A DNA stretch of 64,000 nucleotides from a virus (taxonomy: Duplodnaviria > Caudoviricetes). The position numbers and the translations under genes are program-made. The DNA is taken from IMG/VR virus record IMGVR_UViG_2767802109_000003, positions 1 through 64,000 of that record. The stretch is one strand, 5' to 3'. The notes below the pieces were generated by a model, which saw only the letters and a list, made by a program, of their open reading frames with translations, searched no databases and was not told where the DNA came from. This document shows positions 1 through 64,000 of this stretch, piece by piece (positions within the stretch are counted from its first letter, which is position 1; each line of letters starts with the position of its first letter).

Positions 1-180
1 TCAGGCCGCCTCGATGACCTCGCCACGGATCGCGGTCGCCCACTCGACCACCAGCAGCTCGTACTCCACACGCTCCTGCGCGGACAGGGTCCCGCCCGCG
101 CGCCGCCACAGCGCACGGATCTGATCGTTCAGCTCCGCGGCGGACCGCACGGAACCAGGCGTCACGTAATCGGGGGACAT
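1..180 (-). CDS. Host small hypothetical protein downstream of uppP
   Basis: ORF MSPDYVTPGSVRSAAELNDQIRALW...EVIEAA, ATG at 180, TGA at 1-3; lies outside the inferred phage junction. Confidence 0.6.
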   Translation of the reverse strand: MSPDYVTPGSVRSAAELNDQIRALWRRAGGTLSAQERVEYELLVVEWATAIRGEVIEAA

Positions 181-243
181 GCGGACAAGCCTAGGGGCAT
201 GCACTGACACTGCGCTACCGCACGGCTACCCAAGCGGTTCGTC

Positions 244-381
244 TCAGCCGGAGGACTCCGCGGCGTGCGGGCTGAGGGCACCCGTCGCGACCAGGGCGAT
301 GATGACGATGCCGAGCGCGATGCGATACCAGACGAACGGCATGAAGCTCTTGGTGGAGATGAACTTCATGAACCAGTGCAT
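244..381 (-). pseudogene. uppP: Displaced 3' end of undecaprenyl-diphosphate phosphatase (UppP/BacA), 45 aa, re-started by an ATG overlapping the integrase stop
   Basis: Translates as MHWFMKFISTKSFMPFVWYRIALGIVIIALVATGALSPHAAESSG*, matching the recognisable Streptomyces BacA C-terminus (…IAWFMKFISTKSFMPFVxYRIALG…SPHAAES); too short for the ORF track. Confidence 0.85.
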
Positions 382-383
382 CA
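350..383. other. Inferred left prophage attachment junction (attL) inside uppP
   Basis: BacA-like coding similarity stops at the W codon (~375), immediately next to the integrase stop (381-383); exact core cannot be defined without the other end. Confidence 0.65.
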
Positions 384-1775
384 GTCGGCATCCTCAGCCG
401 CTGTGACCTGCCGTTTCCACCACTCGGCGAGGCCCTCTGGGAGAGAACTGGGAGAACCTGGCGACTTCTCCCACTCGGTCTCCCGAACGAAGCGCAAAAA
501 CCGCTCCTGCAGTGAATCCATCATCCGCTGCTCCATCGCCGTTGTCACGTTCGCGTACAGGCCCTCCACACCCGCCACCTCATGGCCCATGCGCGTCTCG
601 ACCGCGATCCGCGAGTGCTCGCCGCCCGCCTCGTCGATCCACTCCTTCGCCCCGTGCCGCAGCAGATACAGCCGCTTCCCCGCGTAGGCCGTCGCCGGGA
701 GGGCGGGGACGGGCCGCCGTGACGTGACCGTCTGTCGCTGCCCCAGCCGCATCCGCTCGAACTCCGGTGAAGCGTCACGGCCGTCAGCGATCGGCCGCCA
801 GTAGTGGTAGGTGAAGTTCGCGTTGGCCAGCAGGCCGCCCGCGATCGACCGGAACACGTACTCGCCGTCGTGACTGCCGAGCAGCAGCTCCAGCAGCTCG
901 GCCAGAAACGGCGGCACCACCAGTGTCCGCCGTGACTCGTACTTCGGCGGGAACAGCTTGAGGACGCCCTTCTCCCGCTGGTGCTGCCACTGCACGCGGA
1001 TCGCCGGCATCAGGCCGGGACCGTACCGCTTGAGGTCGTCGGCGTGCCGCTCCTGGCGATCCTCCTCCTTCGGGTCGTCCAGCGGGTCGGAGGCCGGCCA
1101 GGCGGGATGACAGTAGACGCGGCGCAGCGCGTACAGCTCAGCGGGCCGCATGCCGGTGCAGGCCATCGTCCACACGAAGACGAAGCCGTCCAGGCCCCAG
1201 AAGGCGAGGGCGTTGCAGGCGAGCTGGTGGACGTCCTCGATGCGCATCTCGCGCTTCCGCTCGCGCGGCTTCTTCTTGTACCGGCCGCGGCGCTGCTTCT
1301 TCCCCTTGGGGACGGGCGACGTCTTGCGGAGCCCGTCGTCGACCGCGTCGTCCATGAGCATGGAGAAAACGGTGAGGATCTCCTCCCCGTACTTGTCGCC
1401 CACGTTCGGGAGAGCTTTGAGCTGCTTCTTCCACGCCCGATAGATGGACGGCTGGATGTCGGCGACGGCGGTCTCACCCCACCGCGGCACGATGTACAGC
1501 CGCAGCATGGACCGGATGGCCTTGTCCCGCAGGTGCCCGACATCGAGGGTGTCGACCCAAGTCTTGGCGTACTCGCCGACGGTGGTGGCGCCGTCCCGGC
1601 GGGAGATGTAGTCGTCGTTGCGGATCTCGGCTTCCCGGTCAAGGCCGTAGTTCTTGGCCTCGGTCTCGTCGGTGAAGCCGCCCTTCTGGTCATAGATCCA
1701 CTTGCCGCGGTCGTCCTTCTTCCGCGTGTTCCAGACGACTCTGCAGGTGTTCCCGCGCCACTCGGTGTAGGCCAT
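381..1775 (-). CDS. int: Tyrosine recombinase / phage integrase
   Basis: GMRPAELYALR (catalytic R), LRHG, MGH...GLY motifs; N-terminal arm-binding-like region; next to the att junction. Confidence 0.92.
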   Translation of the reverse strand: MAYTEWRGNTCRVVWNTRKKDDRGKWIYDQKGGFTDETEAKNYGLDREAEIRNDDYISRRDGATTVGEYAKTWVDTLDVGHLRDKAIRSMLRLYIVPRWGETAVADIQPSIYRAWKKQLKALPNVGDKYGEEILTVFSMLMDDAVDDGLRKTSPVPKGKKQRRGRYKKKPRERKREMRIEDVHQLACNALAFWGLDGFVFVWTMACTGMRPAELYALRRVYCHPAWPASDPLDDPKEEDRQERHADDLKRYGPGLMPAIRVQWQHQREKGVLKLFPPKYESRRTLVVPPFLAELLELLLGSHDGEYVFRSIAGGLLANANFTYHYWRPIADGRDASPEFERMRLGQRQTVTSRRPVPALPATAYAGKRLYLLRHGAKEWIDEAGGEHSRIAVETRMGHEVAGVEGLYANVTTAMEQRMMDSLQERFLRFVRETEWEKSPGSPSSLPEGLAEWWKRQVTAAEDAD

Positions 1776-1847
1776 GGTCCGCCCCTTGGGTGCTGGTGCG
1801 GGTGGCCGGCTGGCACCCCTGCCGCCGGCCCCTCCGCCGCGGCTGCG

Positions 1848-2045
1848 CTACGTGTGCTGGCCGATGATGCAGGCCTTGCACGCGGCGCAGTCGCCTCCTT
1901 GACGCTTGATCAGGTCGGAGACGGTGCGGCGTGCTTGTGCATCGTGCTCGACCCGAGGCGTCGCAACACACACGATTCTCCCAGCTATTCGACCTTGGAA
2001 GCCGTAGAAGTCGGGGCCGAGGTCGAGCGTGAGCATTTCGTGCAT
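1848..2045 (-). CDS. Small hypothetical protein between repressor and integrase (CxxCxxC tail; possibly ImmA-like remnant fold)
   Basis: 65-aa ORF with upstream GGAG-like RBS, co-oriented with repressor and int. Confidence 0.55.
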   Translation of the reverse strand: MHEMLTLDLGPDFYGFQGRIAGRIVCVATPRVEHDAQARRTVSDLIKRQGGDCAACKACIIGQHT

Positions 2046-2193
2046 TGGCTCCCCCTTTCGGGTGAGAGGGAACCTCCCAAGTACTAGGTGATGCTGCCAT
2101 GCTGACGAACGGTTGTGACCGGGTTCGTCCTAAGTGACGACAGTTCACTAGGTAACGAAACGATAAACGGAAAAGGTTGTACGAACAGGGTGA

Positions 2194-2649
2194 TCAATCG
2201 CGGTCAATTCCGCGCTTTTCCCACCGCTCAAGCACCTTCTCCACTACCTGCCGCTTCAGCTCGCGGATCTCGGCGGCGGTCATCGTGTCACTGATCGCAA
2301 CCGCCGCGTCCTGCACGACGTCCCCGACGTCCTCGGCAAGATCCTCGGCGCGGACCGGCGAGAACACGGCGGCGGGAGTCGCGGGTTCGACAAGGGTGGC
2401 CGCAGATGCCCCGCCCAGGATGTCGAGGCAGCTGCCTGCCGCCCACTCCAGAACGGGCTCGATCTTCGTGTAGGTGGTCTCGCGCACAGGTAGTCCGTCT
2501 TCGACCTTGCTGTAGGTGTTCACCTGCAGCCCGGCCCGGCGTGCGACGTCGACTTTGTGCAGCTTGAGTTCGGATCGTCGCTTAATGATCAGGCTTGCGA
2601 GCCTGTGAAGTGCATCTTCGTCATGTCGGGGTGCCATGGGCCACATCAT
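2194..2649 (-). CDS. XRE-family immunity repressor (CI-like)
   Basis: HTH LHKVDVARRAGLQVNTYSKVEDG; divergent from Cro-like gene. Confidence 0.85.
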   Translation of the reverse strand: MMWPMAPRHDEDALHRLASLIIKRRSELKLHKVDVARRAGLQVNTYSKVEDGLPVRETTYTKIEPVLEWAAGSCLDILGGASAATLVEPATPAAVFSPVRAEDLAEDVGDVVQDAAVAISDTMTAAEIRELKRQVVEKVLERWEKRGIDRD

Positions 2650-2812
2650 CGCAGGACCACGTAGGAACAGCTAGGAACACCTGCGTTTCTGTCCTGAATC
2701 GCAACCCGGCTACACGCGGAAGTGATCACATGACTGCGCGTATCTACGAGTTCACGCATGTTACTGCAAGGTAGCGGTAGCGGATGCTCGTAGAAACACG
2801 TAGATTCTCTTC
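2650..2812. promoter_or_regulatory. Divergent lysis/lysogeny switch region with repeated CGTAG/CTACG half-sites
   Basis: CACGTAGGAAC, ATCTACGAG, CTCGTAGAA, CACGTAGAT between two divergent HTH genes. Confidence 0.55.
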
Positions 2813-3055
2813 ATGGAAAGACCCCCAGCCACCTACCAGGTGCACGGGCCGTCCCTGCGCAAGCGGCGGATGGACCAAGGCCTCACAGTCCAGGAAGCCG
2901 CCGAGAAGGCCGGCATCTCCCGCAGCTACCTCCAGCGGCTGGAAACAGGCATCCGGGAGCGGATGGGGCCCAAGCGCTACACCCGGCTCCGCACAGCCCT
3001 CAACGCGACAGACGCCCAACTCTGTCCACCCCACATACCCCCTGAAGGAAGGTGA
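2813..3055 (+). CDS. Cro-like XRE HTH protein
   Basis: LTVQEAAEKAGISRSYLQRLETG; first gene of the rightward early operon. Confidence 0.85.
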   Translation: MERPPATYQVHGPSLRKRRMDQGLTVQEAAEKAGISRSYLQRLETGIRERMGPKRYTRLRTALNATDAQLCPPHIPPEGR

Positions 3056-3057
3056 CC

Positions 3058-3345
3058 ATGTCCACCCCCAACGTCACCCCCATCGACGTCGACTCGATGA
3101 TGCGCCGTGACGGCTACGTCAAGCCCAAGGAAGCCGCCCGCGCCCTCGGTTGCGGTGAACGGTGGCTCCTCGACGGCCTCAACAAGCACGGCTTCCCCCA
3201 CACCCGCATGGGCCGCGCCAAGTGGCTCAACGAAGAGCACATCCGGGAGATCCGCTCCCTGTGCGAGGTGCCGGCCGACCGCGCCAAGATCTCGCGCCTC
3301 CGCCGTGCCTCGACCAAGCCAAGGCCCACCCGCGTCGCCGCCTGA
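3058..3345 (+). CDS. Excisionase/AlpA-like HTH DNA-binding protein
   Basis: YVKPKEAARALGCGERWLLDG...FPHTRMGRAKWL pattern; position after cro. Confidence 0.7.
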   Translation: MSTPNVTPIDVDSMMRRDGYVKPKEAARALGCGERWLLDGLNKHGFPHTRMGRAKWLNEEHIREIRSLCEVPADRAKISRLRRASTKPRPTRVAA

Positions 3346-3438
3346 CCGGCCACGCAAAGAGGTCGCCGCGACCCGCTAAGCCCGCGACGACCCCAGAGAT
3401 CCACACCCACCAGAACACAGAGAACAGGAGCGTGGACC

Positions 3439-3792
3439 TTGTCCACATCATCGCAGAACACCGAGCGCAACGAGTACATCGCCGCCCTGCGCAACCTGGC
3501 CGACTGGCTGGAGAGCAACCCTGCCGTCAAGGTGCCGACCGACCGCCTCATGCTGCTGCCGCTGCACACGAACAAGGCAGTCCAGGAGTTCGCCGAGGCC
3601 TGCGGACTGACCGTGTCCATGGACTCGGACGGCAACGCGTCCGTCGACGTCGACTTCGGCGGAATCATCTACCACGCTTACGGCTACGCCGACTTCGACG
3701 CGTTCCACGAGGCGCATAAGGAGAAGCAGGCTCGCCGCTGGGCGGACTCCAAGGGTCTGACGATCCAGCTCTCCACCGGCGGTGCGGTATGA
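3439..3792 (+). CDS. Phage hypothetical protein
   Basis: 117-aa ORF with RBS, coupled to next gene. Confidence 0.6.
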   Translation: MSTSSQNTERNEYIAALRNLADWLESNPAVKVPTDRLMLLPLHTNKAVQEFAEACGLTVSMDSDGNASVDVDFGGIIYHAYGYADFDAFHEAHKEKQARRWADSKGLTIQLSTGGAV

Positions 3793-4355
3793 GCGTCTCC
3801 GATCTCGACCCGTTCTGGGTCAAAGCCCGCGCCGAGTTCCTCGCCCAGGGCAGCACCGCCGCCGACGCGTCCGCGTGCGGCACCTGCCGCAGCCTGGCCG
3901 AGGCCGGGAAGCCGGTGGAGCACGACGGCTGCGCCCAGCGCGCCACGCTCCTCCACGCCCCCGACCACCCGCACTACGAGATCCTCGCCGGCTTCTCCCT
4001 GGAGGAGAACGCGAAGCTCCCGGCCCGCTTCCACGTCCCCGTCTTCGACGACTGCGGCAAGCCGAACCTGTGGCTGTGCGCGGTCTGCCAGGAAGAGGGC
4101 GTCGTCACCGGCTGGCCGTGCGCCACCGCCACCAAGTACGGCACCCAGGTCTTCACCCCTCACCACACCGCGGAGACGGCGCAGCAGAAGCAGCAGGCTG
4201 GGACTGTCGCCATGACGGACGCGATCGCCAAGGCCGTCGCCGCCCTCCGCGACATGCAGGCCGTGGAGCCGGACCACGTGAAGGCCGCCGCCCTGTACGA
4301 GATCGAGATGGGCCTGCGGCACGCCGCCGGAACCCAGAACGAGGTGGCGTCGTGA
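3789..4355 (+). CDS. Phage hypothetical protein (Cys-rich)
   Basis: ATGA overlap with previous gene, high-GC codon pattern. Confidence 0.6.
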   Translation: MSVSDLDPFWVKARAEFLAQGSTAADASACGTCRSLAEAGKPVEHDGCAQRATLLHAPDHPHYEILAGFSLEENAKLPARFHVPVFDDCGKPNLWLCAVCQEEGVVTGWPCATATKYGTQVFTPHHTAETAQQKQQAGTVAMTDAIAKAVAALRDMQAVEPDHVKAAALYEIEMGLRHAAGTQNEVAS

Positions 4356-4876
4356 ATGTCGATCAGTGGAACGCCCGCTACCCGGTCGGCACCCTGGTGT
4401 TCGCCTACCTGGGCTGCCGCCCGGAGGACGGTTCGGGCACCCGCCTCGTGACCCGCACCCGCACCGAAGCGCAACTGTCCGCGTCCGGTGACCCGGTGGT
4501 CTGGGTGGAGGGGGAGGGCTCCTACATCTGCCTCACCCACGTCGACCCCGTCGCGGAGGACGTGTGGGAGGAAGCGCGGGAGGCCGAGGCCGCCAAAGCG
4601 CCCAAGCCGACAGGCATGCCCAAGACGGCCCGCGAGAAGGTCGCCGGCCTGCTGTGGTGGTCCGTCCCGTCCGGAACCGACGAGGAGGCGAAGGATCGGA
4701 CGAACCAGCTCCTCGACGAGCTGACCGCCGAAGTGCGTACCACCGCCTTCGAGGAAGCCGCCGCCTTCTTCGCCGGGCTGGCTGACGCCGAGAAGGACCA
4801 GCACGGCTACCGAGCCCGCGTGATGCGAGGCGCCGCCAACGACGTGCGACGCCTCAACACCGGGGAGGCGTCATGA
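4352..4876 (+). CDS. Phage hypothetical protein, N-terminal domain paralogous to 5190-5408
   Basis: GTGA overlap; WNARYPVGT..TRTRTEA..VVWVEG motif. Confidence 0.6.
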   Translation: MNVDQWNARYPVGTLVFAYLGCRPEDGSGTRLVTRTRTEAQLSASGDPVVWVEGEGSYICLTHVDPVAEDVWEEAREAEAAKAPKPTGMPKTAREKVAGLLWWSVPSGTDEEAKDRTNQLLDELTAEVRTTAFEEAAAFFAGLADAEKDQHGYRARVMRGAANDVRRLNTGEAS

Positions 4877-5190
4877 CCGCCCGGTTGTCGCCGGAGCGCG
4901 AGGCTGAGATCGCTGCCGCGGTCGCCGTGTACGAGGGCCACCCGAGCATCGGGTTCGCCTGCTGCTCGGCCCACGGCCCGGCAGACGGAACCCGCGAGCT
5001 CCTCGCCGAGCTGGCCGCGGTCCGCGCCGAACGCGACCAGGCGCGGGCCGAGCTGGCCGAGTTCGCGTCCCGCGTGAACGAGCTGGAGTCCCGCCTCTGC
5101 GAGTGCGAGCCCGTCCGCGAGCACAGCGACTACAGGCGTCCCGCCTTCTACCAGCACGCCGCTGACTGCCCCGTGAACAGGGGTGCCTGA
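4873..5190 (+). CDS. Phage hypothetical protein
   Basis: ATGA overlap, GGAGG RBS. Confidence 0.6.
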   Translation: MTARLSPEREAEIAAAVAVYEGHPSIGFACCSAHGPADGTRELLAELAAVRAERDQARAELAEFASRVNELESRLCECEPVREHSDYRRPAFYQHAADCPVNRGA

Positions 5191-5408
5191 TGGACGCCGA
5201 AACCTTCAACCGCATGTACCCGGTGCGGACCCCGGTCCGGGTGTTCCCGAACACCCGCGAGGACCCGCCGCGGATCACCCGCACCCGCACCCGCGCCATC
5301 CAGGTGCAGCACGGCCTCGCCGTCGTCCACGTCGACGGCCTGACCAGTCCCTACCGCGTCGACTCCCTCGACGTGCTGCCGAACGACTTCCCCGTGGAGG
5401 CGTCGTGA
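5190..5408 (+). CDS. Phage hypothetical protein
   Basis: TGATG coupling; FNRMYPVRT..TRTRTRA..VVHVDG motif. Confidence 0.6.
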   Translation: MDAETFNRMYPVRTPVRVFPNTREDPPRITRTRTRAIQVQHGLAVVHVDGLTSPYRVDSLDVLPNDFPVEAS

Positions 5409-5620
5409 GCGACACCAGCATCCTCAACCAGACCCTGATCATCGGCTCCGACCCGGACGAGGTGACCTTCGAAGTCCACGAGGGCCACGCCTTCATCCTC
5501 CTCGGACCCGTCTCCATCGCCCTGCCGCTCACCGCGCAGGCCGCCGTCGACAAGCTCGCCACGGTCGCCGCCCAGGCCGCTGCCGACAACCGGGCCCGCC
5601 GGCTCCGCGAGGTGGCCTGA
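5405..5620 (+). CDS. Phage hypothetical protein
   Basis: GTGA overlap, GGAGG RBS. Confidence 0.55.
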   Translation: MSDTSILNQTLIIGSDPDEVTFEVHEGHAFILLGPVSIALPLTAQAAVDKLATVAAQAAADNRARRLREVA

Positions 5621-5621
5621 C

Positions 5622-5828
5622 ATGGCGACCGCGATCGAACCCCGCCGGCCGCTGGCCGACCTGGAACAGGACGCCATCGCCCGCATCGAAGGCGAGATGG
5701 CCCGCCGAGCCCGCGGCCTGAAGCCGTGGACGACCACCGAGTACGTCGACCACGTCGCCCGCGTCCACGCCCACTACCAGCAGCGACGCCAATGGCTCCG
5801 CACCCACGACCAGGAGGCGGCGGCATGA
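5622..5828 (+). CDS. Phage hypothetical protein
   Basis: 68-aa ORF in coupled run. Confidence 0.55.
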   Translation: MATAIEPRRPLADLEQDAIARIEGEMARRARGLKPWTTTEYVDHVARVHAHYQQRRQWLRTHDQEAAA

Positions 5829-6118
5829 CCACCCTGCACCTGCCGCCGATGCCCGGCGACGCCGACCCCGTCATCATCCCCGGCCTCCGCAAAGCCCTCG
5901 ACCTGGACATCGACCCCGACTTCAAGGCGTCGATCGACGGCGGGTTCACCGAGTCCTTCGAAGACTTCTGCCGCCGCCTCACCGAAGGCGCCGACCCCCA
6001 GCCAGCCACCGACACCCAGACGCTCGCAGCCATCGCCCGACTGACCCGGCGCATCACCAGCCTCGAACACCAGCTGGCAGACGCCAAAGCCGAAAAGACC
6101 GCACTGGAGGGGCTGTGA
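5825..6118 (+). CDS. Phage hypothetical protein
   Basis: ATGA overlap. Confidence 0.55.
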   Translation: MTTLHLPPMPGDADPVIIPGLRKALDLDIDPDFKASIDGGFTESFEDFCRRLTEGADPQPATDTQTLAAIARLTRRITSLEHQLADAKAEKTALEGL

Positions 6119-6561
6119 GCCTGAACCCGATACCCCGCCTGAAGGGCCACGGCAGGCGCCGCGCCATCGACAAGGTCGCCGAGCTTCGCGACGAGAACCG
6201 CCGCCTCCTCACCCAACTCTTCGACGCCAGCGACGCCTACCAAATCCTCCAGCAGCACCTCGCCGAGACCACGGCCCGGCAAGCTGAGGCCGAGGAACTC
6301 GTCGTCCAGCAGCAGGCCGACATCGACGACCTGAACGCCGAGAACGACCAGCTCCGCGACGAGTTGGCCAAGCTCAAGGTCCGCTTCGGGCCCGAGCTCG
6401 CCGCCGACGCCAACACCCAGGCGATCACCGTCCCGCCGATGATCCGCGACATCGACGGGCCCGAGGACCAGGCCACCGCACCGATCCCCGTCCTCACCCT
6501 CCAGCAGGCATTCGGCAGCACCGACCCGGCACACGTCCCCGCCTGGGCCACGCGCCACTGA
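6115..6561 (+). CDS. Coiled-coil phage hypothetical protein
   Basis: GTGA overlap; heptad-like central region. Confidence 0.6.
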   Translation: MSLNPIPRLKGHGRRRAIDKVAELRDENRRLLTQLFDASDAYQILQQHLAETTARQAEAEELVVQQQADIDDLNAENDQLRDELAKLKVRFGPELAADANTQAITVPPMIRDIDGPEDQATAPIPVLTLQQAFGSTDPAHVPAWATRH

Positions 6562-6675
6562 GCCCGCCGCCCCGCCGGAAGACACCGGCCGGCCGGGGCG
6601 GCGCCCAAGAAGAAACCCCCGCTCGGGGATAGCGAGCGGGGATCGGAACCCATGATCCCACAAGGAGAGACCACC

Positions 6676-7713
6676 GTGTCCGTCACGATCAACGCCCACC
6701 AGCTGAAGCTCCTCCTCGACAAGACCATCGACCACATGGGCAGCGAGTACGTAGAGCCGCTGCACGGCATCCGCCTCGACGTCGACGCCCGCTACATCTA
6801 CGCCGTCGCCACCGACCGCTACACCATCGCCGCCGCCCGCTACCGCCTCAACCAAGACGACCAAAACCAGGAGCCCTGGGCGGTGACCATCCCCGCCGAG
6901 AACCTGCGGGCCCTCCGCGAGTGGATCCACGGCCTACAGGGCGCCGGCCTCATCACCATCAGCACGGCCAAGGGCCGCCTGTTCTTCGAGGGCCCCCAGA
7001 CCGATCTCAGCATCGCCATCAACACCGCCCTGGAGTTCCCCGACTGGCGCGGCATCCTCCGCAAGCAGGTCGACCAGGCCGCCGACGGCGAAACATTCCC
7101 GGCCCTCAACCCCGGCATGCTCACCCGCTTCAACATCGGCGGCATGATCCGCGCCCGCATCACCGGAGACGAAAAGCCTCTCCTGGTCTTCAGCGAGGAC
7201 TTCCTCGGCGCACAGATGCCCGCCCGCTACGCCGGTGTCTACCCGGCCAAGGAAGAGACCTTCGACGGAGCCCAGCAGTCCTGGCTGTGGACCCTGTCCG
7301 CGGGCTCGAAGGACGCCACCGCGGATGGCGCCGCCTACGAGGAGGACCGGCCCCGCTACGAGGTCACCACAGACATCCGCGAGACCGGCGAAGTCCTTCT
7401 CCAGCAGGCACTCCGCTCGACCTGGGACATGCACGGCAAGTCGGCGGAGAACCCGCAGGAGTTCCTGAACCACTGCCTCACCGCGATCAACGCATGGGCG
7501 GCGTTCCGCTACCTCAACGCGCTGCACAGCGTCGACCCGCGCGCCGCGGCGGACGTCGTCGCCGAAATGGCGGGGGAGTTCGAGTCCGGTGAGATCGGCG
7601 AGTTCGCGTGGGACGCCGCCGAGAAGGCCGGCTTCACCCCGCAGAAGTGGCACGACGACTACGAGGCCGCCATGGAGAAGTCGGCGGCGGAGGCCACCGA
7701 CACCGCGGCCTGA
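6676..7713 (+). CDS. DNA polymerase III beta-clamp-like domain protein
   Basis: LHGIRLDVDARYIYAVATDRYTIAAAR and FPDWRGIL motifs resemble DnaN domains; RBS AAGGAGA before GTG. Confidence 0.65.
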   Translation: MSVTINAHQLKLLLDKTIDHMGSEYVEPLHGIRLDVDARYIYAVATDRYTIAAARYRLNQDDQNQEPWAVTIPAENLRALREWIHGLQGAGLITISTAKGRLFFEGPQTDLSIAINTALEFPDWRGILRKQVDQAADGETFPALNPGMLTRFNIGGMIRARITGDEKPLLVFSEDFLGAQMPARYAGVYPAKEETFDGAQQSWLWTLSAGSKDATADGAAYEEDRPRYEVTTDIRETGEVLLQQALRSTWDMHGKSAENPQEFLNHCLTAINAWAAFRYLNALHSVDPRAAADVVAEMAGEFESGEIGEFAWDAAEKAGFTPQKWHDDYEAAMEKSAAEATDTAA

Positions 7714-7840
7714 CCGCCTCCACAACCACATACGCCGCGCTGTAGCGACCCCCACGCTCCGCGGCATTCCAGGCCGGCCGCCCTGGACCTCCCCTCCCGG
7801 GGCGGCCGGCCGTCACCTCGCACACCCCAGAGAGGGTTAC

Positions 7841-8857
7841 ATGAGCACCGAAAGCACCACAAAACCCGCCGCGCCACCACTGGAGTTTCCGTCCGGAGCT
7901 GTTGTGGTCCTGGACGCCGACGCCAGCAGCGACGAGTGGCACGCGATCCGGCAGTCCGGCCTCGGGGGATCCGACCTTCCCGCGATCTGCGGCCTCAACA
8001 AGTGGACCAGCCCCCTCGAAATCTGGCTCAAGAAGACAGGCCAGGCCGTGCCCCGCCGCGAGGACCCCGTCCTCAACGAGGCCGCCGAGAACGGCCACGA
8101 CCTCGAGCCGTTCGTCGCCAGCCGCTTCACCAAGAAGACCGGCCTTCCCGCCCACCAGAACCCAGGCACCCTCCGCCGGCCCGACCTTCCGTGGGCGCTC
8201 GTCAACCTCGACCGGTACACCATCGAGAACGGCCAGCCCGGCGTCGTCGAACTGAAAACCCGCAGCTCCTACGCCCTCACCGACTGGCTCGACGAAGTCC
8301 CCATCGACACCCAGATCCAAGTCCAGTGGCAACTCGCCGTCACCGGATGGACCTTCGGCTACACCGCCTGCCTCATCGGCGGACAGCGCACCATCGTCCA
8401 CCGCATCGACCGCGACGAGCAGATGATCGCCGACCTGCTCAACATCGCCGCAGAGTTCTGGGGATGGGTCGAAGCCGGAACCCAGCCGCCCATCGACGGA
8501 TCCGTCGCCACCGGCGAACTCCTCGACCGGCTCCACGCCAACCCCGACACCGACGTCGTCGTCGCCGACGCCACCGAAGTCGAAGGCTGGCTGCAGCAAC
8601 GAGCCCACGCCAAGGAACAGCTCGCCGCCGCCGAGATCGCCCTCACCGACGCCGACAACCACCTCAAGGCCATCGCCGGTGACGCCGTCGAAGTCCACAT
8701 CCGCGGCGAGAAGGCCTACTCGTGGCCCCGCTACAGCCGCAAGGGCCGCATCGACTTCGCCGCCCTCACCGAGGACTACCCGGGCCTCGACCTCGACGCC
8801 TACCGCAGCGAACCCACCACCTACCGCCAGCTCCGCATCCACCTGGAGAACCTGTGA
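7841..8857 (+). CDS. YqaJ-like viral recombinase / lambda-type exonuclease
   Basis: WHAIRQSGLGGSD, GHDLEPFV, NLDR, VELKT, QVQWQLAVTG motifs. Confidence 0.9.
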   Translation: MSTESTTKPAAPPLEFPSGAVVVLDADASSDEWHAIRQSGLGGSDLPAICGLNKWTSPLEIWLKKTGQAVPRREDPVLNEAAENGHDLEPFVASRFTKKTGLPAHQNPGTLRRPDLPWALVNLDRYTIENGQPGVVELKTRSSYALTDWLDEVPIDTQIQVQWQLAVTGWTFGYTACLIGGQRTIVHRIDRDEQMIADLLNIAAEFWGWVEAGTQPPIDGSVATGELLDRLHANPDTDVVVADATEVEGWLQQRAHAKEQLAAAEIALTDADNHLKAIAGDAVEVHIRGEKAYSWPRYSRKGRIDFAALTEDYPGLDLDAYRSEPTTYRQLRIHLENL

Positions 8858-9666
8858 CCACTGCAGCCCGTAACGCCGTCGCCCGCCGAGCCGAGAACGT
8901 CGGCACCGTCCAGCAGGGCGGCCCGCAGGAACCGCCGAGCCTCGCCCAGCAGATCGAGCGGATGAAGCCGGAGATCGCCCGCGCCCTGCCCAAGCACCTC
9001 AACGCCGACCGCATCGCCCGCATCGCGCTGACCACCCTGCGCCGCACACCCAAGCTCGGCCAGTGCTCCCCTGAGTCCTTCCTGGGCGCCCTCATGACCT
9101 GCTCCCAGCTCGGCGTCGAGCCCGGCGGCCCCACCGGCGAGGCCTACCTCGTCCCGTTCAAGGGCGAAGTCACGTTCGTCCTCGGCTACAAGGGCATGGC
9201 CAAGCTGTTCTGGCAGTCCCCGATGGCGAAGTCCCTGTCCGCGCAGGTCGTCTACGAAGGCGACCACTTCGACTACGAGTACGGCCTCGACCAGAAGCTC
9301 GTCCACCGGCCTTCCCTCGCCGGCCGCGGCAAGGCCATCGCCTACTACGCCGTCGCCACCACCACAACCGGCGGTTCCGCGTTCGTTGTCCTCTCCCCGG
9401 AGGACGTCGAGAAGCACCGCAAGCACTCCGCCTTCCCCAACGGTGGCCCCTGGAAGGACCACTACGAGGCGATGGCAAAGAAGACCTGCGTCCGCGAGCT
9501 GTTCAAGCTCCTGCCGGTCTCCGTCGAGCTCGCCCAGGCCGACGCCCAGGACGGCACCGTCCGCACCGACTACGCCCCGGACGCCCTCGACGCCCCCGCC
9601 TACGAACTCCCCGCCGAGAGTCGGCCCGAACTCGAAGCCGGCAGCAGCGGCACCGGCACCGACTAG
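8854..9666 (+). CDS. recT: RecT single-strand annealing protein
   Basis: EIARALPKHL, SFLGALMTCSQLGVEP, AYLVPF, GYKGM, MAKKT motifs. Confidence 0.92.
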   Translation: MTTAARNAVARRAENVGTVQQGGPQEPPSLAQQIERMKPEIARALPKHLNADRIARIALTTLRRTPKLGQCSPESFLGALMTCSQLGVEPGGPTGEAYLVPFKGEVTFVLGYKGMAKLFWQSPMAKSLSAQVVYEGDHFDYEYGLDQKLVHRPSLAGRGKAIAYYAVATTTTGGSAFVVLSPEDVEKHRKHSAFPNGGPWKDHYEAMAKKTCVRELFKLLPVSVELAQADAQDGTVRTDYAPDALDAPAYELPAESRPELEAGSSGTGTD

Positions 9667-9730
9667 CCCGCACCCAGACGGCCGCCCCGCGGGCAAGGCG
9701 GGGCGGCCTCCCAGAAGGAGACCACACACC

Positions 9731-10372
9731 ATGACGATCAACCACAGGGCCGAGGCCGAGAAGCACCTCGCCAACGCCGCCCGCCACCTCACCGAAGTCC
9801 CGGCCGACATGCGGATCGCCGAAGTCGCCGCCGCGATCGGGCAGGGCCACGCCACCCTCGCCCGCGGCGAGGAGCAGGCGGCGACGACCGCGGACCTGAA
9901 GGAGGCGCTCTACTCGCTCCGCCGACGCTTCAACGACACCCGCGAAGCCGTGGCCGCGCACATCGCCGAGGGCCTCGCCAGCCGAGAGAAGAACCGCTGG
10001 AAAGCCGCCATCGACCTCTCCAAGGCACTCGACGAAGCCCACTGCAACGTGGACGACCTCGTCGACGCCCGCCTCTCCGACGACGGCTGGGACCCGCGAT
10101 CCGCCTACAAGGCCGTCGACTCTGCTGTCCGCAGCGATGACCCTTGGGCGCCGGTCCCGGACATCACCGACCAGGTCCCGGAGCCCGTCCGCCGTGTCAT
10201 CGCTGGGCAACTCGCCGAAGCGCTCATCGACGGCCGCGACGGCGAGATCCAGAACTGGGCCCGCGGCATCACCTACGAGCTCAAGCGCGTCGGCGCCGAC
10301 CTCACCGATGCGATCAAGACCCGCATCACCGAGATGACCCTCGGCGCCGACCCCACCGACCCGCCCTTCTAA
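9731..10372 (+). CDS. Phage hypothetical protein
   Basis: AAGGAG RBS, 213-aa ORF. Confidence 0.6.
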   Translation: MTINHRAEAEKHLANAARHLTEVPADMRIAEVAAAIGQGHATLARGEEQAATTADLKEALYSLRRRFNDTREAVAAHIAEGLASREKNRWKAAIDLSKALDEAHCNVDDLVDARLSDDGWDPRSAYKAVDSAVRSDDPWAPVPDITDQVPEPVRRVIAGQLAEALIDGRDGEIQNWARGITYELKRVGADLTDAIKTRITEMTLGADPTDPPF

Positions 10373-10555
10373 GCCCGCACACGCGAACGGCCGCCCGCGG
10401 GCGAAACGCGGGCGGCCTCACCCCCAGTAGACGCCGAGTTGGCCGACCACTTCAAGAAGCGCCACCGGCCGCAGACCAGGGAGAACCCGCCGTGAGTGAT
10501 CGTGAAACGTTCCGTGAAACCAAAAGTGTCAGTGGCGTGGCGCCAATGGGAGATA

Positions 10556-10902
10556 TGACCACTCCCGTGCAGCCCGCCCTCGACGGCAGCATCCCCGAGC
10601 CGCGGAAGACGCAGACGAAGCAGCACACCGAGGACTACGAGACCTGGCTGGAGATCGTCTGGCCGCGCTTCATAGCCGCCGCGGCCACCGGCCGCACCTT
10701 CACCTGCTACGAGATCGCCGACGCCCACGACCTCCCGTCGCCGCCCAACCCGCAGGCGCACTGGGGCCGGCTGATGACCCTGCTCAAGGACGAGGGCTAC
10801 GTCCGCACCGCCGGCTGGGCCTGCACGAACCGGCCCACCGCCCACCACTCCGGCGTCCGCACCTGGAAGGGCACCGCCGCCGCCAGGAGGGCCGCCGCGT
10901 GA
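10556..10902 (+). CDS. Winged-helix-like phage hypothetical protein
   Basis: GGAG RBS; FTCYEIA..PQAHWGRLMT motif; start uncertain (alternative GTG ~10492). Confidence 0.55.
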
Positions 10903-11912
10903 AGCTCACCGACGACATCCTCACCGTGCTCCGCGAGCAGACCGCCATCGACGGCACGCACCTGGTCCTCACCGGCCCGCGCATGGACCCCAAGTTGTAC
11001 CAGCGGGTCAATGAAGTCCTCGAGGCGGTCGGCGGCCGGTGGACGACCGGCGAGCAGGCGCACGTCTTCCCCGTCGACGCCGCCGAAGCGCTCGCACCCG
11101 TCCTGGAGTCGGGGCACGTCGTGTCGCTGCGGGAGAAGAAGCAGCAAGCCCAGTACTTCCTCACCCCGGCCGCGGTCGTCCAGCGGGTCATCGACCTGGC
11201 CGCAATCAAGCCGGGCATGGAGGTGCTCGAGCCTTCGGCCGGCTCCGGCGCCATCGCCACCGCAGCAGCCAAGGCGGGCGCGGTCGTCGACTGCATCGAA
11301 CGCGACCCCGGCTACGCGGGCACCTTGGCCGACACCGGCGTCGCCCGCGCCCTGACCGTCGCCGACTTCCTCACCGTGCCCGCACAGCCCCGCTACGACC
11401 GCATCGTCGCGAACCCGCCGTTCACCAAGGGCACCGACATGCAGCACGTCGAACACGCCCTCCGCTTCCTCAAGCCCGACGGACTACTCGTCTCGGTCAT
11501 GTTCTGGGCCGTCACCGAACACAACCGCAGGACAGCGCCCTTCCGCAGCCTTGTTGAGGCCCGCGGCGGCACAGTCGAAGCAGTCGCAGCAGGAGCATTC
11601 CGGCAGTCCGGCACCAACGTACCCACTGTCATCGTCAGTATCCCCGCCAGCCGGCCCGCGGACGCCAAGCCGACCGTCTGGCCCGTCCGAGAGACCCCCG
11701 CGAAGACGGAACCCGAGGACTTCGGCGACCCAGCGACCATCGCCCGCGAGATCGCCGACAACCTGCGGGAAGCCACCCGAATCATGGACGAACTCGCCCG
11801 CGACCTGGCCCTGCCCATCAGCCGCGCCACAGCAGAAGCCGCCGCGGACGTGATCCAACTCCCCGACACACCCCAGGAACAGCTCACCTTCGACCTCGGG
11901 GAGGCGTCGTGA
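10899..11912 (+). CDS. SAM-dependent amino (N6-A/N4-C) DNA methyltransferase
   Basis: VLEPSAGSGAI (motif I) and NPPF (motif IV). Confidence 0.82.
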   Translation: MKLTDDILTVLREQTAIDGTHLVLTGPRMDPKLYQRVNEVLEAVGGRWTTGEQAHVFPVDAAEALAPVLESGHVVSLREKKQQAQYFLTPAAVVQRVIDLAAIKPGMEVLEPSAGSGAIATAAAKAGAVVDCIERDPGYAGTLADTGVARALTVADFLTVPAQPRYDRIVANPPFTKGTDMQHVEHALRFLKPDGLLVSVMFWAVTEHNRRTAPFRSLVEARGGTVEAVAAGAFRQSGTNVPTVIVSIPASRPADAKPTVWPVRETPAKTEPEDFGDPATIAREIADNLREATRIMDELARDLALPISRATAEAAADVIQLPDTPQEQLTFDLGEAS

Positions 11913-12130
11913 CCGCCGACCAGCTCGACACCGTCATCAACGCCTACGTGTGGGCCGACGCGCAGCGCGCCGTGTACGGGCCCGGACTCGCCGCCGCAGC
12001 CGGCCTCTGGGTGGCGTGCCGGACCGTCCGCGCCCTCCGCCACGCCGCCGACCGGATCCGCCTCCACCTCGACCTGCAGCACATCGAAGACCACGCCAAC
12101 CAAAACGCCATCCGAAAGGAGAAGCCGTGA
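11909..12130 (+). CDS. Phage hypothetical protein
   Basis: GTGA overlap. Confidence 0.5.
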   Translation: MTADQLDTVINAYVWADAQRAVYGPGLAAAAGLWVACRTVRALRHAADRIRLHLDLQHIEDHANQNAIRKEKP

Positions 12131-12954
12131 CCACCGCCACCGACCACGTTGCCGACCACAACTGCTACCGCCGCGGATGCCGCCGCGACGAATGCCGCAC
12201 CGCCGACCGCAACTACCGCAAGCAAGCCGACCTGCGACGCCACCGCGGCATCTCCGGCCATATCCCTGGCCCCACCGTCGCCGCCCACATCCGCACCCTC
12301 ACCGACAGCGGACGCCAAGTCCGCGACATCGCCGTCGAATCCGGAGTGTCCGAACGTGCCATCGGATACATCCTCCACGGGCAGCGGAACGTCACCCGGC
12401 CCAGGGCACTCGCCCTCCTCGCCGTTCGACCGCTTGGCGAGCCGCCCCGCATCGACCCCACAGGCACGATCCGACGCATCCAGGCCCTCGCCGTCATCGG
12501 CTGGCCCATCGCCTGGACCGCCGAGAAGGCGGGCTACACGCCCTCCTACCTGTTCAACATCATCGCTGGTCGCGTCCCGACGATACCCAGGGAAGTCGCG
12601 CCGCGGTTCGCCACTGTCTACAGGCAGCACAGCAACCGGCAGGGCCCGTCCGAGTTCGCCCGAAGCAGCGCCCGCCGCAACGGCTGGCACGGCCCCCTCG
12701 CCTGGGACAACATTGACGACCCCGCATGCCAGCCAGAGGAGGCGGCGCCCTACGAGGCCGCCCCCAAGTACGAACGCGACCCCGACCGCAAGCGGGAGAT
12801 CGAGCACCTGTACCTGCTCGGCGAGTCCGTGCAATCCATCGCCAAAGCCCTCGACGGCAACGAGAAGTACATCAGCGACCAACTCAACGTCGTCCTCCGC
12901 GAACGCGCCGCCAAAAAGCAGGCCGCCAAGAACCAGCTGGGGCGAGCCGCATGA
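12127..12954 (+). CDS. Multi-HTH phage protein with N-terminal CYRRGCR zinc motif
   Basis: HNCYRRGCRRDEC; two to three HTH-like segments (RDIAVESGVSERAI; IAWTAEKAG; QSIAKAL). Confidence 0.65.
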   Translation: MTTATDHVADHNCYRRGCRRDECRTADRNYRKQADLRRHRGISGHIPGPTVAAHIRTLTDSGRQVRDIAVESGVSERAIGYILHGQRNVTRPRALALLAVRPLGEPPRIDPTGTIRRIQALAVIGWPIAWTAEKAGYTPSYLFNIIAGRVPTIPREVAPRFATVYRQHSNRQGPSEFARSSARRNGWHGPLAWDNIDDPACQPEEAAPYEAAPKYERDPDRKREIEHLYLLGESVQSIAKALDGNEKYISDQLNVVLRERAAKKQAAKNQLGRAA

Positions 12955-13100
12955 CCGAGCAGCAGCGAACCACCACCCCACCCAAGCCCGGCACCTGCGA
13001 CACCGGCCGGCCTCTCTGCGGCAAACCCGCCCGCTTCTACCCCGCCGGCTGGCGATGCGACGACCACGTGCCCACCAGCCCCACCCGCAACCAGCAGTAG
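12951..13100 (+). CDS. Small Cys-containing hypothetical protein
   Basis: ATGA overlap; CGKPARFYPAGWRCDDH. Confidence 0.5.
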   Translation: MTEQQRTTTPPKPGTCDTGRPLCGKPARFYPAGWRCDDHVPTSPTRNQQ

Positions 13101-13114
13101 CCGCACACGACAAA

Positions 13115-13134
13115 GGCCCCGCGGAAGCGGGGCC
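13115..13134. terminator. Hairpin, putative terminator between convergent genes
   Basis: GGCCCCGC-GGAA-GCGGGGCC. Confidence 0.55.
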
Positions 13135-13162
13135 CGGAGACGAACGAGAGGAGGGGGCCGTG

Positions 13163-13372
13163 CTAGTCGTCGGATGCGTTCAGCTTGTCCAGCCGGCGCT
13201 GGATGGCGTCCTGCCTTGTCTGCTCCTTGCGCCAAGCGGTGACCTGACGGACGACGTACATGCGGATGTCCGCGGCGCGAGCGATGCCCTTCTCCTCGCA
13301 CAGCTGGCCGTAGTCCGTCCACACATCGTCCTCGATGCGGACCATGCGGCCGGGAGTCCCCTTCGTCGTCAT
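13163..13372 (-). CDS. Small ribbon-helix-helix-like regulator
   Basis: MTTKGTPGRMVRIEDDVWTDYGQLCEEKGIARAADIRMYV: beta-strand plus two helices; antisense to the early operon. Confidence 0.6.
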   Translation of the reverse strand: MTTKGTPGRMVRIEDDVWTDYGQLCEEKGIARAADIRMYVVRQVTAWRKEQTRQDAIQRRLDKLNASDD

Positions 13373-13450
13373 GTCGACAGCGTAGCCGACTGCGCACTGA
13401 CTACACACCCTGCCGGGCCGGATGAGACCGGAAAGTGTGTGCCGAATGTA

Positions 13451-13481
13451 TTGCGCCTGACTAGTCACCTTCCAGTACGAT
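13451..13481 (+). promoter_or_regulatory. Putative promoter/operator upstream of HNH-rep
   Basis: TTGCGC...TACGAT hexamers enclosing a perfect palindrome TGACTAGTCA (13458-13467). Confidence 0.45.
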
Positions 13482-13585
13482 CGGAGAGTGCCAAGGCGGC
13501 ACCGAAGCGCTCAAACAAGCCGCCCTAAGGGCTTGGTTCCGTGCGCCCAAAAGCCCCCTACCAGCACTCTCCGAAAGAAGAACCC

Positions 13586-14695
13586 ATGGCCGTCTCCAAG
13601 CGACTCCGCTACGAGATCTTCCGCAGGGACAACCACGCCTGCCGCTACTGCGGCGCGTCCGCCCCGGACGTCCCGCTGCGCGTCGATCACGTCACCCCCG
13701 TCGCGCTCGGCGGCACCGACACCCCCGACAACCTCGTCGCCAGCTGCGAACCCTGCAACAGCGGCAAGAGCAGCGCCACCGTCGACTCCGCCACCGTCGC
13801 CGACGTCAGCAACGACGCCCTCCGGTGGTCCGCGGCGATGCAGCAGGCCGCCGAGAACCTCCTCGAGCAGGAGAAGCCGAAGCTCGCGTATCGATCCGCC
13901 TTCTTCACGGAATGGCAGCGATGGGGAGTCGGCAGCGGCGAGGCCCGCCAGGCCGTTGAACTCCCCGCCGACTGGAAGGCCAGCATTGAGCGCTTCCGAG
14001 TCGCCGGCCTCCCCGTGCAGGTGTGGGCGGAGATCGTCGACACGTCCATGAGTAACAGCAAGGTGCTGTCGGCGAACAAGTTCAAGTACTGCTGTGGCAT
14101 CGCCTGGAACCTGGTGACCGCGATGCAGGAGGACGCCCGACGGATCCTCGCCGACAAGCCTCAGTCGCCGCCCCCGCCTGGCGGGAGCCTTCGTGATGTC
14201 GTCTCTGCCCACCTCTACTCGACCTGGGTCTGGGCCTGGGAGCGCATCGGTCCCGGGTCACCTAGCAAGGCCGACGCTCTCGACTTCATCCACGACGTCA
14301 GCGAGATGCTCGAGCGCGGCCTCTCGGCCCAGTTGGAGCTCACGGAGCAGGCGTTCCTCGCTGGCACGGATCACGCCACCGATCCGAGTTCGTATCTCCC
14401 GGAGGAGTTCAAGACGCCCGAGCAGCTCGAGTCCCAACTGCCACTGACTGGCGAGCAGTACGAGAGCGGTGCTGGCGTTCTCACCTTGTGGGCTGCCCGA
14501 TGGGAGGAGATGAGTCCCGATGGGGGACCGACGCGACATGACGAGAAGGAGTTCCTCCGGGAGCTGACCGCTGCGCTTCGGGCAGGCCACGACCGTGACT
14601 GGATCCTTCACGCCGCTGACCTTGCTGGGGGATTCCTCCGCGCCGACCTCTCCTACTACCTCCCGAAGCCGGATGTCCAGGGCGGTGACAACTGA
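13586..14695 (+). CDS. HNH endonuclease domain protein
   Basis: LRYEIFRRDNHACRYCG..VDHVTPVALGGTD..NLVASCEPCNSGK. Confidence 0.88.
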   Translation: MAVSKRLRYEIFRRDNHACRYCGASAPDVPLRVDHVTPVALGGTDTPDNLVASCEPCNSGKSSATVDSATVADVSNDALRWSAAMQQAAENLLEQEKPKLAYRSAFFTEWQRWGVGSGEARQAVELPADWKASIERFRVAGLPVQVWAEIVDTSMSNSKVLSANKFKYCCGIAWNLVTAMQEDARRILADKPQSPPPPGGSLRDVVSAHLYSTWVWAWERIGPGSPSKADALDFIHDVSEMLERGLSAQLELTEQAFLAGTDHATDPSSYLPEEFKTPEQLESQLPLTGEQYESGAGVLTLWAARWEEMSPDGGPTRHDEKEFLRELTAALRAGHDRDWILHAADLAGGFLRADLSYYLPKPDVQGGDN

Positions 14696-15795
14696 TGGCC
14701 CGCATCCGCTCGATCAAGCCCGAGATGCGCACCTCCATCACGGTCTCCCTGTGGCCGCGGGAGGTCCGCTACTTCTTCGTGCTCCTGTGGGGCTACTTCG
14801 ACGACTACGGCCGCGGCGTCGACGACGAGCTCCTCATCGCTTCCGACTGCTTTCCGCGGGACCGAGACGTCACCCCCGAGCGCGTCGACGACTGGCTGGA
14901 GCTCATCGCCGAGTCCGGACCGCTGTGCCGGTACGAGGTCGACGGCCGACGCTACCTGCACGCCCCGAACTGGCGCGAGCACCAGAAGCCGTCGCACCCG
15001 ACCCGGTCGAAGGTGCCGCCGTGCCCGGACGATGAGCCGGAGGACTTCAAGAGGTGGCGTGAGACCAACCCGCAGCGCCTCCGGAATCGCTCGCGAAAGT
15101 CTCGCGAGGGATTCCAGAAGATCCCCGAGGCCCGCGAAGGGCCCTCCCGGAGCCCTTCCGGAGGCACCTCCGAGGCACCCCTGAGTGGGCGTGAGCATGA
15201 CGAGACTCATGCGGCAGACGAGAGCGTCACGCATGGCGGACCTGAGGACGAAGCCGCAGTTCACGCCTGGTATGACGACGCTCCGGATTCCCTCCCGAAC
15301 TCCTCCGGAAACGCTCCGGAGCATTTCGCCCCTGAGCAAGGGAGCAAGGGAGCAAGGGAGCAAGGGAGCAAGGGAGAGGGGGGTGTGGGGGGAAACCGTC
15401 GTCGCGACCTCGACCGCCAGTCGCCCCAGCCCGCCTCCCGGCCTAACGGCCGGCCCCCTCTCACCGAACTCCCCGACGACTTCGCGCTCACCGACGCAAT
15501 GCGCAACTGGGCCCGCAACACCTACCCCCGCGTCGACGTCGACCACGAGACCCGCAAGTTCATCTCGCACCACCGCGCCGAAGAGAACCGCAAGCGCAAC
15601 TGGTACGAGGCCTGGAAGCGGTGGATGGCCGACGGCAACGCCTACCTGATTAAGCACGGCGCCAAGACCACCAACGTCGTCAACCTCTCCACCGGCCAGC
15701 CGCTCACCGGCACGGACGCCACGGTCTCTGGCTGGGGCGCTGTCGCTGACTCCTTCGACAACTTCGACCCCGAGGACTCACATGAATCCGCGTGA
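14695..15795 (+). CDS. Phage replication initiator protein
   Basis: MARIRSIKPE N-terminus, GRRYLHAPNWREHQKP, low-complexity linker with tandem repeats; TGATG coupling. Confidence 0.75.
   Translation: MARIRSIKPEMRTSITVSLWPREVRYFFVLLWGYFDDYGRGVDDELLIASDCFPRDRDVTPERVDDWLELIAESGPLCRYEVDGRRYLHAPNWREHQKPSHPTRSKVPPCPDDEPEDFKRWRETNPQRLRNRSRKSREGFQKIPEAREGPSRSPSGGTSEAPLSGREHDETHAADESVTHGGPEDEAAVHAWYDDAPDSLPNSSGNAPEHFAPEQGSKGAREQGSKGEGGVGGNRRRDLDRQSPQPASRPNGRPPLTELPDDFALTDAMRNWARNTYPRVDVDHETRKFISHHRAEENRKRNWYEAWKRWMADGNAYLIKHGAKTTNVVNLSTGQPLTGTDATVSGWGAVADSFDNFDPEDSHESA
15334..15373 (+). repeat. (GAGCAAGG)x5 tandem repeat inside rep, candidate origin iterons
   Basis: Five perfect 8-mers followed by a G-rich tract. 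Confidence 0.85.
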
Positions 15796-16534
15796 AGCGG
15801 CCCAGCTGCTGGGTCACTGCGCAGCGTTCGACAACCGCAAGCCGTCCCAGGCCGCCGCCATGGCATGGGCCGCTGCCCTCCACGATGTTCCGTTGGACGA
15901 CGACGCGAAGAACGCCGTGGCCGCCTACTACACGACCCCGCCGAAGGATCCGGACGCGAAGCTGTGGATCCTGCCGCATCACGTCCGCTCCCTCCGCACG
16001 AAGATCCGCAACGCCCGGTTGGAGAACTTCCATTACGAGCCTGTCGGCGACGAGAGCGTCGGCGAGTATCTGGCCCGGCTCCGCGGCCAGGTGCAGGCAA
16101 TCGCCTCCGGCCGCATAGCCGCTCCCACCGGTCGGCTGGCGCTCGAGGGCGGTCCCTCCCGCGAGTTCGTGGCCGAGTTGGAAGCCCGCGGCTGGGACGG
16201 CAACCGCGCGGTGCCCGGCGAGGACGACGAACCGGCGGCCGAGCTGATCGACACGGTGCGCCGTACCGGGCCGCTCGGCGTGGTCTGCCCGATGTGCGCG
16301 GCGGAGATTGGTTTCCCGTGCAAGTCGAGCCACGCCACGAAGAAGCACCCGCTCGGCCGGCCGCTCGCCAAGCCGCACACCGCCCGGATCCGGGCCGCGT
16401 CCGGTGAGCCGCAGCAGACGCCGGAGCAGCGGGCCGCCGAGGAAGAGCGCATCCGGGCCGCCTCCGCCCGCGCCCTCGCCCGCATCCAGGACGAGGACAT
16501 CCCCGACGCCGAGATCGTCGAGGAGGCGTCGTGA
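15782..16534 (+). CDS. Putative helicase loader/inhibitor-like protein with C-terminal zinc finger
   Basis: EAAQLLGHCAAFDNRK..AWAAAL N-terminus after rep; CPMC..C..H motif. Confidence 0.55.
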   Translation: MNPREAAQLLGHCAAFDNRKPSQAAAMAWAAALHDVPLDDDAKNAVAAYYTTPPKDPDAKLWILPHHVRSLRTKIRNARLENFHYEPVGDESVGEYLARLRGQVQAIASGRIAAPTGRLALEGGPSREFVAELEARGWDGNRAVPGEDDEPAAELIDTVRRTGPLGVVCPMCAAEIGFPCKSSHATKKHPLGRPLAKPHTARIRAASGEPQQTPEQRAAEEERIRAASARALARIQDEDIPDAEIVEEAS

Positions 16535-16917
16535 GCGACTTCAGCGAGACGCAGATCGCCGCGGCCCGCCGCGACGGCAGCCTCAAGCAGCTGCTCCGCC
16601 AGCAGATCAGTGAAGGCAAAGCCCGCTTCGGTACCGCGGTCGTCAAGGAGTGGCCGTCCGGCCGCCGCAAGGACGTCAACGGCACCACCTGCCCGCACTG
16701 CCACGCCGGACCGGACCAGCGCTGCCACGTCCTCACCCGCGACAAGACCCTGCCGCAGCCGCACCAGCAGCGGATCGCCGTGTGGGCGCAGACCGTCGCC
16801 TGCTGCACCACCTGCCAAGCCGCCCCCGGACAGCGCTGCCACGAAGCCGGACTGCCGCTGCCGCTCAACACCGTCCACGCCACCCGCCACACCGAAGCCG
16901 AAAGGACCGCCGCATGA
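16531..16917 (+). CDS. Double zinc-finger protein
   Basis: CPHCHAGPDQRC..H and CTTCQAAPGQRC..H. Confidence 0.6.
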   Translation: MSDFSETQIAAARRDGSLKQLLRQQISEGKARFGTAVVKEWPSGRRKDVNGTTCPHCHAGPDQRCHVLTRDKTLPQPHQQRIAVWAQTVACCTTCQAAPGQRCHEAGLPLPLNTVHATRHTEAERTAA

Positions 16918-17150
16918 GCGCCTGGCACACGGCCCGCGCGACGTGGGTCACCGCCGACGAGCAGGACATCGAGTTCGTCGTCCGCGACCGGCTCCCCGAC
17001 TGGGGCCTCACCCGTCGCAGCCGGCGCATCGCTGCCCAACAGTTGACCGAGCGCGACGTGTCCGTCGAGGAGATCGCCGAACTGATCGGCGTCACGCCCC
17101 GCACCGTCTACCGGTGGCGCGCAGAGGGCTTCCAGGAGGCCGCCGCGTGA
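16914..17150 (+). CDS. HTH domain protein
   Basis: SVEEIAELIGVTPRTVYRWR. Confidence 0.7.
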   Translation: MSAWHTARATWVTADEQDIEFVVRDRLPDWGLTRRSRRIAAQQLTERDVSVEEIAELIGVTPRTVYRWRAEGFQEAAA

Positions 17151-17256
17151 CCGCCGCCTCCGGTCCGACGCCGCCGCCGGACGCCTGCACCTGCGCCCGC
17201 TGCGGCGGCAACCCCGCCAGCACCGCCGTACACCGGCCCCAGGAAGGGAACGCCGC

Positions 17257-18234
17257 ATGATCGTCGACCTGTTCGCCGGCCCCGGTGGCTTGGATCACGG
17301 CGCCGACCTCGCCCGGGTTCCGTCGATCGGTATCGAGTGGGACGCCAACGCCGTCGCCACCCGTGTGGCCGCTGGGCTGGCCACGGTGCACGGCGACGTC
17401 CGCCGGTACGGGCCCGCCGACTTCCCCGACGCCACCGTCTTGGCGGGCGGGCCGCCCTGTCAGACGTTCACCGTCGCCGGCGGGGGAGCGGGCCGTGCCG
17501 CCCTCGCCGACGTCCTGCATGCGGTCCGTCGTATGGGCGCCCGCAAGCCCGTCGACCCGATGCTGCTCGGCGACGAGCGCACCGGGCTGGTCCTCGAGCC
17601 CCTCCGCTGGGCACTCGAAGCCGCCGATGCCGGGCGCCCGTTCGAGGCGATCGTTCTCGAGCAGGTGCAGCAGGTGCAGCAGGTGTGGCACGCCTACGCC
17701 GAAGTGCTGCGCGTCGAGGGCTACTCGGTGGCGACCGGCGTGCTGCGCACGGAGCAGCACGGGCTGGCGCAGACCAGGCGCCGCGCGGTGCTCGTGGCAC
17801 GCCTGGGCGGGCCTGTGGCGCTCCCGGAGCCGTTGAGGCGCCCGTACCGGCAGGGGATCGCCCAGGGCGCGGGAGACGCCCGCCTGCAGCCGTGGCGGTC
17901 CATGGCCGACGTACTGCCCGACCGCGGCGAGTTCACGGTGATCTCCAACTACGGCACCGGCGGCGACCCGCGGAACCGGGGCAGGCGCCACAGCAGCGAA
18001 CCGGCATTCACCGTCACCGGCAAGATCAACCGCAACCGGATCATCGACGCAGCCGGCCGCGAACTCCCGCGGTTCACCCACGCCGAAGCTGGCGTACTGC
18101 AGGGCTTCCCCGCCGACTGGCCCTGGACCGGCAACGACATCGCCCAGCAGATCGGCAACGCCTGCCCGCCGCTGCTCGCCGCCGACCTCGTGGAAGTCGC
18201 CGTCGGCCAGCAGGCGGAGGTGATCGCCGCGTGA
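17257..18234 (+). CDS. DNA cytosine-5 methyltransferase (orphan)
   Basis: DLFAGPGG, GGPPCQ (catalytic PC), QTRRRA, QQIGNA motifs; motif VI reads EQV instead of ENV. Confidence 0.88.
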   Translation: MIVDLFAGPGGLDHGADLARVPSIGIEWDANAVATRVAAGLATVHGDVRRYGPADFPDATVLAGGPPCQTFTVAGGGAGRAALADVLHAVRRMGARKPVDPMLLGDERTGLVLEPLRWALEAADAGRPFEAIVLEQVQQVQQVWHAYAEVLRVEGYSVATGVLRTEQHGLAQTRRRAVLVARLGGPVALPEPLRRPYRQGIAQGAGDARLQPWRSMADVLPDRGEFTVISNYGTGGDPRNRGRRHSSEPAFTVTGKINRNRIIDAAGRELPRFTHAEAGVLQGFPADWPWTGNDIAQQIGNACPPLLAADLVEVAVGQQAEVIAA

Positions 18235-18440
18235 GCGCCGACGCCTACCTGGTCATCCGCTGCGACGTGGCGGACGAGACGCAGATCGACGGCCGGTGCG
18301 CCTCCGAAGGCACGTGGTCGGTCCGGCACGACCCGCACACCCACCGTGAACCCCGTCGGCTGCTGAAGGTCCACCGCGGCTGGCGGCGCACTCGAGACGG
18401 CCGGGACATCTGCCCCGACCACACGATGGAGGCGGCCTGA
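18231..18440 (+). CDS. Small zinc-binding hypothetical protein
   Basis: GTGA overlap; IRCD...GW..DICPDH. Confidence 0.55.
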   Translation: MSADAYLVIRCDVADETQIDGRCASEGTWSVRHDPHTHREPRRLLKVHRGWRRTRDGRDICPDHTMEAA

Positions 18441-18637
18441 TGTCCCGCTGCGCGGCGTGTGGCCGGCGTCTGCGCCGCCCGTCCCCGTCCGGGCTGGGAC
18501 CGGTGTGTGCCCGCCGCCTCCAGCCCGCCCCCGCCCGACCTCGGTCGATCCGGGCCACCGAACCGCCGGCCGAACCCATACCCGGCCAGACCGAGATCGA
18601 ACTGATCCCCATGCAGCCCAGCCTCTGGTCGCTGTGA
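18440..18637 (+). CDS. DUF6011-like small protein
   Basis: CAACGRRL....S...GLGPVCARR motif. Confidence 0.55.
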   Translation: MSRCAACGRRLRRPSPSGLGPVCARRLQPAPARPRSIRATEPPAEPIPGQTEIELIPMQPSLWSL

Positions 18638-18660
18638 CCAGCCAACCCGAAGGAGAACCG

Positions 18661-19146
18661 ATGACCGACCACCCGTACACCGATGACGACCTCCGTGCCG
18701 AAGCCGCCCGCCAACACGCCACCCTCACCGAGGACCCCGACTTCATGGGCGTCGGCGAGCAGATGGAAGACGGTTGGGTCCCGTCTGTCGAGACAACTGA
18801 GGACGGCAGCGGACGCACCTGGAAGCAGCTCCTCGTCGTCGAGGACGAGACCGGGGACGACGAGGACTACGCCGCGTTCGGCGAGGCGCAGCGGAAGATC
18901 CACGCCCTGATCAACGGCGCGGCGGACGTGTCCGCGTGGGCCGTCAACCTCGGCGCCGACGGACTGGAGCCCTCCACCGAGCATGCGATCACCCTCAACG
19001 CGGGCCGGCCGATCGCCCGGATCCACTTCGCGTTCGAACCGGGCATGTCCGAGGAGATGCGGACGCTGCTCGTCGAGGGCATCGGTGACGCGATCAACGA
19101 GGCCGGTGCCGAGTCCGAGCAGCCGGCCGCCGAGGCGCAGCAGTGA
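18661..19146 (+). CDS. Acidic phage hypothetical protein
   Basis: AAGGAG RBS. Confidence 0.6.
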   Translation: MTDHPYTDDDLRAEAARQHATLTEDPDFMGVGEQMEDGWVPSVETTEDGSGRTWKQLLVVEDETGDDEDYAAFGEAQRKIHALINGAADVSAWAVNLGADGLEPSTEHAITLNAGRPIARIHFAFEPGMSEEMRTLLVEGIGDAINEAGAESEQPAAEAQQ

Positions 19147-19355
19147 CCGCACAGTCGATCGGTGTCGAGGTGTCCTGCGACGGGCCGGACGAGAAGACCG
19201 ACTGCCCGGACAGTGCTGCCGTCCGCTCTCGGGTCACGTCGTACACCGCTCCGCAAGTCCGGGCCGATGGCCGTCGTCAGGGGTGGGCCGTCCGGCGCCG
19301 CAACGGCCACATCGTCGACCTCTGCCCCGCATGCCGTACCCACCCCACCTCGTGA
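19143..19355 (+). CDS. Small zinc-binding hypothetical protein, paralogous type to 18231-18440
   Basis: VSCD...GW..DLCPAC. Confidence 0.55.
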   Translation: MTAQSIGVEVSCDGPDEKTDCPDSAAVRSRVTSYTAPQVRADGRRQGWAVRRRNGHIVDLCPACRTHPTS

Positions 19356-19423
19356 ACGCGGCGACCCGGCGTGCCTGTAACACGCCGGGTCTGTCCCGGA
19401 CCCTACCCGCCCCGGAGTCCCCG

Positions 19424-19630
19424 ATGACCTTCCCCGTCCACCCATGGGCTGGCGATCACGTGGGCCGTGCCTTCGCCGGCGTCCACGCGGAGGCCGCCTG
19501 CCCGTATCCCACCGCCCCCTGCGGCCTCGTCTACGCGGACCGGATCCGCCCGGACTGCCCGACCCACGCCGCCGCCCGATCGATGCGGCAATCCCACCCC
19601 ACCCACAACTGCCCCGGAGGAACCACGTGA
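19424..19630 (+). CDS. Small Cys/His-rich hypothetical protein
   Basis: GGAG RBS; ends in GTGA overlap. Confidence 0.45.
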   Translation: MTFPVHPWAGDHVGRAFAGVHAEAACPYPTAPCGLVYADRIRPDCPTHAAARSMRQSHPTHNCPGGTT

Positions 19631-19920
19631 GCGAGCAGACGATCACCATCGACGGCCAGTCCGTCCCGCTCGACGACGTCATCTGGCTGGAGCGCCACCC
19701 GTGCGGCTGCGTCGTCTCCGGCGTCGTGGCCGTCGTCGCCAACGAATGGACGCTGGCCACCGCCGACGACGCCGCCCGCCACATCCACGACACCGACGGG
19801 GAACGCCAGCGAGCCGCCGGGCAGGGCCTCACGTTCGAGCCCGTCACCGGCCTGCGCTACCGCACCCAGTTCGCGGGCCGCTGGCACTGCGAACGCCACG
19901 CCCGACCGGCCTCCGCGTAG
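19627..19920 (+). CDS. Phage hypothetical protein
   Basis: GTGA overlap. Confidence 0.55.
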   Translation: MSEQTITIDGQSVPLDDVIWLERHPCGCVVSGVVAVVANEWTLATADDAARHIHDTDGERQRAAGQGLTFEPVTGLRYRTQFAGRWHCERHARPASA

Positions 19921-19979
19921 GGGGACCGGTGGTGTTGAAACCCCCGCCGCACACGCGGCCCGAACCCAGGAGAAACCCG

Positions 19980-20213
19980 ATGCCGTACCCGCCCGCCGAC
20001 GACCGTCTGCGGCACCTGCTGGCCCAACGGATCAACTGTCACGTCGACACGTGGAGGCTCGCGTTCTTCATCGCTGGCGCGATCGTCGACGACCCGGAGA
20101 TCCGCGCCGAGATGAAGCGCATCGCCGACGCCCACGCCTCGGGTCAGCCGTGCGGCGACCGCAACTGCCGCGCCTGCTTCGAGACGGTCAGCGGCGCCCC
20201 GACCACCCCGTGA
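19980..20213 (+). CDS. Phage hypothetical protein
   Basis: AGGAGA RBS. Confidence 0.5.
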   Translation: MPYPPADDRLRHLLAQRINCHVDTWRLAFFIAGAIVDDPEIRAEMKRIADAHASGQPCGDRNCRACFETVSGAPTTP

Positions 20214-20290
20214 CAGCCGGCAGCCCGGGGCGCCGGTAACACGCCGGGCCTGGCCCTGATCATCCCACCCCGACCCCGCCTGGAGAACCG

Positions 20291-20551
20291 ATGACCGACC
20301 AGACCACCGAGGACGACGAGCGGGCAGCCCGTAACGCGTGGCTGCTGAGCCTGTCCGTCAACCAGATCACGCGCTTCGGCACGGAGACGATGCTCGACTG
20401 GCTCGACGCCCGCCGGGAGTGGCGCGTCGCCCGGTTGCGCGCGGCGTGCCGGGACCTCCGCGAGCAGAGCGAGGCCCGAGAGCGAAGCCACGCCCGTCTT
20501 GCCGCGCTGCTCTCAACCGCTCCGCACACGCCGCTTGGAGGAACCCGATGA
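20291..20551 (+). CDS. Phage hypothetical protein
   Basis: GGAGA RBS, ATGA overlap with next gene. Confidence 0.5.
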   Translation: MTDQTTEDDERAARNAWLLSLSVNQITRFGTETMLDWLDARREWRVARLRAACRDLREQSEARERSHARLAALLSTAPHTPLGGTR

Positions 20552-22029
20552 CCGATCAGACCACCACCGACCGCGATCGCCGTGACCGGTACATCGAGAC
20601 GCTGCGAGCAGTCGAGACCGGCATGGACTACACGTCCGTGGTTGCCGTTGCCGAGGAGGCGATGGAGCTCGCCGACGAGGAGATTGCCGCTGCTCGGTAC
20701 AGCCGAGCGCTGGCCACGCCTCCGTCGGCAGAGAACGCGACGTTCATCGGCAACCGACTTGCTGCCCCGCTGCCGCCTGCCGTGCAGACTCCGATCCGTG
20801 AGCAGCTCCTGAACGCGCTGGACTTCTCGTTCTGCCAGTCCCTGGGCTACAGCACGCCGGAGGGGCTGCTGGCCGCCTACGAGGCCAGCCGGACACAGAC
20901 CGTGGACGACAGGGCGCTGGAGGCCCTGTCCGACACCCTGTACGACGCGCTGTACGCGATCACCCCGTTCGCGGAGCAGCACTTCGCCGACGAGCGGGAG
21001 GGGCTGCGGAACGCGGTCCGTGCCGTCCTGAAGCAGGCCGCCGTGCTGCCCGCGACCACCAACCACGACACCGACACGAGCGCCTCGCACCGGTGCGCCG
21101 ACTGCGGGGGCGGATTCATCCCGGGCAGCGACGTGGAGTTGACGCACAACTGCGACAACCACCGGAGTGCCGAACCGGCGACCGACGGTGACGCCTCCGA
21201 TGACCGGCGTCAGCGGTATGCAACCCCGCTGTACGCGATCATGCGGCAGAACGGTTGGGATGGGGAACGCACCGAGCGCGTGGTGCGGGAGATGGACCTC
21301 GTCCTTGACGCGGTGACGGTCGTCGCGGACGCCGAGCAGCAGGATCTGCGCGCCCAGATCGCGAACCTCCGCACGATGTACGCCGCGTCCGAGGCCCGGG
21401 TGAGCGACCTCATCGACGAGCGGGACCAGCTGCTGGAGACGCGCACCGACCGCCGCGCCGTCCTCCGTGAAGCCGCCGACCGGATCGACAACGAGGAACT
21501 GCCGCCGGACTACGTGGACATGTTCGACAACGGCGCGCGGTGGGCCGCGAAGCTGCTGCGTCGTGTGGCCGACGAGACGGCAGCCACCGAGACGCAGCCT
21601 ACTGACCTCCCGGCCCTCGCCGCCGCGCTCGACGGCTTCGCCACGCTCCTGGCCACCAGCAGCCGCGACTGGGGCGTCTACCGCGTCGACGCCTGGCTGT
21701 ACGCCGTCATCTGCGGCTGGGACTGCGAGCAGACCGAACACGACGCCACCTGCACGCATGGCGCCCTTGAGGAGATGGCCGAGCTGCACGGCTGGGACGA
21801 CGCGACGGTGGCCAAGGCGCGCCGCTACCGGGCCGCCGTCCGGGCACTTGTGGAGACGCACCAGCCCGCCGTCGAGCAGCCGTTCGTCCCACCCGCCCAC
21901 TACCGCCGCGACGACGACGTGGACTGCTGCGTCCACGCCATCCCCGTCGGCCCCGACTCCTGCCGGGCATGCCGGGAGCTGGCCGACGCGGAGGCCGCCG
22001 CCGGGGCGCGGCAGGACGGGGAGGCCTGA
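20548..22029 (+). CDS. Large mosaic multi-module phage protein
   Basis: 493-aa ORF made of short helical modules joined by Ala/Thr/Pro linkers. Confidence 0.6.
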   Translation: MTDQTTTDRDRRDRYIETLRAVETGMDYTSVVAVAEEAMELADEEIAAARYSRALATPPSAENATFIGNRLAAPLPPAVQTPIREQLLNALDFSFCQSLGYSTPEGLLAAYEASRTQTVDDRALEALSDTLYDALYAITPFAEQHFADEREGLRNAVRAVLKQAAVLPATTNHDTDTSASHRCADCGGGFIPGSDVELTHNCDNHRSAEPATDGDASDDRRQRYATPLYAIMRQNGWDGERTERVVREMDLVLDAVTVVADAEQQDLRAQIANLRTMYAASEARVSDLIDERDQLLETRTDRRAVLREAADRIDNEELPPDYVDMFDNGARWAAKLLRRVADETAATETQPTDLPALAAALDGFATLLATSSRDWGVYRVDAWLYAVICGWDCEQTEHDATCTHGALEEMAELHGWDDATVAKARRYRAAVRALVETHQPAVEQPFVPPAHYRRDDDVDCCVHAIPVGPDSCRACRELADAEAAAGARQDGEA

Positions 22030-22031
22030 CC

Positions 22032-22220
22032 ATGGACCGCCAACTGAACGCCTGCGGGTTCTCGTCCGAGACCATCGCCGCCGAGTACGAGACCGACGCC
22101 GCCCTCGCCGAGGCCGGAATGGACATGGCCGACCCGTACTTCCTGGCCGCGTTCCGGGCCGAAGACGAACAGCGCGCCCTGGACTGGCAGGTCAAGGCGC
22201 GGCAGGACGGGGCGCAGTGA
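22032..22220 (+). CDS. Small acidic hypothetical protein flanked by a 17-bp direct repeat
   Basis: GGAGG RBS; repeat GGCGCGGCAGGACGGGG at 22005 and 22196. Confidence 0.5.
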   Translation: MDRQLNACGFSSETIAAEYETDAALAEAGMDMADPYFLAAFRAEDEQRALDWQVKARQDGAQ

Positions 22221-22528
22221 CCGACCTCGCCGCCCGCCGTACCGCCGCCCTGGCCGCTCTGGCCCGCCGCCACCTTCCCGCCGGGCAATTCCCGGGGGAG
22301 ACCCGGCCGTCGGGGGACTTGCCGACGGATTGGCGGGAGGCGCTCGCCTACCTCGACGCCCGGGACCGGATGGAGGGCGGGGAGGCACCTCCGCCCGCCG
22401 GAGCCCCACGAGAGGCGCCAGGGGCCTGCTGTGGCCTCTGGCGCCCCCTCCGGCGGGTCTCGCGACGCCGGAACCCCTTTCAAGGCCTCTCAGGGCCCTT
22501 CAAAGCCTTTCGATCATCAGGAGACGAC

Positions 22529-22735
22529 ATGGCCAACTCCCCCTACCCCTATCGCGTCCGGCTTCACGGCGGCCGGAATGTCCACGCCGCCCGCGACGTG
22601 AACGGCGGCCCCAACCGGACCACGGCGTGCGGCTACTACCTGCCCGCCGAGTCCCGCGACCACGGCGTCACGCCCATCGCAGACGTCGAATGCCAGGCCT
22701 GCCTGCGCGAGATGCGGCGAGGCACCCAGCCGTGA
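22529..22735 (+). CDS. Small zinc-binding hypothetical protein
   Basis: AGGAGA RBS; VHAA..TACG..VECQAC. Confidence 0.55.
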   Translation: MANSPYPYRVRLHGGRNVHAARDVNGGPNRTTACGYYLPAESRDHGVTPIADVECQACLREMRRGTQP

Positions 22736-22908
22736 CCGCGGGCCCGCTCCCGTTCTGCGACCCCATGTGGACCGACGCGGAACTCGACGACACCACCCCC
22801 GACGATCCCCGGCTCCGCGACCTCCGCGGCCAAGGACTCACCGCCGTACAGCTGCACACGATCACCGACATACCGCTCGCCACCGACCACCTCACCGAAA
22901 GGAACCCC

Positions 22909-23238
22909 ATGATCAGCAACGAGCAGTGGGCCACCATCCGCGGCCTCGTCACCTGGCTCGACGCCCACAACGGCCGCGGCGACGAGGAGGTCGCCCTGCG
23001 AATCCTCAAGCTCACGGAGGAGGCAGGTGAAGTCGCCCAGGCTTGGATCGGCTTCAAGGGCCAGAACCCGCGGAAGCGCAACGGCTACACGCGGCCCCTG
23101 CCGGCGGACGTCGCCGACGAGTTGTGCGACGTGATCGTCACGGCTGCTGTCGCTCTCGGCTCGGTCGTGGACGACCCTGAGGCGCACTTCAACGCCAAGC
23201 TCGCGAAGATCGCCGCCCGTTCCCAGGCGGCCACCTGA
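22909..23238 (+). CDS. MazG-like nucleotide pyrophosphohydrolase
   Basis: KLTEEAGEVAQA and DELCDVIVTA (EExxE / ExxD) motifs. Confidence 0.82.
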   Translation: MISNEQWATIRGLVTWLDAHNGRGDEEVALRILKLTEEAGEVAQAWIGFKGQNPRKRNGYTRPLPADVADELCDVIVTAAVALGSVVDDPEAHFNAKLAKIAARSQAAT

Positions 23239-23498
23239 TGCCCAGCGTGATCAGGGCCGCCGCTGTCGCCCGCATCCTCGAGCCCTACCCGCCGTCCGAA
23301 TGGACCGGCGAAGGCTGGATCCCCGGCTGGCGTGCCGCCCAGGCCGGGCGGCGGCAGGTCAACGTCTTCCACGACGGGCCCGGCGAACAGGACGGCCTCG
23401 AGAAGTACCGGCTCGAACTCCAAGCCGCCGGCTACTGCGTGATCCCCGACCAGCAGCCCGGCGGCGGACGACGACGCCTCCACGTCACCCGACCGTGA
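23238..23498 (+). CDS. Phage hypothetical protein
   Basis: TGATG coupling. Confidence 0.55.
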   Translation: MPSVIRAAAVARILEPYPPSEWTGEGWIPGWRAAQAGRRQVNVFHDGPGEQDGLEKYRLELQAAGYCVIPDQQPGGGRRRLHVTRP

Positions 23499-23550
23499 AT
23501 CGCCCGCCGCCGCCCCAGATCGGGGCGGCGGCCCGAGAAAGGCCAGCACC

Positions 23551-23751
23551 ATGACCGCAGCGAAGCCGGCCGAGCACCTGCCGCCCAGGCCGTCCACCCG
23601 CCGCAAGTACATCAACGCCGCCGCCGAGCGGCTCCTCGCCGACTGCTTCCCCGGCATGATCCCCGCCGCCGTCATCGAAGACGCCCTCCGGCAGAAAGCC
23701 ATCCGTGAAGGACGCCTCACCCCGCCCAGCCAGACCAGGAGGACACCGTGA
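23551..23751 (+). CDS. Phage hypothetical protein
   Basis: 66-aa ORF after hairpin and RBS. Confidence 0.5.
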   Translation: MTAAKPAEHLPPRPSTRRKYINAAAERLLADCFPGMIPAAVIEDALRQKAIREGRLTPPSQTRRTP

Positions 23752-24080
23752 ACCTCACCGACCACGAGCTGCGCGTCCTCCGGCTCGTCTCACAGGGCCG
23801 CACTCACCAGGAGATCGCCGACGAACTGGTGATGACCGCGAAGGGCGTCACCCCGACCGTCAACCGGGCCATCCGGAAGCTCGGCGCCCGCAACGCCCCG
23901 CACGCCGTCCACCTCGCCTGGCAGGCCGGGATCCTCCGCCGTGAACGACACGGCGACCACGCCGGATTCGCCGCCCACGTCCGCCGCGGCGAAGACCCGT
24001 GGGCCTGCCAGCAAGGCTGCCCCGAAGGAGAGCGTGCCTACCGGGCCGGACGACGACAGCAACGGAAGGAAGCCGCATGA
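23748..24080 (+). CDS. LuxR-type C-terminal HTH regulator
   Basis: LTDHELRVLRLVSQGRTHQEIADEL..RKLGARN. Confidence 0.82.
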   Translation: MNLTDHELRVLRLVSQGRTHQEIADELVMTAKGVTPTVNRAIRKLGARNAPHAVHLAWQAGILRRERHGDHAGFAAHVRRGEDPWACQQGCPEGERAYRAGRRQQRKEAA

Positions 24081-24517
24081 AGCCCTACCGCGTCCTCGTG
24101 ACCGGCAGTCGGGACTGGGTCACGCCCGAGACGGTGTGGGCCGCCCTGAACGACGTCCGCACCGAGGCTCTCCTCGCCGGCCGGCCACTGGTCGTCGTCC
24201 ACGGCGCCTGCCCGACCGGGGCCGATCTGCACGCAGCCCAGTGGGCCGACATCGCCGGGCAGTTCAGCCGCCAGGTCACAGCCGAAGACCACCCCGCCCA
24301 AGGTCATCCGACGCAGGACTTCGGGCCCTGGCCGGCCGCCGGGCCGCGCCGCAACGCCTACATGGTCAACCTCGGCGCGGATGTCGCCCTCGCGTTCATC
24401 GGCCCGTGCACCAGCCCTCGCTGCCGGAAACCCCGACCCCACCCCAGCCACGGCGCATCCAACTGCGCCGACCTCGCCGAGAGCGCCGGCATCCCCGTTC
24501 GAAGGAGCTTCACATGA
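24077..24517 (+). CDS. SLOG-superfamily (YspA/DUF2493-like) protein
   Basis: RVLVTGSRDW, VVHGACPTGAD, AGPRRNAYMV motifs. Confidence 0.78.
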   Translation: MKPYRVLVTGSRDWVTPETVWAALNDVRTEALLAGRPLVVVHGACPTGADLHAAQWADIAGQFSRQVTAEDHPAQGHPTQDFGPWPAAGPRRNAYMVNLGADVALAFIGPCTSPRCRKPRPHPSHGASNCADLAESAGIPVRRSFT

Positions 24518-24945
24518 CCGACCAGCCCGCAACCCGCACCCAACGGCAAGCGATCACGAAGGCCATCGTCGCGAGGGAGGCCGCCGGTATCCCGCAGCAG
24601 CTCCGGGCCCGCGCCTTCAACGCCGTCGGCCCCGCCCTCCAGGCCCGCGGCGAATGGCTGCGCCTCACAGCCAGGCAGACTGTCGCCGACGCTGTCCTCG
24701 CCGCGATCAAGCCCGAACTCGACGCCTACCTGCGCTACGAGAACACGATCACCTGGATGACGACTTGCACCTCCTGCGCGACCGTCCTCGACAACGCCGC
24801 CCGCGACTTCGAGCGCGCCGACCGAGCCGAGGCCGCCCTCGCCAAAGCCTGGCGCATCCACCGAGAGACCTGTCCCCTCGCCCGCGGAGACGTCGACGCC
24901 GGCTTCGCGTGCTCCACGTGCGACGCCCTGAAGGAGCAGCCGTGA
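24514..24945 (+). CDS. Phage hypothetical protein
   Basis: ATGA overlap; WMTTCTSCA motif. Confidence 0.55.
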   Translation: MTDQPATRTQRQAITKAIVAREAAGIPQQLRARAFNAVGPALQARGEWLRLTARQTVADAVLAAIKPELDAYLRYENTITWMTTCTSCATVLDNAARDFERADRAEAALAKAWRIHRETCPLARGDVDAGFACSTCDALKEQP

Positions 24946-25181
24946 GCCGCTACGACGACCTGTCCCCGCGGGCCCTGTGGTGGCTGCAGAACCTCGACGA
25001 GCTCGACCTTGCCGCCGAATGCGCCGACTTCGAGGCCCGCTTCGAGAGGGTCCGCGCCCTCGAGCCGAAGCCGCTCGACGGGCTGAACGATCTCGGCCGC
25101 GCCCAAGCCAACGGGTGGAACGCCGCCCTCGCCGCCGTCCGGGAAGTCCTCAAGCCGCCGGCCGCCGACCGCAGCGCATGA
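24942..25181 (+). CDS. Phage hypothetical protein, last gene of early arm
   Basis: GTGA overlap; followed by terminator. Confidence 0.55.
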   Translation: MSRYDDLSPRALWWLQNLDELDLAAECADFEARFERVRALEPKPLDGLNDLGRAQANGWNAALAAVREVLKPPAADRSA

Positions 25182-25220
25182 CGAAACCCCGCCCCCTCAC
25201 CAGAGGGGCGGGGCTTTCGT
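25181..25220. terminator. Bidirectional-type hairpin terminator
   Basis: ACGAAA-CCCCGCCCC...GGGGCGGGG-CTTTCGT between convergent blocks. Confidence 0.7.
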
Positions 25221-25332
25221 CGCGCTCAGTAGTCGCCGACGGCTCGGCTGCAGAGATATTTACATCCTGGGCGTAACTATCTCTGCAAGATCGCCAGCCG
25301 GATGCTTACCCAGCGTGAGAATCGGCGGTCTG

Positions 25333-25656
25333 TCAGAACCGGCCGGTGCAGGCCAGGCAGACATGCGACGACTCCCACTCCGCCCGCTGCGCCTCCGCCA
25401 ACTGCACCGCCTTGTACACAACCGCACCCCAACCCGCTCCGCCCGCGGCGATCAGCAGGCCGAGCAGGATGCTGCCCTCCGTCAGCACCAGGATGCCGAC
25501 CGCGACCGCCACCAGCGCCGCCCAGTACGACACTTTCGGCCGGGCCGGCGGCGCGTACTTCGCCTTCAACGGCGACTCCGCGGGCAGCGACTGCCAGTAG
25601 TGCGGGAGATCGGCGACGTTCGGGGACGAGCAGTCCTTGGACGGGCAGGCGATCAC
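25333..25656 (-). CDS. Small two-TM membrane protein with terminal Cys motifs
   Basis: GTG start; CPSKDC..two hydrophobic segments..CLAC. Confidence 0.6.
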   Translation of the reverse strand: MIACPSKDCSSPNVADLPHYWQSLPAESPLKAKYAPPARPKVSYWAALVAVAVGILVLTEGSILLGLLIAAGGAGWGAVVYKAVQLAEAQRAEWESSHVCLACTGRF

Positions 25657-25780
25657 GGCGACCCCCGGGATGCGGCGTTGGGGCAGCAGGGTCGTGGGGT
25701 ACCGGCGGGTACGGCAAGCGGGATGCGGGCAGTGTGGGCCGGGCCACAGAACGGCAGCAACAAGGGCCCCACCCGTCGCT

Positions 25781-26617
25781 CTAGGCGAAACGGCCGCCGC
25801 CCGAACGAGCCGCACCATGCCGCCCCTTGCCCGGCCGCGCAGTGTGGGCCGCCTGAACCTGGTCCGCGGCAAACAGGGACTCCCCACCCCGCCCCGGCGC
25901 GCGCCCGACGGCCTCCAGACCCCACCGGGACATCTGCTTGCGGGCCGAACCGTTCGCCGACTTGCCCGAGTAGCCGAGATGGCTGGCGACCTGGCTGATC
26001 GTCCACCGGTCGTAGGTGCGGGAGGCGTAGGCGTCGATGTCGTCCACGTGCCACAAGGGCAGCCGGCCACCGAGGGCGTAGTGCCGCGGCTCCGGCAGGT
26101 GGCCGACCTTCCACAGCAGGCTCCAGCCCGTCGGCGACATGACCAGCTGGTGGGTGTCGGCGAGGTAGGGCCGAACCGTGTCCAGGGTGAGGCAGCGGTC
26201 GTCGCGGGCCGCGTCAGCGGAAGGGACGCGTTCGTCGAGGATGGTGAGGCTGTCGCGGGACCCGGCGATGGGGTACACGTCGTGGGCGAGGCCGTGGGCT
26301 TCCCGCTCCAGCCACTCCTCGGCCGGGGTGACGGAGTCGGCGCGCAGCGCGGTAGGGCGGATCACGGTGGTGACGGGCTGGGCGGCGATCTCGTCGGCTT
26401 CGGGGCCGGTGCCGTACCGCCAGGCGAAGTTCGGGGCGTCGCCCTTGGTCTTGCCGGTGGCACACAGGATGCCGATGGGCCGGTGGCCGGTGGAGGCGTG
26501 GATGGCTTCGGCGAGTGCGCGGGCCTTGGGGGTGAGGGTGTCGAGGTCGACGGTGTCGGTGAAGGCGGTGGTGCCGCCTGCGGTGCGGCGGATGTTGAGG
26601 GTGACGAGGGTGGGCAT
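25781..26617 (-). CDS. Hypothetical protein with C-terminal HTH
   Basis: C-terminal WTISQVASHLGYSGKSANGSARKQMSRWG; N-terminal ~200 aa unrecognised. Confidence 0.7.
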   Translation of the reverse strand: MPTLVTLNIRRTAGGTTAFTDTVDLDTLTPKARALAEAIHASTGHRPIGILCATGKTKGDAPNFAWRYGTGPEADEIAAQPVTTVIRPTALRADSVTPAEEWLEREAHGLAHDVYPIAGSRDSLTILDERVPSADAARDDRCLTLDTVRPYLADTHQLVMSPTGWSLLWKVGHLPEPRHYALGGRLPLWHVDDIDAYASRTYDRWTISQVASHLGYSGKSANGSARKQMSRWGLEAVGRAPGRGGESLFAADQVQAAHTARPGKGRHGAARSGGGRFA

Positions 26618-26647
26618 GGCGGCGTCTCCGGCTCTGGTGGCGGGTGG

Positions 26648-27181
26648 TCAGGTGGCAAGCTGGGTGCGGATCTGCTTGGCCAGGTCGATGACCGCTTCCA
26701 TCGGGATCGCCGCGGTCGACTGGTGCTTGACGCGGAGTCGGCCCTGGTCGAGGAAGGCGATGCCGTTGACGATCTCGTCGGGGCCATCCTCGATCTGGTC
26801 GGTGATGGTGATCTGAGAGCCGGTGAGGGCGATCAGGGTGGCGGTGCGGTCGCCTTCGTGGGTGATGGCGTTGAGGCGGTCGGCGAAGAGCGGGGCGAGG
26901 CCGGTGATGGTGGTCCAGGTGGAGCCGTTCTTGCGGGTGCGGGTCTTCACCGTGGCGGTGGCCGTGATGTCGGCGTGCGTGTAGGTACCGGTGAGGTTGA
27001 TGGTCACGGGCTTGGCCTTCCTGGCACGCAGGGCGCCGATGGTGATCCGGTGGGCGAGGGAGGCGGTGTCGATGATCCAGCGGCCGGCCTGCTTGGTGGC
27101 GGCGATGATGCCGCGGCGGCACCAGGTGCGGATGGTGGCGGTGGTGACGTTGGCCTGGAGTGCGGCGGCGGTGGTGTTCAT
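26648..27181 (-). CDS. Hypothetical protein with N-terminal MerR/Xis-like HTH
   Basis: MNTTAAALQANVTTATIRTWCRRG..AGRWII; RBS AAGGGG. Confidence 0.7.
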   Translation of the reverse strand: MNTTAAALQANVTTATIRTWCRRGIIAATKQAGRWIIDTASLAHRITIGALRARKAKPVTINLTGTYTHADITATATVKTRTRKNGSTWTTITGLAPLFADRLNAITHEGDRTATLIALTGSQITITDQIEDGPDEIVNGIAFLDQGRLRVKHQSTAAIPMEAVIDLAKQIRTQLAT

Positions 27182-27205
27182 CGGGTCCCCCTTGGTTTGA
27201 TGACT

Positions 27206-27234
27206 CCATAATGCCTCATGGTGAGGCATTATGG
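27206..27234 (-). promoter_or_regulatory. Perfect 13-bp inverted-repeat operator overlapping a putative promoter
   Basis: CCATAATGCCTCA-TGG-TGAGGCATTATGG; minus strand reads TTGCCA-18 nt-CATTAT. Confidence 0.75.
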
Positions 27235-27350
27235 CAAGGGAGTGTGACCACCCGATCCCCGGTAGCGGGACCCCAAGACGCAGAATCGCCCGCCACCAGC
27301 AGAAAGCTAATGGCGGGCAGCGAAAAGACCGGTCGGTCGAGGCGGCAAGA

Positions 27351-27441
27351 TGGGCCATCCCCGCAGGGGCGGGGAGCACGGGCACGTAACCGGAAACGCT
27401 CGTTCCAGCCTTGGGCCAACCCCGCCAGTGCGGGGAGCAAC
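27351..27441 (-). CRISPR. Orphan type I-E-like mini-array: two diverged 29-nt repeats and one 33-nt spacer
   Basis: Repeats TGGGCCATCCCCGCAGGGGCGGGGAGCAC (27351-27379) and GGGCCAACCCCCGCCAGTGCGGGGAGCAA (27413-27441), each with the CCCCGC-N4-GCGGGG stem and GAGCAN end of actinobacterial I-E repeats; spacer 27380-27412; no cas genes in window. Confidence 0.78.
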
Positions 27442-27507
27442 CGTCAACTTTCCGACGGCACCGCCACCATGCCACGCCCCACCGACAAACCGCAGGCGAA
27501 CGCCCGG

Positions 27508-27580
27508 CTACAGCTCCGTCACCTCGAACGGGGCGGGCAGTGGCGGCAGCGCCACCCGCAACGCCCGGCCCAGCAGGGCG
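27508..27580 (-). pseudogene. Truncated C-terminal copy of the 28488-28805 gene
   Basis: Translates ALLGRALRVALPPLPAPFEVTEL*, versus AMLGRALRVQLPPLPSLYELTEL in the intact copy; begins right at the rep stop codon. Confidence 0.75.
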
Positions 27581-28345
27581 CTACCGAGGGAACCTTGCCA
27601 GCCAGGCAGGAAGCGGCTTGTCGTCACTCCAGTAGTGCATCAGCGCATACTTGAACGACAGCAAATCCACCTCGCGAACCGACTGCAAGGCTTGGGGGTC
27701 CTCCCGGCCGAGCTGCGCCAGCGCACGCTGCCGCTTGTCCCGGTACACCTGCGGGCGCTTCCGCTCGAACTGCAACAGCAGCCGACGCACCTGATCGTCG
27801 TCGAGGTCGTTCGCCGACGCATACAGACGGTCGAGTTCCACCTGGCGTCGATCTTGCGCGCTCGTCGCCTCCCCCGCGCGAGCGGCAGCGAGCGCGGAGG
27901 AATGTTCGTCGCCAGCATCTTCTTCCTCCGTACTTCTTCCGTCACTACTTCCTGAAGAGGTACCGCTCACCGACGTCCCGCCGACGGACGTACCGTCCAC
28001 CGACGTGCCGCCAGCGGTACCCCGGTCCCGGGGGATGTCGAACACCTCCAGCACAGTGACGAACCGCCCCCGCTCGCCCTTCTCTCGGCGCCGCACGATG
28101 TAGCCGGCCGCCTCCAGCTCGGAGAACGCCGACCGGAGGCCGCGCCGCCCCTCGCCCACGACATCACCCCGGTGCCGTCGGGCCCGGTCAGACAACGCGT
28201 CAGCGTTCGTTTCCCAGCCCGACGGACGGCTCAACAGCTCGGCCAGCACGCCGCGGGCGCAATACGTCAACCGGTCATCCCGCAGCAGCGCGTTCGGCAG
28301 GATCGTGAAATTGTCGACTGGCCGTGAACGACGGATCTTCAGCAC
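27581..28345 (-). CDS. Second replication-initiator-like HTH protein (plasmid/phage type)
   Basis: DNFTILPNALLRDDRLTYCARGVLAELLSRPSGW and AFSELEAAGY motifs; internal GGTSV repeats (~27970-28020). Confidence 0.68.
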   Translation of the reverse strand: MLKIRRSRPVDNFTILPNALLRDDRLTYCARGVLAELLSRPSGWETNADALSDRARRHRGDVVGEGRRGLRSAFSELEAAGYIVRRREKGERGRFVTVLEVFDIPRDRGTAGGTSVDGTSVGGTSVSGTSSGSSDGRSTEEEDAGDEHSSALAAARAGEATSAQDRRQVELDRLYASANDLDDDQVRRLLLQFERKRPQVYRDKRQRALAQLGREDPQALQSVREVDLLSFKYALMHYWSDDKPLPAWLARFPR

Positions 28346-28487
28346 ACGCCACGCCCTATGAGACTCGGGCACGCCAAAACAATCATGAATGTCCCTGGTG
28401 TTGCGCGGGCCGCACGCCCGCTGATCTGCGAAACGGCCGGACGGGGTCACCGTCCGGCCGATCGTGTGAACCGCTACGCTGCGCCGA

Positions 28488-28805
28488 TCACGCAGACGCC
28501 GAAAGCTCCGTCAGTTCGTACAGGCTCGGCAGCGGCGGAAGCTGCACACGCAGAGCGCGGCCCAGCATCGCGCGGGCCATCAGCTCCCACTCGGCGACGG
28601 GCCGCCCCGCCGGCTTCACGAACAGCAGGCTGCCGTCGGGACGGCGAAACGTACCGCCAGTGAAGCCCGGGTCCGCCTCGATCTCCGTCACGTCCACGTC
28701 GAACTCGGCCAGAAGGGCATCGAGGGGGGCGTTCATCAGACGCTCGGATGTCGGGTTCGTGACGGGGGTCGCAGTGCCGTCCACTCCAGGGGTTGCTAAA
28801 GTCAT
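28488..28805 (-). CDS. Small hypothetical protein downstream of GntR repressor (ImmA/IrrE-like pattern without HExxH)
   Basis: DALLAEFDVDVTEI..GFTG..LLFV..WELMARAMLGRAL; start may be ATG ~28736. Confidence 0.6.
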   Translation of the reverse strand: MTLATPGVDGTATPVTNPTSERLMNAPLDALLAEFDVDVTEIEADPGFTGGTFRRPDGSLLFVKPAGRPVAEWELMARAMLGRALRVQLPPLPSLYELTELSASA

Positions 28806-28908
28806 GACTAGAACTCCGATCTCAGCGGGTTGGATTCTTCTTGGAGCAGCGAGGTGCGAACTCGCCGTTCGAACAGGCCGGGCGGGTGCGAACCGCTCGG
28901 CCGTTCGT

Positions 28909-29646
28909 TTATTCGGTGTCGACCTGCCAGGCCCCCGGCGGGTACACGTCCTCCCAGACCTCTAGCGGTCCGTCTTCATCGTGGAAGACGTTGACCACCA
29001 CCAGAACGGACGCGGCCGACTCCGGGGGAAGATCGATGCCCAGCGCGTTGAGCTCGTCGTTCGAGATGAGGCGGGCAGTCCTGCGCTCCGGCGACCTTGT
29101 GACGTCGCGGCCGGTGCGCTCCTTGTAGAGGTCTTGCCACCAGCGTTCCGACGGTCCGTCGTTCAGCATCTCTGGCACGGTGCCGAGAGCGCGGACGTGG
29201 ATGAACGAGGTGTCGACGGTGGAGGGGGAGCCTTCGCGGTGGTGCACTCGGCGTCGAATGACGACCTCGTCGTGGGGCTCCAGGTCGAGCAGCTGGGCGA
29301 TGACCGGGTCCGCGACCGACCTCATGCCGGCCCAGTGGTTGCTGGAGGTTTCGCCGGGGGCGCGTAGTTCACCAGTGCGCGCCCTTCGTCCCAGCCGGGC
29401 GGCGCCAGTGACGGCCACGTTCGACTGGTGAGCCACGAAGGTGCCTGTCGAGTTCGCCTCCAGGAGACCTTCCGAGGTGAGCGTCTTGAAGGCCTGATCG
29501 ATGGTGCCGGACGCTGCACCGGTCTCTTCTGTGATCTTTCGCCTGGAAGGCAGTCGCGTTCCGGGGGCGAGCGTTCCGTCTTGGATGAGCCGCCGGTAGT
29601 GCGCGGCGATCTCCAGTGCGGTACGCCGTGTGTTCGGCGGCGGCAT
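28909..29646 (-). CDS. GntR/UTRA repressor, KorSA-like
   Basis: N-terminal IAAHYRRLIQDGTLAPGTRLPS..TIDQAFKTLTSEGL wHTH; UTRA-type C-terminus; divergent from transfer operon. Confidence 0.88.
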   Translation of the reverse strand: MPPPNTRRTALEIAAHYRRLIQDGTLAPGTRLPSRRKITEETGAASGTIDQAFKTLTSEGLLEANSTGTFVAHQSNVAVTGAARLGRRARTGELRAPGETSSNHWAGMRSVADPVIAQLLDLEPHDEVVIRRRVHHREGSPSTVDTSFIHVRALGTVPEMLNDGPSERWWQDLYKERTGRDVTRSPERRTARLISNDELNALGIDLPPESAASVLVVVNVFHDEDGPLEVWEDVYPPGAWQVDTE

Positions 29647-29689
29647 GAGTCTCCTGACTTGAGTTTTGGGTGAGGGGGCTTGCTTGCGT

Positions 29690-29813
29690 TCTAGATTAGC
29701 TCTAGATTGGGTTTCCGCAAGCCCCCGCCGCAAGGCGAAAGGGCCTCGCCAGTGGTAGCGCATTGAGCGAGGCCAGGACCCTCGGCACCGGTGGTAGCGC
29801 ACCGATGCCGAGG
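29690..29813 (+). promoter_or_regulatory. Leader of the transfer operon: TCTAGATT direct repeat and two stem-loops with identical GTAGCG loops
   Basis: TCTAGATTAGCTCTAGATT (29690-29708); hairpins 29742-29774 and 29780-29813. Confidence 0.6.
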
Positions 29814-29846
29814 CAGCCAGCAACCTGACCGAACCAGGAGCTAGCC

Positions 29847-30152
29847 ATGCCGAACCTTACCCGTGCTCTAGAGCGCTCCGAGCGCAACCCGGCCCAAACC
29901 GCCCCGCTGAACCCGGCCGCTGCTGCGGCTCTGGCCCGTCTGGAGTCGAAGCTCGGCGCGGCCGATGTGCAGAAGGCTGCCGCCCGCTACAGGGTGGCGT
30001 CGGCCGCGATCGCGAAGGCGTCCCAGGTGTTGGGGGCGCGAGCGTTGACGGAGGTCGAGGCCAGCGACTTCGACTACATGCAGGACGTGATGCGCGAGGC
30101 GCGGACCGTCCTGGCCGCCGCGGGCCAGCTCGACTTGATCGGCGGCGTGTGA
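29847..30152 (+). CDS. Hypothetical protein, first gene of the transfer operon
   Basis: AGGAG RBS. Confidence 0.65.
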   Translation: MPNLTRALERSERNPAQTAPLNPAAAAALARLESKLGAADVQKAAARYRVASAAIAKASQVLGARALTEVEASDFDYMQDVMREARTVLAAAGQLDLIGGV

Positions 30153-30313
30153 TGGCGGCCCGCGAGATCCTCGCCGACTTCCCGGCTGGCAACCCGCGCG
30201 GGTCGTGGCCGGCGGAGGAGAAGGCGGCCGAGCTGACCGCACAGGGCCAGTCCGTCACCGTGACGATGGACCTCGACAGCGACCGGTTCCTGGTCGTGAG
30301 GGCCGAGTCGTGA
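30152..30313 (+). CDS. 53-aa hypothetical protein
   Basis: TGATG coupling; FPAGNPRGSWPAEEKAAEL..MDLDSDRFLV. Confidence 0.55.
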   Translation: MAAREILADFPAGNPRGSWPAEEKAAELTAQGQSVTVTMDLDSDRFLVVRAES

Positions 30314-30480
30314 GCGGCCTGGAGCCCAGCTTGGAGCTGGAGGCGGCGGTCGACGAGGTGTTCCTCGGCTGGTGGCCGGCCGACCTGATGGCCATCGTCC
30401 GCCAGCCCTACGAGCCCGGCGCCATCACCGCCTACGCCCATCGTGATGGCGGCGCGCACCTGCCGGAGCGTGTGTCGTGA
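30310..30480 (+). CDS. Small hypothetical protein
   Basis: GTGA overlaps at both ends. Confidence 0.45.
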   Translation: MSGLEPSLELEAAVDEVFLGWWPADLMAIVRQPYEPGAITAYAHRDGGAHLPERVS

Positions 30481-30707
30481 CGGAGCGGGAGCGTCTGCAG
30501 CTGCTGCGGGCGAAGGCTGCGGAGATTCTGGCGCCGCTGCCGGCGTGGGATGGCGAGTCGCCGTCTGTGTGGGTGGTGGTCGTCGACCCTGAGACGCAGA
30601 ACCGGATCGCCCATTGGCGGGTGCCTGCCGAGGTGGCGCCTCAGCCCGAGTCCCGGCCTCAGCCCCAGTCCCGTCGTCACCTGCGCGCTGTGCCGGACGC
30701 GTCGTGA
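30477..30707 (+). CDS. Small hypothetical protein
   Basis: GTGA overlap. Confidence 0.5.
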   Translation: MTERERLQLLRAKAAEILAPLPAWDGESPSVWVVVVDPETQNRIAHWRVPAEVAPQPESRPQPQSRRHLRAVPDAS

Positions 30708-30929
30708 GTCCGGCCGAGCAGGGCGCGACTGCGAAGGCGCTGGCCGAGCAGACCAGGCGGCACATGGAGGCGGCGAAGGCCGCTGCCGCTGCCGCTGAGG
30801 CCGCCCGACTCGCCGCCAACCGGCCCCGTTAGGGCCCCTGATCCGCCGCGGTCGGCGGTGTCCAACCCCCGTCCCGCCGGCCGCGGCATTCCACCCCCGT
30901 TCCGGATTGACCGACTGAGGAGATCAGCC

Positions 30930-31148
30930 ATGTCCCGATACCTGGAAGAGTCCGCCGCCCTGCTGCGGAAGGCGTCGACGGAGCACGAGCGCAACTACGC
31001 CGACGGGTTGTACGTGAACTCCGCCAACGAGGGCCGTGAGCGGATCGCCCGAGGGTTCGCCGTTCTCGCCGCGATCGACAAGGGCCTGCTGCCCGCCGAG
31101 ATCACGCAGGACGTGATCCGGGCGATCGTCGAGCACCCCACTGTCTGA
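30930..31148 (+). CDS. Hypothetical protein
   Basis: GAGGAG RBS. Confidence 0.55.
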   Translation: MSRYLEESAALLRKASTEHERNYADGLYVNSANEGRERIARGFAVLAAIDKGLLPAEITQDVIRAIVEHPTV

Positions 31149-31192
31149 CCTGCACCCCCCACCCCGCTGTCGACCTGTTGAGGAGTACCCCC

Positions 31193-31414
31193 ATGCCTGT
31201 TTCCGCCCAGACCGACTGGCCTGACGGTGTCGTGGCCCGCTACCGGACCGTCGGCGGCGCGACCGTCGACCTGACCGACGACGCCGAGTGTGTCCGGCTC
31301 CTGTGTTCGGGCTGCGGCTTCGGTAATCGCCACGCCTACTACCCGCCGGCCGCCCACCGGCTCGCCGAGCGCCACGCCGGCAAGTGCCGCCAGGTGCCCC
31401 GCCCCACCGCCTGA
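31193..31414 (+). CDS. Small zinc-binding hypothetical protein
   Basis: WPDGVVARYRTVGGATVDL..CSGCG..HAGKC. Confidence 0.6.
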   Translation: MPVSAQTDWPDGVVARYRTVGGATVDLTDDAECVRLLCSGCGFGNRHAYYPPAAHRLAERHAGKCRQVPRPTA

Positions 31415-31452
31415 CCCCGACCGTCCCGCCCATCCTCCGAGGGGAGGCCCCC

Positions 31453-31893
31453 GTGTTCGCCGACGACAACCCCGCTCTCAGCCCTCTGTGGTCCGGCCGC
31501 CGCGCCCCGTTCGTCGCCTTCCAGACCGCGCTCGGTGGCCTGGCCGGCGCCTACGACCTCCGTGACGGCCGCAGCACCGACCCGACGAGCCGGGTGTCCC
31601 TGTCCGTCGACGACTGGCACGGCTGGCCGATCGTGGCCGCTCGTCGGATCCCGGTCGCCGCGTTCGACGACCTGCTGTTCGCCGTCCAGCAGCTCCGGGA
31701 CCGGAGATTCGACGAGAACCGGCGCTGCGGCTGGACGGGGCAGGTCAACGCGGACCGTCGGGCCGCCGCCCGGGACCGCTGGCTGGCGCGCGGCACCGAC
31801 CCGGACGCGTTCCGGGCCGGGCTGCAGGCCGAGTACGAGGCGTCCGCCCGACTGCACGAGGACGCGGCCAGCCTCCTCGACGGCCCGCTCTAA
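31453..31893 (+). CDS. Hypothetical protein
   Basis: GGAGG RBS. Confidence 0.55.
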   Translation: MFADDNPALSPLWSGRRAPFVAFQTALGGLAGAYDLRDGRSTDPTSRVSLSVDDWHGWPIVAARRIPVAAFDDLLFAVQQLRDRRFDENRRCGWTGQVNADRRAAARDRWLARGTDPDAFRAGLQAEYEASARLHEDAASLLDGPL

Positions 31894-31945
31894 CCGAACT
31901 TCAGCACCCCACCCCATCCCACTGCACCTGAAAGGGCCACCCCCA

Positions 31946-32185
31946 ATGTCTCCGTACCTGATCTCCGCCGACCTGGGTTCCACCGAGATCGGCCTGAAGG
32001 CCCGCACGATCACCAGCGTCGCCGACGCGCTGACCCTGTCGATCGCTGACCTGTTCGGCGAGTACGCCGACGCCCGCCGCTCCGGTGACCCGGCCCGGAT
32101 GGCCGCTGTCCGCGACTACGCGGCCGGGCTGGACGCCGACCTCGTCGCCGAGCTCGACGGCTTCGACTACCCCGCCGCCGCCTGA
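31946..32185 (+). CDS. Hypothetical protein
   Basis: AAAGGG RBS. Confidence 0.55.
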   Translation: MSPYLISADLGSTEIGLKARTITSVADALTLSIADLFGEYADARRSGDPARMAAVRDYAAGLDADLVAELDGFDYPAAA

Positions 32186-32273
32186 CCCGCCCACCGCCGG
32201 GGCGCGGAAACCCCACCGCGTCCCGGCACCCCAGTCCCGCCCGACATCAACCGTCTGACCAGAGGAGAACCCG

Positions 32274-32780
32274 ATGCCCGACACCCTGGCCGCCAACCCG
32301 TTCACGGCCGACGCCGTAACCCGTCCCGCGGTGGAGAAGACCGGCCGCCGCCCCGACTTCTGGATCGGCTACTCCGGCGAGACCATCACCGGCCCGGAGG
32401 TCGCCGACTTCCTCGACGCCACCCGTGTCGTGCTGGAGAAGACCGGCTGGACCCGCAGTTACACCGACAACGACCCGGAGATCCCCGAGCCCGACGAGTC
32501 CCTCTCCATCAAGGCGATGCTGCTCACCCTGTGGAGGTACGCCCGCGAAGCTCTCGGGCAGGAGGGGCCGCTCACCCTCACCTACGGCATGTACCGGGTC
32601 GACAACAACGACGCGAAGCGGGTCGCTGACCGGGTCCTCGATGCGCTCGTCGCCGCGTACACCGGCACGCCGACCGCGCAGGCCACCGCCTGGGCCGAGC
32701 GGAAGAACCGCACCTGGGGTGAGGTCCGGGACCTTCTGACTGCCGGCGTCGACCTCGCCCGCACCCACGGTCCCCGCTGA
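32274..32780 (+). CDS. DUF6197-like protein
   Basis: LEKTGWTR..WAERKNRTWGEVRDLL pattern; family name from memory. Confidence 0.55.
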   Translation: MPDTLAANPFTADAVTRPAVEKTGRRPDFWIGYSGETITGPEVADFLDATRVVLEKTGWTRSYTDNDPEIPEPDESLSIKAMLLTLWRYAREALGQEGPLTLTYGMYRVDNNDAKRVADRVLDALVAAYTGTPTAQATAWAERKNRTWGEVRDLLTAGVDLARTHGPR

Positions 32781-32932
32781 TGCCCGACGACCGCTGCCCC
32801 CAGTGCGAGGAGCACGCCGAGCTCCACAAGGGCAACTGGCTCGGCCTTGGTGATCAGACCAAGCCGTGCCTGCCGTGCGAGGACCACGCGAAGAACGGCT
32901 GCCCTGACCGCCGCAAGATCCGCTGGTGGTGA
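32780..32932 (+). CDS. 50-aa Cys/His-rich protein
   Basis: TGATG coupling; CPQCEEH..CLPCEDH. Confidence 0.5.
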   Translation: MPDDRCPQCEEHAELHKGNWLGLGDQTKPCLPCEDHAKNGCPDRRKIRWW

Positions 32933-33025
32933 CACCCCCCAGCCCTGGCCGACCGATCACGGGTCTACCGCCTCGAAGCAGGCCAGGGCGCTCCGCACCA
33001 CCCAACTCCAACGAGAGGAAGATCC

Positions 33026-33226
33026 ATGAGTTTCAAGAAGGGCGACCTGGTGGTCGTGGTCGCTGCGGGCCCGGAGAACGCGGGCACGGTCGGCAAGACC
33101 GGCATCGTCGTCGACGGCGGGGCCCTGTCCGGTGGCGACGTGTCCGTCAAGGGGATCGACCACCGCGTCGTCGAGGCGATCAAGGGCTACCGGTCGTACA
33201 TGCCCAACCAGCTGCGGAAGGCGTGA
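33026..33226 (+). CDS. Small SH3/KOW-like protein
   Basis: FKKGDLVVVVAAG..GKTGIVVD. Confidence 0.55.
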   Translation: MSFKKGDLVVVVAAGPENAGTVGKTGIVVDGGALSGGDVSVKGIDHRVVEAIKGYRSYMPNQLRKA

Positions 33227-33417
33227 CCGCCGTGCACGCCGGGAGCGCAGACGAGCTGCGCGAGAAGGAGCGCCGGTCGCAGGAGATCGGCCGGAAGATC
33301 GCCGACCTGCTCAACGAGGCAGCCGCCATCGCCCCCGGGGCCGTGTCGGCGAACGTGACCGGGCTCGGCTGGCGGATTCGCGGCGCAGGCGGCGGCTTCC
33401 GCGCCGACACGAGGTGA
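33223..33417 (+). CDS. Small hypothetical protein
   Basis: GTGA overlap. Confidence 0.5.
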   Translation: MTAVHAGSADELREKERRSQEIGRKIADLLNEAAAIAPGAVSANVTGLGWRIRGAGGGFRADTR

Positions 33418-33422
33418 CCGCC

Positions 33423-33620
33423 GTGCCGATCACGTTCCGCAAGAGCTTCCGGATCCTGCCCGGCGTCCGCATCAACATCAACCGCCGGTCCTGGTCGATC
33501 ACCGTCGGGCCGAAGGGCGGACCGAAGCGCACCTGGTCCAGCACCGGACAGACCACCACCAGCTACGACCTCCCCGGACCCTTCGGCTACCGCACCACCC
33601 GCCGCCGCAACCCCCGCTGA
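33423..33620 (+). CDS. DUF4236-like small basic protein
   Basis: FRKSFRILPGVRININRRSWSITVG..LPGPFGYR. Confidence 0.7.
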   Translation: MPITFRKSFRILPGVRININRRSWSITVGPKGGPKRTWSSTGQTTTSYDLPGPFGYRTTRRRNPR

Positions 33621-33634
33621 TCGAAAGGAACGCC

Positions 33635-33763
33635 ATGCCCACGAAGGACAAGTGCTGGGTCTGCGGACGACCCGGAGCCGAACCGGAGCGGACGCTCCTC
33701 GGCTTCAAGAAGCCCGTATGCCCGCCCGGCAAGGGCTGCTCCAGCAACCAGACAAAGCGCTAA
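33635..33763 (+). CDS. 42-aa Cys-containing peptide
   Basis: AAAGGA RBS; CWVCG..VC..GC. Confidence 0.4.
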   Translation: MPTKDKCWVCGRPGAEPERTLLGFKKPVCPPGKGCSSNQTKR

Positions 33764-33796
33764 CACCCACCTCAACTCAGAAGGGACCACGTAGTC

Positions 33797-35203
33797 ATGA
33801 CTGCCAGCCCGCCGAAGGTAAACGGCCACGCCCGGCCGCCGGCCGTGCCGGCCCTGCAAGTACTGGGGGACTGGCAGCCCGTCGCGCCCGAGACCAAGCC
33901 CACCGCCGACAGTGCTAACCCACCCGTCGCTGAGCCGTCCACCACGCCCGGCCCCGACAGCGACCTGGTCGAGCAGGCCAAGGCCGAAGCGATCCGGGCG
34001 CAGGCGTGGGCCGAGTCCGAGGAGCGCCGCCTCGCCGCCGAAGTCGAGAAGGAAGCCGCGCTCAAGCGGGCCGCCGCCGAAGCCGAAGCGATCCGGATCA
34101 AGGCCGAGGAAGACGCCCGGAAGCAGCGCCTCGCCAATGACCGTGCCGAACGCAAGGCCGCTGAGGAGCAGGCGGCATCCCAGGCGCGGATCGCCGAGCA
34201 CAACCGGCGCCGCGACGAAGCCGACCGGGCCCGGGAGCGTGCCGCCCGGGAGGATGCCGAGCAGCAGCAGTCGGAAACCGAGAAGGCCGAGGTTGTCGCC
34301 AAGTCCAGCAAGCGGTGGCGCCGCGTCGCCCTCGGCTTCTACGCCCTGTGCGCCGCAGTCGCCCTGCCCGTGCAGATGGCCGCCTTCTGGGACCCGAACG
34401 CCAAGTACCTCCTCGTCGCCCCGATCTTCATCGAAGTGATCGCCCTCGTCGCTCTCGTCGGCGCCGCCGCAGCGGTGACCGACGGGCGCCCGCAGTGGCA
34501 CTACCGGCTCGTCGCCTGGGCCGGCGCCCTCACCGCCGCCACCATCAACGCCGTACACGGGCTGGGTGCGTTCGATGCCGCCACCGCATTCGGCACCGCC
34601 CTCGCCTCCGTCGCAGGGCCCGGCATGTGGGACCTCCACGAGCACGGCCGGATCCGCAAGCGCGACGGCAAGCCGACCTGGCGCGAGCACCGCGCCGCAG
34701 CGAAGGCAGCTAAGCGGGCCGCCGCCGAGAAGGCCGCGGAGGAAGAGAAGCGGGCCGCCGAGAAAGAGGCCGCCGACGAGGCCGCCCAGGAGGCCGCGAA
34801 GCAGCTCGCGGAGCTGCGCCAGGCCGAGTTCGAAGACGTGTGGAAGCACGCCCGGAAGCTGGCCGCGGCACTCGGCGAAACGACCGTCACCGAGGCCGTG
34901 TGGCGACGTGCGCACAAGGACATCCGCGGCGCCGACCCGGGCGAGGACGCGGAGACGATCCGGGCCCGCAACGCCGCCGAAGCAAGGGTCGAAGCGGCCC
35001 GCCAGAAGCGCTCCGTGAACACCCTCAGCAAGACCACGAACGCACAGCGTGCGATCCAAATGAACGGCTCCCCGCGCCGCTCCTCGTACAAGCCGGTTCC
35101 GCCGCGTCGGACACCCGGCGACACGCCCTCGTACCACCCGCTTGCCCGCCGTGCGAACGGTGAGACGAAGCGCCGCTCGAACGCCGCCAAGAACGCCGAC
35201 TAA
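33797..35203 (+). CDS. Coiled-coil plus four-TM membrane protein (DUF2637/Spd-like transfer accessory)
   Basis: Charged coiled coils flanking four hydrophobic segments; upstream of TraB-like gene. Confidence 0.65.
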   Translation: MTASPPKVNGHARPPAVPALQVLGDWQPVAPETKPTADSANPPVAEPSTTPGPDSDLVEQAKAEAIRAQAWAESEERRLAAEVEKEAALKRAAAEAEAIRIKAEEDARKQRLANDRAERKAAEEQAASQARIAEHNRRRDEADRARERAAREDAEQQQSETEKAEVVAKSSKRWRRVALGFYALCAAVALPVQMAAFWDPNAKYLLVAPIFIEVIALVALVGAAAAVTDGRPQWHYRLVAWAGALTAATINAVHGLGAFDAATAFGTALASVAGPGMWDLHEHGRIRKRDGKPTWREHRAAAKAAKRAAAEKAAEEEKRAAEKEAADEAAQEAAKQLAELRQAEFEDVWKHARKLAAALGETTVTEAVWRRAHKDIRGADPGEDAETIRARNAAEARVEAARQKRSVNTLSKTTNAQRAIQMNGSPRRSSYKPVPPRRTPGDTPSYHPLARRANGETKRRSNAAKNAD

Positions 35204-35227
35204 CCCATCCCTTGGAGTGATCAGATT

Positions 35228-35818
35228 ATGAACGTCACCCTTCGTCGTATCGCCGTGTCGGGCAGTGCCGCGGTCGCCGTCCTCGGCGGTGCCGCCACCA
35301 TCACCCTGGCCGCCCCCTCGCCGGCTTCCGCCGCCGTCTCCGAGCACGTCGTCGAGCGGGCCGTCACCGCCCCCGTCACGCTGCCCGACGGGCGCACGAT
35401 CCGGATCACCGGCATGGGCGGCTACGGCCACCACGCCACCGACAAGCACATCGCCGTCGTCGCCGGATTCAAGGCCGACACCGAGCCCGGCAGCAGCGAC
35501 GGCATCACCAACGGCCTCACCCCCGACGGCGGCACCGGCGCGCAGCTGACCAACCCGCAGCAGCAGGCCCCGGCCGGCACGCAGCAGCAGTACCAGACCC
35601 AGGCGGGCGGGGGCACGATCGGCGTCACGGTCGCTGTCGGCGTCGGACTGCTGATCGGCGTGATCGTCATGCTCAAGCGGGGCTCAATGAAGTTCGTCCA
35701 GGCCGCCGCGTGCATCGCCCTCGGCGTGTACCTCGCCCCCACGTTCGTCGGCCCGCTCGTCCAGCAGCTCGGCGGATCCGTCGGCGTCGGTCTCGGCAAC
35801 GTCTGGTCCGGCTTCTAG
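35228..35818 (+). CDS. Membrane protein with signal-like N-terminus and C-terminal TM segments (transfer/spread accessory)
   Basis: RRIAVSGSAAVAVLGG..ASA; C-terminal hydrophobic helices. Confidence 0.6.
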   Translation: MNVTLRRIAVSGSAAVAVLGGAATITLAAPSPASAAVSEHVVERAVTAPVTLPDGRTIRITGMGGYGHHATDKHIAVVAGFKADTEPGSSDGITNGLTPDGGTGAQLTNPQQQAPAGTQQQYQTQAGGGTIGVTVAVGVGLLIGVIVMLKRGSMKFVQAAACIALGVYLAPTFVGPLVQQLGGSVGVGLGNVWSGF

Positions 35819-35880
35819 GCCACACCCAACCCGCGGGGCCCCAACCGGGGCCACGCCCCGCCCCAGAAAGGACTGGCCCT

Positions 35881-38076
35881 GTGGCCACCGAGACCGAGCC
35901 CGTCGAGCAGCAGATCCCGCCCATGCCGTCCGAGCCGCCCACCATCCCCCGCAAGGAGCGGATCAAGGCCGCGTTCGCCGTACAGCGCGCCCACGCCTCC
36001 GCCCGCACCAAGGACTGGCTCGCAGGCGGCGACCTCGACCACGTCGACATCATCCAAGCCGCCACCGAGCGGAAGAACCGCAAGCACGCCGAGAAGGTCG
36101 CCAACCAGCAGCGGATCGTCGCCGAAGCCCACGGCCGCCTCCACCACGCCAAGATGCAGGCCGAGAACGGGGAGACGGTCAGCGCCGCCACCCTGTCCAG
36201 CCTCGGAGGGCGCGCCGCCGCCGAAGAAGCCAAGCTGTCCGCGCTGCAGGCCACCATCGTGCTGCCGCCCACCGACCGCGAAATCAACAACGTGCGCAGC
36301 GGCAAGAAGGCCGGGCGCGCTGCGATCCTCGCCGGAGGCGGACTCGCCGCGGCGCCCGTTCTCGGCGCCACCATCGAGCAGGCCGCCACCGGTCAGCCCA
36401 TGCTCCTCGCCGCCCTCGGCACCGCCGCCGGCTACGGCTGGTATCTCGTGTCCCGCCCTTTCGTCGCCGGCCAGCCTGCACCTGCCCCGACCATGGGGGA
36501 GCAGCCGCTGGCCTCCGCGGTGGTCAACCTGGCGAAGGACGGGCTGCAGCCGGGGCAGCGTGAGTTCAACGCCCCGCCCCCGCCCGCTCTCACCGTCGAA
36601 CAGTTGGAGGACGCCCTCCGTGCAATCGGCGAGATCCGTGGCGAGGAGAAGATCCAGATCCTGGCTGTGCCGCAGAGGGAGAAGGACGGCAACACCACCG
36701 TCGTGTTCGACCTGCCGCCGCGGACGACCGTCGCCGAACTGAAGAAGAAGCTGCCCAAGCTCGCCGGGGCTCTCGGCCGGGACGTGTCCATGGTCGACGT
36801 GACCAAGGCCGGCACCGAGGCCCGCGCCTCCCTGTGGCTGACCGACCAGGACGCGTTCGAGAACACCCGGCCGTCGCCGCTCATCAAGGCCCCGACCCAG
36901 CTGGATGCGTGGAAGGACGGGGTGCCGGTCGCCTGGAACAAGCGGGGCGCCACCATCCGTCTCGCGATCAACAACCAGTCCTACGTCATCGCCGGCATGA
37001 CCCGCTCCGGCAAGGGCGTCGGCGCGTCCAACCTGGTCGTCGGCACCAGCTTCGACCCGCGGATCAACCTGCGGATCGTGGCAGGGAAGAACAACGGCGA
37101 GTGGGACCCCTACGCCAAGACGGGCGTCGCCTCCACCTACTTCAAGCCCAACCCCGAACGGCTCCTGGCCTTGCTGCGGGCGCTGCTCGCCGACAAGGAC
37201 CGGCGGGAGCGGGACCTGGGCGTACTGGGGAAGTCCAAGCTGGTCGGCCCGGTCATCGAACAGATCGGCGGCATAGAGCTGCTGGTCATCGACGAACTGG
37301 CCACCTACACCCGCCCCGGGAAGCCCCTGCGGGACGAGATCCTGGAAGCGCTGATCGAGCTGTCCGCCGTTGCGGCGGGCGCCGGAATCCTCATGGTGCT
37401 GATCACTCAGTACCCGGAGGCCGATGTCATCCCGCAGGCCCTCGCCATGAACTGCGGCGCCCGGTGGGCGATGCGCGTCGAGAACGCCACCCAGTCCAAC
37501 GCGATCCTCGGCGGCGGCCAGGCCAGCGCCGGGAGGGACGCGTCCAAGTTCGATCCGCCGCGGCCCGGCTTCGGCTGGCTCGTCAACCCGTTTGCCGGCG
37601 TCACCGACCTTGCCCGCTCTTTCGACCTGGACGAGGACGAGCGCGGCGAGATCACGATGCTACTGGAGAAGGCCGCGAAGATCCGCGAGGGTGCGGGGCG
37701 TCTGGCCGGGCAGTGGGACGACCCCATCGAGAAGCATCTCCTCAACGCCACCGGCCTGTCCTCCACGGCCGGCGGACCTAAGCGGGACGGCGTGCCGGGG
37801 CGGAACGTCCTGCAGTTGACGCCCGAGCAGCGTATGCAGATGGACGCCTGTCGGGGCTGCCTGATCGCCATGAACGACCTTGGCCGTGACGTGGCTCAGT
37901 TGGACGAGATGGCCGAGCTGATCGGTGAGTCGATGACGCCTGACCGGTTGGGTGAACTGCTGCGCGCGGCGGGCGCCGGTTCGACCGTGAAGGTCGTCAT
38001 CGAGGGCCGCGGCCGGGTGAACGGCTACCGCCGGGCGCCCATCGTCGACGCTCTCCAGTTCCTCGAAGGCGCCTAG
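35881..38076 (+). CDS. traB: TraB-like FtsK/SpoIIIE conjugative dsDNA translocase
   Basis: Two TM segments, Walker A AGMTRSGKG, Walker B LLVIDE, LITQYP, WAMRV, C-terminal winged-helix-like domain. Confidence 0.85.
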   Translation: MATETEPVEQQIPPMPSEPPTIPRKERIKAAFAVQRAHASARTKDWLAGGDLDHVDIIQAATERKNRKHAEKVANQQRIVAEAHGRLHHAKMQAENGETVSAATLSSLGGRAAAEEAKLSALQATIVLPPTDREINNVRSGKKAGRAAILAGGGLAAAPVLGATIEQAATGQPMLLAALGTAAGYGWYLVSRPFVAGQPAPAPTMGEQPLASAVVNLAKDGLQPGQREFNAPPPPALTVEQLEDALRAIGEIRGEEKIQILAVPQREKDGNTTVVFDLPPRTTVAELKKKLPKLAGALGRDVSMVDVTKAGTEARASLWLTDQDAFENTRPSPLIKAPTQLDAWKDGVPVAWNKRGATIRLAINNQSYVIAGMTRSGKGVGASNLVVGTSFDPRINLRIVAGKNNGEWDPYAKTGVASTYFKPNPERLLALLRALLADKDRRERDLGVLGKSKLVGPVIEQIGGIELLVIDELATYTRPGKPLRDEILEALIELSAVAAGAGILMVLITQYPEADVIPQALAMNCGARWAMRVENATQSNAILGGGQASAGRDASKFDPPRPGFGWLVNPFAGVTDLARSFDLDEDERGEITMLLEKAAKIREGAGRLAGQWDDPIEKHLLNATGLSSTAGGPKRDGVPGRNVLQLTPEQRMQMDACRGCLIAMNDLGRDVAQLDEMAELIGESMTPDRLGELLRAAGAGSTVKVVIEGRGRVNGYRRAPIVDALQFLEGA

Positions 38077-38257
38077 ACATCCTCGGACAGTGGGGTAGTT
38101 CATCCCGTTTAGTCCGCTGGTCAGCGCACGGACGGAGGGTGGGCCCGACCTAGGGACGGCCCACCCCGTGTCCGGCACCAATCCGACCCCCATACCTGCA
38201 CAAACAGTGCACCTGTCTGGGTGTAAACCACCACAAACCAGAAACGGAGACCATCCT

Positions 38258-38665
38258 ATGCCCAAGCAGTGGAGCGCCGGCCAGGCGAAGAAGTTCGCCC
38301 GCGAATTGAAGCTCGGACAGTCCTACTACGTCGTCTACGACATCAGCCGGCGGTGCGCCCCCTACGAGGACTCGCAGCTGTACGGGGAGTACCGGTTCAC
38401 GGACCGGCTGCCGTTCACCGGCAACCCGTGCACGGAGTCCGGGTACAGCGCGGTGACCCTGTGCCAGACCCGCGGCCCGGTCTACGACGCTCCGCCGCGC
38501 GGCATGCGGAACATCGCCGACCCGTCCCCTCAGGTTGCGGGCCCGCTGGGCTCCAACGACTACGAGGGGATCTTGGACGAGGACGAGTTGCGCGGCTTGG
38601 AGAAGCAGGCGGCTCAGGGCTCCAACCCGCGCACCCGGCGGCGGCTCGGCGGCTGGCGCGTCTGA
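38258..38665 (+). CDS. Hypothetical protein
   Basis: GGAGA RBS. Confidence 0.6.
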   Translation: MPKQWSAGQAKKFARELKLGQSYYVVYDISRRCAPYEDSQLYGEYRFTDRLPFTGNPCTESGYSAVTLCQTRGPVYDAPPRGMRNIADPSPQVAGPLGSNDYEGILDEDELRGLEKQAAQGSNPRTRRRLGGWRV

Positions 38666-38856
38666 TGATCACCGACCGGGAGTTGATCCGGGCGTTCGTG
38701 GCCGCACGCAGGCGCGGCGACACCGAGGCAGCCCGGGAAGCCGAGCGCATCGCCCGCCACCGGTTCATCGACGACCCACTGACCACCAACGCCTACCAGG
38801 CAATCGTCGACATCCAAGCCGCAGTGCCGCCAGGAACCCCGCGGCAAGACACCTGA
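38665..38856 (+). CDS. Small hypothetical protein
   Basis: TGATG coupling. Confidence 0.5.
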   Translation: MITDRELIRAFVAARRRGDTEAAREAERIARHRFIDDPLTTNAYQAIVDIQAAVPPGTPRQDT

Positions 38857-38876
38857 CCCAACCGAAGGAGATCACC

Positions 38877-39059
38877 GTGCAGTACACGCACCAGTCCGTG
38901 AAGGACTACATCGCGGCGAAGAAGCGCGGCGACCGTGCCACCACCGACCGGATCATCCGCGAGGTCACGGCCCGCTTCGACACCCGCACCACCGACGGCA
39001 GCGAGGCCGCCGAACTCCTCGACGCCACCATGACCGTCCGCTTCGGCGAGGGGGAGTGA
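38877..39059 (+). CDS. Small hypothetical protein
   Basis: AAGGAG RBS, GTG start. Confidence 0.55.
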   Translation: MQYTHQSVKDYIAAKKRGDRATTDRIIREVTARFDTRTTDGSEAAELLDATMTVRFGEGE

Positions 39060-39064
39060 CTGCG

Positions 39065-39250
39065 ATGCCGACCCGTGAAGCCCTGCTCGACGCCGCCGCT
39101 TCGGCGATGAGGCGAGGCCTGGAGTTGAACGCTCTGGGCGCTGACCCTTCACACCCGGACTACGCGAAGGTCATGCCCGCGCAGCATGCGGCAGCCGCAG
39201 CCGGTATCAGCCCGGCCGAAATCTGGCAGGCGGCCACCCAGCCGAAGTAG
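39065..39250 (+). CDS. Small hypothetical protein
   Basis: GGAG RBS. Confidence 0.5.
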   Translation: MPTREALLDAAASAMRRGLELNALGADPSHPDYAKVMPAQHAAAAAGISPAEIWQAATQPK

Positions 39251-39341
39251 CTCCGCCCGGGGCGCCCCTCGAATGCCTGGCAGCGACCAGGGGCGCCCCG
39301 GTCCCCACGCCCACCCGAAGATCGACGAGGAGAACCCCATC

Positions 39342-39845
39342 ATGCCCACGCTCGCCCACGCGCCCGCAAGTCCGCAGGCGCCGCCCGTCCTCGACCTGGA
39401 CGCCCGACTTGCCCTGGTCGACGCCGCAATGACGGTCCGCCTGGCCGAGGCCGCGGTCGCGTTCGAGGTGAATACGGCGCACCTGCCCGGCGCCGACCCG
39501 ATCCCGCACATCGCCGAGACGCCCCTGCCCGCACCGTCCCCGTACCGGACTCCGCTGGCCGACCTGCTGCACCGGGCCCGGCTGCGGATCGAGGCCGACG
39601 GCTGGTGCCGCGACGCGGTGTTCGACGAGTCGGGCGCCGTCTGCCCGATCCGGGCGATCCGGCTCGAAGCCCGCGGTGACCGGGGCCTCGCCCACGACGC
39701 CTGCGTCGCCCTCCTCGACGCCATCCAGCGGCAGTTCGCCGGCGCCGAGACGATCCCCAGCTGGAACGCCCAGCAGACCAGCGGCGGGCCCGTCCTCGCA
39801 GCATTCGACTGTGCCGCCAGCCGCGCCCACGCCCGCAACCAGTAG
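39342..39845 (+). CDS. DUF6197-like protein (second copy of the family)
   Basis: IEADGWCR..VCPIRAIR..TIPSWN pattern; family name from memory. Confidence 0.55.
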   Translation: MPTLAHAPASPQAPPVLDLDARLALVDAAMTVRLAEAAVAFEVNTAHLPGADPIPHIAETPLPAPSPYRTPLADLLHRARLRIEADGWCRDAVFDESGAVCPIRAIRLEARGDRGLAHDACVALLDAIQRQFAGAETIPSWNAQQTSGGPVLAAFDCAASRAHARNQ

Positions 39846-39855
39846 GAGAGACCCC

Positions 39856-40053
39856 ATGTCGAAGCCCACCCCGGAACAGATCCAGGAAGCAGGCCGCCAG
39901 TTGCAGCGCGGTGGATTCCTCGGCCGCGGCAGCCAGAAGAAGGCCGACCAGGTCATCGAGGAAGCCGTCGCCGCCGGCATGGACCGTCAGGCCGTCGCCA
40001 TGGCCATCCTTGGCGCCGCCGCCGACTACGAGCCCCGACGCTGGGCCAGGTAG
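39856..40053 (+). CDS. Small hypothetical protein, last gene of transfer operon
   Basis: AGGAGA RBS; followed by hairpin ~40084-40110. Confidence 0.55.
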   Translation: MSKPTPEQIQEAGRQLQRGGFLGRGSQKKADQVIEEAVAAGMDRQAVAMAILGAAADYEPRRWAR

Positions 40054-40067
40054 TAGACGCAGTCTGA

Positions 40068-40259
40068 TCAGCCCGACACGGCAGGGCCCCGACCGTCCGC
40101 GGCCGGGGCCTTCGCCGTGGGTACGGCTCGCGCCATCCACCGGCCGTCGGTCATATATCGGGGCATCATCACCGGCTGGAACCCGGCGTCGACCAGCCTG
40201 GCCAGGCCCTCGACGCACTCGTCCTCGTCGTCGGCCTGGACGCTCACCCGGATCGCCAT
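40068..40259 (-). CDS. Small hypothetical protein
   Basis: 63-aa ORF convergent on the transfer operon. Confidence 0.5.
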   Translation of the reverse strand: MAIRVSVQADDEDECVEGLARLVDAGFQPVMMPRYMTDGRWMARAVPTAKAPAADGRGPAVSG

Positions 40260-40394
40260 ACCGGCAGTCTGCCGCGTCCGTCACCCCGGTGACGGCGGAT
40301 CCGCCGATTCGGGTCACGGAACAGCGACTCCACCTTCACGCCGCCTCCACAAGCGGCCATCATGCATCCACGCACCAAGTTCCTGGGGGGAACC

Positions 40395-40949
40395 ATGAGC
40401 CAGCCCACACCACCCATGCCCGACTTCCCGCCCCCGCCGGCGCCGAAGAAGTCCCGCACCAACGCGATCATCATCGGGGTCGCCGTCGCCATCATCGCCG
40501 CGATCATCGGAACCGGTGTCGTCGTCGTGCAGAATCAAAACGACGACAGCAAGCCGGCTGCCACCGCCGAGACGAGTCAGCCGACCGACGATCTTGCCGC
40601 CCCGGCCGTCGAAGAGCCGGAAGACCCGGAGCCGACCTACCTCGCGCCAGACGCGGAGGACTTCACCGTCGAGCTGCGCACCACGCGGCGGAAGTGTTTC
40701 GGCTCTGCGGGCTGCAACGTGACTGTAGAGCCGAAGCTCGCCTACAACGGGCTCGCTGACGATTTGGACCCGGACGCCACCTTCGAGCTCACCTATGAGA
40801 TCCGCGGGGGCGGGGATGGGCCGGTAATTGAGACGGCCGAGTTGTCGGATCGGACGACGCTGAACTTCACACCGTCCCTGCTCACTGGTGTCCCATCGAG
40901 CGCAAAGCTGTCCGTAGAGATCACTGAGGTCGTGGAGCGCGCGTACTGA
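40395..40949 (+). CDS. Membrane-anchored extracytoplasmic protein
   Basis: Pro-rich N-terminus, one TM helix, acidic linker, KCFGSAGCNVT domain; followed by hairpin ~40968-40994. Confidence 0.7.
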   Translation: MSQPTPPMPDFPPPPAPKKSRTNAIIIGVAVAIIAAIIGTGVVVVQNQNDDSKPAATAETSQPTDDLAAPAVEEPEDPEPTYLAPDAEDFTVELRTTRRKCFGSAGCNVTVEPKLAYNGLADDLDPDATFELTYEIRGGGDGPVIETAELSDRTTLNFTPSLLTGVPSSAKLSVEITEVVERAY

Positions 40950-41008
40950 CAGGCACGGCAGCAGTGAGGCCCCGCCCGGATCCCGGGCGGGGCCTTCGTC
41001 GTGTGCGG

Positions 41009-41140
41009 CTACCGGCGCCGCCGCCACGCCCGCCACAGCCGATATGCCCGGTAGGCGAGCAGCGGCACCACCACGGCGGCGACCACGACACCCACCCACG
41101 GCGGTAGGGAGCCGGAGTCCGGCAGGTAGATCGCCGTCAC
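41009..41140 (-). CDS. 43-aa single-TM peptide with Arg-rich C-terminus
   Basis: MTAIYLPDSGSLPPWVGVVVAAVVVPLLAYRAYRLWRAWRRRR*, GTG start just after the 41159 gene. Confidence 0.4.
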   Translation of the reverse strand: MTAIYLPDSGSLPPWVGVVVAAVVVPLLAYRAYRLWRAWRRRR

Positions 41141-41158
41141 GGGCGTCGCCCCGCCAGT

Positions 41159-41455
41159 TCATGCATCCTGCGAATCCCCAGCCTGGGCCTTCTTGAGTCG
41201 TTCGGCGCGGTCGCGATATCGCTCGTCGGGTTCGATGCCCGCATCCCGGGCCATCTTGCGGACGTGCGCGCCGGTCCAGCCGGAGGCTTTGGCGACCTCG
41301 GTCGGCTTGAGGTGCCCTTCGCGGAGAGCGGCGAGGACGAGTTCGCGGAGGTCGTCGCTGGACTTCTTGAGGCGGTCGGCGTCGCGCTGTCGGCGGGCGC
41401 CGGCTGTGGCGATCTCTTCGAGGGTGGGTGGCTCGTCGGCGGGGGTCGGCGTCAT
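41159..41455 (-). CDS. Small HTH regulator
   Basis: LKPTEVAKASGWTGAHVRKMARDAG; divergent from 41586 operon. Confidence 0.7.
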   Translation of the reverse strand: MTPTPADEPPTLEEIATAGARRQRDADRLKKSSDDLRELVLAALREGHLKPTEVAKASGWTGAHVRKMARDAGIEPDERYRDRAERLKKAQAGDSQDA

Positions 41456-41468
41456 GGCATCAATCTAT

Positions 41469-41507
41469 CGCAAGGGACTTGCGGTGCCTATGCCTCATGG
41501 GTACTGT
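41469..41507 (+). promoter_or_regulatory. Putative promoter with palindromic operator over the -35
   Basis: CGCAAG-GGA-CTTGCG (41469-41483); TTGCGG-17 nt-TACTGT. Confidence 0.55.
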
Positions 41508-41585
41508 CTGAGGTGTCTCCAGCGCAACACATGATCGCTAGTGAGTTGCCAGACCTGATCCGTAAGTCGCACCAAGGGGGACCAG

Positions 41586-41981
41586 ATGAACGCCGCCGCC
41601 CAGATCCGCCGCACCCACGCCGCCGCCCAGCGAGTGACCAAAGCCCTCGCCTACCGGGCCCGCAGCGGAGCCGTCATCGTCGCCGTCGAGAACGGCCGCC
41701 TCGTCCGCACCGGCGACATCCTCAACCGGCTCGGCGCCGCCGACCTCAAGGACGGCTACCAGTCCTGGTACGGCCGGCACGTCAAGAAGGCCCACATCGC
41801 CGCCACCGGCAGCGAGCCCGTCCGCGTCTGGGTCCGCCACCGCACCACCGGCAAGTGGATCCACGTCCACGCCTACAGCCCCTTCGACATGGCGCTGTAC
41901 ATCGGCCTCGCCACCTACAAGCAGACAAAGCACCTGGTCCAGCCCAGCCTCTTCCAGGCCGCCTATGCGGAGGCCGCCTGA
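41586..41981 (+). CDS. Basic hypothetical protein
   Basis: AAGGGGG RBS. Confidence 0.65.
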   Translation: MNAAAQIRRTHAAAQRVTKALAYRARSGAVIVAVENGRLVRTGDILNRLGAADLKDGYQSWYGRHVKKAHIAATGSEPVRVWVRHRTTGKWIHVHAYSPFDMALYIGLATYKQTKHLVQPSLFQAAYAEAA

Positions 41982-42034
41982 TGCGCCGGCTGGAGTTCAA
42001 GCTCGCCGCCGCACGCCTCGCCCTCGCCGCCTAG
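41981..42034 (+). CDS. 17-aa peptide ending in LALAA
   Basis: MRRLEFKLAAARLALAA*, GGAGG RBS and TGATG coupling. Confidence 0.4.
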   Translation: MRRLEFKLAAARLALAA

Positions 42035-42043
42035 GAGCCCGCC

Positions 42044-42346
42044 ATGCTGAACCCTCTGATCGTCTGGGAGCCCGGAACCCTCGTCCGCTACCACGGCAGC
42101 ATCACCGAACTTCACGGCGAGTACCGGGCCTACCCGTGCACCTGCCTCCGCTGCGACGACCCGAACACCGGAAGCGTCCGCTTCGAACTCGTCGACCAGA
42201 CCGGCACCGTCGTGGCTTCCTGTATCCGGGCCCGTTCCATCACGCGGGTCAACGACGGTGACGCCGACACTGGCCACGACGACTGCATCGAACCGCACTA
42301 CGACTCGTCAGGCGAGTACGTCGACTGTGACGGCAGGCCGCTGTGA
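42044..42346 (+). CDS. Hypothetical protein
   Basis: AGGAG RBS. Confidence 0.6.
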   Translation: MLNPLIVWEPGTLVRYHGSITELHGEYRAYPCTCLRCDDPNTGSVRFELVDQTGTVVASCIRARSITRVNDGDADTGHDDCIEPHYDSSGEYVDCDGRPL

Positions 42347-42615
42347 TCGCCCGCCCGTCGTCCCCGGTTCCGGTGCCGGATGCGGTGGCCCTGCTGGCCG
42401 GCCGTCATCTTCCGGCCCGGGTCCAAGCGGCAGTGGCGGATGCCGCGGAGGCGGCCCGCCTGTACGCCGCCTGCCGCGGCCCCCAGTACACCGAAGCCCG
42501 GCAGCTCCTCGAAGCCCGACTGTGCCGAGCCAACAAGGTGCTGGCCGCGCACAATCCTGGGCTCACCGTGCGGTGGGCCAACATCCCAACCCTCATCACG
42601 AAGGAGGAGCGATGA
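42343..42615 (+). CDS. Hypothetical protein
   Basis: GTGA overlap. Confidence 0.55.
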   Translation: MIARPSSPVPVPDAVALLAGRHLPARVQAAVADAAEAARLYAACRGPQYTEARQLLEARLCRANKVLAAHNPGLTVRWANIPTLITKEER

Positions 42616-42782
42616 CCGCTCCCACCCAGCCGCGATTCGTCGTGGAGAAGCACGGGCCCGGCAGCTTCTACGTCTTCGACACGGCCAGCGGTCTGAGCCG
42701 CCACCCGTCCTTCACCCGCCGGGGCGCCCAGAAGATCGCCGACCGGAAGAACGCCGAACAGGCCACGAAGGAGCGCCCCTGA
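42612..42782 (+). CDS. Small hypothetical protein
   Basis: GGAGG RBS, ATGA overlap. Confidence 0.5.
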   Translation: MTAPTQPRFVVEKHGPGSFYVFDTASGLSRHPSFTRRGAQKIADRKNAEQATKERP

Positions 42783-42952
42783 TGGAGATCGTCAGCATCG
42801 ACAAGGACGGCAACGTCGTCGTCAAGATGAGCGCACGGGAGACGAAGGCCGTGTACGACGACCTCAACTACATCCCGTTCAACCACATCTCCCCGCCCGG
42901 CGCCAAGTTGTGGGCACTGCTGGAGACGATCGCCGGAAGGGAGACGCTGTGA
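42782..42952 (+). CDS. Small hypothetical protein
   Basis: TGATG coupling. Confidence 0.5.
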   Translation: MEIVSIDKDGNVVVKMSARETKAVYDDLNYIPFNHISPPGAKLWALLETIAGRETL

Positions 42953-43155
42953 CCGCGAAGCCACGTAAGCCGTGGCGGGTGATCCTCACCCAGGGCGGCA
43001 TCGAGTCCGCCCAGGTCGCCCACACCAGCGAAGCCAAGGCGTACCAGCACGTGCGGACCGCGCTCCAGGCCGGTGCCGACACGGCGTGGGAAGGCGGACG
43101 CTGGTGGCACTTCGAAACCGTCCACGCAGACGAGATCCCGCAGGAGCCGTCATGA
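42949..43155 (+). CDS. Small hypothetical protein
   Basis: GTGA overlap. Confidence 0.5.
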   Translation: MTAKPRKPWRVILTQGGIESAQVAHTSEAKAYQHVRTALQAGADTAWEGGRWWHFETVHADEIPQEPS

Positions 43156-43577
43156 CCGCAGACGGGGAACCGATGGACGTCGAACAGGCCGTCGCGAACC
43201 TCGACCGGGCAATGCACGACCCCGCCCGCCGCTCGGACGCTGTCGGAGATCTGTTCGCCGCCCTCGGAGCCGCAGCCCAGCAGGCGGCCGACCTGCGGCG
43301 CGCGGCTCGTGAACTCGCCCGCGAAGCCCGGCGCAACGACCCGATCACGCGCGCCAACCGGTCCGCCGGTGCCCGACGCGGATGGGAGAAGCGCCGGGTA
43401 CGCGCAGAGCGGGAACGGCTCCTCGACTCCATCGGCAACGAGGTCGCCCGGACCGGGCCCGTCTGTGACGAGATGAACCACAACTCCGTCGGCTCCGAAG
43501 TCTTCTGCCAGCTCGAGCCCGGCCACGAAGAAGACCACGACGACGACAACGGCACCACCTGGGAACGGGAGGACTGA
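43152..43577 (+). CDS. Hypothetical protein
   Basis: ATGA overlap. Confidence 0.55.
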   Translation: MTADGEPMDVEQAVANLDRAMHDPARRSDAVGDLFAALGAAAQQAADLRRAARELAREARRNDPITRANRSAGARRGWEKRRVRAERERLLDSIGNEVARTGPVCDEMNHNSVGSEVFCQLEPGHEEDHDDDNGTTWERED

Positions 43578-43579
43578 CC

Positions 43580-43711
43580 ATGCGCCACCCCATCCCTGCC
43601 CCGCCGCCCGGCCCGCTGGTCGAGCTGGGGACTCCCGCCGACTGGTGGGACGAAACCCCCGCCGAATGCGCCCGCTACGACCGCGCACATTTTGACCGAG
43701 ACGAGGACTGA
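43580..43711 (+). CDS. Small hypothetical protein
   Basis: GGAGG RBS, TGATG coupling to next gene. Confidence 0.4.
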   Translation: MRHPIPAPPPGPLVELGTPADWWDETPAECARYDRAHFDRDED

Positions 43712-43887
43712 TGAACGAGTACCCCTACCTGCCGCCCGCCTGCAAGCAGGACCGCTGCAACCACGAGGCCGGCCAGTGCCTCCGCTACCGGTCCCGCCGC
43801 TGCCTCTCAGGCGAATGCACCCACGCCGGCCAGAACCTCCTCTGCGCCGTCAACTACCCGACCCAGAGCACCGCGGCCAGCCGATGA
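43711..43887 (+). CDS. Small Cys/His-rich protein
   Basis: TGATG coupling; six Cys. Confidence 0.45.
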   Translation: MNEYPYLPPACKQDRCNHEAGQCLRYRSRRCLSGECTHAGQNLLCAVNYPTQSTAASR

Positions 43888-44048
43888 CCGTTCCGAACCC
43901 GATGGGCTGCGCCGCGTGCGGCATCGACCGCCGCGGCCACGGCCGCCAACACACCGAGCAGGCCGGCTGGCACGCCTGGACCGAGCCCACCCAGCAGCAG
44001 ATCAAGGACCGCGTGCTCGCCCGGCGAACCGAGAGGAAGCGCCCGTGA
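43884..44048 (+). CDS. Small hypothetical protein
   Basis: PNPMGCAACGIDRRGHGRQ..GWHAWTEP. Confidence 0.5.
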   Translation: MTVPNPMGCAACGIDRRGHGRQHTEQAGWHAWTEPTQQQIKDRVLARRTERKRP

Positions 44049-44338
44049 CCGGCCGCCTGTCCGCGAAGGCGGCCCGCGCCGTCCTGGATGCCGCCGAGAT
44101 CGTGAAGGCCCCCGACTGGCCGGAGACCCGACACTGGCATGTCGTCTCCGGCGGGCGGACGCTCGTCGTCATCGAACCGTCCTACGGCGGAACATCCCGC
44201 ACCGGACGTAACGGATGGAACTGGTGGCTCGCCGATGGGGCCCGCAGCCGGCACCAGCCCGAACCCGCCCGCGAGAAAGCCGCCCTCGCCGGGCTCGCCG
44301 CCTGGCAGCGATGGGCCACCAGCAAGGAGACGCCGTGA
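44045..44338 (+). CDS. Hypothetical protein
   Basis: GTGA overlap. Confidence 0.55.
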   Translation: MTGRLSAKAARAVLDAAEIVKAPDWPETRHWHVVSGGRTLVVIEPSYGGTSRTGRNGWNWWLADGARSRHQPEPAREKAALAGLAAWQRWATSKETP

Positions 44339-44580
44339 CCGTGGACACCGAACGGCAGGTGATGCAGCCCGTGTTCGAGATCGGCGGCCAGCAGTACTGC
44401 GCGGGGGACCAGGTGCGGTTCCCGCGCGCCGCCACCCGCAAGGACCGGGCCCGCATCTACGACATCACCGAAGCGGGTCCCGGCGGGATCACCGCCGAGG
44501 TCGACGGATGCCGGTACCAGCTCAGCCGGGGCGACATCGCCGCCATCGGCATCACGCACGCAGACGGGGAGAACCGATGA
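44335..44580 (+). CDS. Small hypothetical protein
   Basis: GTGA overlap. Confidence 0.55.
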   Translation: MTVDTERQVMQPVFEIGGQQYCAGDQVRFPRAATRKDRARIYDITEAGPGGITAEVDGCRYQLSRGDIAAIGITHADGENR

Positions 44581-45116
44581 GACCACTGCTCCTGATAGAT
44601 GTCGACGGGCCCCTCAACCCGTGGGCAGCCAAGCCGTCTCGCCGTCCCGAGGGCTACCAGACGCACCGGATGCGACCCACCGGCTGGGAGCAGCCGTGGC
44701 AGAAGCCGCTCCGCGTCTGGCTCAACCCCGCCCACGGTCCCGCCCTCCAGGCGCTGCCGTTCGACCTCATCTGGTGCACCACCTGGGCGCACGAGGCCAA
44801 CGAGTGGATCGGCCCGCACATCGGCCTGCCCGAACTGCCCGTCATCGAATGGCCCGACGGTGCGCAGCAGCCCCGATCCGGTTGTGTCGGCGGCACCTTC
44901 TGGAAGACCCGCCACGTCGTCGACTGGGCCGCGGGCCGCTCGTTTGCATGGATCGACGACGACTTCGACGACATCGACCGCAAGTACGTCGACCACGAAC
45001 ACGACGGGCCCGCGCTCCTGCACTGGGTCAGCCCGCGAGACGGACTCCTCGACCGAGACTTCAAAGCGCTCGCCCGGTGGGCAGCCCGGCTCAACAGCAA
45101 CGACGAAGTGGCGTGA
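44577..45116 (+). CDS. HAD-superfamily phosphatase (HAD_SAK-like)
   Basis: LLLIDVDGPLNP (DxD), WCTTW, FAWIDDD motifs. Confidence 0.82.
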   Translation: MRPLLLIDVDGPLNPWAAKPSRRPEGYQTHRMRPTGWEQPWQKPLRVWLNPAHGPALQALPFDLIWCTTWAHEANEWIGPHIGLPELPVIEWPDGAQQPRSGCVGGTFWKTRHVVDWAAGRSFAWIDDDFDDIDRKYVDHEHDGPALLHWVSPRDGLLDRDFKALARWAARLNSNDEVA

Positions 45117-45208
45117 CCGCCCCGCCGAGGGCCCGCACCTGACACGGTGGGGGCCCTCACGCATGCAGTGGGCAGACTGTAGGGAGATCACCGGAAGGAG
45201 GTGAGACC

Positions 45209-45355
45209 GTGCCCGTCAGGTCCAGGGCGCAATGGCGCTGGATGTTCGCCAACAAGAAGGCGTTCGCCCACCGCTGGGCCCGCTCAAGGAAGCGCCGCTA
45301 CGGCAAGACCACCGGCTACCGCACCCTCCCCGCGCGGAAGCGAGCCCGCCGCTAG
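45209..45355 (+). CDS. 48-aa very basic peptide
   Basis: GGAGG RBS; MPVRSRAQWRWMFANKKAFAHRWARSRKRR..; stop overlaps portal stop (CTAG). Confidence 0.6.
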   Translation: MPVRSRAQWRWMFANKKAFAHRWARSRKRRYGKTTGYRTLPARKRARR

Positions 45356-47058
45356 GCAGCAGCCAGCCCCCGCGAGCCCCCGCCCTCCTCTTCGTCCTCG
45401 GTCTCGTCCTGGCCCTCGTCCGATCCGGCCTCGGTACCGTCACTGTCGGCTTCGTCCTCGTCGTTCGGCTCCTCAGGCTCCTCGCCGCCGCCGGTGTTGA
45501 ACGGGTCGCCGGCCGGGGCCATGGACTGCTTGTCGTCGCGGATGCGCCGCACCTCGGCCATGATGTCGGCGTCGTCCCAGGACGGCTCCCGCATCTTCAC
45601 CTTCATGAACGTGGAGATCGCCCCCGCCGAATCCAGCAGCGACAGAGTCCGTGCGGTCGCTTCCGGATCGGGTTGCACCGCCTGCGGCCACGACGCGGTC
45701 AGCTCAGCCGCAGGATCGACACCCTTCGCGCGGCAGTGCCGCACGTCGACCATCATCATCGTCGTCAGATGGTCGAGCAGCGCCGGCCGCTGGTACAGGA
45801 TCTTCGTGCCGCGGGTCGTCAACGACTCTTCCTTGCGGGCCGTCACCTCGGTCGCCGTCGTCGCGACCGTCCCCTCCTCGCCGAAGCTCTGCGCGGAGTA
45901 GCCGGCGCTCGAGAGGATCTGGCGGCGCAGGGCCTTCGCGGTCCGTTCGTGCTCCTCAACCCGGATCTTGAACTGGATGTCGGTGATGGAATCCTTCGCG
46001 TCGCCGCTGTCCAGCATGTTCAGGGCGACCTGCACCTCCTGCTCCAGGTTGTAGGAGCCGCCCGTGCCCGGCCCGTCGGTGTCGAGCATCGACTGCGGGA
46101 TCAGCAGCCGGGCCTTACCCAGCCGTAGGTCCCTCATCCAGCTCGTCCAGGATTCGTCGAGGGCATCCATGAGCGGCTCCACCCCAGACAGGTCTGACCG
46201 GCCGAGCGGCGCCGTGTTCGGCACCCCGTCCCACACCCGGTTCGGCAACACATTCGGTACATGCGTGATCAGCAGCCGGCCGATGCCCGTCGACTGCCGG
46301 CCCTGACTGTCGGTGCGCGCCACCAGGTACTCGGTGTCCGGATGGTCGGCCAGACTGTCCGCCCGCATCCCGAGTACACCAGGGCCGCCCTCGTACAGGC
46401 CGTACTCGATCGCCCCCGGCGTGTGGAACTCCAGCAGCCGCCACACCTTCGACGTGTCCGCAAGAGGCGCCAGCTCCCGCCACACGATCGCCTCCGCCAG
46501 CTCACCCCACCGCCACGTCGGCACCACCGCCTCAGGGGCGATCACATCCGTCCACGGCCGCGGGCGCAGCGTCGTATCCCACACCACCCGCAAGTAGACG
46601 TTCGACAGGCCCGCCGTCAACTCCGCGGCCTCCCGCAGCTTCGCGTGGCCGCGGTCGTCGAGGTAGCGGCCGATCTGCGCTGTCGTCGTCTTCGCGGTGG
46701 CCTTGTCGGTGGAGTCGGCGTCGACCGTCACCTGCGGCACGTCCGCCCACAACAGGTTCGCCGACAGCTCGGCGATGTCCGCGGCGATCGGCACGTGCAG
46801 CTTGGCGGCCTGCTGGCCGGGCGTGGCGTCCTGCCCCCAGAAGGTACGCAGCTCGTCACCGCCAGCAGCACGCCGCTGGTCCACGTCGAAGAACTGGCGG
46901 GCCACAGCGTTGGAGCGGTAGTTCGTGGGCCCGCCGTACACGGCGGCCAGATGATCTGTGTTGCCGGAGTACCAGGCCCGCCACATGTCCATGTCGGCGT
47001 GCGGGATCTCCAGGGCAGGCGGCGGCCAAGTGGTGTTCCCGGACGGGGGCAGTGGCAT
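45352..47058 (-). CDS. Portal protein (SPP1-type)
   Basis: WRAWYSG, LHVPIAADIAELSANLL, GRSDLSGVEPLMDALDESWTSWMRDLRLGKAR; follows terL. Confidence 0.88.
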   Translation of the reverse strand: MPLPPSGNTTWPPPALEIPHADMDMWRAWYSGNTDHLAAVYGGPTNYRSNAVARQFFDVDQRRAAGGDELRTFWGQDATPGQQAAKLHVPIAADIAELSANLLWADVPQVTVDADSTDKATAKTTTAQIGRYLDDRGHAKLREAAELTAGLSNVYLRVVWDTTLRPRPWTDVIAPEAVVPTWRWGELAEAIVWRELAPLADTSKVWRLLEFHTPGAIEYGLYEGGPGVLGMRADSLADHPDTEYLVARTDSQGRQSTGIGRLLITHVPNVLPNRVWDGVPNTAPLGRSDLSGVEPLMDALDESWTSWMRDLRLGKARLLIPQSMLDTDGPGTGGSYNLEQEVQVALNMLDSGDAKDSITDIQFKIRVEEHERTAKALRRQILSSAGYSAQSFGEEGTVATTATEVTARKEESLTTRGTKILYQRPALLDHLTTMMMVDVRHCRAKGVDPAAELTASWPQAVQPDPEATARTLSLLDSAGAISTFMKVKMREPSWDDADIMAEVRRIRDDKQSMAPAGDPFNTGGGEEPEEPNDEDEADSDGTEAGSDEGQDETEDEEEGGGSRGLAAA

Positions 47059-47070
47059 GACGGTCTCCTT

Positions 47071-48321
47071 CTAGGCTGCGAGGGCGAGCTGGCGCTGCCA
47101 CAGGGGTCTGGTCGTGAAAATGCCGTAGCGGAGGGCGTCGACGCCATGGTCAGCAACCTTCAACGGCTGCTCCTCGCCGCGCAGGGCGGCCTTGTCGTCC
47201 CAGCTGTAGCCGCCGATCTCCTGGATCAGGGCTTCGCAGGACTTGTGGACGAGGAGCTTGTTCGAGGCGAGCAGCGCGGCCACGGTGCGGATGCCGTCCA
47301 TGACGTCGTTCTTCGCCGGGGTCGGGGTGAGCCGGTCCCGCTTCAACTGGGTGACGAAGGAGGCGGCGGAGGGGTCGACGGTCACGAACTGGGGACGAAC
47401 GGCGCCGATGCCCGGGACCTCGGACAGCCACCCCCGGAGCCGCTGCGAGTACTCGGTGTCGGTGAGCTGCTTCTTCGTCTGCCGCGCCTCGTAACGCCAC
47501 TCCGCCGCCGCGTACAGGCGCCGGTCGCGCCCCAAGCCCAGCAGGACTGCATGGAACGGGTTCGACGTGCCGTAGTCCACGCCGAGGCTGATCCACTTGT
47601 GGATGCCGTCCCGAGGCAGCGACGAGACGATATGCCGGTCGCGGTCCCACGAGTCGTAGATCGCACCCTCCGCGGCCACCCACTCGCCCAGGATGAACCG
47701 CCGGTAGAAGAGGCCCTCGTGGGAGGCCTTCATGTCGGCGACGTAGTCCTCGTCGAGGAACGGATTGTCGTCGATCGTGAACGAGAACCTGCTCACCGGC
47801 TTCCTGCCGGCCTGCGACAGCCAGTCCCGCATGAACCAGTGCGCCGGATTGTCCGGGTTGGTGGTGCACAACAGCTGGGCGCCGCGCACCGACATGCGAC
47901 CGTACAGCTGCTCGAAGAAGATTTGCGGGACGAGGGTGACCTCGTCGACGTAGGCGCCGCACACCGTCATACCGCGGATCTTCGGTTCGGACTTGGCGTC
48001 GTTGGCGCCGATGACGTGCACCACCCGGCCCAGAATGATCGCCGTGGGCGCGCCAGGCGTGTAGTGGATCAGGGACGCGATCGGCCCGAACAGGGCCGGA
48101 TCCTGCATGGGCAAGAACAAGTTGCGGTGGATGGTTTGCGACGTCTTCCCGATCATCACTAGCTCGCCTGTCGTCGGCGCATTCGCAATGAAGATCAACC
48201 ACTTGAGCAGAGACGCGATCGTCTTGCCCGACCGGATCGCCCCCTCCCAGCACGAGATTTTGGTCGTCGACTCGGCGACAGACCGGATCTGCTTCCGGGA
48301 CAGGGGCATCGTCTCGAGCAC
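47071..48321 (-). CDS. terL: Terminase large subunit (PBSX-type)
   Basis: EGAIRSGKT Walker A, AYVDE, TTNPD, GVDYG, VDPSA, DHGVDALRY. Confidence 0.93.
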   Translation of the reverse strand: MLETMPLSRKQIRSVAESTTKISCWEGAIRSGKTIASLLKWLIFIANAPTTGELVMIGKTSQTIHRNLFLPMQDPALFGPIASLIHYTPGAPTAIILGRVVHVIGANDAKSEPKIRGMTVCGAYVDEVTLVPQIFFEQLYGRMSVRGAQLLCTTNPDNPAHWFMRDWLSQAGRKPVSRFSFTIDDNPFLDEDYVADMKASHEGLFYRRFILGEWVAAEGAIYDSWDRDRHIVSSLPRDGIHKWISLGVDYGTSNPFHAVLLGLGRDRRLYAAAEWRYEARQTKKQLTDTEYSQRLRGWLSEVPGIGAVRPQFVTVDPSAASFVTQLKRDRLTPTPAKNDVMDGIRTVAALLASNKLLVHKSCEALIQEIGGYSWDDKAALRGEEQPLKVADHGVDALRYGIFTTRPLWQRQLALAA

Positions 48322-48323
48322 GG

Positions 48324-48839
48324 CTACGCCTCGTCGCCCTCGGCCTCGTCCTGCTCCCGCGAGTACCGGACGAGGGCATCGCCCAGCGACCCCAGCATGC
48401 TCTTGGCCGAATCGAGTCCGGACGCCTCGGCCGGCGGCACCAGCTTCAGCACCTTGTCCACGGCGATCGCCGCGGCGGTGATGAGTGCCTTCCGGTCCGC
48501 GTTCGGCGCCTCGGTGAAGGTGTGCTCGTTGTACTCGTTGTCCTTGCCGCCGAAGGCAAAGACGGTGGTCGGCTGGTAGATGCGGCGCAGGGAGTCCTCG
48601 GCGATCTCCATGAACTGCTCGGCGATCAGGCTGCGGCGCTCCTCGAGGTCTGCGGCGCGCGCCTCGGACGCGGCACGGATCTTCGACCGGTCGAAGGTCA
48701 GACCGAGGTGGGCGGCCGTGCGGGAGATCACCGAGTTGGTGATGCCCATCTCGCGGCTGATCTCGTTACGGCCCATGCCGAGTGCGTGGAGCTCTCGAAG
48801 CTTGGGCCATTTGTCCTCGGCCATGATCTCTCTGGCCAT
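48324..48839 (-). CDS. terS: Terminase small subunit (HTH)
   Basis: N-terminal HTH GMGRNEISREMGITNSVISR; immediately upstream of terL. Confidence 0.75.
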   Translation of the reverse strand: MAREIMAEDKWPKLRELHALGMGRNEISREMGITNSVISRTAAHLGLTFDRSKIRAASEARAADLEERRSLIAEQFMEIAEDSLRRIYQPTTVFAFGGKDNEYNEHTFTEAPNADRKALITAAAIAVDKVLKLVPPAEASGLDSAKSMLGSLGDALVRYSREQDEAEGDEA

Positions 48840-49700
48840 TCAGGGCCTCCAGGTGGTGCGGGCGCGGCGGCGCAGGAGGGTGGGCAGGGGCGTCCCCGAG
48901 ACAGGCCACGCCGGTGACCAGGGGATCAGTGCACAGCGGCAATGCGGATGGCGAGGTGGTGAACTGATCGCCGTCGTGAACACGGTGCGCTGCGGGTCGA
49001 GAGACAGGCCGCCTCGGAATCGCTCTCCGGGGCGGATGTGGAGTCCGGCGTAGGCACGGCATGCAGCGCAGGCCCCGGCCTCGGTGACCCACAGCAGGCG
49101 AATGTCAGGGCCGAGACTGCGGGCAATGTGCCGTGCGGCGTTGGCGGCAGCACTGCCGACCGCAACGGCGGTGGCCCTGGCGATCCTGCCGACGGCACGC
49201 CTGGCCCGGGAAAAGGCGGAGTTGAGGCCGGCGAGGCCCATCGCGGTGAGGCCGGTGGTGGTGAGCAGGGCGAGCGCATGGCCCTGCTCTTCCTGGATGG
49301 CGGCGGGGATGGACGCGGCGGCGGTGCGGGCGTCAGCCCCGGTGTCGACGATGGCGGGCGGGACGGGCTGGCCGCTCATGGTGGCGGCGATGGCCACGTT
49401 CTGCTGGGCGCTGCTTTGTGCCGCGTTGAACGCGGCTCGTTCGGCGACGGCTTGGGCTTGCGTGCTCTTACCAGCGAAGGCTCGGCGGAGGAGTTCGCGC
49501 GCCCAGGTGATGAAGTCGGCGAGCCGTTCGGGGATTTGCTGGCCGATGGTTTCGCGGATCCAGCGGGTGACGGCGGCGGCTTGGGCGTCGGTGAGGGCTT
49601 GGGCGAGGGGCCGGGTGGCGTCGGCGATGGCGCGCTGTTCGAGGGCGCGGAGCCGTTCGGGCTGCTGCTGTGCCCGGTCGGCGATCTGTCCGCTGTCCAC
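48840..49700 (-). CDS. Minor head / MuF-like morphogenesis protein
   Basis: C-terminal ACAAC..PPRHPHCRC motif. Confidence 0.65.
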   Translation of the reverse strand: MDSGQIADRAQQQPERLRALEQRAIADATRPLAQALTDAQAAAVTRWIRETIGQQIPERLADFITWARELLRRAFAGKSTQAQAVAERAAFNAAQSSAQQNVAIAATMSGQPVPPAIVDTGADARTAAASIPAAIQEEQGHALALLTTTGLTAMGLAGLNSAFSRARRAVGRIARATAVAVGSAAANAARHIARSLGPDIRLLWVTEAGACAACRAYAGLHIRPGERFRGGLSLDPQRTVFTTAISSPPRHPHCRCALIPWSPAWPVSGTPLPTLLRRRARTTWRP

Positions 49701-49851
49701 TCAACACCCCCCATCATCCTTCGAATCTAAGAGAATCTTGCCTTCTCGCCTTTGATTGTGCAGCATTGAGGCAGGTTCAGGGTTAACATCGTGGCCAACG
49801 CGAGGTGATCAAGGCATCACCGACCCGCGCAGGCCGCCCAAGGAGGCACCG
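49701..49851. promoter_or_regulatory. Divergent late control region between packaging and head-tail operons
   Basis: Relatively AT-rich 150-bp gap between divergent start codons; RBS AAGGAGG before scaffold. Confidence 0.5.
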
Positions 49852-50655
49852 ATGTCGACCCCCGCCCAGCCCGACAACGCACCCGCGGAACCGAGCACCC
49901 AGCCGGCCACCCCGCCCGCGCCCGAAGGCACCCCCGCGCCGACTCCGCCAGAGCCGACCGCAACCCCCGCCACGCCCGCGCCCGAGCAGCAGCCCGAGCC
50001 GACCGCGCCGACCGAACCCAAGGGGAAGTCCCCGAAGTTCGAGGGCGAGTTCGACCCGGCGAAGTTCGAGAAGCTCGTCGAGAACATCCGAGGCGACGTC
50101 GCAGCTGAGAAGGCCAAGCGCGAAGCCGCAGAGAAGCGGGTCTCTGAGATCGAGCAGAGCCACGCCGACTTCATCAAGAAGCTGGCCGGGCTCGCCGGTG
50201 TCAAGACCGACGAGGAGAAGCCGCCCACCCCCGAAGAGCTCGCCAAGCAGCTCGCGGATGAGCAGGCCCGGACCAAGGCGTCCGACGACCGCACCCGCGA
50301 GATCCGGGTTGAGCACGCCCTCTACAAGGCTGCACACAAGCTGCAGGCTGACGCAGAGCTTCTGACAGCCGTTCTGGCCCACGGCGGCCAGCTCGCCAAG
50401 CTCGACCCGAACGCCGAGTCGTTCTCGGCCGACGTGGAGCAGGCAGTCAAGGCAGCCGTCGAAGCAAACCCGAAGCTCAAGGCCAAGGCGCCGGAGCCGA
50501 AGGAGCCGGCCCCCACTCCTGCGGCGGGCGCACCGATGGACGGGGCCCCCGGCGGAAAGCGGCAGCTCGGCAAGGCGGACGTGGACCGAATGACCCCCGA
50601 GCAGATCGATCAGGCCGTGAAGGACGGACGACTCAAGTCCTACCTGGGCGGCTAG
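49852..50655 (+). CDS. Head scaffolding protein
   Basis: Pro/Ala-rich N-terminus, charged coiled coil, directly upstream of capsid gene. Confidence 0.75.
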   Translation: MSTPAQPDNAPAEPSTQPATPPAPEGTPAPTPPEPTATPATPAPEQQPEPTAPTEPKGKSPKFEGEFDPAKFEKLVENIRGDVAAEKAKREAAEKRVSEIEQSHADFIKKLAGLAGVKTDEEKPPTPEELAKQLADEQARTKASDDRTREIRVEHALYKAAHKLQADAELLTAVLAHGGQLAKLDPNAESFSADVEQAVKAAVEANPKLKAKAPEPKEPAPTPAAGAPMDGAPGGKRQLGKADVDRMTPEQIDQAVKDGRLKSYLGG

Positions 50656-50673
50656 GCCACTTAGGAGCCTCCG

Positions 50674-51525
50674 TTGTCCATCAACAACTTCAAGCCCGAG
50701 GTCTGGAGCGCGCAGCTTCTCGTCGGCCTCCGCGGCGCCCTGGTGTACGCGCAGCCGCAGCTCGTGAACCGCAACTACGAGGGCGAGATCACGACCCGCG
50801 GCCAGTCCGTGCACATCACCACGGTCGGCGATCCGACGATCTTCGACTACGACGCGGGCGACACGATCAACTACGAGGACATCGAGACCGCGGGCACGGA
50901 CCTGATCATCGATCAGGCCAAGGCGTTCGCTTTCAAGATCGACGACGTGGACAAAGCCCAAGCCCTCCTCAACCCCATGTCGGACATGGCGCAGAACGCC
51001 GCCTACGGACTCCGCGACAAGGCCGACGCCTACGTCGCCAGCCTCTACACCGGCGTCGCCGCCGCCAACACGGTCGGCACCACCGGTGCACCGATCAGCC
51101 TCAGCGATCCGAAGGACGCCTACGACAAGGTCCTCGTGCCGCTGCGCACCCGGCTCGACCGGGCCAACGTCCCTACCGAGGGGCGCTACTTCGTTGGCTC
51201 CCCCGAGTTCGAGGGCGCACTCCTCCGCGACGACCGGTTCGTCCGCGTCGATGCCTCCGGAAGCGAGCAGGGCCTCCGCAACGGCATGACGGGTCGCGCC
51301 GCCGGCTTCGACATCCTCAAGTCGAACAACACCCCCAACCCGACCGGCAGTGTCCAGGTCATGCAGGCCGGCTACCCGGGGGCGATCACCTACGCCGAGC
51401 AGATCCTGGAGACCGAGGCGCTGCGCCTCCAGTCCACGATCGCCGACGCCATCCGCGGCCTCCACGTATACGGCGCCAAGTTGCTGCGCCCGACCGGCAT
51501 CGCCGTGGCGTTCGTCCAGCCGTGA
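50674..51525 (+). CDS. Major capsid protein (P22 gp5/HK97 fold)
   Basis: TTG start; FKPEVWSAQLL, NRNYEGEI, IDQAKAFAFKIDDVD, GLHVYGAKLLRP. Confidence 0.9.
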   Translation: MSINNFKPEVWSAQLLVGLRGALVYAQPQLVNRNYEGEITTRGQSVHITTVGDPTIFDYDAGDTINYEDIETAGTDLIIDQAKAFAFKIDDVDKAQALLNPMSDMAQNAAYGLRDKADAYVASLYTGVAAANTVGTTGAPISLSDPKDAYDKVLVPLRTRLDRANVPTEGRYFVGSPEFEGALLRDDRFVRVDASGSEQGLRNGMTGRAAGFDILKSNNTPNPTGSVQVMQAGYPGAITYAEQILETEALRLQSTIADAIRGLHVYGAKLLRPTGIAVAFVQP

Positions 51526-51573
51526 TCTTCCGGCGTGATCCTCGCCGCCTCTTCTGACCCCGGGAGCCCTCCC

Positions 51574-51951
51574 ATGCCTCGCACAGCTGTCAGCTACACC
51601 CCGCTCGTCCCGAACGGGCACCTGTCCAACCCGGCCGGTACCACGATCGACGCTGCCCTCGTCACCAACGGCGTCGTCATCAACGGCGTCGACCCGGAGC
51701 ACACCCTGCTGCGCGTCAACAACACCGCCACGAGCGCCAAGAACGTAACCGTCCGCACCGGCAGCGGCCACCAGTCATGGATGGCCGGACAGGGCGACAT
51801 CGTCCAGTCCGTCGGTGCGAACACCGGCTCCGAGTTCCTCGGCCCGTTCACGTCCGCCCGGTTCCAGCAGGCCGGCTCGAAGCTGCATGTCGACTTCGAG
51901 TCCGGGTTCACCGGCACGATCACCGTGTTCAAGCTGCCGAAGGCGTTCTGA
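51574..51951 (+). CDS. Putative capsid decoration protein
   Basis: Small beta-rich protein directly after capsid gene. Confidence 0.55.
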   Translation: MPRTAVSYTPLVPNGHLSNPAGTTIDAALVTNGVVINGVDPEHTLLRVNNTATSAKNVTVRTGSGHQSWMAGQGDIVQSVGANTGSEFLGPFTSARFQQAGSKLHVDFESGFTGTITVFKLPKAF

Positions 51952-51952
51952 C

Positions 51953-52573
51953 ATGGGGCGCCGCGAGTACATCGGTACGGGAGGGCTCCGGGTTCACCTG
52001 GACGATCCGCCCACCCCGGAGATGGCCAAGCAGATCAAGCGCGGCGACCTCACGCCCGTGAACGGCCAGGCTCCGGACGTGGAGGCCGGAGACAAGTCGC
52101 TCGTCGTCGTGCACGGCTCCGAGGCTTCGACCGCGGACCGGTTCGGAGTGCACCGGCCGGCGCCCGGCGAGAAGCCGGACCCGCGCGGCACGGCCAAGGA
52201 CTGGGCGACCTACGCGGTTGCGCTCGGCCTGGAGGCCACGCAGGCGTCCACGCTGTCCCTGACCCAGCTGCAGGAGTGGGTTGAGGCGCACGAGAACGCG
52301 CTGGGGGAGGGCGTCGAGGCGCCCGTGCCCGCGGTTGACGCGGACTCCCCGGACGCAGTCGTCCCCGACGGCGCCTCCGGGCCGCCGCAGGTGGAGAAGC
52401 CTGCGTCGAACGCGAAGGTCGCCGACTGGCGCACCTACGTGATCGCGCTCGGCATGGACCCGAACGAGGCGAAGGACGCCACGAAGGCCGACTGCCAGGA
52501 CTACGCGCAGACCGTCGAAGAGGCCCGCGCCGCCCAGCCCGGCGAGGACTCCGAGACCGAGGGCCAGGAGTAG
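51953..52573 (+). CDS. Structural-region protein with two HeH/LEM-like repeats
   Basis: DWATYAVALG and DWRTYVIALG repeats. Confidence 0.65.
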   Translation: MGRREYIGTGGLRVHLDDPPTPEMAKQIKRGDLTPVNGQAPDVEAGDKSLVVVHGSEASTADRFGVHRPAPGEKPDPRGTAKDWATYAVALGLEATQASTLSLTQLQEWVEAHENALGEGVEAPVPAVDADSPDAVVPDGASGPPQVEKPASNAKVADWRTYVIALGMDPNEAKDATKADCQDYAQTVEEARAAQPGEDSETEGQE

Positions 52574-52576
52574 GCC

Positions 52577-52957
52577 ATGGCGTATGCGACCGTCAGCGAC
52601 CTCGAGGCGTGGCTCACCCCCGAGCCTGCGCCGGCGAATGCTGTGCGCCTGCTGGAGCGGGCGTCCACGGCGATCGACAGGGCGTTGTACGGCCTCGCAT
52701 ACGACAGGGACGATCCCGAAGTGCTGAAGGTGCTGTCGCGGGCGTGTGTGCGGCAGGCCCACTGGCTGATCGACCGTGAGGACGAGACCGGCGCTCAGGA
52801 TGACCTGGCGTCGATGTCGACGGGGCAGCGCTCGTTTTCCCGGCGCGCACCGAAGGACGGCGATAGCAGCGGTAGCAGTCAGCGGCTGACCTCGTCCGCC
52901 GCCGACGTCCTGAAGGTCAGCGGTCTGTTTCACGGCTTCGTCTGGACGTGGGGCTGA
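52577..52957 (+). CDS. Head-tail adaptor
   Basis: MAYATVSDL..LLERASTAID; synteny. Confidence 0.75.
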   Translation: MAYATVSDLEAWLTPEPAPANAVRLLERASTAIDRALYGLAYDRDDPEVLKVLSRACVRQAHWLIDREDETGAQDDLASMSTGQRSFSRRAPKDGDSSGSSQRLTSSAADVLKVSGLFHGFVWTWG

Positions 52958-53298
52958 TGCCGTACAACATCGGCCGCCAGACCGTCACCGTCCTCGCCGC
53001 ACCGCTGATCGACGGCCCGTACAACTCCAAGGTGCGGGACTGGGAGAACGCCAACCAGACTCCGGTGTCCGGCTGCACGGTCGACATCACCGGCACGTCG
53101 GAGACGAAGAACGCGTCCGACCAGACAGTGACGACCGCCCGCCTGGACCTGCCTGCGCACGCGCCGGTCGCCGTGACCGAGTGGATGCGCGTCTCCTGGC
53201 AGGGCCGCACCTGGGAAGTCGACGGGGTCCCCTCCGACCCGGAAGCGGCCGGGCCTCTGGCCGGGCAGGTCGTCAACCTGCGGGAGGTGGCGGGCTGA
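52957..53298 (+). CDS. Head-tail stopper/closure protein
   Basis: QTVTVL..RVSWQGRTWEVDG; synteny. Confidence 0.72.
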   Translation: MPYNIGRQTVTVLAAPLIDGPYNSKVRDWENANQTPVSGCTVDITGTSETKNASDQTVTTARLDLPAHAPVAVTEWMRVSWQGRTWEVDGVPSDPEAAGPLAGQVVNLREVAG

Positions 53299-53636
53299 TG
53301 GCCACCCGAGTCGACATCGACGTGGAGATCGACGCCGAGGCCATCGAGGTCGATCTGCCGCTCGACGATGCCGTGCAGGCCGACCTTGCGGGGCGCATGA
53401 AACGCGTCGAAGCCGTGGCCATCGCTACAGCACCCGTCTACACGGGCGAGTTCCGCGACAGCATCCACGCCGTCGAGCAGCCCGACCCGGACGGCACCCG
53501 GCACGTCGACGCCGACGCCGCCCACTCCTACTACGTCGAGCACGGCACGACGCAGCGGGACCGCCACGGGCGGGCGATCCACCGACCCCACTACACGCTC
53601 GGTCACGCACTTGACGCTGCCGGCGGCGACCACTGA
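53298..53636 (+). CDS. HK97 gp10-like neck/tail completion protein
   Basis: APVYTGEFRDSI..YYVEHGT. Confidence 0.75.
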   Translation: MATRVDIDVEIDAEAIEVDLPLDDAVQADLAGRMKRVEAVAIATAPVYTGEFRDSIHAVEQPDPDGTRHVDADAAHSYYVEHGTTQRDRHGRAIHRPHYTLGHALDAAGGDH

Positions 53637-53651
53637 TGAAGGAGAACACCG

Positions 53652-53975
53652 ATGGCTGACGGCGACGTCGTGAAGATGAAGCTCACGTTCTGGCGGGGCG
53701 ACAAGGCCCCCGGCGACCTCATCGAGGTCCCCGCCGACGAGGTGCACCGCTGGAAGGGCTTCGCTGAGCAGGTCGGCGAACCCACACCGTCCGGCGAGTC
53801 GACCACCCCGGCAGCCGCGAACAGCCCGTTCCCGCGGCCGGCCGACGGGGCGAAGGTCGACGACTGGCGTACCTACGCCGTCCACCTCGGCATGGAGCAG
53901 GCCGACGCCGACAAGGCCACCAAGGCGGACCTCCAGGACTACGCGGCCAAGACCGCCGCCGGGTCGAAGGCCTGA
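53652..53975 (+). CDS. Small protein with C-terminal HeH/LEM-like domain
   Basis: PADGAKVDDWRTYAVHLG..TKADLQDY, homologous to 51953-52573. Confidence 0.65.
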   Translation: MADGDVVKMKLTFWRGDKAPGDLIEVPADEVHRWKGFAEQVGEPTPSGESTTPAAANSPFPRPADGAKVDDWRTYAVHLGMEQADADKATKADLQDYAAKTAAGSKA

Positions 53976-53976
53976 C

Positions 53977-54408
53977 ATGGCGACGCCGGTTGTCCTCCCC
54001 GACAGCAAGCAGATCGCCATCGACCTGCTGTCGGCCGCCCTCGACGGCGTGCACGTCACGGGGAAGCTGCCGGAGGGCGCAGCGCTCAACGCGGTTCTGC
54101 CCGCGGTGCGGATCCTGCGGATCGGCGGCGTAGCGGACCTGCGGGGCTGGGCCGATCCGGCGACACGGGACAACCCCCGCTTCTCCGTCGACTGCTACGG
54201 CGCAGACGAAGGCAAGGCCATGCAGCTCGCGCTGCGCGTCCTCGCCGTCTGGGAGGTGCTCACAAGCCGGTCCACCGCCAACGGCGAGGTGACCGGCATC
54301 AGCCAGGAGACCGGCCCGCAGGACCGGCCCGAAGACCTCAACTCCGACGCATTCCGCGTCGGGATGATCCTGGGGATGAGCGTGCGCCCACCCCGTGTGA
54401 CCAGCTAG
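53977..54408 (+). CDS. Tail terminator protein
   Basis: Position before major tail gene; FSVDCY motif. Confidence 0.7.
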   Translation: MATPVVLPDSKQIAIDLLSAALDGVHVTGKLPEGAALNAVLPAVRILRIGGVADLRGWADPATRDNPRFSVDCYGADEGKAMQLALRVLAVWEVLTSRSTANGEVTGISQETGPQDRPEDLNSDAFRVGMILGMSVRPPRVTS

Positions 54409-54418
54409 GAGGCCCATC

Positions 54419-55018
54419 GTGGGCGACGCAGCGAACATCATCGTCGGCACAGCCGGCAAGGCATACCGGGCCGAGGTCGGGGCGACGTTCCCGACCGGCC
54501 CGGAGGAGGCGTGGGGCAGCGACTTCACCGACCTCGGCTTCATCACCCCCGACGGGTTGGAGGAGGCGCTCGAGGAGGAGCGCACCCAGCTCGACGCGTG
54601 GGGCGAGGACGCCCCGGTCGTCGACCTCGCCAGGAAGCGCACCCAGACGTTCAAGTTGGTGTTCCGCGAGACGAACGCCTACAACCTCAGCCTGTACTAC
54701 CAGGTGCGGCTGGCGTCGATGACGTCGACTCCGGCGGTGACCACGCCCACGGCGAAGAAGCAGTTCGTCAGCTTTGGGTCCGGGTCGGTGAACGACACGG
54801 TAGAGATCGCCCTCGGCCTCGACGTGATCATGTCGGGGAAGCGGCACCGCATCATGATCGCCCGCTGTGGCGTGTCCGACCGCGAAGCCGTCAAGCACTC
54901 CTCAGAGGAGTCCTCGAACTTCGGCATGACGTTCACCGCCCTCGCCGCGCCGGGTGGTGCACAGAGCGTCCAGCACATGATCACCGACGTCACGCTGCCC
55001 GCCCCCGAAACGCCGTAA
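54419..55018 (+). CDS. Major tail protein
   Basis: DLGFITPDGL, QLDAWG, FKLVFRET motifs. Confidence 0.85.
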   Translation: MGDAANIIVGTAGKAYRAEVGATFPTGPEEAWGSDFTDLGFITPDGLEEALEEERTQLDAWGEDAPVVDLARKRTQTFKLVFRETNAYNLSLYYQVRLASMTSTPAVTTPTAKKQFVSFGSGSVNDTVEIALGLDVIMSGKRHRIMIARCGVSDREAVKHSSEESSNFGMTFTALAAPGGAQSVQHMITDVTLPAPETP

Positions 55019-55120
55019 CCCCCGACTGGTGGTCCGTCGCGCTCAATCCCTTGGGCGGGGGCGGCACGACGGACCACCTGCACGCCCCCGCCCCGCCCTC
55101 GCCCAGAAGGAACCCCAGCC

Positions 55121-55534
55121 ATGTCCAAGCCCAACCGCAAGGTCATCCGCCTCCAGCAGATGCGCGCCCAGCGCGCACAGGCCACCAAGACCCAGTTCGT
55201 CGACATCGTCTTCGAGAACGAGCACGGGCAGGAAGAGACGTGCACCCTGCCCACCCAGGACGACTGGCCCGTCGAAGTCATCGAGGCGGTGGAGAAGGAC
55301 GGCGGTGACGCCAACATCGGCCTGCTCCGACAGCTCGCCGTACCCCCGGACTCCTTCGACCGGCTGCTGAAGATCGGCCGGCTCACCGTCGGCGAACTCA
55401 AGGAGATCGTCGAAGACCTCTCCGACGAGGCCGGGACGACGGAGGGGGAAGGCAGTGGCTCCTCGACGTCCTCCGACAGCACGCCGGGAGCCTCCGCGCC
55501 GACATCCAGCGCTACTACCCAGGCCGCCGCCTAG
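55121..55534 (+). CDS. Tail assembly chaperone (G)
   Basis: Between MTP and tape measure; slippery G GGG GAA at 55444-55450. Confidence 0.8.
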   Translation: MSKPNRKVIRLQQMRAQRAQATKTQFVDIVFENEHGQEETCTLPTQDDWPVEVIEAVEKDGGDANIGLLRQLAVPPDSFDRLLKIGRLTVGELKEIVEDLSDEAGTTEGEGSGSSTSSDSTPGASAPTSSATTQAAA

Positions 55535-55947
55535 AGGAGTTCTGGCGCATGTCCACCGGAGACGGGTCGATGAACTGGGCCGAGCTACGCGACCTGGTCC
55601 AGGCACTCCCCGAGGACTCCGCCACCAAGGCCGCCCTCGCAGGCGACACAGAAGGCCGCCGCTGGGACAGCAGCACTTTCCTCCTCGCCGCCATCTACAA
55701 CGCCCATCTGATGAGCATCCGCATCCTCTGGTCCGCCCACCTGAAAGGGCGGCCACCCGCGATGGAGCCGATCCAGCCGCCCGCGCTGGAGGCGCACGAG
55801 GAAGCCGACGCGGCCAAGGAACAGGCGCAGCAGCGGGCCGAGCAGTACCTGGACGGCTTCTCCCCGGCACGGGCCCAGGAGACCGACCAGGCAGAAATCG
55901 ACGAATGGCAGGCCCGGCTCGCCGAGCTCGACGCAGCACACGGATAG
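55444..55947 (+). CDS. Tail assembly chaperone GT extension reached by -1 frameshift
   Basis: -1 frame is open from the slip site: RQWLLDVLRQHAGSLRADIQRYYPGRRL..WAELRDLVQALPEDS to TAG 55947. Confidence 0.8.
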   Translation, partial: GGRQWLLDVLRQHAGSLRADIQRYYPGRRLEEFWRMSTGDGSMNWAELRDLVQALPEDSATKAALAGDTEGRRWDSSTFLLAAIYNAHLMSIRILWSAHLKGRPPAMEPIQPPALEAHEEADAAKEQAQQRAEQYLDGFSPARAQETDQAEIDEWQARLAELDAAHG

Positions 55948-55962
55948 GGGAGGGAGGGCAGC

Positions 55963-58900
55963 ATGGCGGAGCCCAGTGTCGTCGGACGCACCCGGGTATC
56001 GCTGATACCGGACACGACGCGTTTCGGCGCGACCATGCTGGAGGAACTCCCGAAGGCGGCACGGCCGGGTGCCATCAAGGCCGGCGACGTCATCGCCGAC
56101 ACGATCACCCGCAAGGTGCGGAGTGCGGTCGCCAAGCTGAAGCCCGTCGTCAAGGTCGGCCTCGACCTTGACACGGCGGCGACGAAGACGGCGCTGGACA
56201 AGCTGACCGCCCCCCGCAAGATCAAGCTCGGTGTCGACCTCGACACCGGCACGGCGAAGACAAAACTCGACGAGCTCACGAAGGCCCGCACCGTCAAAGT
56301 CACGGCGCAGCTCTCGGACCAGCAGGCAACGGCGACTCTCGACAAGCTCACCAAACCCCGCACCGTGAAAATCACGGCGTCCGTGGACAGCACCGAAGCC
56401 GAGAAGAAGCTCGACACACTGGTCCGGCAGCGGACGGTCGACATCCTCCCGCAAATCCAGAGGGCCGCCTACGACCGGGCAGAACGGGACCTTGCCCGAC
56501 TCTGCCGGGACCGCTACGTCAACATTTACACGCGGGTCAACACCCGCGTCGGTGCACAAGATCTGCAGAACCTGACCCGCAATCGCACAGTGCGGATCGA
56601 CGCAGACGTCGACACGCGGGCCGCAGCGGCGAGCCTGGCGGCCCTGACCGCCCGGCGCAGCGTCACCGTCAACGCGAACGCCGACACCGCCGCCGCAGCA
56701 GCCCGCCTCGCCCTGCTCACACGGGACCGCAGCATCAACGTCCGGGTCCGTACCATCGGCCTCGGCGCACTCACCGCAGGACTCGGCGCCGCCGGAAGCA
56801 GCGGCAGAGCCTTCTCGTCTCTGGGCGCCCGAATCGCTGCGATCGGCGTAGCCGCCATCACGGCCCTGCCCACCATCGCCTCCCTCGGCTCCGCCCTCGC
56901 ACAGCTCGGGCCACTCGCAGCAACCGCAGCCCCAGCGCTCGGTCTCCTCATCGGCGGATTCGCCGCGATCAAGATCGGCACCAAGGGTGTCGGTGACGCC
57001 ATCAAGGCCGCCTTCCAGCCCGTCGCCGCAGAGGGCGCGAAGGCTGCGTCGGCAACCCGGCAAGTCGAGGACGCGCAACGCTCCCTCGCCCGCGCCCAAC
57101 GCGCCGTGTCGGACGCCCAACGGGCCGCAGCCGAACGCGTCCGCCAAGCCGAACTTCAAGTCGCCAACGCAGAACGCGACCTCGCATCGGCACAACGCGA
57201 CGCCCGACAGGCACAGCAGGATCTCACCGCAGCCCGCAGGCAAGCCGCCCGCGACCTGCAGGACATGAACCAGCGGCTCAAAGAAGGCCGCCTGTCCGAG
57301 GCAGAAGCCACCCTCGCCATCCAGCAGGCCGAGGAAGACCTGGCCCGAGTCCGCTCCGACCCGGCCGCAACCCAGTTGCAGATCCAGCAGGCTGACCTCA
57401 CCCGCGAGCGGGCGGTCGCGTCGCTGGAGGCGCAGCGCATCGAAATGCAGCGCCTCCAGCAGGACACCGCCGCCGCCAACAAAGCCGGCGTCGAGGGCTC
57501 GCAGGCTGTCGTCCAGGCCAAGCAGCAGATCGCCGCCGCGGACACGCGGGTAGCTGATGAGCAGCGCACCCTGGCCGAGGCGCAGCGCGATGTGACCCGC
57601 GCCCAGGTGGACGGCCAGCGGCAGGTCGCCGACGCGCAGGAAGCCGTAGCGGACGCGGTACGCCGCCTCGGCGAAGCGCAGGAGACCACGGCCGCGCAGA
57701 CCAGCAAACTGGACGAGGCCCTCGCCCGTCTGTCGCCGAACGCCCGCGCCTTCGTGGGAGCCCTGCAGACGATGGCACCCGCCTGGCGAGGCATGAAACT
57801 CGACGTACAGGACGCCCTGTTCGCCAACCTCGGTAGCCGCCTTCAGACGGTGGGCGGACAGATCCTGCCCACCGTGCGGGCAGGCCTCGTCGGCGCTGCC
57901 GGCGAGCTCAACACGAAGGCGCACAACGCACTCAGTGCTGTGTCCAATCTGCAGCGGGCGGGAACACTCGGTCAGGTCTTCGACGGGCTGCGGCAGAACC
58001 TGGGCACCGTCTCCCGTATCCCCGGCCAGCTTGTCACTGGCTTCGCGCAGCTGTCGGTGGCCGCCCAGCCCGCCTTCGACCGCATGGCGAGCGGCCTGGC
58101 CGGGGCCATGGACCGGGCCATGGCCAAGCTCGGCACCGCCTTCCAGGACGGCCGACTTGAGGAGGCCATCAACACGGCACTCGACGTGGCCGTCAAGTTC
58201 GGCGGCGTCCTCGCCGACCTGGGCGGCATCTTCGCCGGGATCTTCAAGGCCGCGGGCGCGGCGGGCGGCGACTTCTTCGGCGTCATCGGCGCAGCGCTGA
58301 AGGAGATCCGCCGGGTCATCGAGATGCCCGAGGTGCAGGCGGCCCTGACCCAGATCTTCAAGGCCCTCAACGCCGTCGCCGGACTGCTGGCCGGAGCGCT
58401 CGGCGCAGCCTTGCAGGCATTCCTGCCGGTGCTCGCCGCCATGTCCCCGGTCATCCAGCAGCTTGCGGAGAAGCTCGGCCCGGTCGTCGCCCAGATCTTT
58501 CAGCAGCTGGCCACAGCGCTGATGCCGGTCATCGAAGCACTGATGCCGATCATCGCCGATGTGGTCGGCGTCATCGCGGACCTGGCCGTGCAGCTGCTGC
58601 CGCTGCTGCAACCGATCGGCCTGCTGATCGCCGAGATCCTGAAGGCGGTCGCCCCGTTCATCACGATGATCGGCGGGCTGCTGACTACGCTGCTGCCTCC
58701 GCTGGTGCAGGCCATCACCCCCGTGATCATGGCGCTGCTGCCCGCAGTCGCCATGATCGGGCAACTGCTGGCCCAGCTCGCACCACTGTTTCCGCCGATC
58801 CTCCAGGCGCTCCTGCCGCTGCTGCCGCCGCTCACCCAACTGGCCCTGTCGCTCATCACCCTGGCCATGCAGGTCATCACCCCGCTGATGCCACTGATCA

Positions 58901-61776
58901 TCATGCTGGCCGGGCTGTTCACGAAGGTACTCGCCGGGGCGATCGGCTACCTCGTGCCGATCATGAACAAGGTGATCGGCGGCATCACCTGGTTCGTCGA
59001 CATCCTCACCAAGGGCGTCAAGAAAGTCTTCGAAGGCTTCCACTGGCTGTGGGACAAGCTGCTCGGCCACTCGATCATCCCCGACATCGTCAACGGCACC
59101 GTCGGCTGGTTCAAGAAGCTGTGGAACTGGCTGCGGGACCTCGTCACCACCATCAAGAACGGAGTCGTCGCAGGCTTCCGGGGCCTCAAGAACGGGGCCG
59201 TCGAGATCTGGGAGTCGTTCTGGGGCCGGGTGAGGTCCATCGCCTCCGGCGCCTGGAAACTCGTCCGCGACGGATGGGACACGTTCGCAGGCAGCCTGAC
59301 CGGCGCCTTCAAGGACGCCGTCAAGGGACTCGGAAAGGCCTGGCAGGGCCTGCAGAACCTGGTGAAAGCCCCCATCCGGTTCTGGATCGAAACCGTGTTC
59401 AACCGCGGCGTAGTCTCCGTCTGGAACAAGACCGCTGCCAAGATTCCCGGCGTCCCAGACCTGAAGCCAATGGCCCTCCCGAAGGGCTTCGCCCGCGGCG
59501 GCATCCTCCCCGGCTGGTCCACATTCCGCGACGGCGACGACCAACTCGTCCCCATGCGGCGCGGCGAAGGCGTGTACGTCTCCGAAGTCATGGCCGACCC
59601 CTACGAGCGGGCCCGCCTCCATGCCCTCAACGCCGCAGCCATCCGCGGCCAACACCCTGCCGTCGCCCGCGCACAGATGGGCTTCGCCGAGGGCGGCATC
59701 CTCGGCGGCATCAAGAACGTCGGCTCCAGCATCGTCTCCAGCGTCGGCAACGTCCTGGAAAAGGGAGCCGACGCAGCCCGCGGCACCCTCGCCGACCTCG
59801 CAGCAAAGGCGTTCAAGCCCGTCAAGTCCGGTATCACCAAGGCCCTGGGAAAGAACAAGAGCGGCTGGCCGGGCGCGATCGCCGGCGCCCCACTGAACCT
59901 GATCGACAAGGCGATCGACTACATCCGCGGCAAGGACATTCTCGAATCGACCGGCTCATGGATCAAGCCGGTGAACGCCCCCTACGGCACGAAGTTCGGG
60001 CAGCGCGGCTCGATGTGGTCGTCTGGCCGGCACACCGGCCTGGACTTCCCTGCCAAGACGGGCACCAAGGTCGTCGCCGTCGACAACGGCACCGTCCAGA
60101 AGGTGCAGTCGGGCGGCCCCTACGGCAAACACGTCACCGTCTCCCACGGCGGCGGCCTGCAGTCCCTGTACGCACACATGTCAGCGATGGCCGCCAAGGC
60201 CGGTGAGGGCATCAAGCGGGGCGCCCGGATCGGCTCCGTGGGCGCCACAGGCAACGTCACCGGCCCGCACCTTCACCTCGAGGCGCGTGTCAACGGCAAG
60301 TCCGTCGACCCGATGAAATACCTGACCGGTGGAGGCGAGGGCGGGTCCGGCGTGCAGCGCTGGACTGGTGTAGTCCGCCAGGCCCTCGGTGACCTCCGCC
60401 AGTCGGTGTCGCTGGTGTCGACGACGCTGCGCCGCATGAACCAGGAGTCCGGCGGCAACCCGAAGGCCGTCAACCGCTGGGACTCCAACTGGCAGGCCGG
60501 TCACCCGTCGGTCGGCCTGATGCAGGTCATCAAGGGCACGTTCGCCGCCTACGCGGGCAAGTACAAGCGGACCGGCCCGTTCATGTACGGCGTCTCGGTC
60601 GACCCGATGGCCAACATCTACTCCAGCATGCGGTACGCCCTGGCCCGTTACGGCTCTCTGTCGAAGGCGTACAACCGTCCTGGCGGCTACGCCCGCGGCG
60701 GTGTCGTGGGCATCCGGCGGGGCCTGCCCCGCGGCTACGCGTCCGGCGGCATCATCACGGTCGGCGGCAAGAAGATCGACACCGGCCCGACCGCGGCAGC
60801 TGTCGGCGGCGACTTCCTGAAGGCGCTGACGGGCACCGCTGCCGCCATCAACACTGCGATGACCAAGGTCGCGACCGCGATCAAGAACGCGTTCAAGGGC
60901 GTCAAGACGACCCTCGACGACAAGCTGCTCAAGCAGATCGCTTCGACAAACAAGAAGCTCCAGGCCCTCTCGAAGCAGCGCGACGACATCGCCGCGAAGA
61001 TCACGGCGGCGAAGGATCTGGCGAAGACCACCACCGAGGGCGCCAACAGCTTCGCCTCCGTGACCGGCCTGCCCAGCGCAGGCAACGTGTTCAACGCGTC
61101 GGGGATCCTCGCCGGGCTCAACGTCCGCCTGGGCCAGTTGAAGAAGTTCGGCGCCAACATCAAACTCCTGGGGGAGCGGGGCCTGAACAAGACCCTCCTT
61201 CAGCAGATCATCACTGCGGGTCCGGAGCAGGGGGCTGCATACGCGCAGGCCCTCGTCGACGCCACCCCGGCCGAACTCAAGGACATCAACACTGCCCAGT
61301 CGGCAATCTCCAAGGCCGCCACTGGCCTGGGCCAGAACGCTGCGGACGCCATGTACGACGCCGGGGTCGCCTCCGGGAAGGGCTACCTGACAGGCCTCAC
61401 GTCACAGCAGACCCTGATCGAACGACAGATGCAGATCATGGCCCAAGGTCTGCAGGCAAGCATCAAACGCGCCCTGAAGATCAAGTCGCCGTCGCAGGTG
61501 TTCGCCGCCATCGGCCGCTTCACCGGGCAGGGCTTCGCCCAAGGCGTGGCAGCGTCCGTACCCGACGCCGAGGCGGCCACCCTGCGCATGGCGAACGCAG
61601 TCCGAGCCACCGCCTCCGCCACCGCAGCCCGCGTACAGAACAACCAGACCATCCGCAACGGCGGCGACCGCATCCTCAACTACAACGCAGCCGTCCGAGA
61701 AGTCGCCTCACGCAAGAGCGTCAACGACGCCCTAGCCATGGACGAAATGCTGCACCGAACGCTGGTGGTGGGCTGA
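55963..61776 (+). CDS. Tape measure protein with C-terminal M23 peptidase and SLT-like transglycosylase domains
   Basis: 1937 aa; helical/amphipathic repeats; HTGLD..YAH..GPHLH (M23); QESGGNP..GLMQ (SLT). Confidence 0.92.
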   Translation: MAEPSVVGRTRVSLIPDTTRFGATMLEELPKAARPGAIKAGDVIADTITRKVRSAVAKLKPVVKVGLDLDTAATKTALDKLTAPRKIKLGVDLDTGTAKTKLDELTKARTVKVTAQLSDQQATATLDKLTKPRTVKITASVDSTEAEKKLDTLVRQRTVDILPQIQRAAYDRAERDLARLCRDRYVNIYTRVNTRVGAQDLQNLTRNRTVRIDADVDTRAAAASLAALTARRSVTVNANADTAAAAARLALLTRDRSINVRVRTIGLGALTAGLGAAGSSGRAFSSLGARIAAIGVAAITALPTIASLGSALAQLGPLAATAAPALGLLIGGFAAIKIGTKGVGDAIKAAFQPVAAEGAKAASATRQVEDAQRSLARAQRAVSDAQRAAAERVRQAELQVANAERDLASAQRDARQAQQDLTAARRQAARDLQDMNQRLKEGRLSEAEATLAIQQAEEDLARVRSDPAATQLQIQQADLTRERAVASLEAQRIEMQRLQQDTAAANKAGVEGSQAVVQAKQQIAAADTRVADEQRTLAEAQRDVTRAQVDGQRQVADAQEAVADAVRRLGEAQETTAAQTSKLDEALARLSPNARAFVGALQTMAPAWRGMKLDVQDALFANLGSRLQTVGGQILPTVRAGLVGAAGELNTKAHNALSAVSNLQRAGTLGQVFDGLRQNLGTVSRIPGQLVTGFAQLSVAAQPAFDRMASGLAGAMDRAMAKLGTAFQDGRLEEAINTALDVAVKFGGVLADLGGIFAGIFKAAGAAGGDFFGVIGAALKEIRRVIEMPEVQAALTQIFKALNAVAGLLAGALGAALQAFLPVLAAMSPVIQQLAEKLGPVVAQIFQQLATALMPVIEALMPIIADVVGVIADLAVQLLPLLQPIGLLIAEILKAVAPFITMIGGLLTTLLPPLVQAITPVIMALLPAVAMIGQLLAQLAPLFPPILQALLPLLPPLTQLALSLITLAMQVITPLMPLIIMLAGLFTKVLAGAIGYLVPIMNKVIGGITWFVDILTKGVKKVFEGFHWLWDKLLGHSIIPDIVNGTVGWFKKLWNWLRDLVTTIKNGVVAGFRGLKNGAVEIWESFWGRVRSIASGAWKLVRDGWDTFAGSLTGAFKDAVKGLGKAWQGLQNLVKAPIRFWIETVFNRGVVSVWNKTAAKIPGVPDLKPMALPKGFARGGILPGWSTFRDGDDQLVPMRRGEGVYVSEVMADPYERARLHALNAAAIRGQHPAVARAQMGFAEGGILGGIKNVGSSIVSSVGNVLEKGADAARGTLADLAAKAFKPVKSGITKALGKNKSGWPGAIAGAPLNLIDKAIDYIRGKDILESTGSWIKPVNAPYGTKFGQRGSMWSSGRHTGLDFPAKTGTKVVAVDNGTVQKVQSGGPYGKHVTVSHGGGLQSLYAHMSAMAAKAGEGIKRGARIGSVGATGNVTGPHLHLEARVNGKSVDPMKYLTGGGEGGSGVQRWTGVVRQALGDLRQSVSLVSTTLRRMNQESGGNPKAVNRWDSNWQAGHPSVGLMQVIKGTFAAYAGKYKRTGPFMYGVSVDPMANIYSSMRYALARYGSLSKAYNRPGGYARGGVVGIRRGLPRGYASGGIITVGGKKIDTGPTAAAVGGDFLKALTGTAAAINTAMTKVATAIKNAFKGVKTTLDDKLLKQIASTNKKLQALSKQRDDIAAKITAAKDLAKTTTEGANSFASVTGLPSAGNVFNASGILAGLNVRLGQLKKFGANIKLLGERGLNKTLLQQIITAGPEQGAAYAQALVDATPAELKDINTAQSAISKAATGLGQNAADAMYDAGVASGKGYLTGLTSQQTLIERQMQIMAQGLQASIKRALKIKSPSQVFAAIGRFTGQGFAQGVAASVPDAEAATLRMANAVRATASATAARVQNNQTIRNGGDRILNYNAAVREVASRKSVNDALAMDEMLHRTLVVG

Positions 61777-62717
61777 TGCCGATCCTCGTACCCTCCGTCA
61801 CCCTCCCACCCGAGGACCAGCAGGGCCCGCCCTGGCCCACGCTCATCAACCAGATGCCGCAGGTCAGCTTCACCGACCCGCGAGGCATCGTGACGGTCTT
61901 CTCCGACTGGGAGCGGGGCTGGCTGCTCCAGCCGGGCGCCAAGGGCCTGGACATGCCGGAGTACCAGGTCGCCACCGACGAGTCGCCGGGTATCGACGGC
62001 TACGAGGTCCGTGACGTGCGCGCCCAAGGCAAGACGATCACCTTGCCTATCGCGTTCTGGGCCCACGACTCCCGCCAGGCGTACAAGGCCCGCCGACGCG
62101 CCCTCATCAACAGCCTCAATCCGAAGCGGGGCGTCGGCACCCTGACATTGACCGAGCCTGACGGGGCGACCCGCAGCATCGGCGCCTACTACACCGGCGG
62201 CCTCGAAGGCGACGAGTCCCTGGACGCCGCGGGGGAACGCTGGTGCATCAACGCCCTCACCTTTGGCGCGCCCTCCCCGTACTGGACGGGAACCGAGGTG
62301 GCGCACCGGTTCGCGGCCGGCTCGGACGCCGAATTCTTCCCAGTCCTGCCTGTCGAGGTGGGAGATTCGCAGGTGCTGGGTGAGGTCATTGTCGACAACG
62401 TCGGCGACGACGTCGCCTACCCCGCGTGGACGATCAAGGGCCCGGCCACGGGCATCACCCTCACGAACCACACCACCGGCCAGGAGATCAACCTCACTCG
62501 CACGATCACCGGCACGGACACGGTCGTCATCGACACCCGCGAACGCCGCCAGACAGCCCTCCTCAACGGAGCGACGAACCTGTGGCCGGACCTGTCCGAC
62601 GACTCCGAACTGTGGCCGCTCCAGGAAGGCGGCAACGAACTGAACCTCGTCGTCGACGGATCAACGTCCGCGACCAGCGTCACCCTCACCTACCAGCCCC
62701 GCTACCTGGCGTCATAG
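61776..62717 (+). CDS. Distal tail protein (Dit)
   Basis: Follows TMP; VDNVGD..YPAWTIKGP; synteny. Confidence 0.78.
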   Translation: MPILVPSVTLPPEDQQGPPWPTLINQMPQVSFTDPRGIVTVFSDWERGWLLQPGAKGLDMPEYQVATDESPGIDGYEVRDVRAQGKTITLPIAFWAHDSRQAYKARRRALINSLNPKRGVGTLTLTEPDGATRSIGAYYTGGLEGDESLDAAGERWCINALTFGAPSPYWTGTEVAHRFAAGSDAEFFPVLPVEVGDSQVLGEVIVDNVGDDVAYPAWTIKGPATGITLTNHTTGQEINLTRTITGTDTVVIDTRERRQTALLNGATNLWPDLSDDSELWPLQEGGNELNLVVDGSTSATSVTLTYQPRYLAS

Positions 62718-62727
62718 GAGGCTGGCC

Positions 62728-63903
62728 ATGGAATCGCAAGCACTCCGGGTGTACGTCCGCAACTCGACGCTGCAGCGGATCGGGCAGGTCGCCGACTACA
62801 CCAACCTGACCGTCATCCCCCGCCACAACGCCGTCGGTGCGATCACCATGGAGATCTCCGCCGACTCGCCGAGCGCCCCACTGCTTGTCGAAGGCAACGG
62901 CCTGATCATCAAAACGCCGACCGGTCACACCGTGATGTCGGGGCCGATCCGAACCCCGGACTGGTCCCGATCCGAATCGGACGCGGGCGGCGGCAAGCTC
63001 ACCGTCGGCGCCGTGTCGGACGACGAGATCCTCGCCCGCTACGCCTGCTGGCCCTCACCGACCGCAGCTATCGGATCCCAGACCGCATCCGTCTACAAAA
63101 TCGACGTGCCAGCGGCGGAAACCGGCATGCGGAACCTCGTCAATTTGAACGCCGGGCCCGGCGCCCTCGCAAGCCGCCGCAACCCGCTGCTCACCCTCGC
63201 CACCAACGGCGTCCACGGGCCGGCCCTCGTGCGCGAGGTCAACCAGTTCGACAACCTCCTCGTGGTCTTGCAGGACATCGCCAACAGCGCCGGCCTCGGC
63301 TTCCGCGTCGTCCAGGTAGGCCCCAGCCTGCAGTTCCAGGTGTTCGAACCCGCCGACCTGTCCGGCACGGCCCGCTTCAGCTTCGGTCTCGGCAACCTCA
63401 CCGACGCCTCCTACAGCACCACCCCGCCTACCTGCACCCGCGCCATCGTCGTCGCAGGAGGCGGCACCTCACCGAGGGTTTGCAAGACCTACGACCGCGC
63501 CGACCCCCTCTTTCCCGGGCTGGTCATCGAGCAGTTCGTCGACCGGACCAGCGTCGACACCGCCTCCGTCGACCTGACCGCGCAGATGGACCAGGCCGGT
63601 GAGGAAGCCCTTGCGAACGGCGCGGGACAGGGCTCTCTGTCCATCAGCCCGATCGATCTGCCAATGCTGCGCTACGGCCGCGACTACAACGTCGGCGACA
63701 CCGTCTCCGCCCAACTCCGGGGCGGCGCCTGGTACACGGACACCGTCCGCGAGGTCACCCTGACCAGCTCCACCAGCGGCTCCACGGTGAAGGCCACCGT
63801 CGGCGGTGACAGCTCCGGCGACAGTGCCGTGGGCCGCATCTACAAGTACATCGCCCAGGTCAAGAAGAACGTGGCCAGGCTCCAGACCAGGAAGGCGGCC
63901 TGA
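62728..63903 (+). CDS. Minor tail/baseplate hub protein (ReqiPepy6 gp37-like)
   Basis: Follows Dit; RYGRDYNVGDTV motif. Confidence 0.78.
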   Translation: MESQALRVYVRNSTLQRIGQVADYTNLTVIPRHNAVGAITMEISADSPSAPLLVEGNGLIIKTPTGHTVMSGPIRTPDWSRSESDAGGGKLTVGAVSDDEILARYACWPSPTAAIGSQTASVYKIDVPAAETGMRNLVNLNAGPGALASRRNPLLTLATNGVHGPALVREVNQFDNLLVVLQDIANSAGLGFRVVQVGPSLQFQVFEPADLSGTARFSFGLGNLTDASYSTTPPTCTRAIVVAGGGTSPRVCKTYDRADPLFPGLVIEQFVDRTSVDTASVDLTAQMDQAGEEALANGAGQGSLSISPIDLPMLRYGRDYNVGDTVSAQLRGGAWYTDTVREVTLTSSTSGSTVKATVGGDSSGDSAVGRIYKYIAQVKKNVARLQTRKAA

Positions 63904-63905
63904 CG

Positions 63906-64000
63906 ATGGCTGAGTTCTCCGCGCCGTTCACCGGCTCCCCGATCACCACCCAACTGCAGTGGTCCCGCATGGTCCGCCGCGGCATCCTCGACGGCGTCCA
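63906..64000 (+). CDS. Next minor tail protein, truncated by window end
   Basis: ATG 63906; MAEFSAPFTGSPITTQLQWSRMVRRG.. Confidence 0.6.
   Translation, partial: MAEFSAPFTGSPITTQLQWSRMVRRGILDGV

Follow-up and report, generated by a model that had tools for sequence, protein, structure and literature searches.

The junction between an integrase gene and a 45-codon uppP fragment, found at the left end of the 64 000-nucleotide stretch of Streptomyces DNA analyzed here (the window; G000:C8:51424-115423), very probably marks one edge of an ordinary gene-restoring integration, in which a siphophage-type prophage of ∼85 kb occupies the host gene uppP (bacA) at its 3′ end. The evidence, all of it from sequence comparison, comprises both junctions of the element, the intact gene at its far end, the origin of each of the two uppP tails, an attP form on a related viral contig and homology to the integrase IntSt. 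In the mechanism that we propose, a tyrosine recombinase of the IntSt family would integrate the ∼85 kb phage at TTCATGAA in the 3′ end of host uppP. Immediately after the integrase gene, the attP of the phage would hold the phage's own version of the last ∼45 uppP codons; recombination at the palindrome would fuse the host uppP body to this phage-borne tail at attR, leaving the gene whole, and the original host tail would be stranded behind the integrase at attL as the 45-codon ORF. The overlap between the TGA of the integrase and the ATG of the ORF would be a by-product of an integrase family that ends just ahead of, or within, the palindrome.

The left junction

Positions 244..383 are organized as the preliminary description had it, on the evidence of both the sequence and the ORF list: the integrase stop codon overlaps the in-frame ATG of a 45-codon ORF. 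On the minus strand, the TGA occupies positions 383-381 and the ATG positions 381-379, with one base common to both; the ATG is preceded by a GAGGA at a distance of 9 nt. The features of this junction and of the gene at the opposite end of the element are as follows.

1..210, minus strand: host gene of 69 aa without a Pfam family, directly downstream of uppP in genomes that lack the element
244..381, minus strand: 45-codon ORF, consisting of two element codons and 43 uppP codons
244..364, minus strand: displaced uppP 3′ end on the attL side, from just past the palindrome to the stop codon, assigned as host-native by tail comparison
289..375, no strand: att repeat of 87 bp, identical in attL and attR, the longest identical run in their alignment
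365..372, no strand: palindrome TTCATGAA, published as the site of crossover for integrases of the IntSt type, also present in the attR copy
376..383, minus strand: element-derived junction with the TGA (integrase stop), the overlapping ATG and a His codon, ahead of a conserved Trp codon and outside the attL/attR identity block
381..1775 (stop included), minus strand: IntSt-family tyrosine integrase of 464 aa (PHROG 1 integrase, E = 3.2e-24)
G000:C8:136797-137672, minus strand: full-length uppP of 291 aa (Pfam BacA positions 2-257, 291.7 bits)

The 45-codon ORF matches the Pfam BacA/UppP profile at positions 232-257 of 257 (E = 8e-6), in agreement with its earlier assignment as the C-terminal end of UppP; the match spans the last 26 profile positions and misses the cut-off solely on account of the short length of the piece. 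Alignment shows that the uppP match is not due to chance: window 254..375 and the 3′ end of the full-length uppP in this genome share 89% identity (E = 3.7e-40), and across positions 289..375 the two are fully identical. The ATG and the His codon (376..381) both lie outside the block of identity between attL and attR and are for this reason assigned to element DNA. Promoter and terminator scans around both junctions gave no signal above the shuffled background.

Intact uppP and the att repeat

Three loci were found when the BacA profile was run against the entire genome: the fragment, a paralogue at an unlinked position on contig 2 (277 bits) and the full-length uppP, which has the same orientation as the remnant and is situated ∼85 kb to its right. 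The 291-residue product aligns with the E. coli UppP structure 5OON over residues 6-272, and both catalytic motifs are present. Among the outcomes raised in the preliminary description, it is the rebuilding of uppP by attR that we find: inspected beyond 64 kb, attR carries a full replacement C-terminus, an outcome which that description had set against its own proposal, and the full-length gene at the far end of the prophage ends in a phage-borne tail.

To the right of the 87 bp repeat, the integrase end follows in attL and the body of uppP in attR. To its left, both copies run as uppP tails to the stop codon with diverged DNA, differing at five of 43 residues. The duplicate of the bacA 3′ end therefore corresponds here to window 244..375, 132 bp to the stop codon, of which 87 bp are identical and the remainder is the diverged tail; in a second genome, G251, attL and attR are identical over 133 bp, ending exactly at the stop codon. 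The copies of TTCATGAA at window 365..372 and in attR lie at the integrase-proximal edge of the identity block. A further copy at window 45602..45609 lies within the portal gene; its flanking 30 nt have more than eight mismatches to the att site, and it is most likely to be a chance occurrence.

Origin of the two uppP tails

Empty sites are found in related genomes. The left flank of the window (1..243) is directly contiguous with a complete uppP in seven of them, and window 1-375 is contiguous with full uppP in G017, G009, G007, G006 and G012. Over its final 54 nt, the attL remnant shares 89% identity with the attL remnants of G209, L075 and L076 and 80–83% with the empty-site uppP tails of the closest relatives, G013 and G001, against only 63% with the attR tail of the same genome. 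For the attR tail, identity is 91% to its counterpart in G209, a genome with an integrase 95% identical to that of the window, and 80% to the attP tail of L078.

L078, a metagenomic viral contig, encodes an integrase with 92% identity to that of the window. Behind its integrase gene come the overlapping ATG and the uppP tail and then the right arm of the phage; the DNA directly past the uppP tail has 74.7% identity over 1468 bp to the right arm of the window prophage. These tail identities, the empty sites and the attP form of L078 show that the phage carries a replacement 3′ end, and from the same comparisons the attL remnant is assigned to the host and the attR tail to the phage. The arrangement characteristic of gene-restoring integration, with the 3′ end of the gene on attP and a whole gene in the lysogen, is present. 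By analogy with the PAISt experiments described below, the crossover would lie within the palindrome, so that the remnant downstream of the palindrome would be essentially all host DNA and the contribution of the element would be confined to Met-His-Trp and part of the palindrome.

Gene content and extent of the prophage

The element carries the following phage genes and accessory genes; positions beyond the window are numbered as its continuation.

35710..38076: FtsK/SpoIIIE-like (TraB-type) ATPase (phrog_1358, E = 3.9e-28)
45352..47058, minus strand: portal protein (phrog_533, E = 3.8e-100)
47071..48321, minus strand: large terminase (phrog_2, E = 2.2e-43)
50674..51525, plus strand: major head protein (phrog_267, E = 1.7e-69)
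55963..61776, plus strand: tape-measure protein (phrog_4197, E = 7.8e-179)
62728..63903: Sipho_Gp37 tail protein (E = 1.5e-62)
76338..77480 (window-continued; L049:761-1903), plus strand: second tyrosine recombinase (Phage_integrase, E = 2.4e-16, with an N-terminal SAM-like domain)
79810..80712 (window-continued; L049:4233-5135), plus strand: Ku homologue (E = 2.7e-42)

Beyond the window, there are also a β-helix tail protein and a weak amidase match below the Pfam cut-off, which may be a lysin. Because genes for portal, terminase, head and tape-measure proteins lie between the att copies, the element is identified, from its predicted products, as a siphophage-type (tailed-phage) prophage. A tblastn search with the integrase against 50,697 deposited phage genomes gave no match, so that the phage assignment is based on the IMG/VR contigs and on the structural genes between the two att copies; the uppP tail, compared with the deposited phage genomes, matched only two gut-phage records, which are unrelated. 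The second recombinase and the Ku homologue lie between the lysis region and attR and could be either a phage accessory module or a nested element. A TraB-type ATPase is found inside the prophage, and PAISt, the other known user of the same att site, is conjugative.

It is unlikely, if still worth some weight, that the 85 kb interval is not one phage but a phage together with a second element (the recombinase/Ku region at ∼76–81 kb, window-continued) within a common outer att pair. A second gene of the Phage_integrase family and a Ku gene near the right end would fit such a composite, as would the TraB/FtsK module, and PAISt is itself modular (PMC4057263). A third att copy, however, was sought in the 87.7 kb examined and in the whole genome, and only two copies were found. 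Moreover, related IMG/VR prophage predictions span 62–94 kb, att-to-att distances elsewhere are similar, and the right arm of L078 is homologous to that of the window prophage right up to the att site. A single ∼85 kb prophage is the reading that we carry forward.

The integrase and its relatives

The PAISt island of S. turgidiscabies Car8 inserts through IntSt, a tyrosine recombinase, and its integration site within the bacA 3′ end is the 8 bp palindrome TTCATGAA (Huguet-Tapia, Bignell & Loria, 2014; PMC4057263). PAISt is flanked by a 138–141 bp duplicate of the bacA 3′ end, and intSt is its last gene, with the palindrome just downstream; IntSt is not recognized by Pfam, and residues R209, R375 and Y407 are required for its activity (PMC4057263). 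The published intSt primers intF, intX, i and k match L021 (genome G043) exactly, and L021 also has the wild-type sequence at the site of the Y407F mutagenesis primer. The window integrase is 69% identical to the L021 integrase over residues 1-460. Its catalytic motifs TGMRPAE (R210), LLRHGAK (R373) and GLYANV (Y407) correspond to the mutagenesis-primer sites of PMC4057263, and Pfam returns for it a weak Arm-DNA-binding match. On these similarities we classify it as a bacA-targeting integrase of the IntSt type, with predicted recombination activity; comparative support for recombination is provided by the empty sites, the attP form and the attL/attR pairs.

The window element and PAISt share their target, TTCATGAA in the bacA/uppP 3′ end. 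Both have the integrase as their final gene, with the palindrome following its stop codon after a few bases, and both are flanked by a bacA 3′ duplicate of ∼135–141 bp; the homologous integrases have the same R/R/Y motifs and are both missed by the Pfam Phage_integrase model. They differ in that the carrier here is a tailed-phage prophage of ∼85 kb, without an internal att copy, whereas PAISt is a conjugative pathogenicity island of 674 kb. Furthermore, IntSt ends in TAG with no ATG ahead of the core Met, in contrast to the TGA with its overlapping ATG in the window lineage.

The family was surveyed in 300 other Streptomyces genomes and in IMG/VR contigs. A uppP tail (or its start, at a contig end) lies behind every near-full-length integrase homologue of at least 58% identity, and also behind the integrase remnants in G004 and G213; an integrase fragment in G136, cut by the contig end, was left out of this tally. 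None of the homologues of 51% identity or less has a uppP tail. The uppP-targeting integrases are monophyletic (support 100/98; 26 rows). In ten other Streptomyces genomes, a uppP remnant stands behind a related integrase or what is left of one, and each of these genomes possesses a full-length uppP. The distance from the remnant to the intact gene, on the same strand, is 62–88 kb in G209, G251, G168 and G015. It is 234–477 kb in three genomes (L060/L055 in G047, L070/L066 in G159 and L073/L063 in G213), a spacing that fits very large PAISt-type islands or later rearrangement. The palindrome of G213 has the degenerate form TGTATGAA, which has been reported for the fixed island of S. scabies (PMC4057263).

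The start codon behind the integrase

The preliminary description presented the ATG as a start codon supplied by the phage. This is literally true, the ATG being element DNA; as a selected feature, the start codon is unsupported, the ATG being absent in IntSt and in several other lineages. Junctions tabulated from the 300 Streptomyces genomes and from IMG/VR were placed on the integrase tree, giving the following distribution.

Window lineage: TGA-TGC or TGA-TGT after the integrase, with an ATG overlapping the stop
G150, L090 and G251/L086: tandem stop TGA-TGA, which also creates an ATG
L083 and L085: the base preceding the stop makes ATGA
G047, G159 and G015: TTG or GTG only, a codon of the kind that three of the four bases ahead of any TGA would give
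IntSt lineage (L021, L082, L087), G168 and L084: TTG two codons ahead of the core Met
G004: no start codon at the junction

Conservation of the start codon and the coupling signal across the homologous elements was tested with a negative outcome. L085 and L086 have near-identical integrases and differ by a 3 nt unit at the junction, and the ATG flips between them. L076, which belongs to the window's own subclade, is without the first stop, and the GAGGA upstream of the ATG is already altered in G209. From this distribution the ATG is interpreted as a labile by-product of stop-codon turnover and not as a conserved signal, which leaves selection on it unsupported.

The frame relation between the integrase and the uppP tail is constant in every member of the clade, because the palindrome TTCATGAA, read TTC-ATG-AA in the uppP frame and T-TCA-TGA-A in the integrase frame, holds both an in-frame UppP Met codon and a TGA in the integrase frame. 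In the IMG/VR contigs L076, L088, L089 and L095, the integrase ORF extends into the att site, where the palindrome TGA terminates it; the stop in the window comes earlier, 5 nt ahead of the Trp codon. In these four contigs the crossover site thus lies inside the integrase coding sequence and overlaps the UppP Met codon as ATGA.

It is very doubtful that translational coupling to the integrase yields a product from the 45-aa ORF and that this peptide, the last UppP transmembrane helix, has a role, either in modulating UppP or in serving the phage. The overlap of TGA and ATG with a GAGGA upstream is what coupling would call for, an ATG overlaps or abuts the stop in the window clade, G150/L090, G251/L086, L083 and L085, and the same ORF is present in the attP form of L078. 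Against this, the ATG is missing (replaced by TTG or GTG, or by nothing) in the characterized IntSt lineage (L021) and in G168, G047, G159, G015 and G004; where present, it is explained by TGA-TGA or TGA-TGC, and it is gained or lost between near-identical integrases; L076, moreover, is without the first stop. The GAGGA is not kept even in G209, and with the gene intact at attR there is nothing to complement. The constant frame relation can be counted on the side of coupling, and it would also be compatible with ribosomes that finish the integrase and re-initiate at the ATG or at the palindrome Met, but it is equally explained in full by the palindrome TGA. We accordingly regard as highly improbable a peptide of ∼45 aa made by such re-initiation and acting on UppP or the undecaprenyl-phosphate cycle in lysogeny or induction. 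No observation marks the remnant as a functional piece of UppP, and under gene-restoring integration its peptide would be without a role.

An inverted repeat at the edge of homology, ATGAAC-TG-GTTCAT, was considered as an arm site of the integrase and rejected: it is perfect in G150/L090, matches at five of six positions in the window and is absent in the other lineages.

Integrity of uppP in the lysogen

The preliminary description had also put forward a split enzyme, with the N-terminal part complemented in trans by the fragment, and excision as an on/off switch for uppP (active lysogeny); a prophage that disrupts uppP in either way is next to impossible, for the stranded 3′ fragment beside the integrase, as in gene-disrupting prophages, is the only point in its favor, and it is set against full-length uppP at attR here and in 10/10 other junction genomes and a second uppP paralogue on contig 2. 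Both proposals fail because they need a broken gene in the lysogen, where the gene is whole. Interruption of the target during integration, the feature of active lysogeny and split genes, is absent in this genome and in the ten others with a junction.

Excision switches of this kind are reportedly operated by phi10403S in comK, skin in sigK and SPbeta in spsM. The prophage described here resembles them in lying within a protein-coding gene and differs from them in that their target is broken in the lysogen and restored only by excision, whereas uppP is intact in both states. The closer parallel is in arrangement. Gene-restoring integration is reported for coliphage 21 and e14 in icd and for many phages in tRNA genes (Campbell, 1992; Hill et al., 1989; Williams, 2002). 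As with phage 21 and e14, attP carries a diverged 3′ end of the gene, the functional gene is fused to the phage end and the host remnant is left beside the integrase; the host, the gene and the integrase family are different, and the likeness is one of arrangement. Since the lysogen keeps a whole uppP, neither a split enzyme nor a gene switch nor a bacitracin phenotype is expected.

Implications and genomic context

The site and the integrase family have already been published for PAISt; the only novelties here are the carrier, a tailed phage, and the fairly frequent occurrence of such phages. In the searchable literature, no report on prophages at uppP/bacA in Streptomyces was found beyond the PAISt papers. 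An integrase–uppP junction occurs in about 3% of the 300 sampled Streptomyces genomes, a figure that counts junctions and includes elements whose size and content were checked for only some. IntSt-type modules occur outside PAISt as well, in tailed prophages of 62–94 kb and in metagenomic phage contigs. This suggests a connection between phages and the integration module of a plant-pathogenicity island, and it implies that phages and the PAISt island compete for a single attB. About ten natural variants of attP and integrase are now available for a tyrosine integrase that Pfam does not recognize, which aids annotation and could help to define the att site. For the question of a split enzyme or a gene switch, the element matters little.

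The insertion also alters the surroundings of the 69-aa host gene. This gene begins 33 bp past the uppP stop codon, an order that is kept in relatives. In the lysogen, the 85 kb prophage lies between the gene and the uppP promoter, placing the gene downstream of the integrase and the uppP remnant, and a polar effect of the prophage on it is possible.

Follow-up and report, generated by a model that had tools for sequence, protein, structure and literature searches.

The intergenic, minus-strand unit at 27351-27440 of the DNA analysed here (a stretch of 64,000 nucleotides from a Streptomyces prophage, hereafter the window) consists of two type I-E CRISPR repeats framing a single spacer, and it probably encodes a crRNA-like anti-CRISPR RNA of the Cracr type, which would reprogram the Cascade of an I-E host to repress cas3. 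RNAs of this class have been described only recently, and were found via their likeness to host regulatory guides. The report on them demonstrates that viral crRNA-like RNAs repress cas and creT promoters via partial PAM-proximal matches, as in the CracrIE array of the Salmonella Se29 prophage, which represses the casA promoter via a discontinuous 20-bp match; it counts Actinomycetota among the sources of candidates and takes likeness to a host CreR/CreA guide as the criterion of discovery (Liu et al., bioRxiv 10.1101/2024.10.29.618823). The host CreR and CreA RNAs themselves use partial matches to repress cas or toxin promoters (10.1101/2023.03.10.532045).

The two 29-nt repeats lie at 27412..27440 (repeat 1, the 5' repeat on the minus strand) and 27351..27379 (repeat 2, the 3' repeat), have 24 of their 29 bases in common, and are 83-86% alike (86% over the 28 nt of 27351-27378 versus 27412-27439), with a period of 61 nt. 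Between them is a spacer at 27380..27411, which the earlier note had given as 33 nt; with 29-nt repeats its length is 32 nt, and the resulting geometry of 29+32 is canonical for type I-E. The CCCCGC-N4-GCGGGG core of the repeats occurs in 3 copies in the window against an expectation of 0.07, a count that no shuffle attained; the third copy, at 13117, is a terminator-type hairpin devoid of I-E flanks and is unrelated to the unit. Each repeat is predicted to form a 6-7 bp stem closed by a 4-nt loop, and the minimum-free-energy fold of the whole unit, in which repeat pairs with repeat, was discarded as an artefact of the palindromic stems. An Rfam scan of 26500-28500 gave noise only and no match to a CRISPR family, as is expected for so short an element. 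With Cas6e cutting 3' of the repeat 1 hairpin, the guide would carry UUGGCCCA as its 8-nt 5' handle; the 3' handle, a 21-nt hairpin supplied by repeat 2, would complete a crRNA-like product of 61 nt.

To place these repeats among those of the genus, the 397-nt intergenic region was searched against 60 relatives. Positions 27352-27439 of the window align repeatedly, in steps of 61 nt, to long arrays in several same-genus genomes, in one of which (G029) two such arrays flank an operon coding for Cas3, Cse1, Cse2, Cas7e, Cas5e, Cas6e and a I-E type Cas2, the Cas3 having its HD, helicase and C-terminal domains. Repeat 1 is identical to the G029 array repeat at 23/29 positions and repeat 2 at 25/29, with the differences falling in the loop, the first base and 2-3 of the 8 handle positions. 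The unit hence shares with I-E repeats of its own taxon a 29-nt length, a G+C stem of 6-7 bp, a 4-nt loop and an 8-nt handle part, along with the 61-nt period of I-E arrays. Read the way the cas genes run, the G029 array downstream of cas2 corresponds to the window's plus strand in reverse complement; the sense strand of the unit is therefore the minus strand. Spacing, core counts, hairpins and the array alignment confirm the earlier note in its recognition of two I-E type 29-nt repeats, its choice of the minus strand as the transcribed one, by analogy with I-E repeats, agrees with the G029 arrays, and the I-E locus with matching repeats that it proposed to seek in hosts is present in same-genus genomes such as G029.

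The unit does not have the attributes of an immune array: it has just two repeats, no protospacer in a mobile element was found, and cas genes are absent from both the window and the carrier genome (8.39 Mb in 167 contigs, 100%-complete), of which the window forms part of contig C8. Plasmid matches to the repeat region point to Streptomyces in 88 of 91 records. The absence of cas genes, noted earlier for the phage, holds for the whole genome: Pfam searches for Cas6e, Cas7e and Cas1 recovered no match, and a tblastn search that used all G029 I-E locus ORFs of 110 aa or more as queries recovered non-cas flanking genes only. The genome does have a decayed five-repeat I-E remnant with a 61-nt period beside an RHH/PIN-like gene pair (C27:44150-44410), together with two solitary I-E repeats (C27:45256-45280 and C4:166476-166500). 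Since an array remnant and solitary repeats are found without cas genes, the carrier host seems to have lost its I-E system. More generally, a Cas6e homologue is encoded by 106 of the 400 genus genomes sampled, about 74% being without one. The lack of Cas6e in the carrier host, and in the host of the one related cassette found next to a homologous gene (G020, see below), speaks against the Cracr reading, and the RNA is unable to act in its present host because Cas6e is absent.

Searches for a full protospacer of the spacer gave nothing beyond chance partial matches, whether in the carrier genome (at up to 8 mismatches), the INPHARED phages, IMG/VR (with seed and distal patterns), the GTDB representatives, the PLSDB plasmids or, with 3 mismatches allowed and each sixth position left free, 400 genomes of the genus. 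Megablast and blastn of the region against INPHARED likewise returned nothing, and a combined handle and seed pattern had no match in IMG/VR and one chance match in metagenomes. These results bear on the possibility that the unit is an interference mini-array, in which a canonical guide uses host Cascade-Cas3 against a rival phage or plasmid and any match to cas3 is coincidental. Such rival-targeting mini-arrays are reportedly known from viruses, and the canonical lengths of spacer and period would suit one. Yet the collections searched, metagenomes included, hold no full or near-full PAM-flanked match in a rival element, and the match to cas3 described next is statistically far beyond chance, which makes this explanation very unlikely.

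The earlier note had advised comparing the spacer and its PAM-proximal part with phages, plasmids and the host, especially cas promoters, and it was in a cas gene that this comparison proved positive. I-E Cascade flips out every sixth position of its guide, leaving positions such as 12 and 18 unpaired. Accordingly, we scored PAM-proximal runs over 41 same-genus I-E loci (1.46 Mb) with every sixth position ignored. In G029 (locus L043, minus strand, from 3533), guide positions 1-11, 13-17 and 19-20 match next to an AAC PAM, such that 18 of the first 20 nt are matched and the mismatches fall at positions 12 and 18 only. On its plus strand this site comprises the in-frame ATG of cas3 and the next ten codons, i.e., the guide sequence corresponds to the template strand of the first 11 codons, and the strand with which the guide would pair is the coding (non-template) strand, from +13 to +32. 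With 1000 shuffled spacers over the same 1.46 Mb the longest run was 15 (2 of 1000), against 17 observed; among 300 real spacers, with self-matches excluded, 3 reached at least 16, two of which look like shared spacers. When the 20-nt pattern is run over all of the G029 genome, the cas3 start is the single site with 0 mismatches, followed by twelve sites with 3, and in two further genomes (G337 and G295) the cas3 start, with 1 mismatch, is the best site genome-wide.

The matched ATG appears to be the true start of cas3. It lies 6-7 nt behind a -10-like box, CCTGTAT-NN-ATC, in a motif conserved in at least 21 Streptomyces I-E loci (L043 3480-3504; aligned in L045-L072), which suggests a conserved promoter, and because the ATG follows the box so closely the cas3 mRNA looks leaderless. 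RefSeq places the start at the same ATG in a homologous Streptomyces plasmid locus, and the HD domain of Cas3 begins at residue 23 from it, 22 residues further on. The site is not uniform across the clade: seed position 5 is occupied by C in several loci, and AAC, AGC, TTC or ACC stands in the place of the PAM. Close relatives have either the seed mismatch at position 5 or another PAM, and it counts against the Cracr reading that a perfect seed with AAC is found in only 1 of about 64 sampled cas3 5' regions.

The AAC next to the cas3 site is a trinucleotide that is in use as a PAM in the genus. On the prophage, the sequence at 51283..51314 (plus strand), in the capsid gene, matches a natural I-E spacer of G246 at 30/32 positions with the PAM AAC; that at 34352..34383 (minus strand) matches another G246 spacer at 27/32 with AAG; and that at 25920-25951 (minus strand), in the gene for a 278-aa protein, matches a natural I-E spacer at 27/32 with AAC. 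These three spacers (with 2, 5 and 5 mismatches, respectively) come from arrays of two other Streptomyces species, and natural-spacer matches with 7 mismatches have arbitrary flanks. As AAC is used both by natural spacers on the prophage and by the target of a host CreA-like guide, it is a working PAM, with AAG also in use. Moreover, the matches of natural spacers with AAC and AAG PAMs indicate that I-E immunity in the genus does target this phage lineage, which is under pressure from the same I-E clade.

The host CreA-like guide just mentioned belongs to a repeat, 20-nt guide, repeat arrangement between cas3 and cse1 of G029, on the opposite strand (L043 6447-6530). Nearby is a 69-codon hydrophobic ORF (L043 6616-6825, minus strand), the ribosome-binding region of which matches the 11 PAM-proximal nt of the guide after AAC. 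To judge by its sequence, the pair is a Streptomyces toxin module guarded by CRISPR and arranged like CreTA, and the same pairing of CreA-like guide and ORF is found between cas3 and cse1 in G246 (L048). CreTA modules were reportedly described by Li et al. in 2021.

Taking the unit to be Cracr-like, we infer the following course of transcription, processing, loading, repression and benefit to the phage. A minus-strand transcript would arise from the unit's own conserved leader, or by read-through from the rep-like gene upstream. In a I-E host, Cas6e would cleave both repeat hairpins, giving a 61-nt RNA composed of the 8-nt handle, the 32-nt guide and the 21-nt hairpin, which would be loaded into host Cascade. 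Only the 20 PAM-proximal nt would pair, beside the AAC PAM, with the cas3 non-template strand from +13 to +32. In E. coli Cascade, a long PAM-distal mismatch results in no R-loop locking. As the 12 PAM-distal nt cannot pair with the cas3 site, neither locking of the R-loop nor recruitment of Cas3 is expected; instead, Cascade would act as a roadblock that lowers cas3 transcription. In addition, the viral RNA would compete with immune crRNAs for Cas proteins. The expected outcome is that interference is lost and Cascade remains intact. Repression would be limited to the nuclease, with Cascade kept, since in G029 the oppositely oriented CreTA-like module separates cas3 from the Cascade genes; with Cascade kept, the toxin module would stay quiet. 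It is conceivable, though we would put it at somewhat under an even chance, that the unit is in this sense a Cascade-sparing RNA anti-CRISPR with a guide not copied from any host regulator, which by repressing cas3 alone leaves a CreTA-type toxin silent and lets the phage escape both immunity and its addiction safeguard with one 61-nt RNA.

The same match could instead serve a self-targeting weapon, whereby in the cognate host the guide would make Cas3 cut its own gene locus, or would prime the uptake of new spacers there, and the ensuing autoimmunity selects for loss of CRISPR-Cas. The 32-nt spacer would permit full R-loops in a fully matching host. Partially matched I-E targets are able to prime adaptation. 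Furthermore, both lysogens (the carrier, G000, and G020) are cas-less and the carrier retains its decayed array remnant. However, the 12 PAM-distal nt of the guide are unmatched at all 21 cas3 5' ends examined, a temperate phage has much to lose if its host is harmed or killed, and two cas-less hosts are an anecdote in a genus where about three quarters of the sampled genomes lack Cas6e anyway. We regard this as the least probable of the explanations weighed here.

Three features of the unit itself sit uneasily with the Cracr reading. Its spacer has the full 32 nt, against 14-24 nt in most described regulatory guides; 2-3 of the 8 bases of its handle are not those of the array handle; and no host CreR copy of the cas3 site beside a repeat-like hairpin was found in those 21 of the 41 fetched loci that have a locatable cas3 start, a sample of one genome per species. 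The mimicry of a host guide by which published Cracrs were recognized is thus not seen here: the search brought up no host CreR bearing this guide, and the likeness to the CreA-like unit of G029 is confined to the handle.

The surroundings of the unit place it on a virus and outside any CRISPR-cas locus. The window encodes a YqaJ recombinase, a sliding-clamp-like protein, a methyltransferase, the large terminase, the capsid protein and a 1937-aa ORF of tape-measure size, and its genes fall into phage families. The unit is part of a minus-strand block which runs from a regulator with confirmed GntR/UTRA domains (28909-29823) and a replication-initiator-like (rep-like) DNA-binding protein (27581-28450), through the unit, to a 177-aa DNA-binding protein directly downstream (26648..27181; Pfam HTH_17, E = 4.6e-5) and the aforementioned 278-aa phage protein (phrog_34233; 25781..26617), which is the next gene of the same operon. 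About 25 nt upstream of repeat 1 is a leader motif, TGTCGG, 10 nt, TG-N-CATGGT (27466..27487), which also immediately precedes the first repeat of the G020 cassette and of the arrays on the IMG/VR contigs L123, L127, L132 and L134; the gap is 10 nt here and 8-9 nt in these other five arrays. Given its conservation and its resemblance to an extended -10 element, the motif is likely to be the promoter of the guide unit. It is absent from the calls of a generic sigma-70 scan, and its -10-like element, CATGGT, is weaker than the CATAGT of the relatives, a further point against the Cracr reading.

Downstream, 30 nt past repeat 2, is a strong hairpin of 13-14 bp with a weak U-rich tail (27288..27318), in a region with a fold z of -3.8 (27268-27350). 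It is absent from terminator scan calls, and may terminate the guide transcript or form its 3' end. The HTH_17 gene is preceded by promoter-like elements of its own, TTGCCA, 18 nt, CATTAT, with which a perfect 13-bp inverted repeat in the position of an operator overlaps (27206..27237), and analogous palindromes precede homologous HTH genes elsewhere.

This context invites explanations that dispense with Cas proteins: an antisense RNA on the 5' end of the leaderless cas3 mRNA, a functionless captured array fragment, or terminator or leader hairpins of the HTH operon. The complementarity of the guide to codons 5-11 of the cas3 mRNA, the lack of Cas proteins in the host, the weakened -10-like box and the position of the unit between two same-strand genes would each accord with one or another of these. 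On the other hand, the mismatches obey the 5+1 pairing rule of Cascade and a PAM is present, neither of which an antisense RNA needs; hairpins and 8-nt handles have been preserved, as has the exact 61-nt period; and the leader and repeat are conserved in independent elements. An obligatory leader of the HTH gene family is ruled out, for of the 13 homologues of the gene found among 400 genomes only one other, in G020, has repeats upstream, the eleven others having none. We consider any such Cas-independent element or relic highly improbable.

The G020 cassette (L021 ~1210-1370, G020:C34) has four repeats with periods of 49, 48 and 43 nt, corresponding to guides of about 20, 19 and 14 nt, followed 3' by a hairpin with a T-run, in the place that the downstream hairpin has on the prophage, and then by a promoter with a palindromic operator. 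Its leader, its first repeat and the first ~190 nt of its HTH gene (the N-terminus of the product being 67% identical) are common to the prophage, repeat 1 being the most conserved part of the array between the two. As these are shared while the surrounding genes are unrelated, leader, repeat and HTH gene constitute a mobile cassette. None of the three short G020 guides has a target in the sampled I-E loci. The first of them, which contains CCAGGGGC, has the look of CreA-type guides.

Similar arrays are found more widely among viruses. A scan of IMG/VR for repeats with the handle variant of the window unit yielded 19 high-GC viral contigs (L116-L134), most of which carry arrays with mostly short guides and some of 30-33 nt; L120 has a lone repeat only, L126 has one full-length spacer followed by a terminator, and the leader motif of the window is upstream of the first repeat in 4 of the 19. 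Several of their guides resemble or match host sequences: one in L121 is a near copy of the G029 CreA-like guide, one in L127 matches an AAC-flanked, creT-like ribosome-binding-site region in G149, and one in L116 matches a site some 25 nt ahead of the start codon (ATG) of a G129 gene in the cas operon, probably cse1, with mismatches at positions 6 and 12. The cas3 guide itself was not found in other elements of IMG/VR or the metagenomes by its handle and seed. The recurrence of repeat-like units in the G020 cassette and in these contigs provides the conservation in homologous loci whose absence the earlier note would have held against a function.

That related cassettes preserve the hairpins and vary the guides might also be expected of a pure decoy, the hairpins of which would sequester Cas6e and Cascade subunits into aberrant complexes, irrespective of the spacer sequence. 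Phage-borne mimicry of CRISPR repeats by solitary repeat decoys, the Racrs, has been shown for type I-E among other types (Camara-Wilpert et al. 2023, PMC10651486). Like the unit, Racrs are mimics carried by phages, often beside anti-CRISPR loci, and the divergence of the two repeats from each other and from the host array repeat would be in keeping with a decoy. Yet a Racr is a guide-less solitary repeat, for which the SRUFinder rule demands that no second repeat lie within ~100 bp, whereas here two repeats 61 nt apart frame a PAM-flanked, targeted guide. Moreover, a decoy has no need of a 32-nt spacer at exact I-E spacing, and it leaves unexplained a genome-unique 20-nt match to cas3 which has a PAM and mismatches at the unpaired positions only. 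A purely decoying role is accordingly unlikely, with the qualification that decoy and guide effects are compatible and not exclusive of each other. Of the two roles that the earlier note had offered, hijacking or decoying of the host I-E system, the former is supported by the PAM-flanked cas3 match, and the latter, as well as targeting of a competitor, is less well supported than cas3 repression. Likewise, its preference for a regulatory or decoy function over an actively acquiring array is upheld as regards regulation, again by the match to the 5' end of cas3 next to a working PAM, and less so as regards the decoy.

Comparison with the known systems sets the Cracr reading in perspective. The published Cracr elements, including the Se29 CracrIE array, resemble the unit in their prophage location outside the CRISPR-cas locus, the degenerate I-E repeats flanking a guide, the discontinuous PAM-proximal match of about 20 bp to the control region of a cas gene, the expected Cascade-mediated repression with crRNA competition, and the neighbouring regulatory or possibly anti-defence genes. 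They differ in that the published targets are casA/Cascade or creT promoters and the published guides have 21-24 nt, whereas the unit is directed at the start of cas3 with a single 32-nt guide, occurs in Streptomyces, is known from sequence and has no matching host CreR guide that we could find. Host CreR and CreA units share with it the succession of repeat, short or partly matching guide and repeat, and the G029 CreA-like unit additionally has the same handle variant, AUGGCCC with C at the fifth position, and the AAC PAM. However, CreR, CreA and CreTA elements reside inside cas loci and serve the host through autorepression or toxin control; the prophage unit is located in a cas-less genome and would act against a host. 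As to virus-borne mini-CRISPR arrays, which Medvedeva et al. in 2019 and Faure et al. in 2019 are said to have described in inter-virus conflict, the unit is similarly a cas-less, one-spacer array on a virus that would rely on host Cas proteins. Those arrays fully match rival viruses and cause interference, whereas the unit has no rival target in the collections searched, and its sole significant match is partial and in a host cas gene.

Relative to the published Cracr cases, what appears to be new is the cas3 target, the full-length guide and the lack of a detectable host template. This suggests that the class is wider than known and extends to guides of normal spacer length, aimed at cas3, for which no host template is known. 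If so, searches that demand similarity to CreR/CreA guides would overlook part of it; a phage would have a way of neutralizing a type I system that leaves CRISPR-guarding toxin modules untriggered; and the unit would offer a compact natural design for silencing cas3 in Streptomyces, where endogenous I-E systems interest tool builders. A single genus links spacers that immunize against this phage lineage, CreTA-like safeguards of the hosts and a family of guide cassettes borne by phages.

Two minor observations concern the loci at either side of this relationship. In G029 (L043 11538-13317), the match to Cas1 is partial and lies inside a long frame overlapping cas6e, and the next ORF has no Pfam match; cas1 may thus be frameshifted there, though the interference genes look intact. 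On the prophage, the minus strand at 27500-27545, right after the stop of the rep-like gene, encodes a short peptide resembling the C-terminus of a 105-aa ORF upstream of rep (28488-28805). Since this orphan gene end lies behind rep, the arrangement suggests that the rep gene was inserted as a cassette.

Follow-up and report, generated by a model that had tools for sequence, protein, structure and literature searches.

A candidate TraB-type transfer module in an integrated Streptomyces prophage

The window analysed here, a DNA stretch of 64,000 nucleotides, belongs to a temperate siphovirus-type prophage that a tyrosine integrase has placed in the bacA/uppP gene (3' end) of a Streptomyces host. 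On the stretch separating replication/regulation from packaging genes, the prophage hosts a set of genes which, as judged from sequence comparison, has the make-up of the transfer-and-spread region of the conjugative plasmid pSVH1. The module is integral to the phage. By analogy with the plasmid, we consider it rather probable that the element would spread by TraB-mediated transfer as well as in virions.

Prophage boundaries and phage genes

The prophage ends are marked by an exact 87-bp direct repeat, present in two copies spaced 85,130 bp in the whole genome, with no third copy. The left copy, attL, is found at 289..375; the right copy, attR, falls beyond the window, at 85419-85505 in window coordinates, within the host gene at its 3' end (Pfam BacA match, E 7e-87). 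The element spans positions 289 to 85505 (85.1 kb) between the att copies, on a chromosomal contig of 259 kb, and the window covers its left three quarters. The integrase (464 aa) is encoded at the left end, on the minus strand (381..1775; phrog_1, E 3e-24). The uppP site is occupied also in two of the related genomes described below (G321 and G370), by elements whose integrases are 56-58% identical.

Packaging genes are located on the minus strand at 45352..49700, and encode a MuF-like protein, a protein of unknown function (phrog_5536), the large terminase and the portal. They are 57-86% identical to those of the plasmid NZ_CP109440.1, and 55-91% to those of the prophage G261. The head-tail genes follow on the plus strand at 49852..63903, and encode a scaffold-like protein, the major capsid protein, connectors, the major tail protein, chaperones, a 1937-aa tape measure, Dit and Tal. 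The run extends past the window, and includes there a tailspike and an amidase endolysin. Integrase, att sites, terminase, portal, capsid, tail and lysis genes, which define temperate tailed prophages, are thus all present. The initial annotation had described a prophage with intact-looking packaging, head and tail genes. The gene set proved complete, lysis genes included, and is bounded by att sites; the window is too short to contain the element, which runs to 85505.

Organization of the module

The leftmost gene of the block (27581..28450, minus strand) encodes a Rep-like winged helix-turn-helix (wHTH) protein, a candidate initiator of plasmid-type replication (phrog_1456, E 1e-20), which matches also the replication-initiator PHROGs 270, 4707 and 428 (E 4e-10 to 3e-6). 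Rep-like homologues adjoin a GntR gene in the plasmid pSLE1 (37%), in NZ_CP109440.1 (27%) and in G261 (38%). A 15-bp sequence is tandemly repeated 3.5 times within the gene (27960-28012), and a diverged 77-nt repeat brackets this gene alone. A small ORF, called on GC3 (28488..28805, minus strand), had no match in family searches. Next to it, on the same strand, a repressor of the GntR/UTRA (HutC) type, similar to TraR/Kor proteins, is encoded at 28909..29646 (Pfam GntR, E 2e-10; UTRA, E 4e-10). Translation likely starts at the ATG at 29646, the frame being open up to 29823. Over 241 aa the protein shares 28% identity with pSVH1 TraR (E 3e-11), and it is 34% identical to the GntR protein found at the equivalent position in pSLE1. 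As in transfer modules of the pSVH1 type, the gene adjoins the operon on the plus strand and is divergent from it. The intervening control region (29647..29872) is a candidate operator of the repressor. It contains two hairpins sharing the loop GGTAGCGCA. TCTAGA occurs three times in the 64-kb window, each time within this region (29690, 29701, 29867).

The operon on the plus strand (29847-40053) includes about 22 genes supported by GC3. The first, some 15 small and often translationally coupled ORFs (29847..33620, called on GC3), are spd-like by position; one encodes a DUF6197 protein (32274-32780, plus strand), and several are kept in G261 and in viral contigs of IMG/VR. All the genes that follow are on the plus strand. 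A membrane protein of 468 aa (33797..35203), identified by transmembrane (TM) scan, features an N-terminal coiled-coil-like region, a predicted TM segment (177-223) and a C-terminal domain. It is SpdB2-like by weak homology, since the match to pSVH1 SpdB2 is 39% over only 57 aa (E 4e-5); its position before traB is the same, and it is kept in nearly all relatives. A second membrane protein of 187 aa, with two to three TM segments predicted by the same scan, is encoded directly upstream of traB (35255..35818) and is conserved alongside it in G261, as well as in 9 of the 17 IMG/VR loci. Downstream of traB are found a 135-aa partner present in most relatives (38258..38665), with no match in family searches, a second DUF6197 protein, which belongs to the conserved core of the module (39186..39845; Pfam DUF6197, E 6e-17) and is also kept in relatives, and a last small ORF, called on GC3 and 71% identical in G261 (39856..40053).

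The product of ORF 35881..38076 (731 aa) is a TraB-type ATPase with FtsK fold, and a predicted double-stranded DNA translocase (phrog_1358, E 4e-28). The predicted layout comprises N-terminal helices, a TM anchor, a motor domain and a C-terminal winged helix. Two hydrophobic helices around residues 147-190, seen in both the Kyte-Doolittle scan and the AF2 model, predict association with the membrane. FtsK motor domains were the best Foldseek matches of the model (E 3e-12). The C-terminal 92 residues are modelled as helix-helix-helix-strand-strand (pLDDT 90), and their best Foldseek matches are winged-helix regulators, none of them better than E 0.02. Both Walker motifs are recognizable, A as GMTRSGKG and B as LLVIDE. 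Walker A ends in GKG, not in GK[ST], a variant invariant across the clade and shared by the Tra protein of pSLE1.

The comparison with chromosomal FtsK suggested in the initial annotation points to a homologue of the characterized TraB. BLASTP aligned the protein to pSVH1 TraB over 380 aa (28% identity, E 1e-31, 118 bits), and to the FtsK of the host over 77 aa only (39 bits, E 0.004). Reciprocally, 35881..38076 is the best match of pSVH1 TraB in the genome (E 1e-27). Curated cut-offs were missed, as no match to Pfam FtsK_SpoIIIE was found and the NCBIfam model plasmid_TraB (NF041214) scored 23.2 bits versus a threshold of 800; PF01580 is carried by a few close homologues. Estimates of dN/dS are 0.14 and 0.21. 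The C-terminal wHTH of TraB proteins reads 8-bp repeats in the clt locus. No clt-like cluster of 8-bp repeats exceeded background near traB, and the pSVH1 TRS word GACCCGGA shows only a mild enrichment, with dispersed occurrences.

Hence the Rep-like gene, the GntR/UTRA repressor with both domains, and the divergent operon of about 10 kb with two membrane proteins are where the initial annotation had placed them. In the proposed FtsK/SpoIIIE ATPase the Walker motifs are present, fold, TM helices and a winged-helix-like tail are predicted, and the family cut-offs are not reached. The definition of the module as complete-looking goes too far, as no clt site was found.

Relatives and known systems

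The block follows the order and orientation of the traR-spd-traB region of pSVH1 from Streptomyces venezuelae, found also in pSG5: a GntR repressor gene and, divergently transcribed, small spd genes, SpdB2, a small ORF, TraB and downstream small genes. Three prophage proteins (the counterparts of TraB, TraR and SpdB2) are homologous to pSVH1 products, and the prophage TraB is predicted to have the layout of the plasmid one, in which a membrane anchor precedes the FtsK motor and a winged helix forms the tail. In contrast, pSVH1 is a rolling-circle plasmid of 12 kb and the element described here an 85-kb integrated tailed phage, which differs also for the GKG Walker A, many more small genes, two DUF6197 proteins, and because clt repeats were not found. 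Of the pSVH1 genes only traB is indispensable for transfer; spreading is driven by the spdB genes, and TraR acts as the Kor repressor (PMC4447253).

Tailed-phage genomes carrying a tra locus are known as plasmids. The plasmid-phage pZL12 was described by Zhong et al. in 2010. [quoted passage not shown] Both are about 86-90 kb long. As in the prophage, the GntR-controlled tra operon of pSLE1 is directly upstream of terminase/packaging genes, and the two elements share the GntR (34%), Rep-like (37%), HTH (64%) and Ku (80%) proteins. Structural genes are unrelated, and the prophage TraB, of pSVH1 type, resembles pSLE1 Tra only at the Walker motifs. A tailed-phage gene set and a tra locus coexist in one replicon in the prophage as in pZL12. 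The prophage is, however, chromosomal, and a search of the element for the ParA-type ATPase of extrachromosomal ParAB plasmids found none, TraB and terminase being its only P-loop proteins. As transfer of pZL12 is published and pSLE1 has the same architecture, the prophage may be regarded as the integrated form of an arrangement already known.

NZ_CP109440.1, an unstudied circular phage-plasmid of 87.9 kb from Streptomyces sp. NBC_01483, has a colinear packaging/head/tail module, 57-86% identical, with the same divergent packaging layout, and an operon encoding GntR and large membrane proteins in the equivalent slot. It is however a plasmid and encodes ParA, and the products of its operon (DUF2637, 570 aa; 614 aa; 725 aa) have no detectable similarity to those of the prophage operon. 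AICEs such as pSAM2, SLP1 and pMEA300 resemble the prophage in being att-bounded and in encoding integrase, Rep, a Kor-type GntR repressor, spd products and an FtsK-like Tra. They measure about 9-24 kb, are mostly inserted in tRNA genes and lack virion genes, whereas the prophage is 85 kb long and has a full phage set; unlike an AICE, its tra block comes without a dedicated integrase or att.

G261, a 79-kb prophage of another species that has a 34-bp att of its own, shows the same gene order both in the tra block and in the structural genes. Three att-bounded elements of 53-62 kb (in G321, G273 and G370) encode TraB proteins 54-69% identical, and the terminase, portal, capsid and tape-measure genes downstream of them belong to different families. 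In two further genomes (G286 and G045) a terminase follows TraB on its strand, at a distance of 8.5 and 20 kb. In all, TraB relatives precede other phage structural modules, unrelated to those of the prophage, in at least five genomes besides G261. With a threshold of E 1e-30, relatives were found in 18 of 400 sampled species, the five-gene core in 17 IMG/VR viral contigs, and intact TraB homologues form more than 120 clusters at 90% identity. No close TraB homologue was found among isolated phages in a collection of 50,697 records, so that virion production by the lineage is itself only presumptive.

No att-like repeat or integrase flanks the 27.6-40.1 kb block, in agreement with the initial annotation, which had also indicated a nested att pair or integrase as the mark of an independent AICE; neither was found, the prophage att being present in two copies only. 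The block was retrieved, as it had proposed to check, in the related prophage G261, and analogous GntR-tra operons precede the packaging genes of pSLE1 and NZ_CP109440.1. Colinearity in G261, the lack of flanking att or integrase, TraB in many prophages and dN/dS values of 0.14-0.21 together show that the block is integral to the phage and does not represent a nested AICE. By these comparisons the tra module is an inherited, selected part of the phage lineage.

Possible modes of spread

Streptomyces plasmids push double-stranded DNA between hyphae with TraB-type pumps. In the lysogen, the GntR repressor would silence the operon by acting on the control region with the TCTAGA sites. Upon derepression and excision of the prophage as a circle, TraB hexamers would use the winged helix to bind a putative clt-like site, and would drive the phage circle through hyphal walls as double-stranded DNA. 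Together with Spd-like proteins, TraB may also move the circle through the septal cross-walls of the recipient mycelium, and the transferred DNA would re-integrate at uppP. Alternatively, the same genome would be packaged into virions. Movement by both routes had been suggested in the initial annotation, and the two sequence-based checks proposed there agree with it. Cargo size counts against transfer, as the 85-kb circle largely exceeds classical TraB cargo such as pSVH1; large Streptomyces plasmids use Tra proteins too. The GKG Walker A, the missed family cut-offs, the short SpdB2 match and the lack of a clt-like cluster near traB also count against it, and the lack of close TraB homologues among the isolated phages of the collection searched counts against the virion route.

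The module might act within one mycelium, TraB and Spd-like proteins moving (pro)phage DNA across septal cross-walls with no transfer from strain to strain. We hold this unlikely, though it is the best of the alternatives. SpdB2-like and other membrane partners belong to the conserved core, and Spd proteins and TraB of pSVH1 jointly drive intramycelial spreading (PMC4447253). Thoma et al. (2015) had already noted SpdB2 homologues on actinophages, and proposed that these might aid the spread of phage DNA (PMC4447253). Yet plasmid TraB performs intermycelial transfer too, and conjugal transfer is reported for pZL12 (PMC3583192); sequence does not separate the two roles.

It is distinctly less probable that the module is a plasmid-phage leftover, inactive or reused for exclusion of incoming DNA or, in place of ParAB, for segregation of the excised circle. 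The element has no ParA, which its plasmid relatives have, glycine replaces serine/threonine in Walker A, and clt was not found; but the low dN/dS and hundreds of intact homologues speak against decay, repressor and membrane partners are co-conserved with TraB, and the GKG variant is common to the pZL12-type Tra of pSLE1. That the block is a self-mobile AICE or small plasmid inserted in the prophage is highly improbable and largely refuted. Its Rep-like, GntR, spd-like and TraB genes are usual in such elements (PMC3218068) and a diverged repeat surrounds the Rep-like gene alone, but the block edges and att count, the colinearity in G261, the equivalent slot in pSLE1 and NZ_CP109440.1, and the many different prophages with TraB relatives all contradict it.

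Phages and conjugative elements are usually regarded as separate vehicles of gene transfer, and pZL12, one Streptomyces replicon acting as both, has so far been viewed as a curiosity. TraB modules appear to be a regular, selected part of many prophages integrated in Streptomyces, whose virion modules differ. Returning to transfer by TraB, we advance tentatively, and with less confidence than for the single element, that such prophages (53-85 kb, of several unrelated capsid/tail lineages) may form a widespread undescribed class that relies on TraB/Spd to pass the excised genome, in the form of naked double-stranded DNA, from one hypha or strain to another. If so, transmission would routinely be capsid-free, and bypass receptor-based host range and resistance to adsorption. 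Should the modules work, software finding prophages and software finding ICEs would class the same elements differently, and large-cargo delivery tools for Streptomyces might be derived from them. Phage host range, the spread of lysogens in mycelia and adsorption-based defence in filamentous actinomycetes would have to be rethought.

The integrated prophage and its phage genes

Genes were called on the basis of third-position G+C, a choice suited to this DNA because it is about 70% G+C, and 111 genes were identified in the window. An exact 87-bp repeat is found at 289-375 and, in window coordinates, at 85419-85505. The two copies are 85,130 bp apart, and are the only ones in the 8.39-Mb assembly. 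A tyrosine integrase (phrog_1) is encoded at 381-1775 on the minus strand. Measured between these att copies, the prophage is 85.1 kb long, and its left 64 kb are inside the window. The right att copy lies inside the bacA/uppP gene of the host, at its 3' end; the 291-aa product of this gene matches the Pfam BacA family (E 7e-87). Beyond the left copy stand 45 orphaned codons from the end of the same target gene. The layout is that of a classical integration, restoring the end of the target gene. Tandem integration of an AICE and a phage at uppP is ruled out, as no third att copy was found in the whole genome.

The left arm encodes a beta-clamp-like protein, a YqaJ exonuclease, RecT, two DNA methylases, and HNH and HTH proteins. 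Within one ORF of the window (14695-15795), at 15334-15373, the 8-bp unit CCTTGCTC is repeated five times in tandem without a mismatch, the unit length being not divisible by three. Packaging genes (MuF-like, phrog_5536, large terminase, portal) are found at 45352-49700 on the minus strand, and are divergent from a plus-strand operon, from 49852 onward, encoding scaffold-like, major capsid, connector and major tail proteins, a 1937-aa tape measure and Dit. This arrangement is unusual, and is kept both in the NZ_CP109440.1 plasmid and in the prophage of the Streptomyces genome G261. To the right of the window are found a beta-helix tailspike, an amidase, a second, Xer-like tyrosine recombinase (L045:12338-13480, or 76338-77480 in window coordinates) and Ku (L045:15810-16712, or 79810-80712), the latter 80% identical to the Ku protein of the plasmid-phage pSLE1. 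The second recombinase and Ku are in keeping with descent from a circular or cohesive-end plasmid-phage. No ParA-type ATPase is encoded by the element, which has no P-loop proteins apart from the terminase and the TraB-like protein.

The tra block and its TraB-type ATPase

The initial annotation had placed inside the prophage a block (27581-40053) including a Rep-like gene, a GntR/UTRA repressor, two membrane proteins and an FtsK-type ATPase, and this composition is confirmed by domain, PHROG and transmembrane evidence. The Rep-like protein (27581-28450, minus strand) matches phage DNA-binding and replication-initiator families in its N-terminal 100-140 residues. A 77-nt direct repeat, 74% identical, is found on either side of this gene alone (27505-27581 and 28497-28573), which suggests that the gene arrived as a cassette placed into the end of a neighbouring small gene. 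About 200 bp covering the start and the upstream region (27011-27240) of the nearby HTH_17 gene (26648-27181, minus strand) are 81-94% identical to the DNA of seven Streptomyces plasmids of 86-99 kb, pSLE1 included, a conservation far above everything else in the block. When the block was compared by megablast to phage and plasmid collections, a single match of 200 bp was obtained, outside the tra genes.

The regulator (28909-29823, probable start at 29646, minus strand) has GntR and UTRA domains. The 200-bp gap upstream of the first plus-strand gene hosts two hairpins. TCTAGA is found three times in the 64-kb window, each time in this gap or in the first codons of that gene; the region is a candidate operator. 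The plus-strand operon starts with some 15 short ORFs that frequently overlap, and a DUF6197 protein is encoded by one of them. These are followed by a 468-aa membrane protein (predicted TM helices at residues 177-223), a 187-aa protein with two to three predicted TM helices, the 731-aa ATPase (35881-38076, plus strand), a 135-aa protein and a second DUF6197 protein. The DUF6197 paralogues (32274-32780 and 39186-39845) thus flank the SpdB2-like/TraB core.

The 731-aa ATPase has no match in Pfam, and is matched by the NCBIfam models plasmid_TraB (E 2e-5, far under the cut-off) and FtsK (E 5e-3). It is assigned to the FtsK/SpoIIIE-like PHROG 1358 (E 4e-28), and its AlphaFold model (mean pLDDT 68) finds FtsK motor domains as top structural matches (E 3e-12), the pCW3 coupling protein TcpA and EssC/EccC being the runners-up. 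The TraB protein of pSVH1, a conjugative plasmid of Streptomyces venezuelae, has been studied experimentally and is 28% identical to the ATPase over 380 residues (BLASTP, E 1e-31), whereas the FtsK of the host aligns over 77 residues only, at 39 bits. A chromosomal FtsK paralogue is ruled out by this comparison, and the assignment to TraB is upheld. Conversely, pSVH1 TraB used as query against the genome matches the 731-aa ATPase best (110 bits), the next match scoring 49 bits. The Walker A motif, GMTRSGKG (36994-37017, residues 372-379), features GKG in place of GK[ST], a variant invariant across 27 homologues and found also in pSLE1 Tra. The last 92 residues are predicted to form three helices and a beta-hairpin (pLDDT 90), the closest structural neighbours of which, though weak, are winged-helix regulators.

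In the pSVH1 record a GntR gene points away from a series of genes, first two small ones, then SpdB2, a small ORF and TraB, and after these more small genes; gene order and orientation are identical in the tra block. pSVH1 TraR matches the GntR protein of the prophage (E 3e-11), and pSVH1 SpdB2 matches the 468-aa protein immediately past its TM helices (E 4e-5). In pSVH1 traB is the sole gene essential for transfer, spreading requires spdB3, spd79 and spdB2, and the Kor repressor is TraR; some actinophages carry homologues of SpdB2 (Thoma et al. 2015, PMC4447253). No clt-like cluster above background was detected by scanning the DNA near traB for 7-9-mer clusters, exact or with one mismatch, or by Tandem Repeats Finder. 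The recognition word of pSVH1 TraB, GACCCGGA, is found 12 times in the whole window versus 6.5 expected, a number reached in 3 of 100 shuffles. Ten of the 12 words are on the plus strand and five inside 31.8-40.8 kb, and in the window they are scattered and form no cluster.

Conservation of the tra block in related elements

The view that the block is a nested AICE is ruled out, as no direct or inverted repeats flank it (24-46 kb) and no extra att copies were found genome-wide. Recombinase genes are likewise missing at the block edges, in keeping with the initial annotation, which had seen neither a separate integrase nor an obvious att pair. Among genomes sampled from 400 other Streptomyces species, 18 have a TraB match at E 1e-30 or better, and sufficiently long contexts were inspected. 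The block is at the same place in the G261 prophage, which is 79 kb long, has a 34-bp att of its own and encodes an unrelated integrase. Colinearity between the two extends over the Rep-like gene, the tra block and the packaging, head, tail and lysis genes (identity of 69% for TraB, 58% for the 468-aa protein, 55-91% for the packaging to lysis genes). Two genomes, G321 and G370, host elements of 53.5 and 61.9 kb at the same uppP site, with integrases 56-58% identical, and a third, G273, a 61.7-kb element at another site. In all three, TraB is 54-69% identical, and is followed by different families of terminase, portal, capsid and tape measure. In G286 and G045 TraB is just 40-42% identical, and a same-strand terminase is located 8.5 and 20 kb downstream, respectively. 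In G384 and G174 the surroundings were searched for two terminase families, and neither was found.

In IMG/VR, 17 viral contigs of 28-90 kb encode TraB proteins 62-93% identical, and keep a five-gene core (468-aa, 187-aa, TraB, 135-aa and DUF6197 proteins). One metagenomic contig also has portal and terminase of the prophage type, as far from TraB as they are in the prophage. The TraB family includes more than 120 clusters with identity of at least 69%, which come almost exclusively from Streptomyces. When TraB is compared to two relatives, dN/dS is 0.14 and 0.21. The tra block is therefore a module that these phages conserve and that is under selection.

Plasmid-phage relatives and possible routes of transfer

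NZ_CP109440.1, a circular 87.9-kb plasmid of Streptomyces sp. NBC_01483, has a structural module 57-86% identical to that of the prophage, and carries ParA and an integrase. Where the prophage has its tra block, this plasmid has a GntR gene and, transcribed away from it, an operon encoding large membrane proteins. pSLE1, for which homology and synteny with pZL12 are published (PMC4487206), likewise has a GntR gene transcribed away from an operon, the last gene of which encodes a 774-aa Tra protein, with terminase genes directly after; GntR, Rep-like, HTH and Ku genes are common to pSLE1 and the prophage. The operon ATPases of both plasmids have no detectable homology to the prophage TraB past the Walker motifs. 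The pairing of a tailed phage with Tra-type conjugation is already known, because of the precedent of the pZL12/pSLE1 type. Distinctive here are the chromosomal integration without partition genes, a translocase of the pSVH1 rather than of the pZL12 type, and how broad the group is. No description of integrated TraB-bearing prophages was found in the literature searched, the coverage of which is incomplete.

When TraB was used as a tblastn query on 50,697 phage records, no isolated actinophage was seen to have a close homologue, so virion production by this lineage is a prediction from its genes. These genes support, as a hypothesis, the proposal that the excised prophage circle may move both as virions and by mycelial conjugation.
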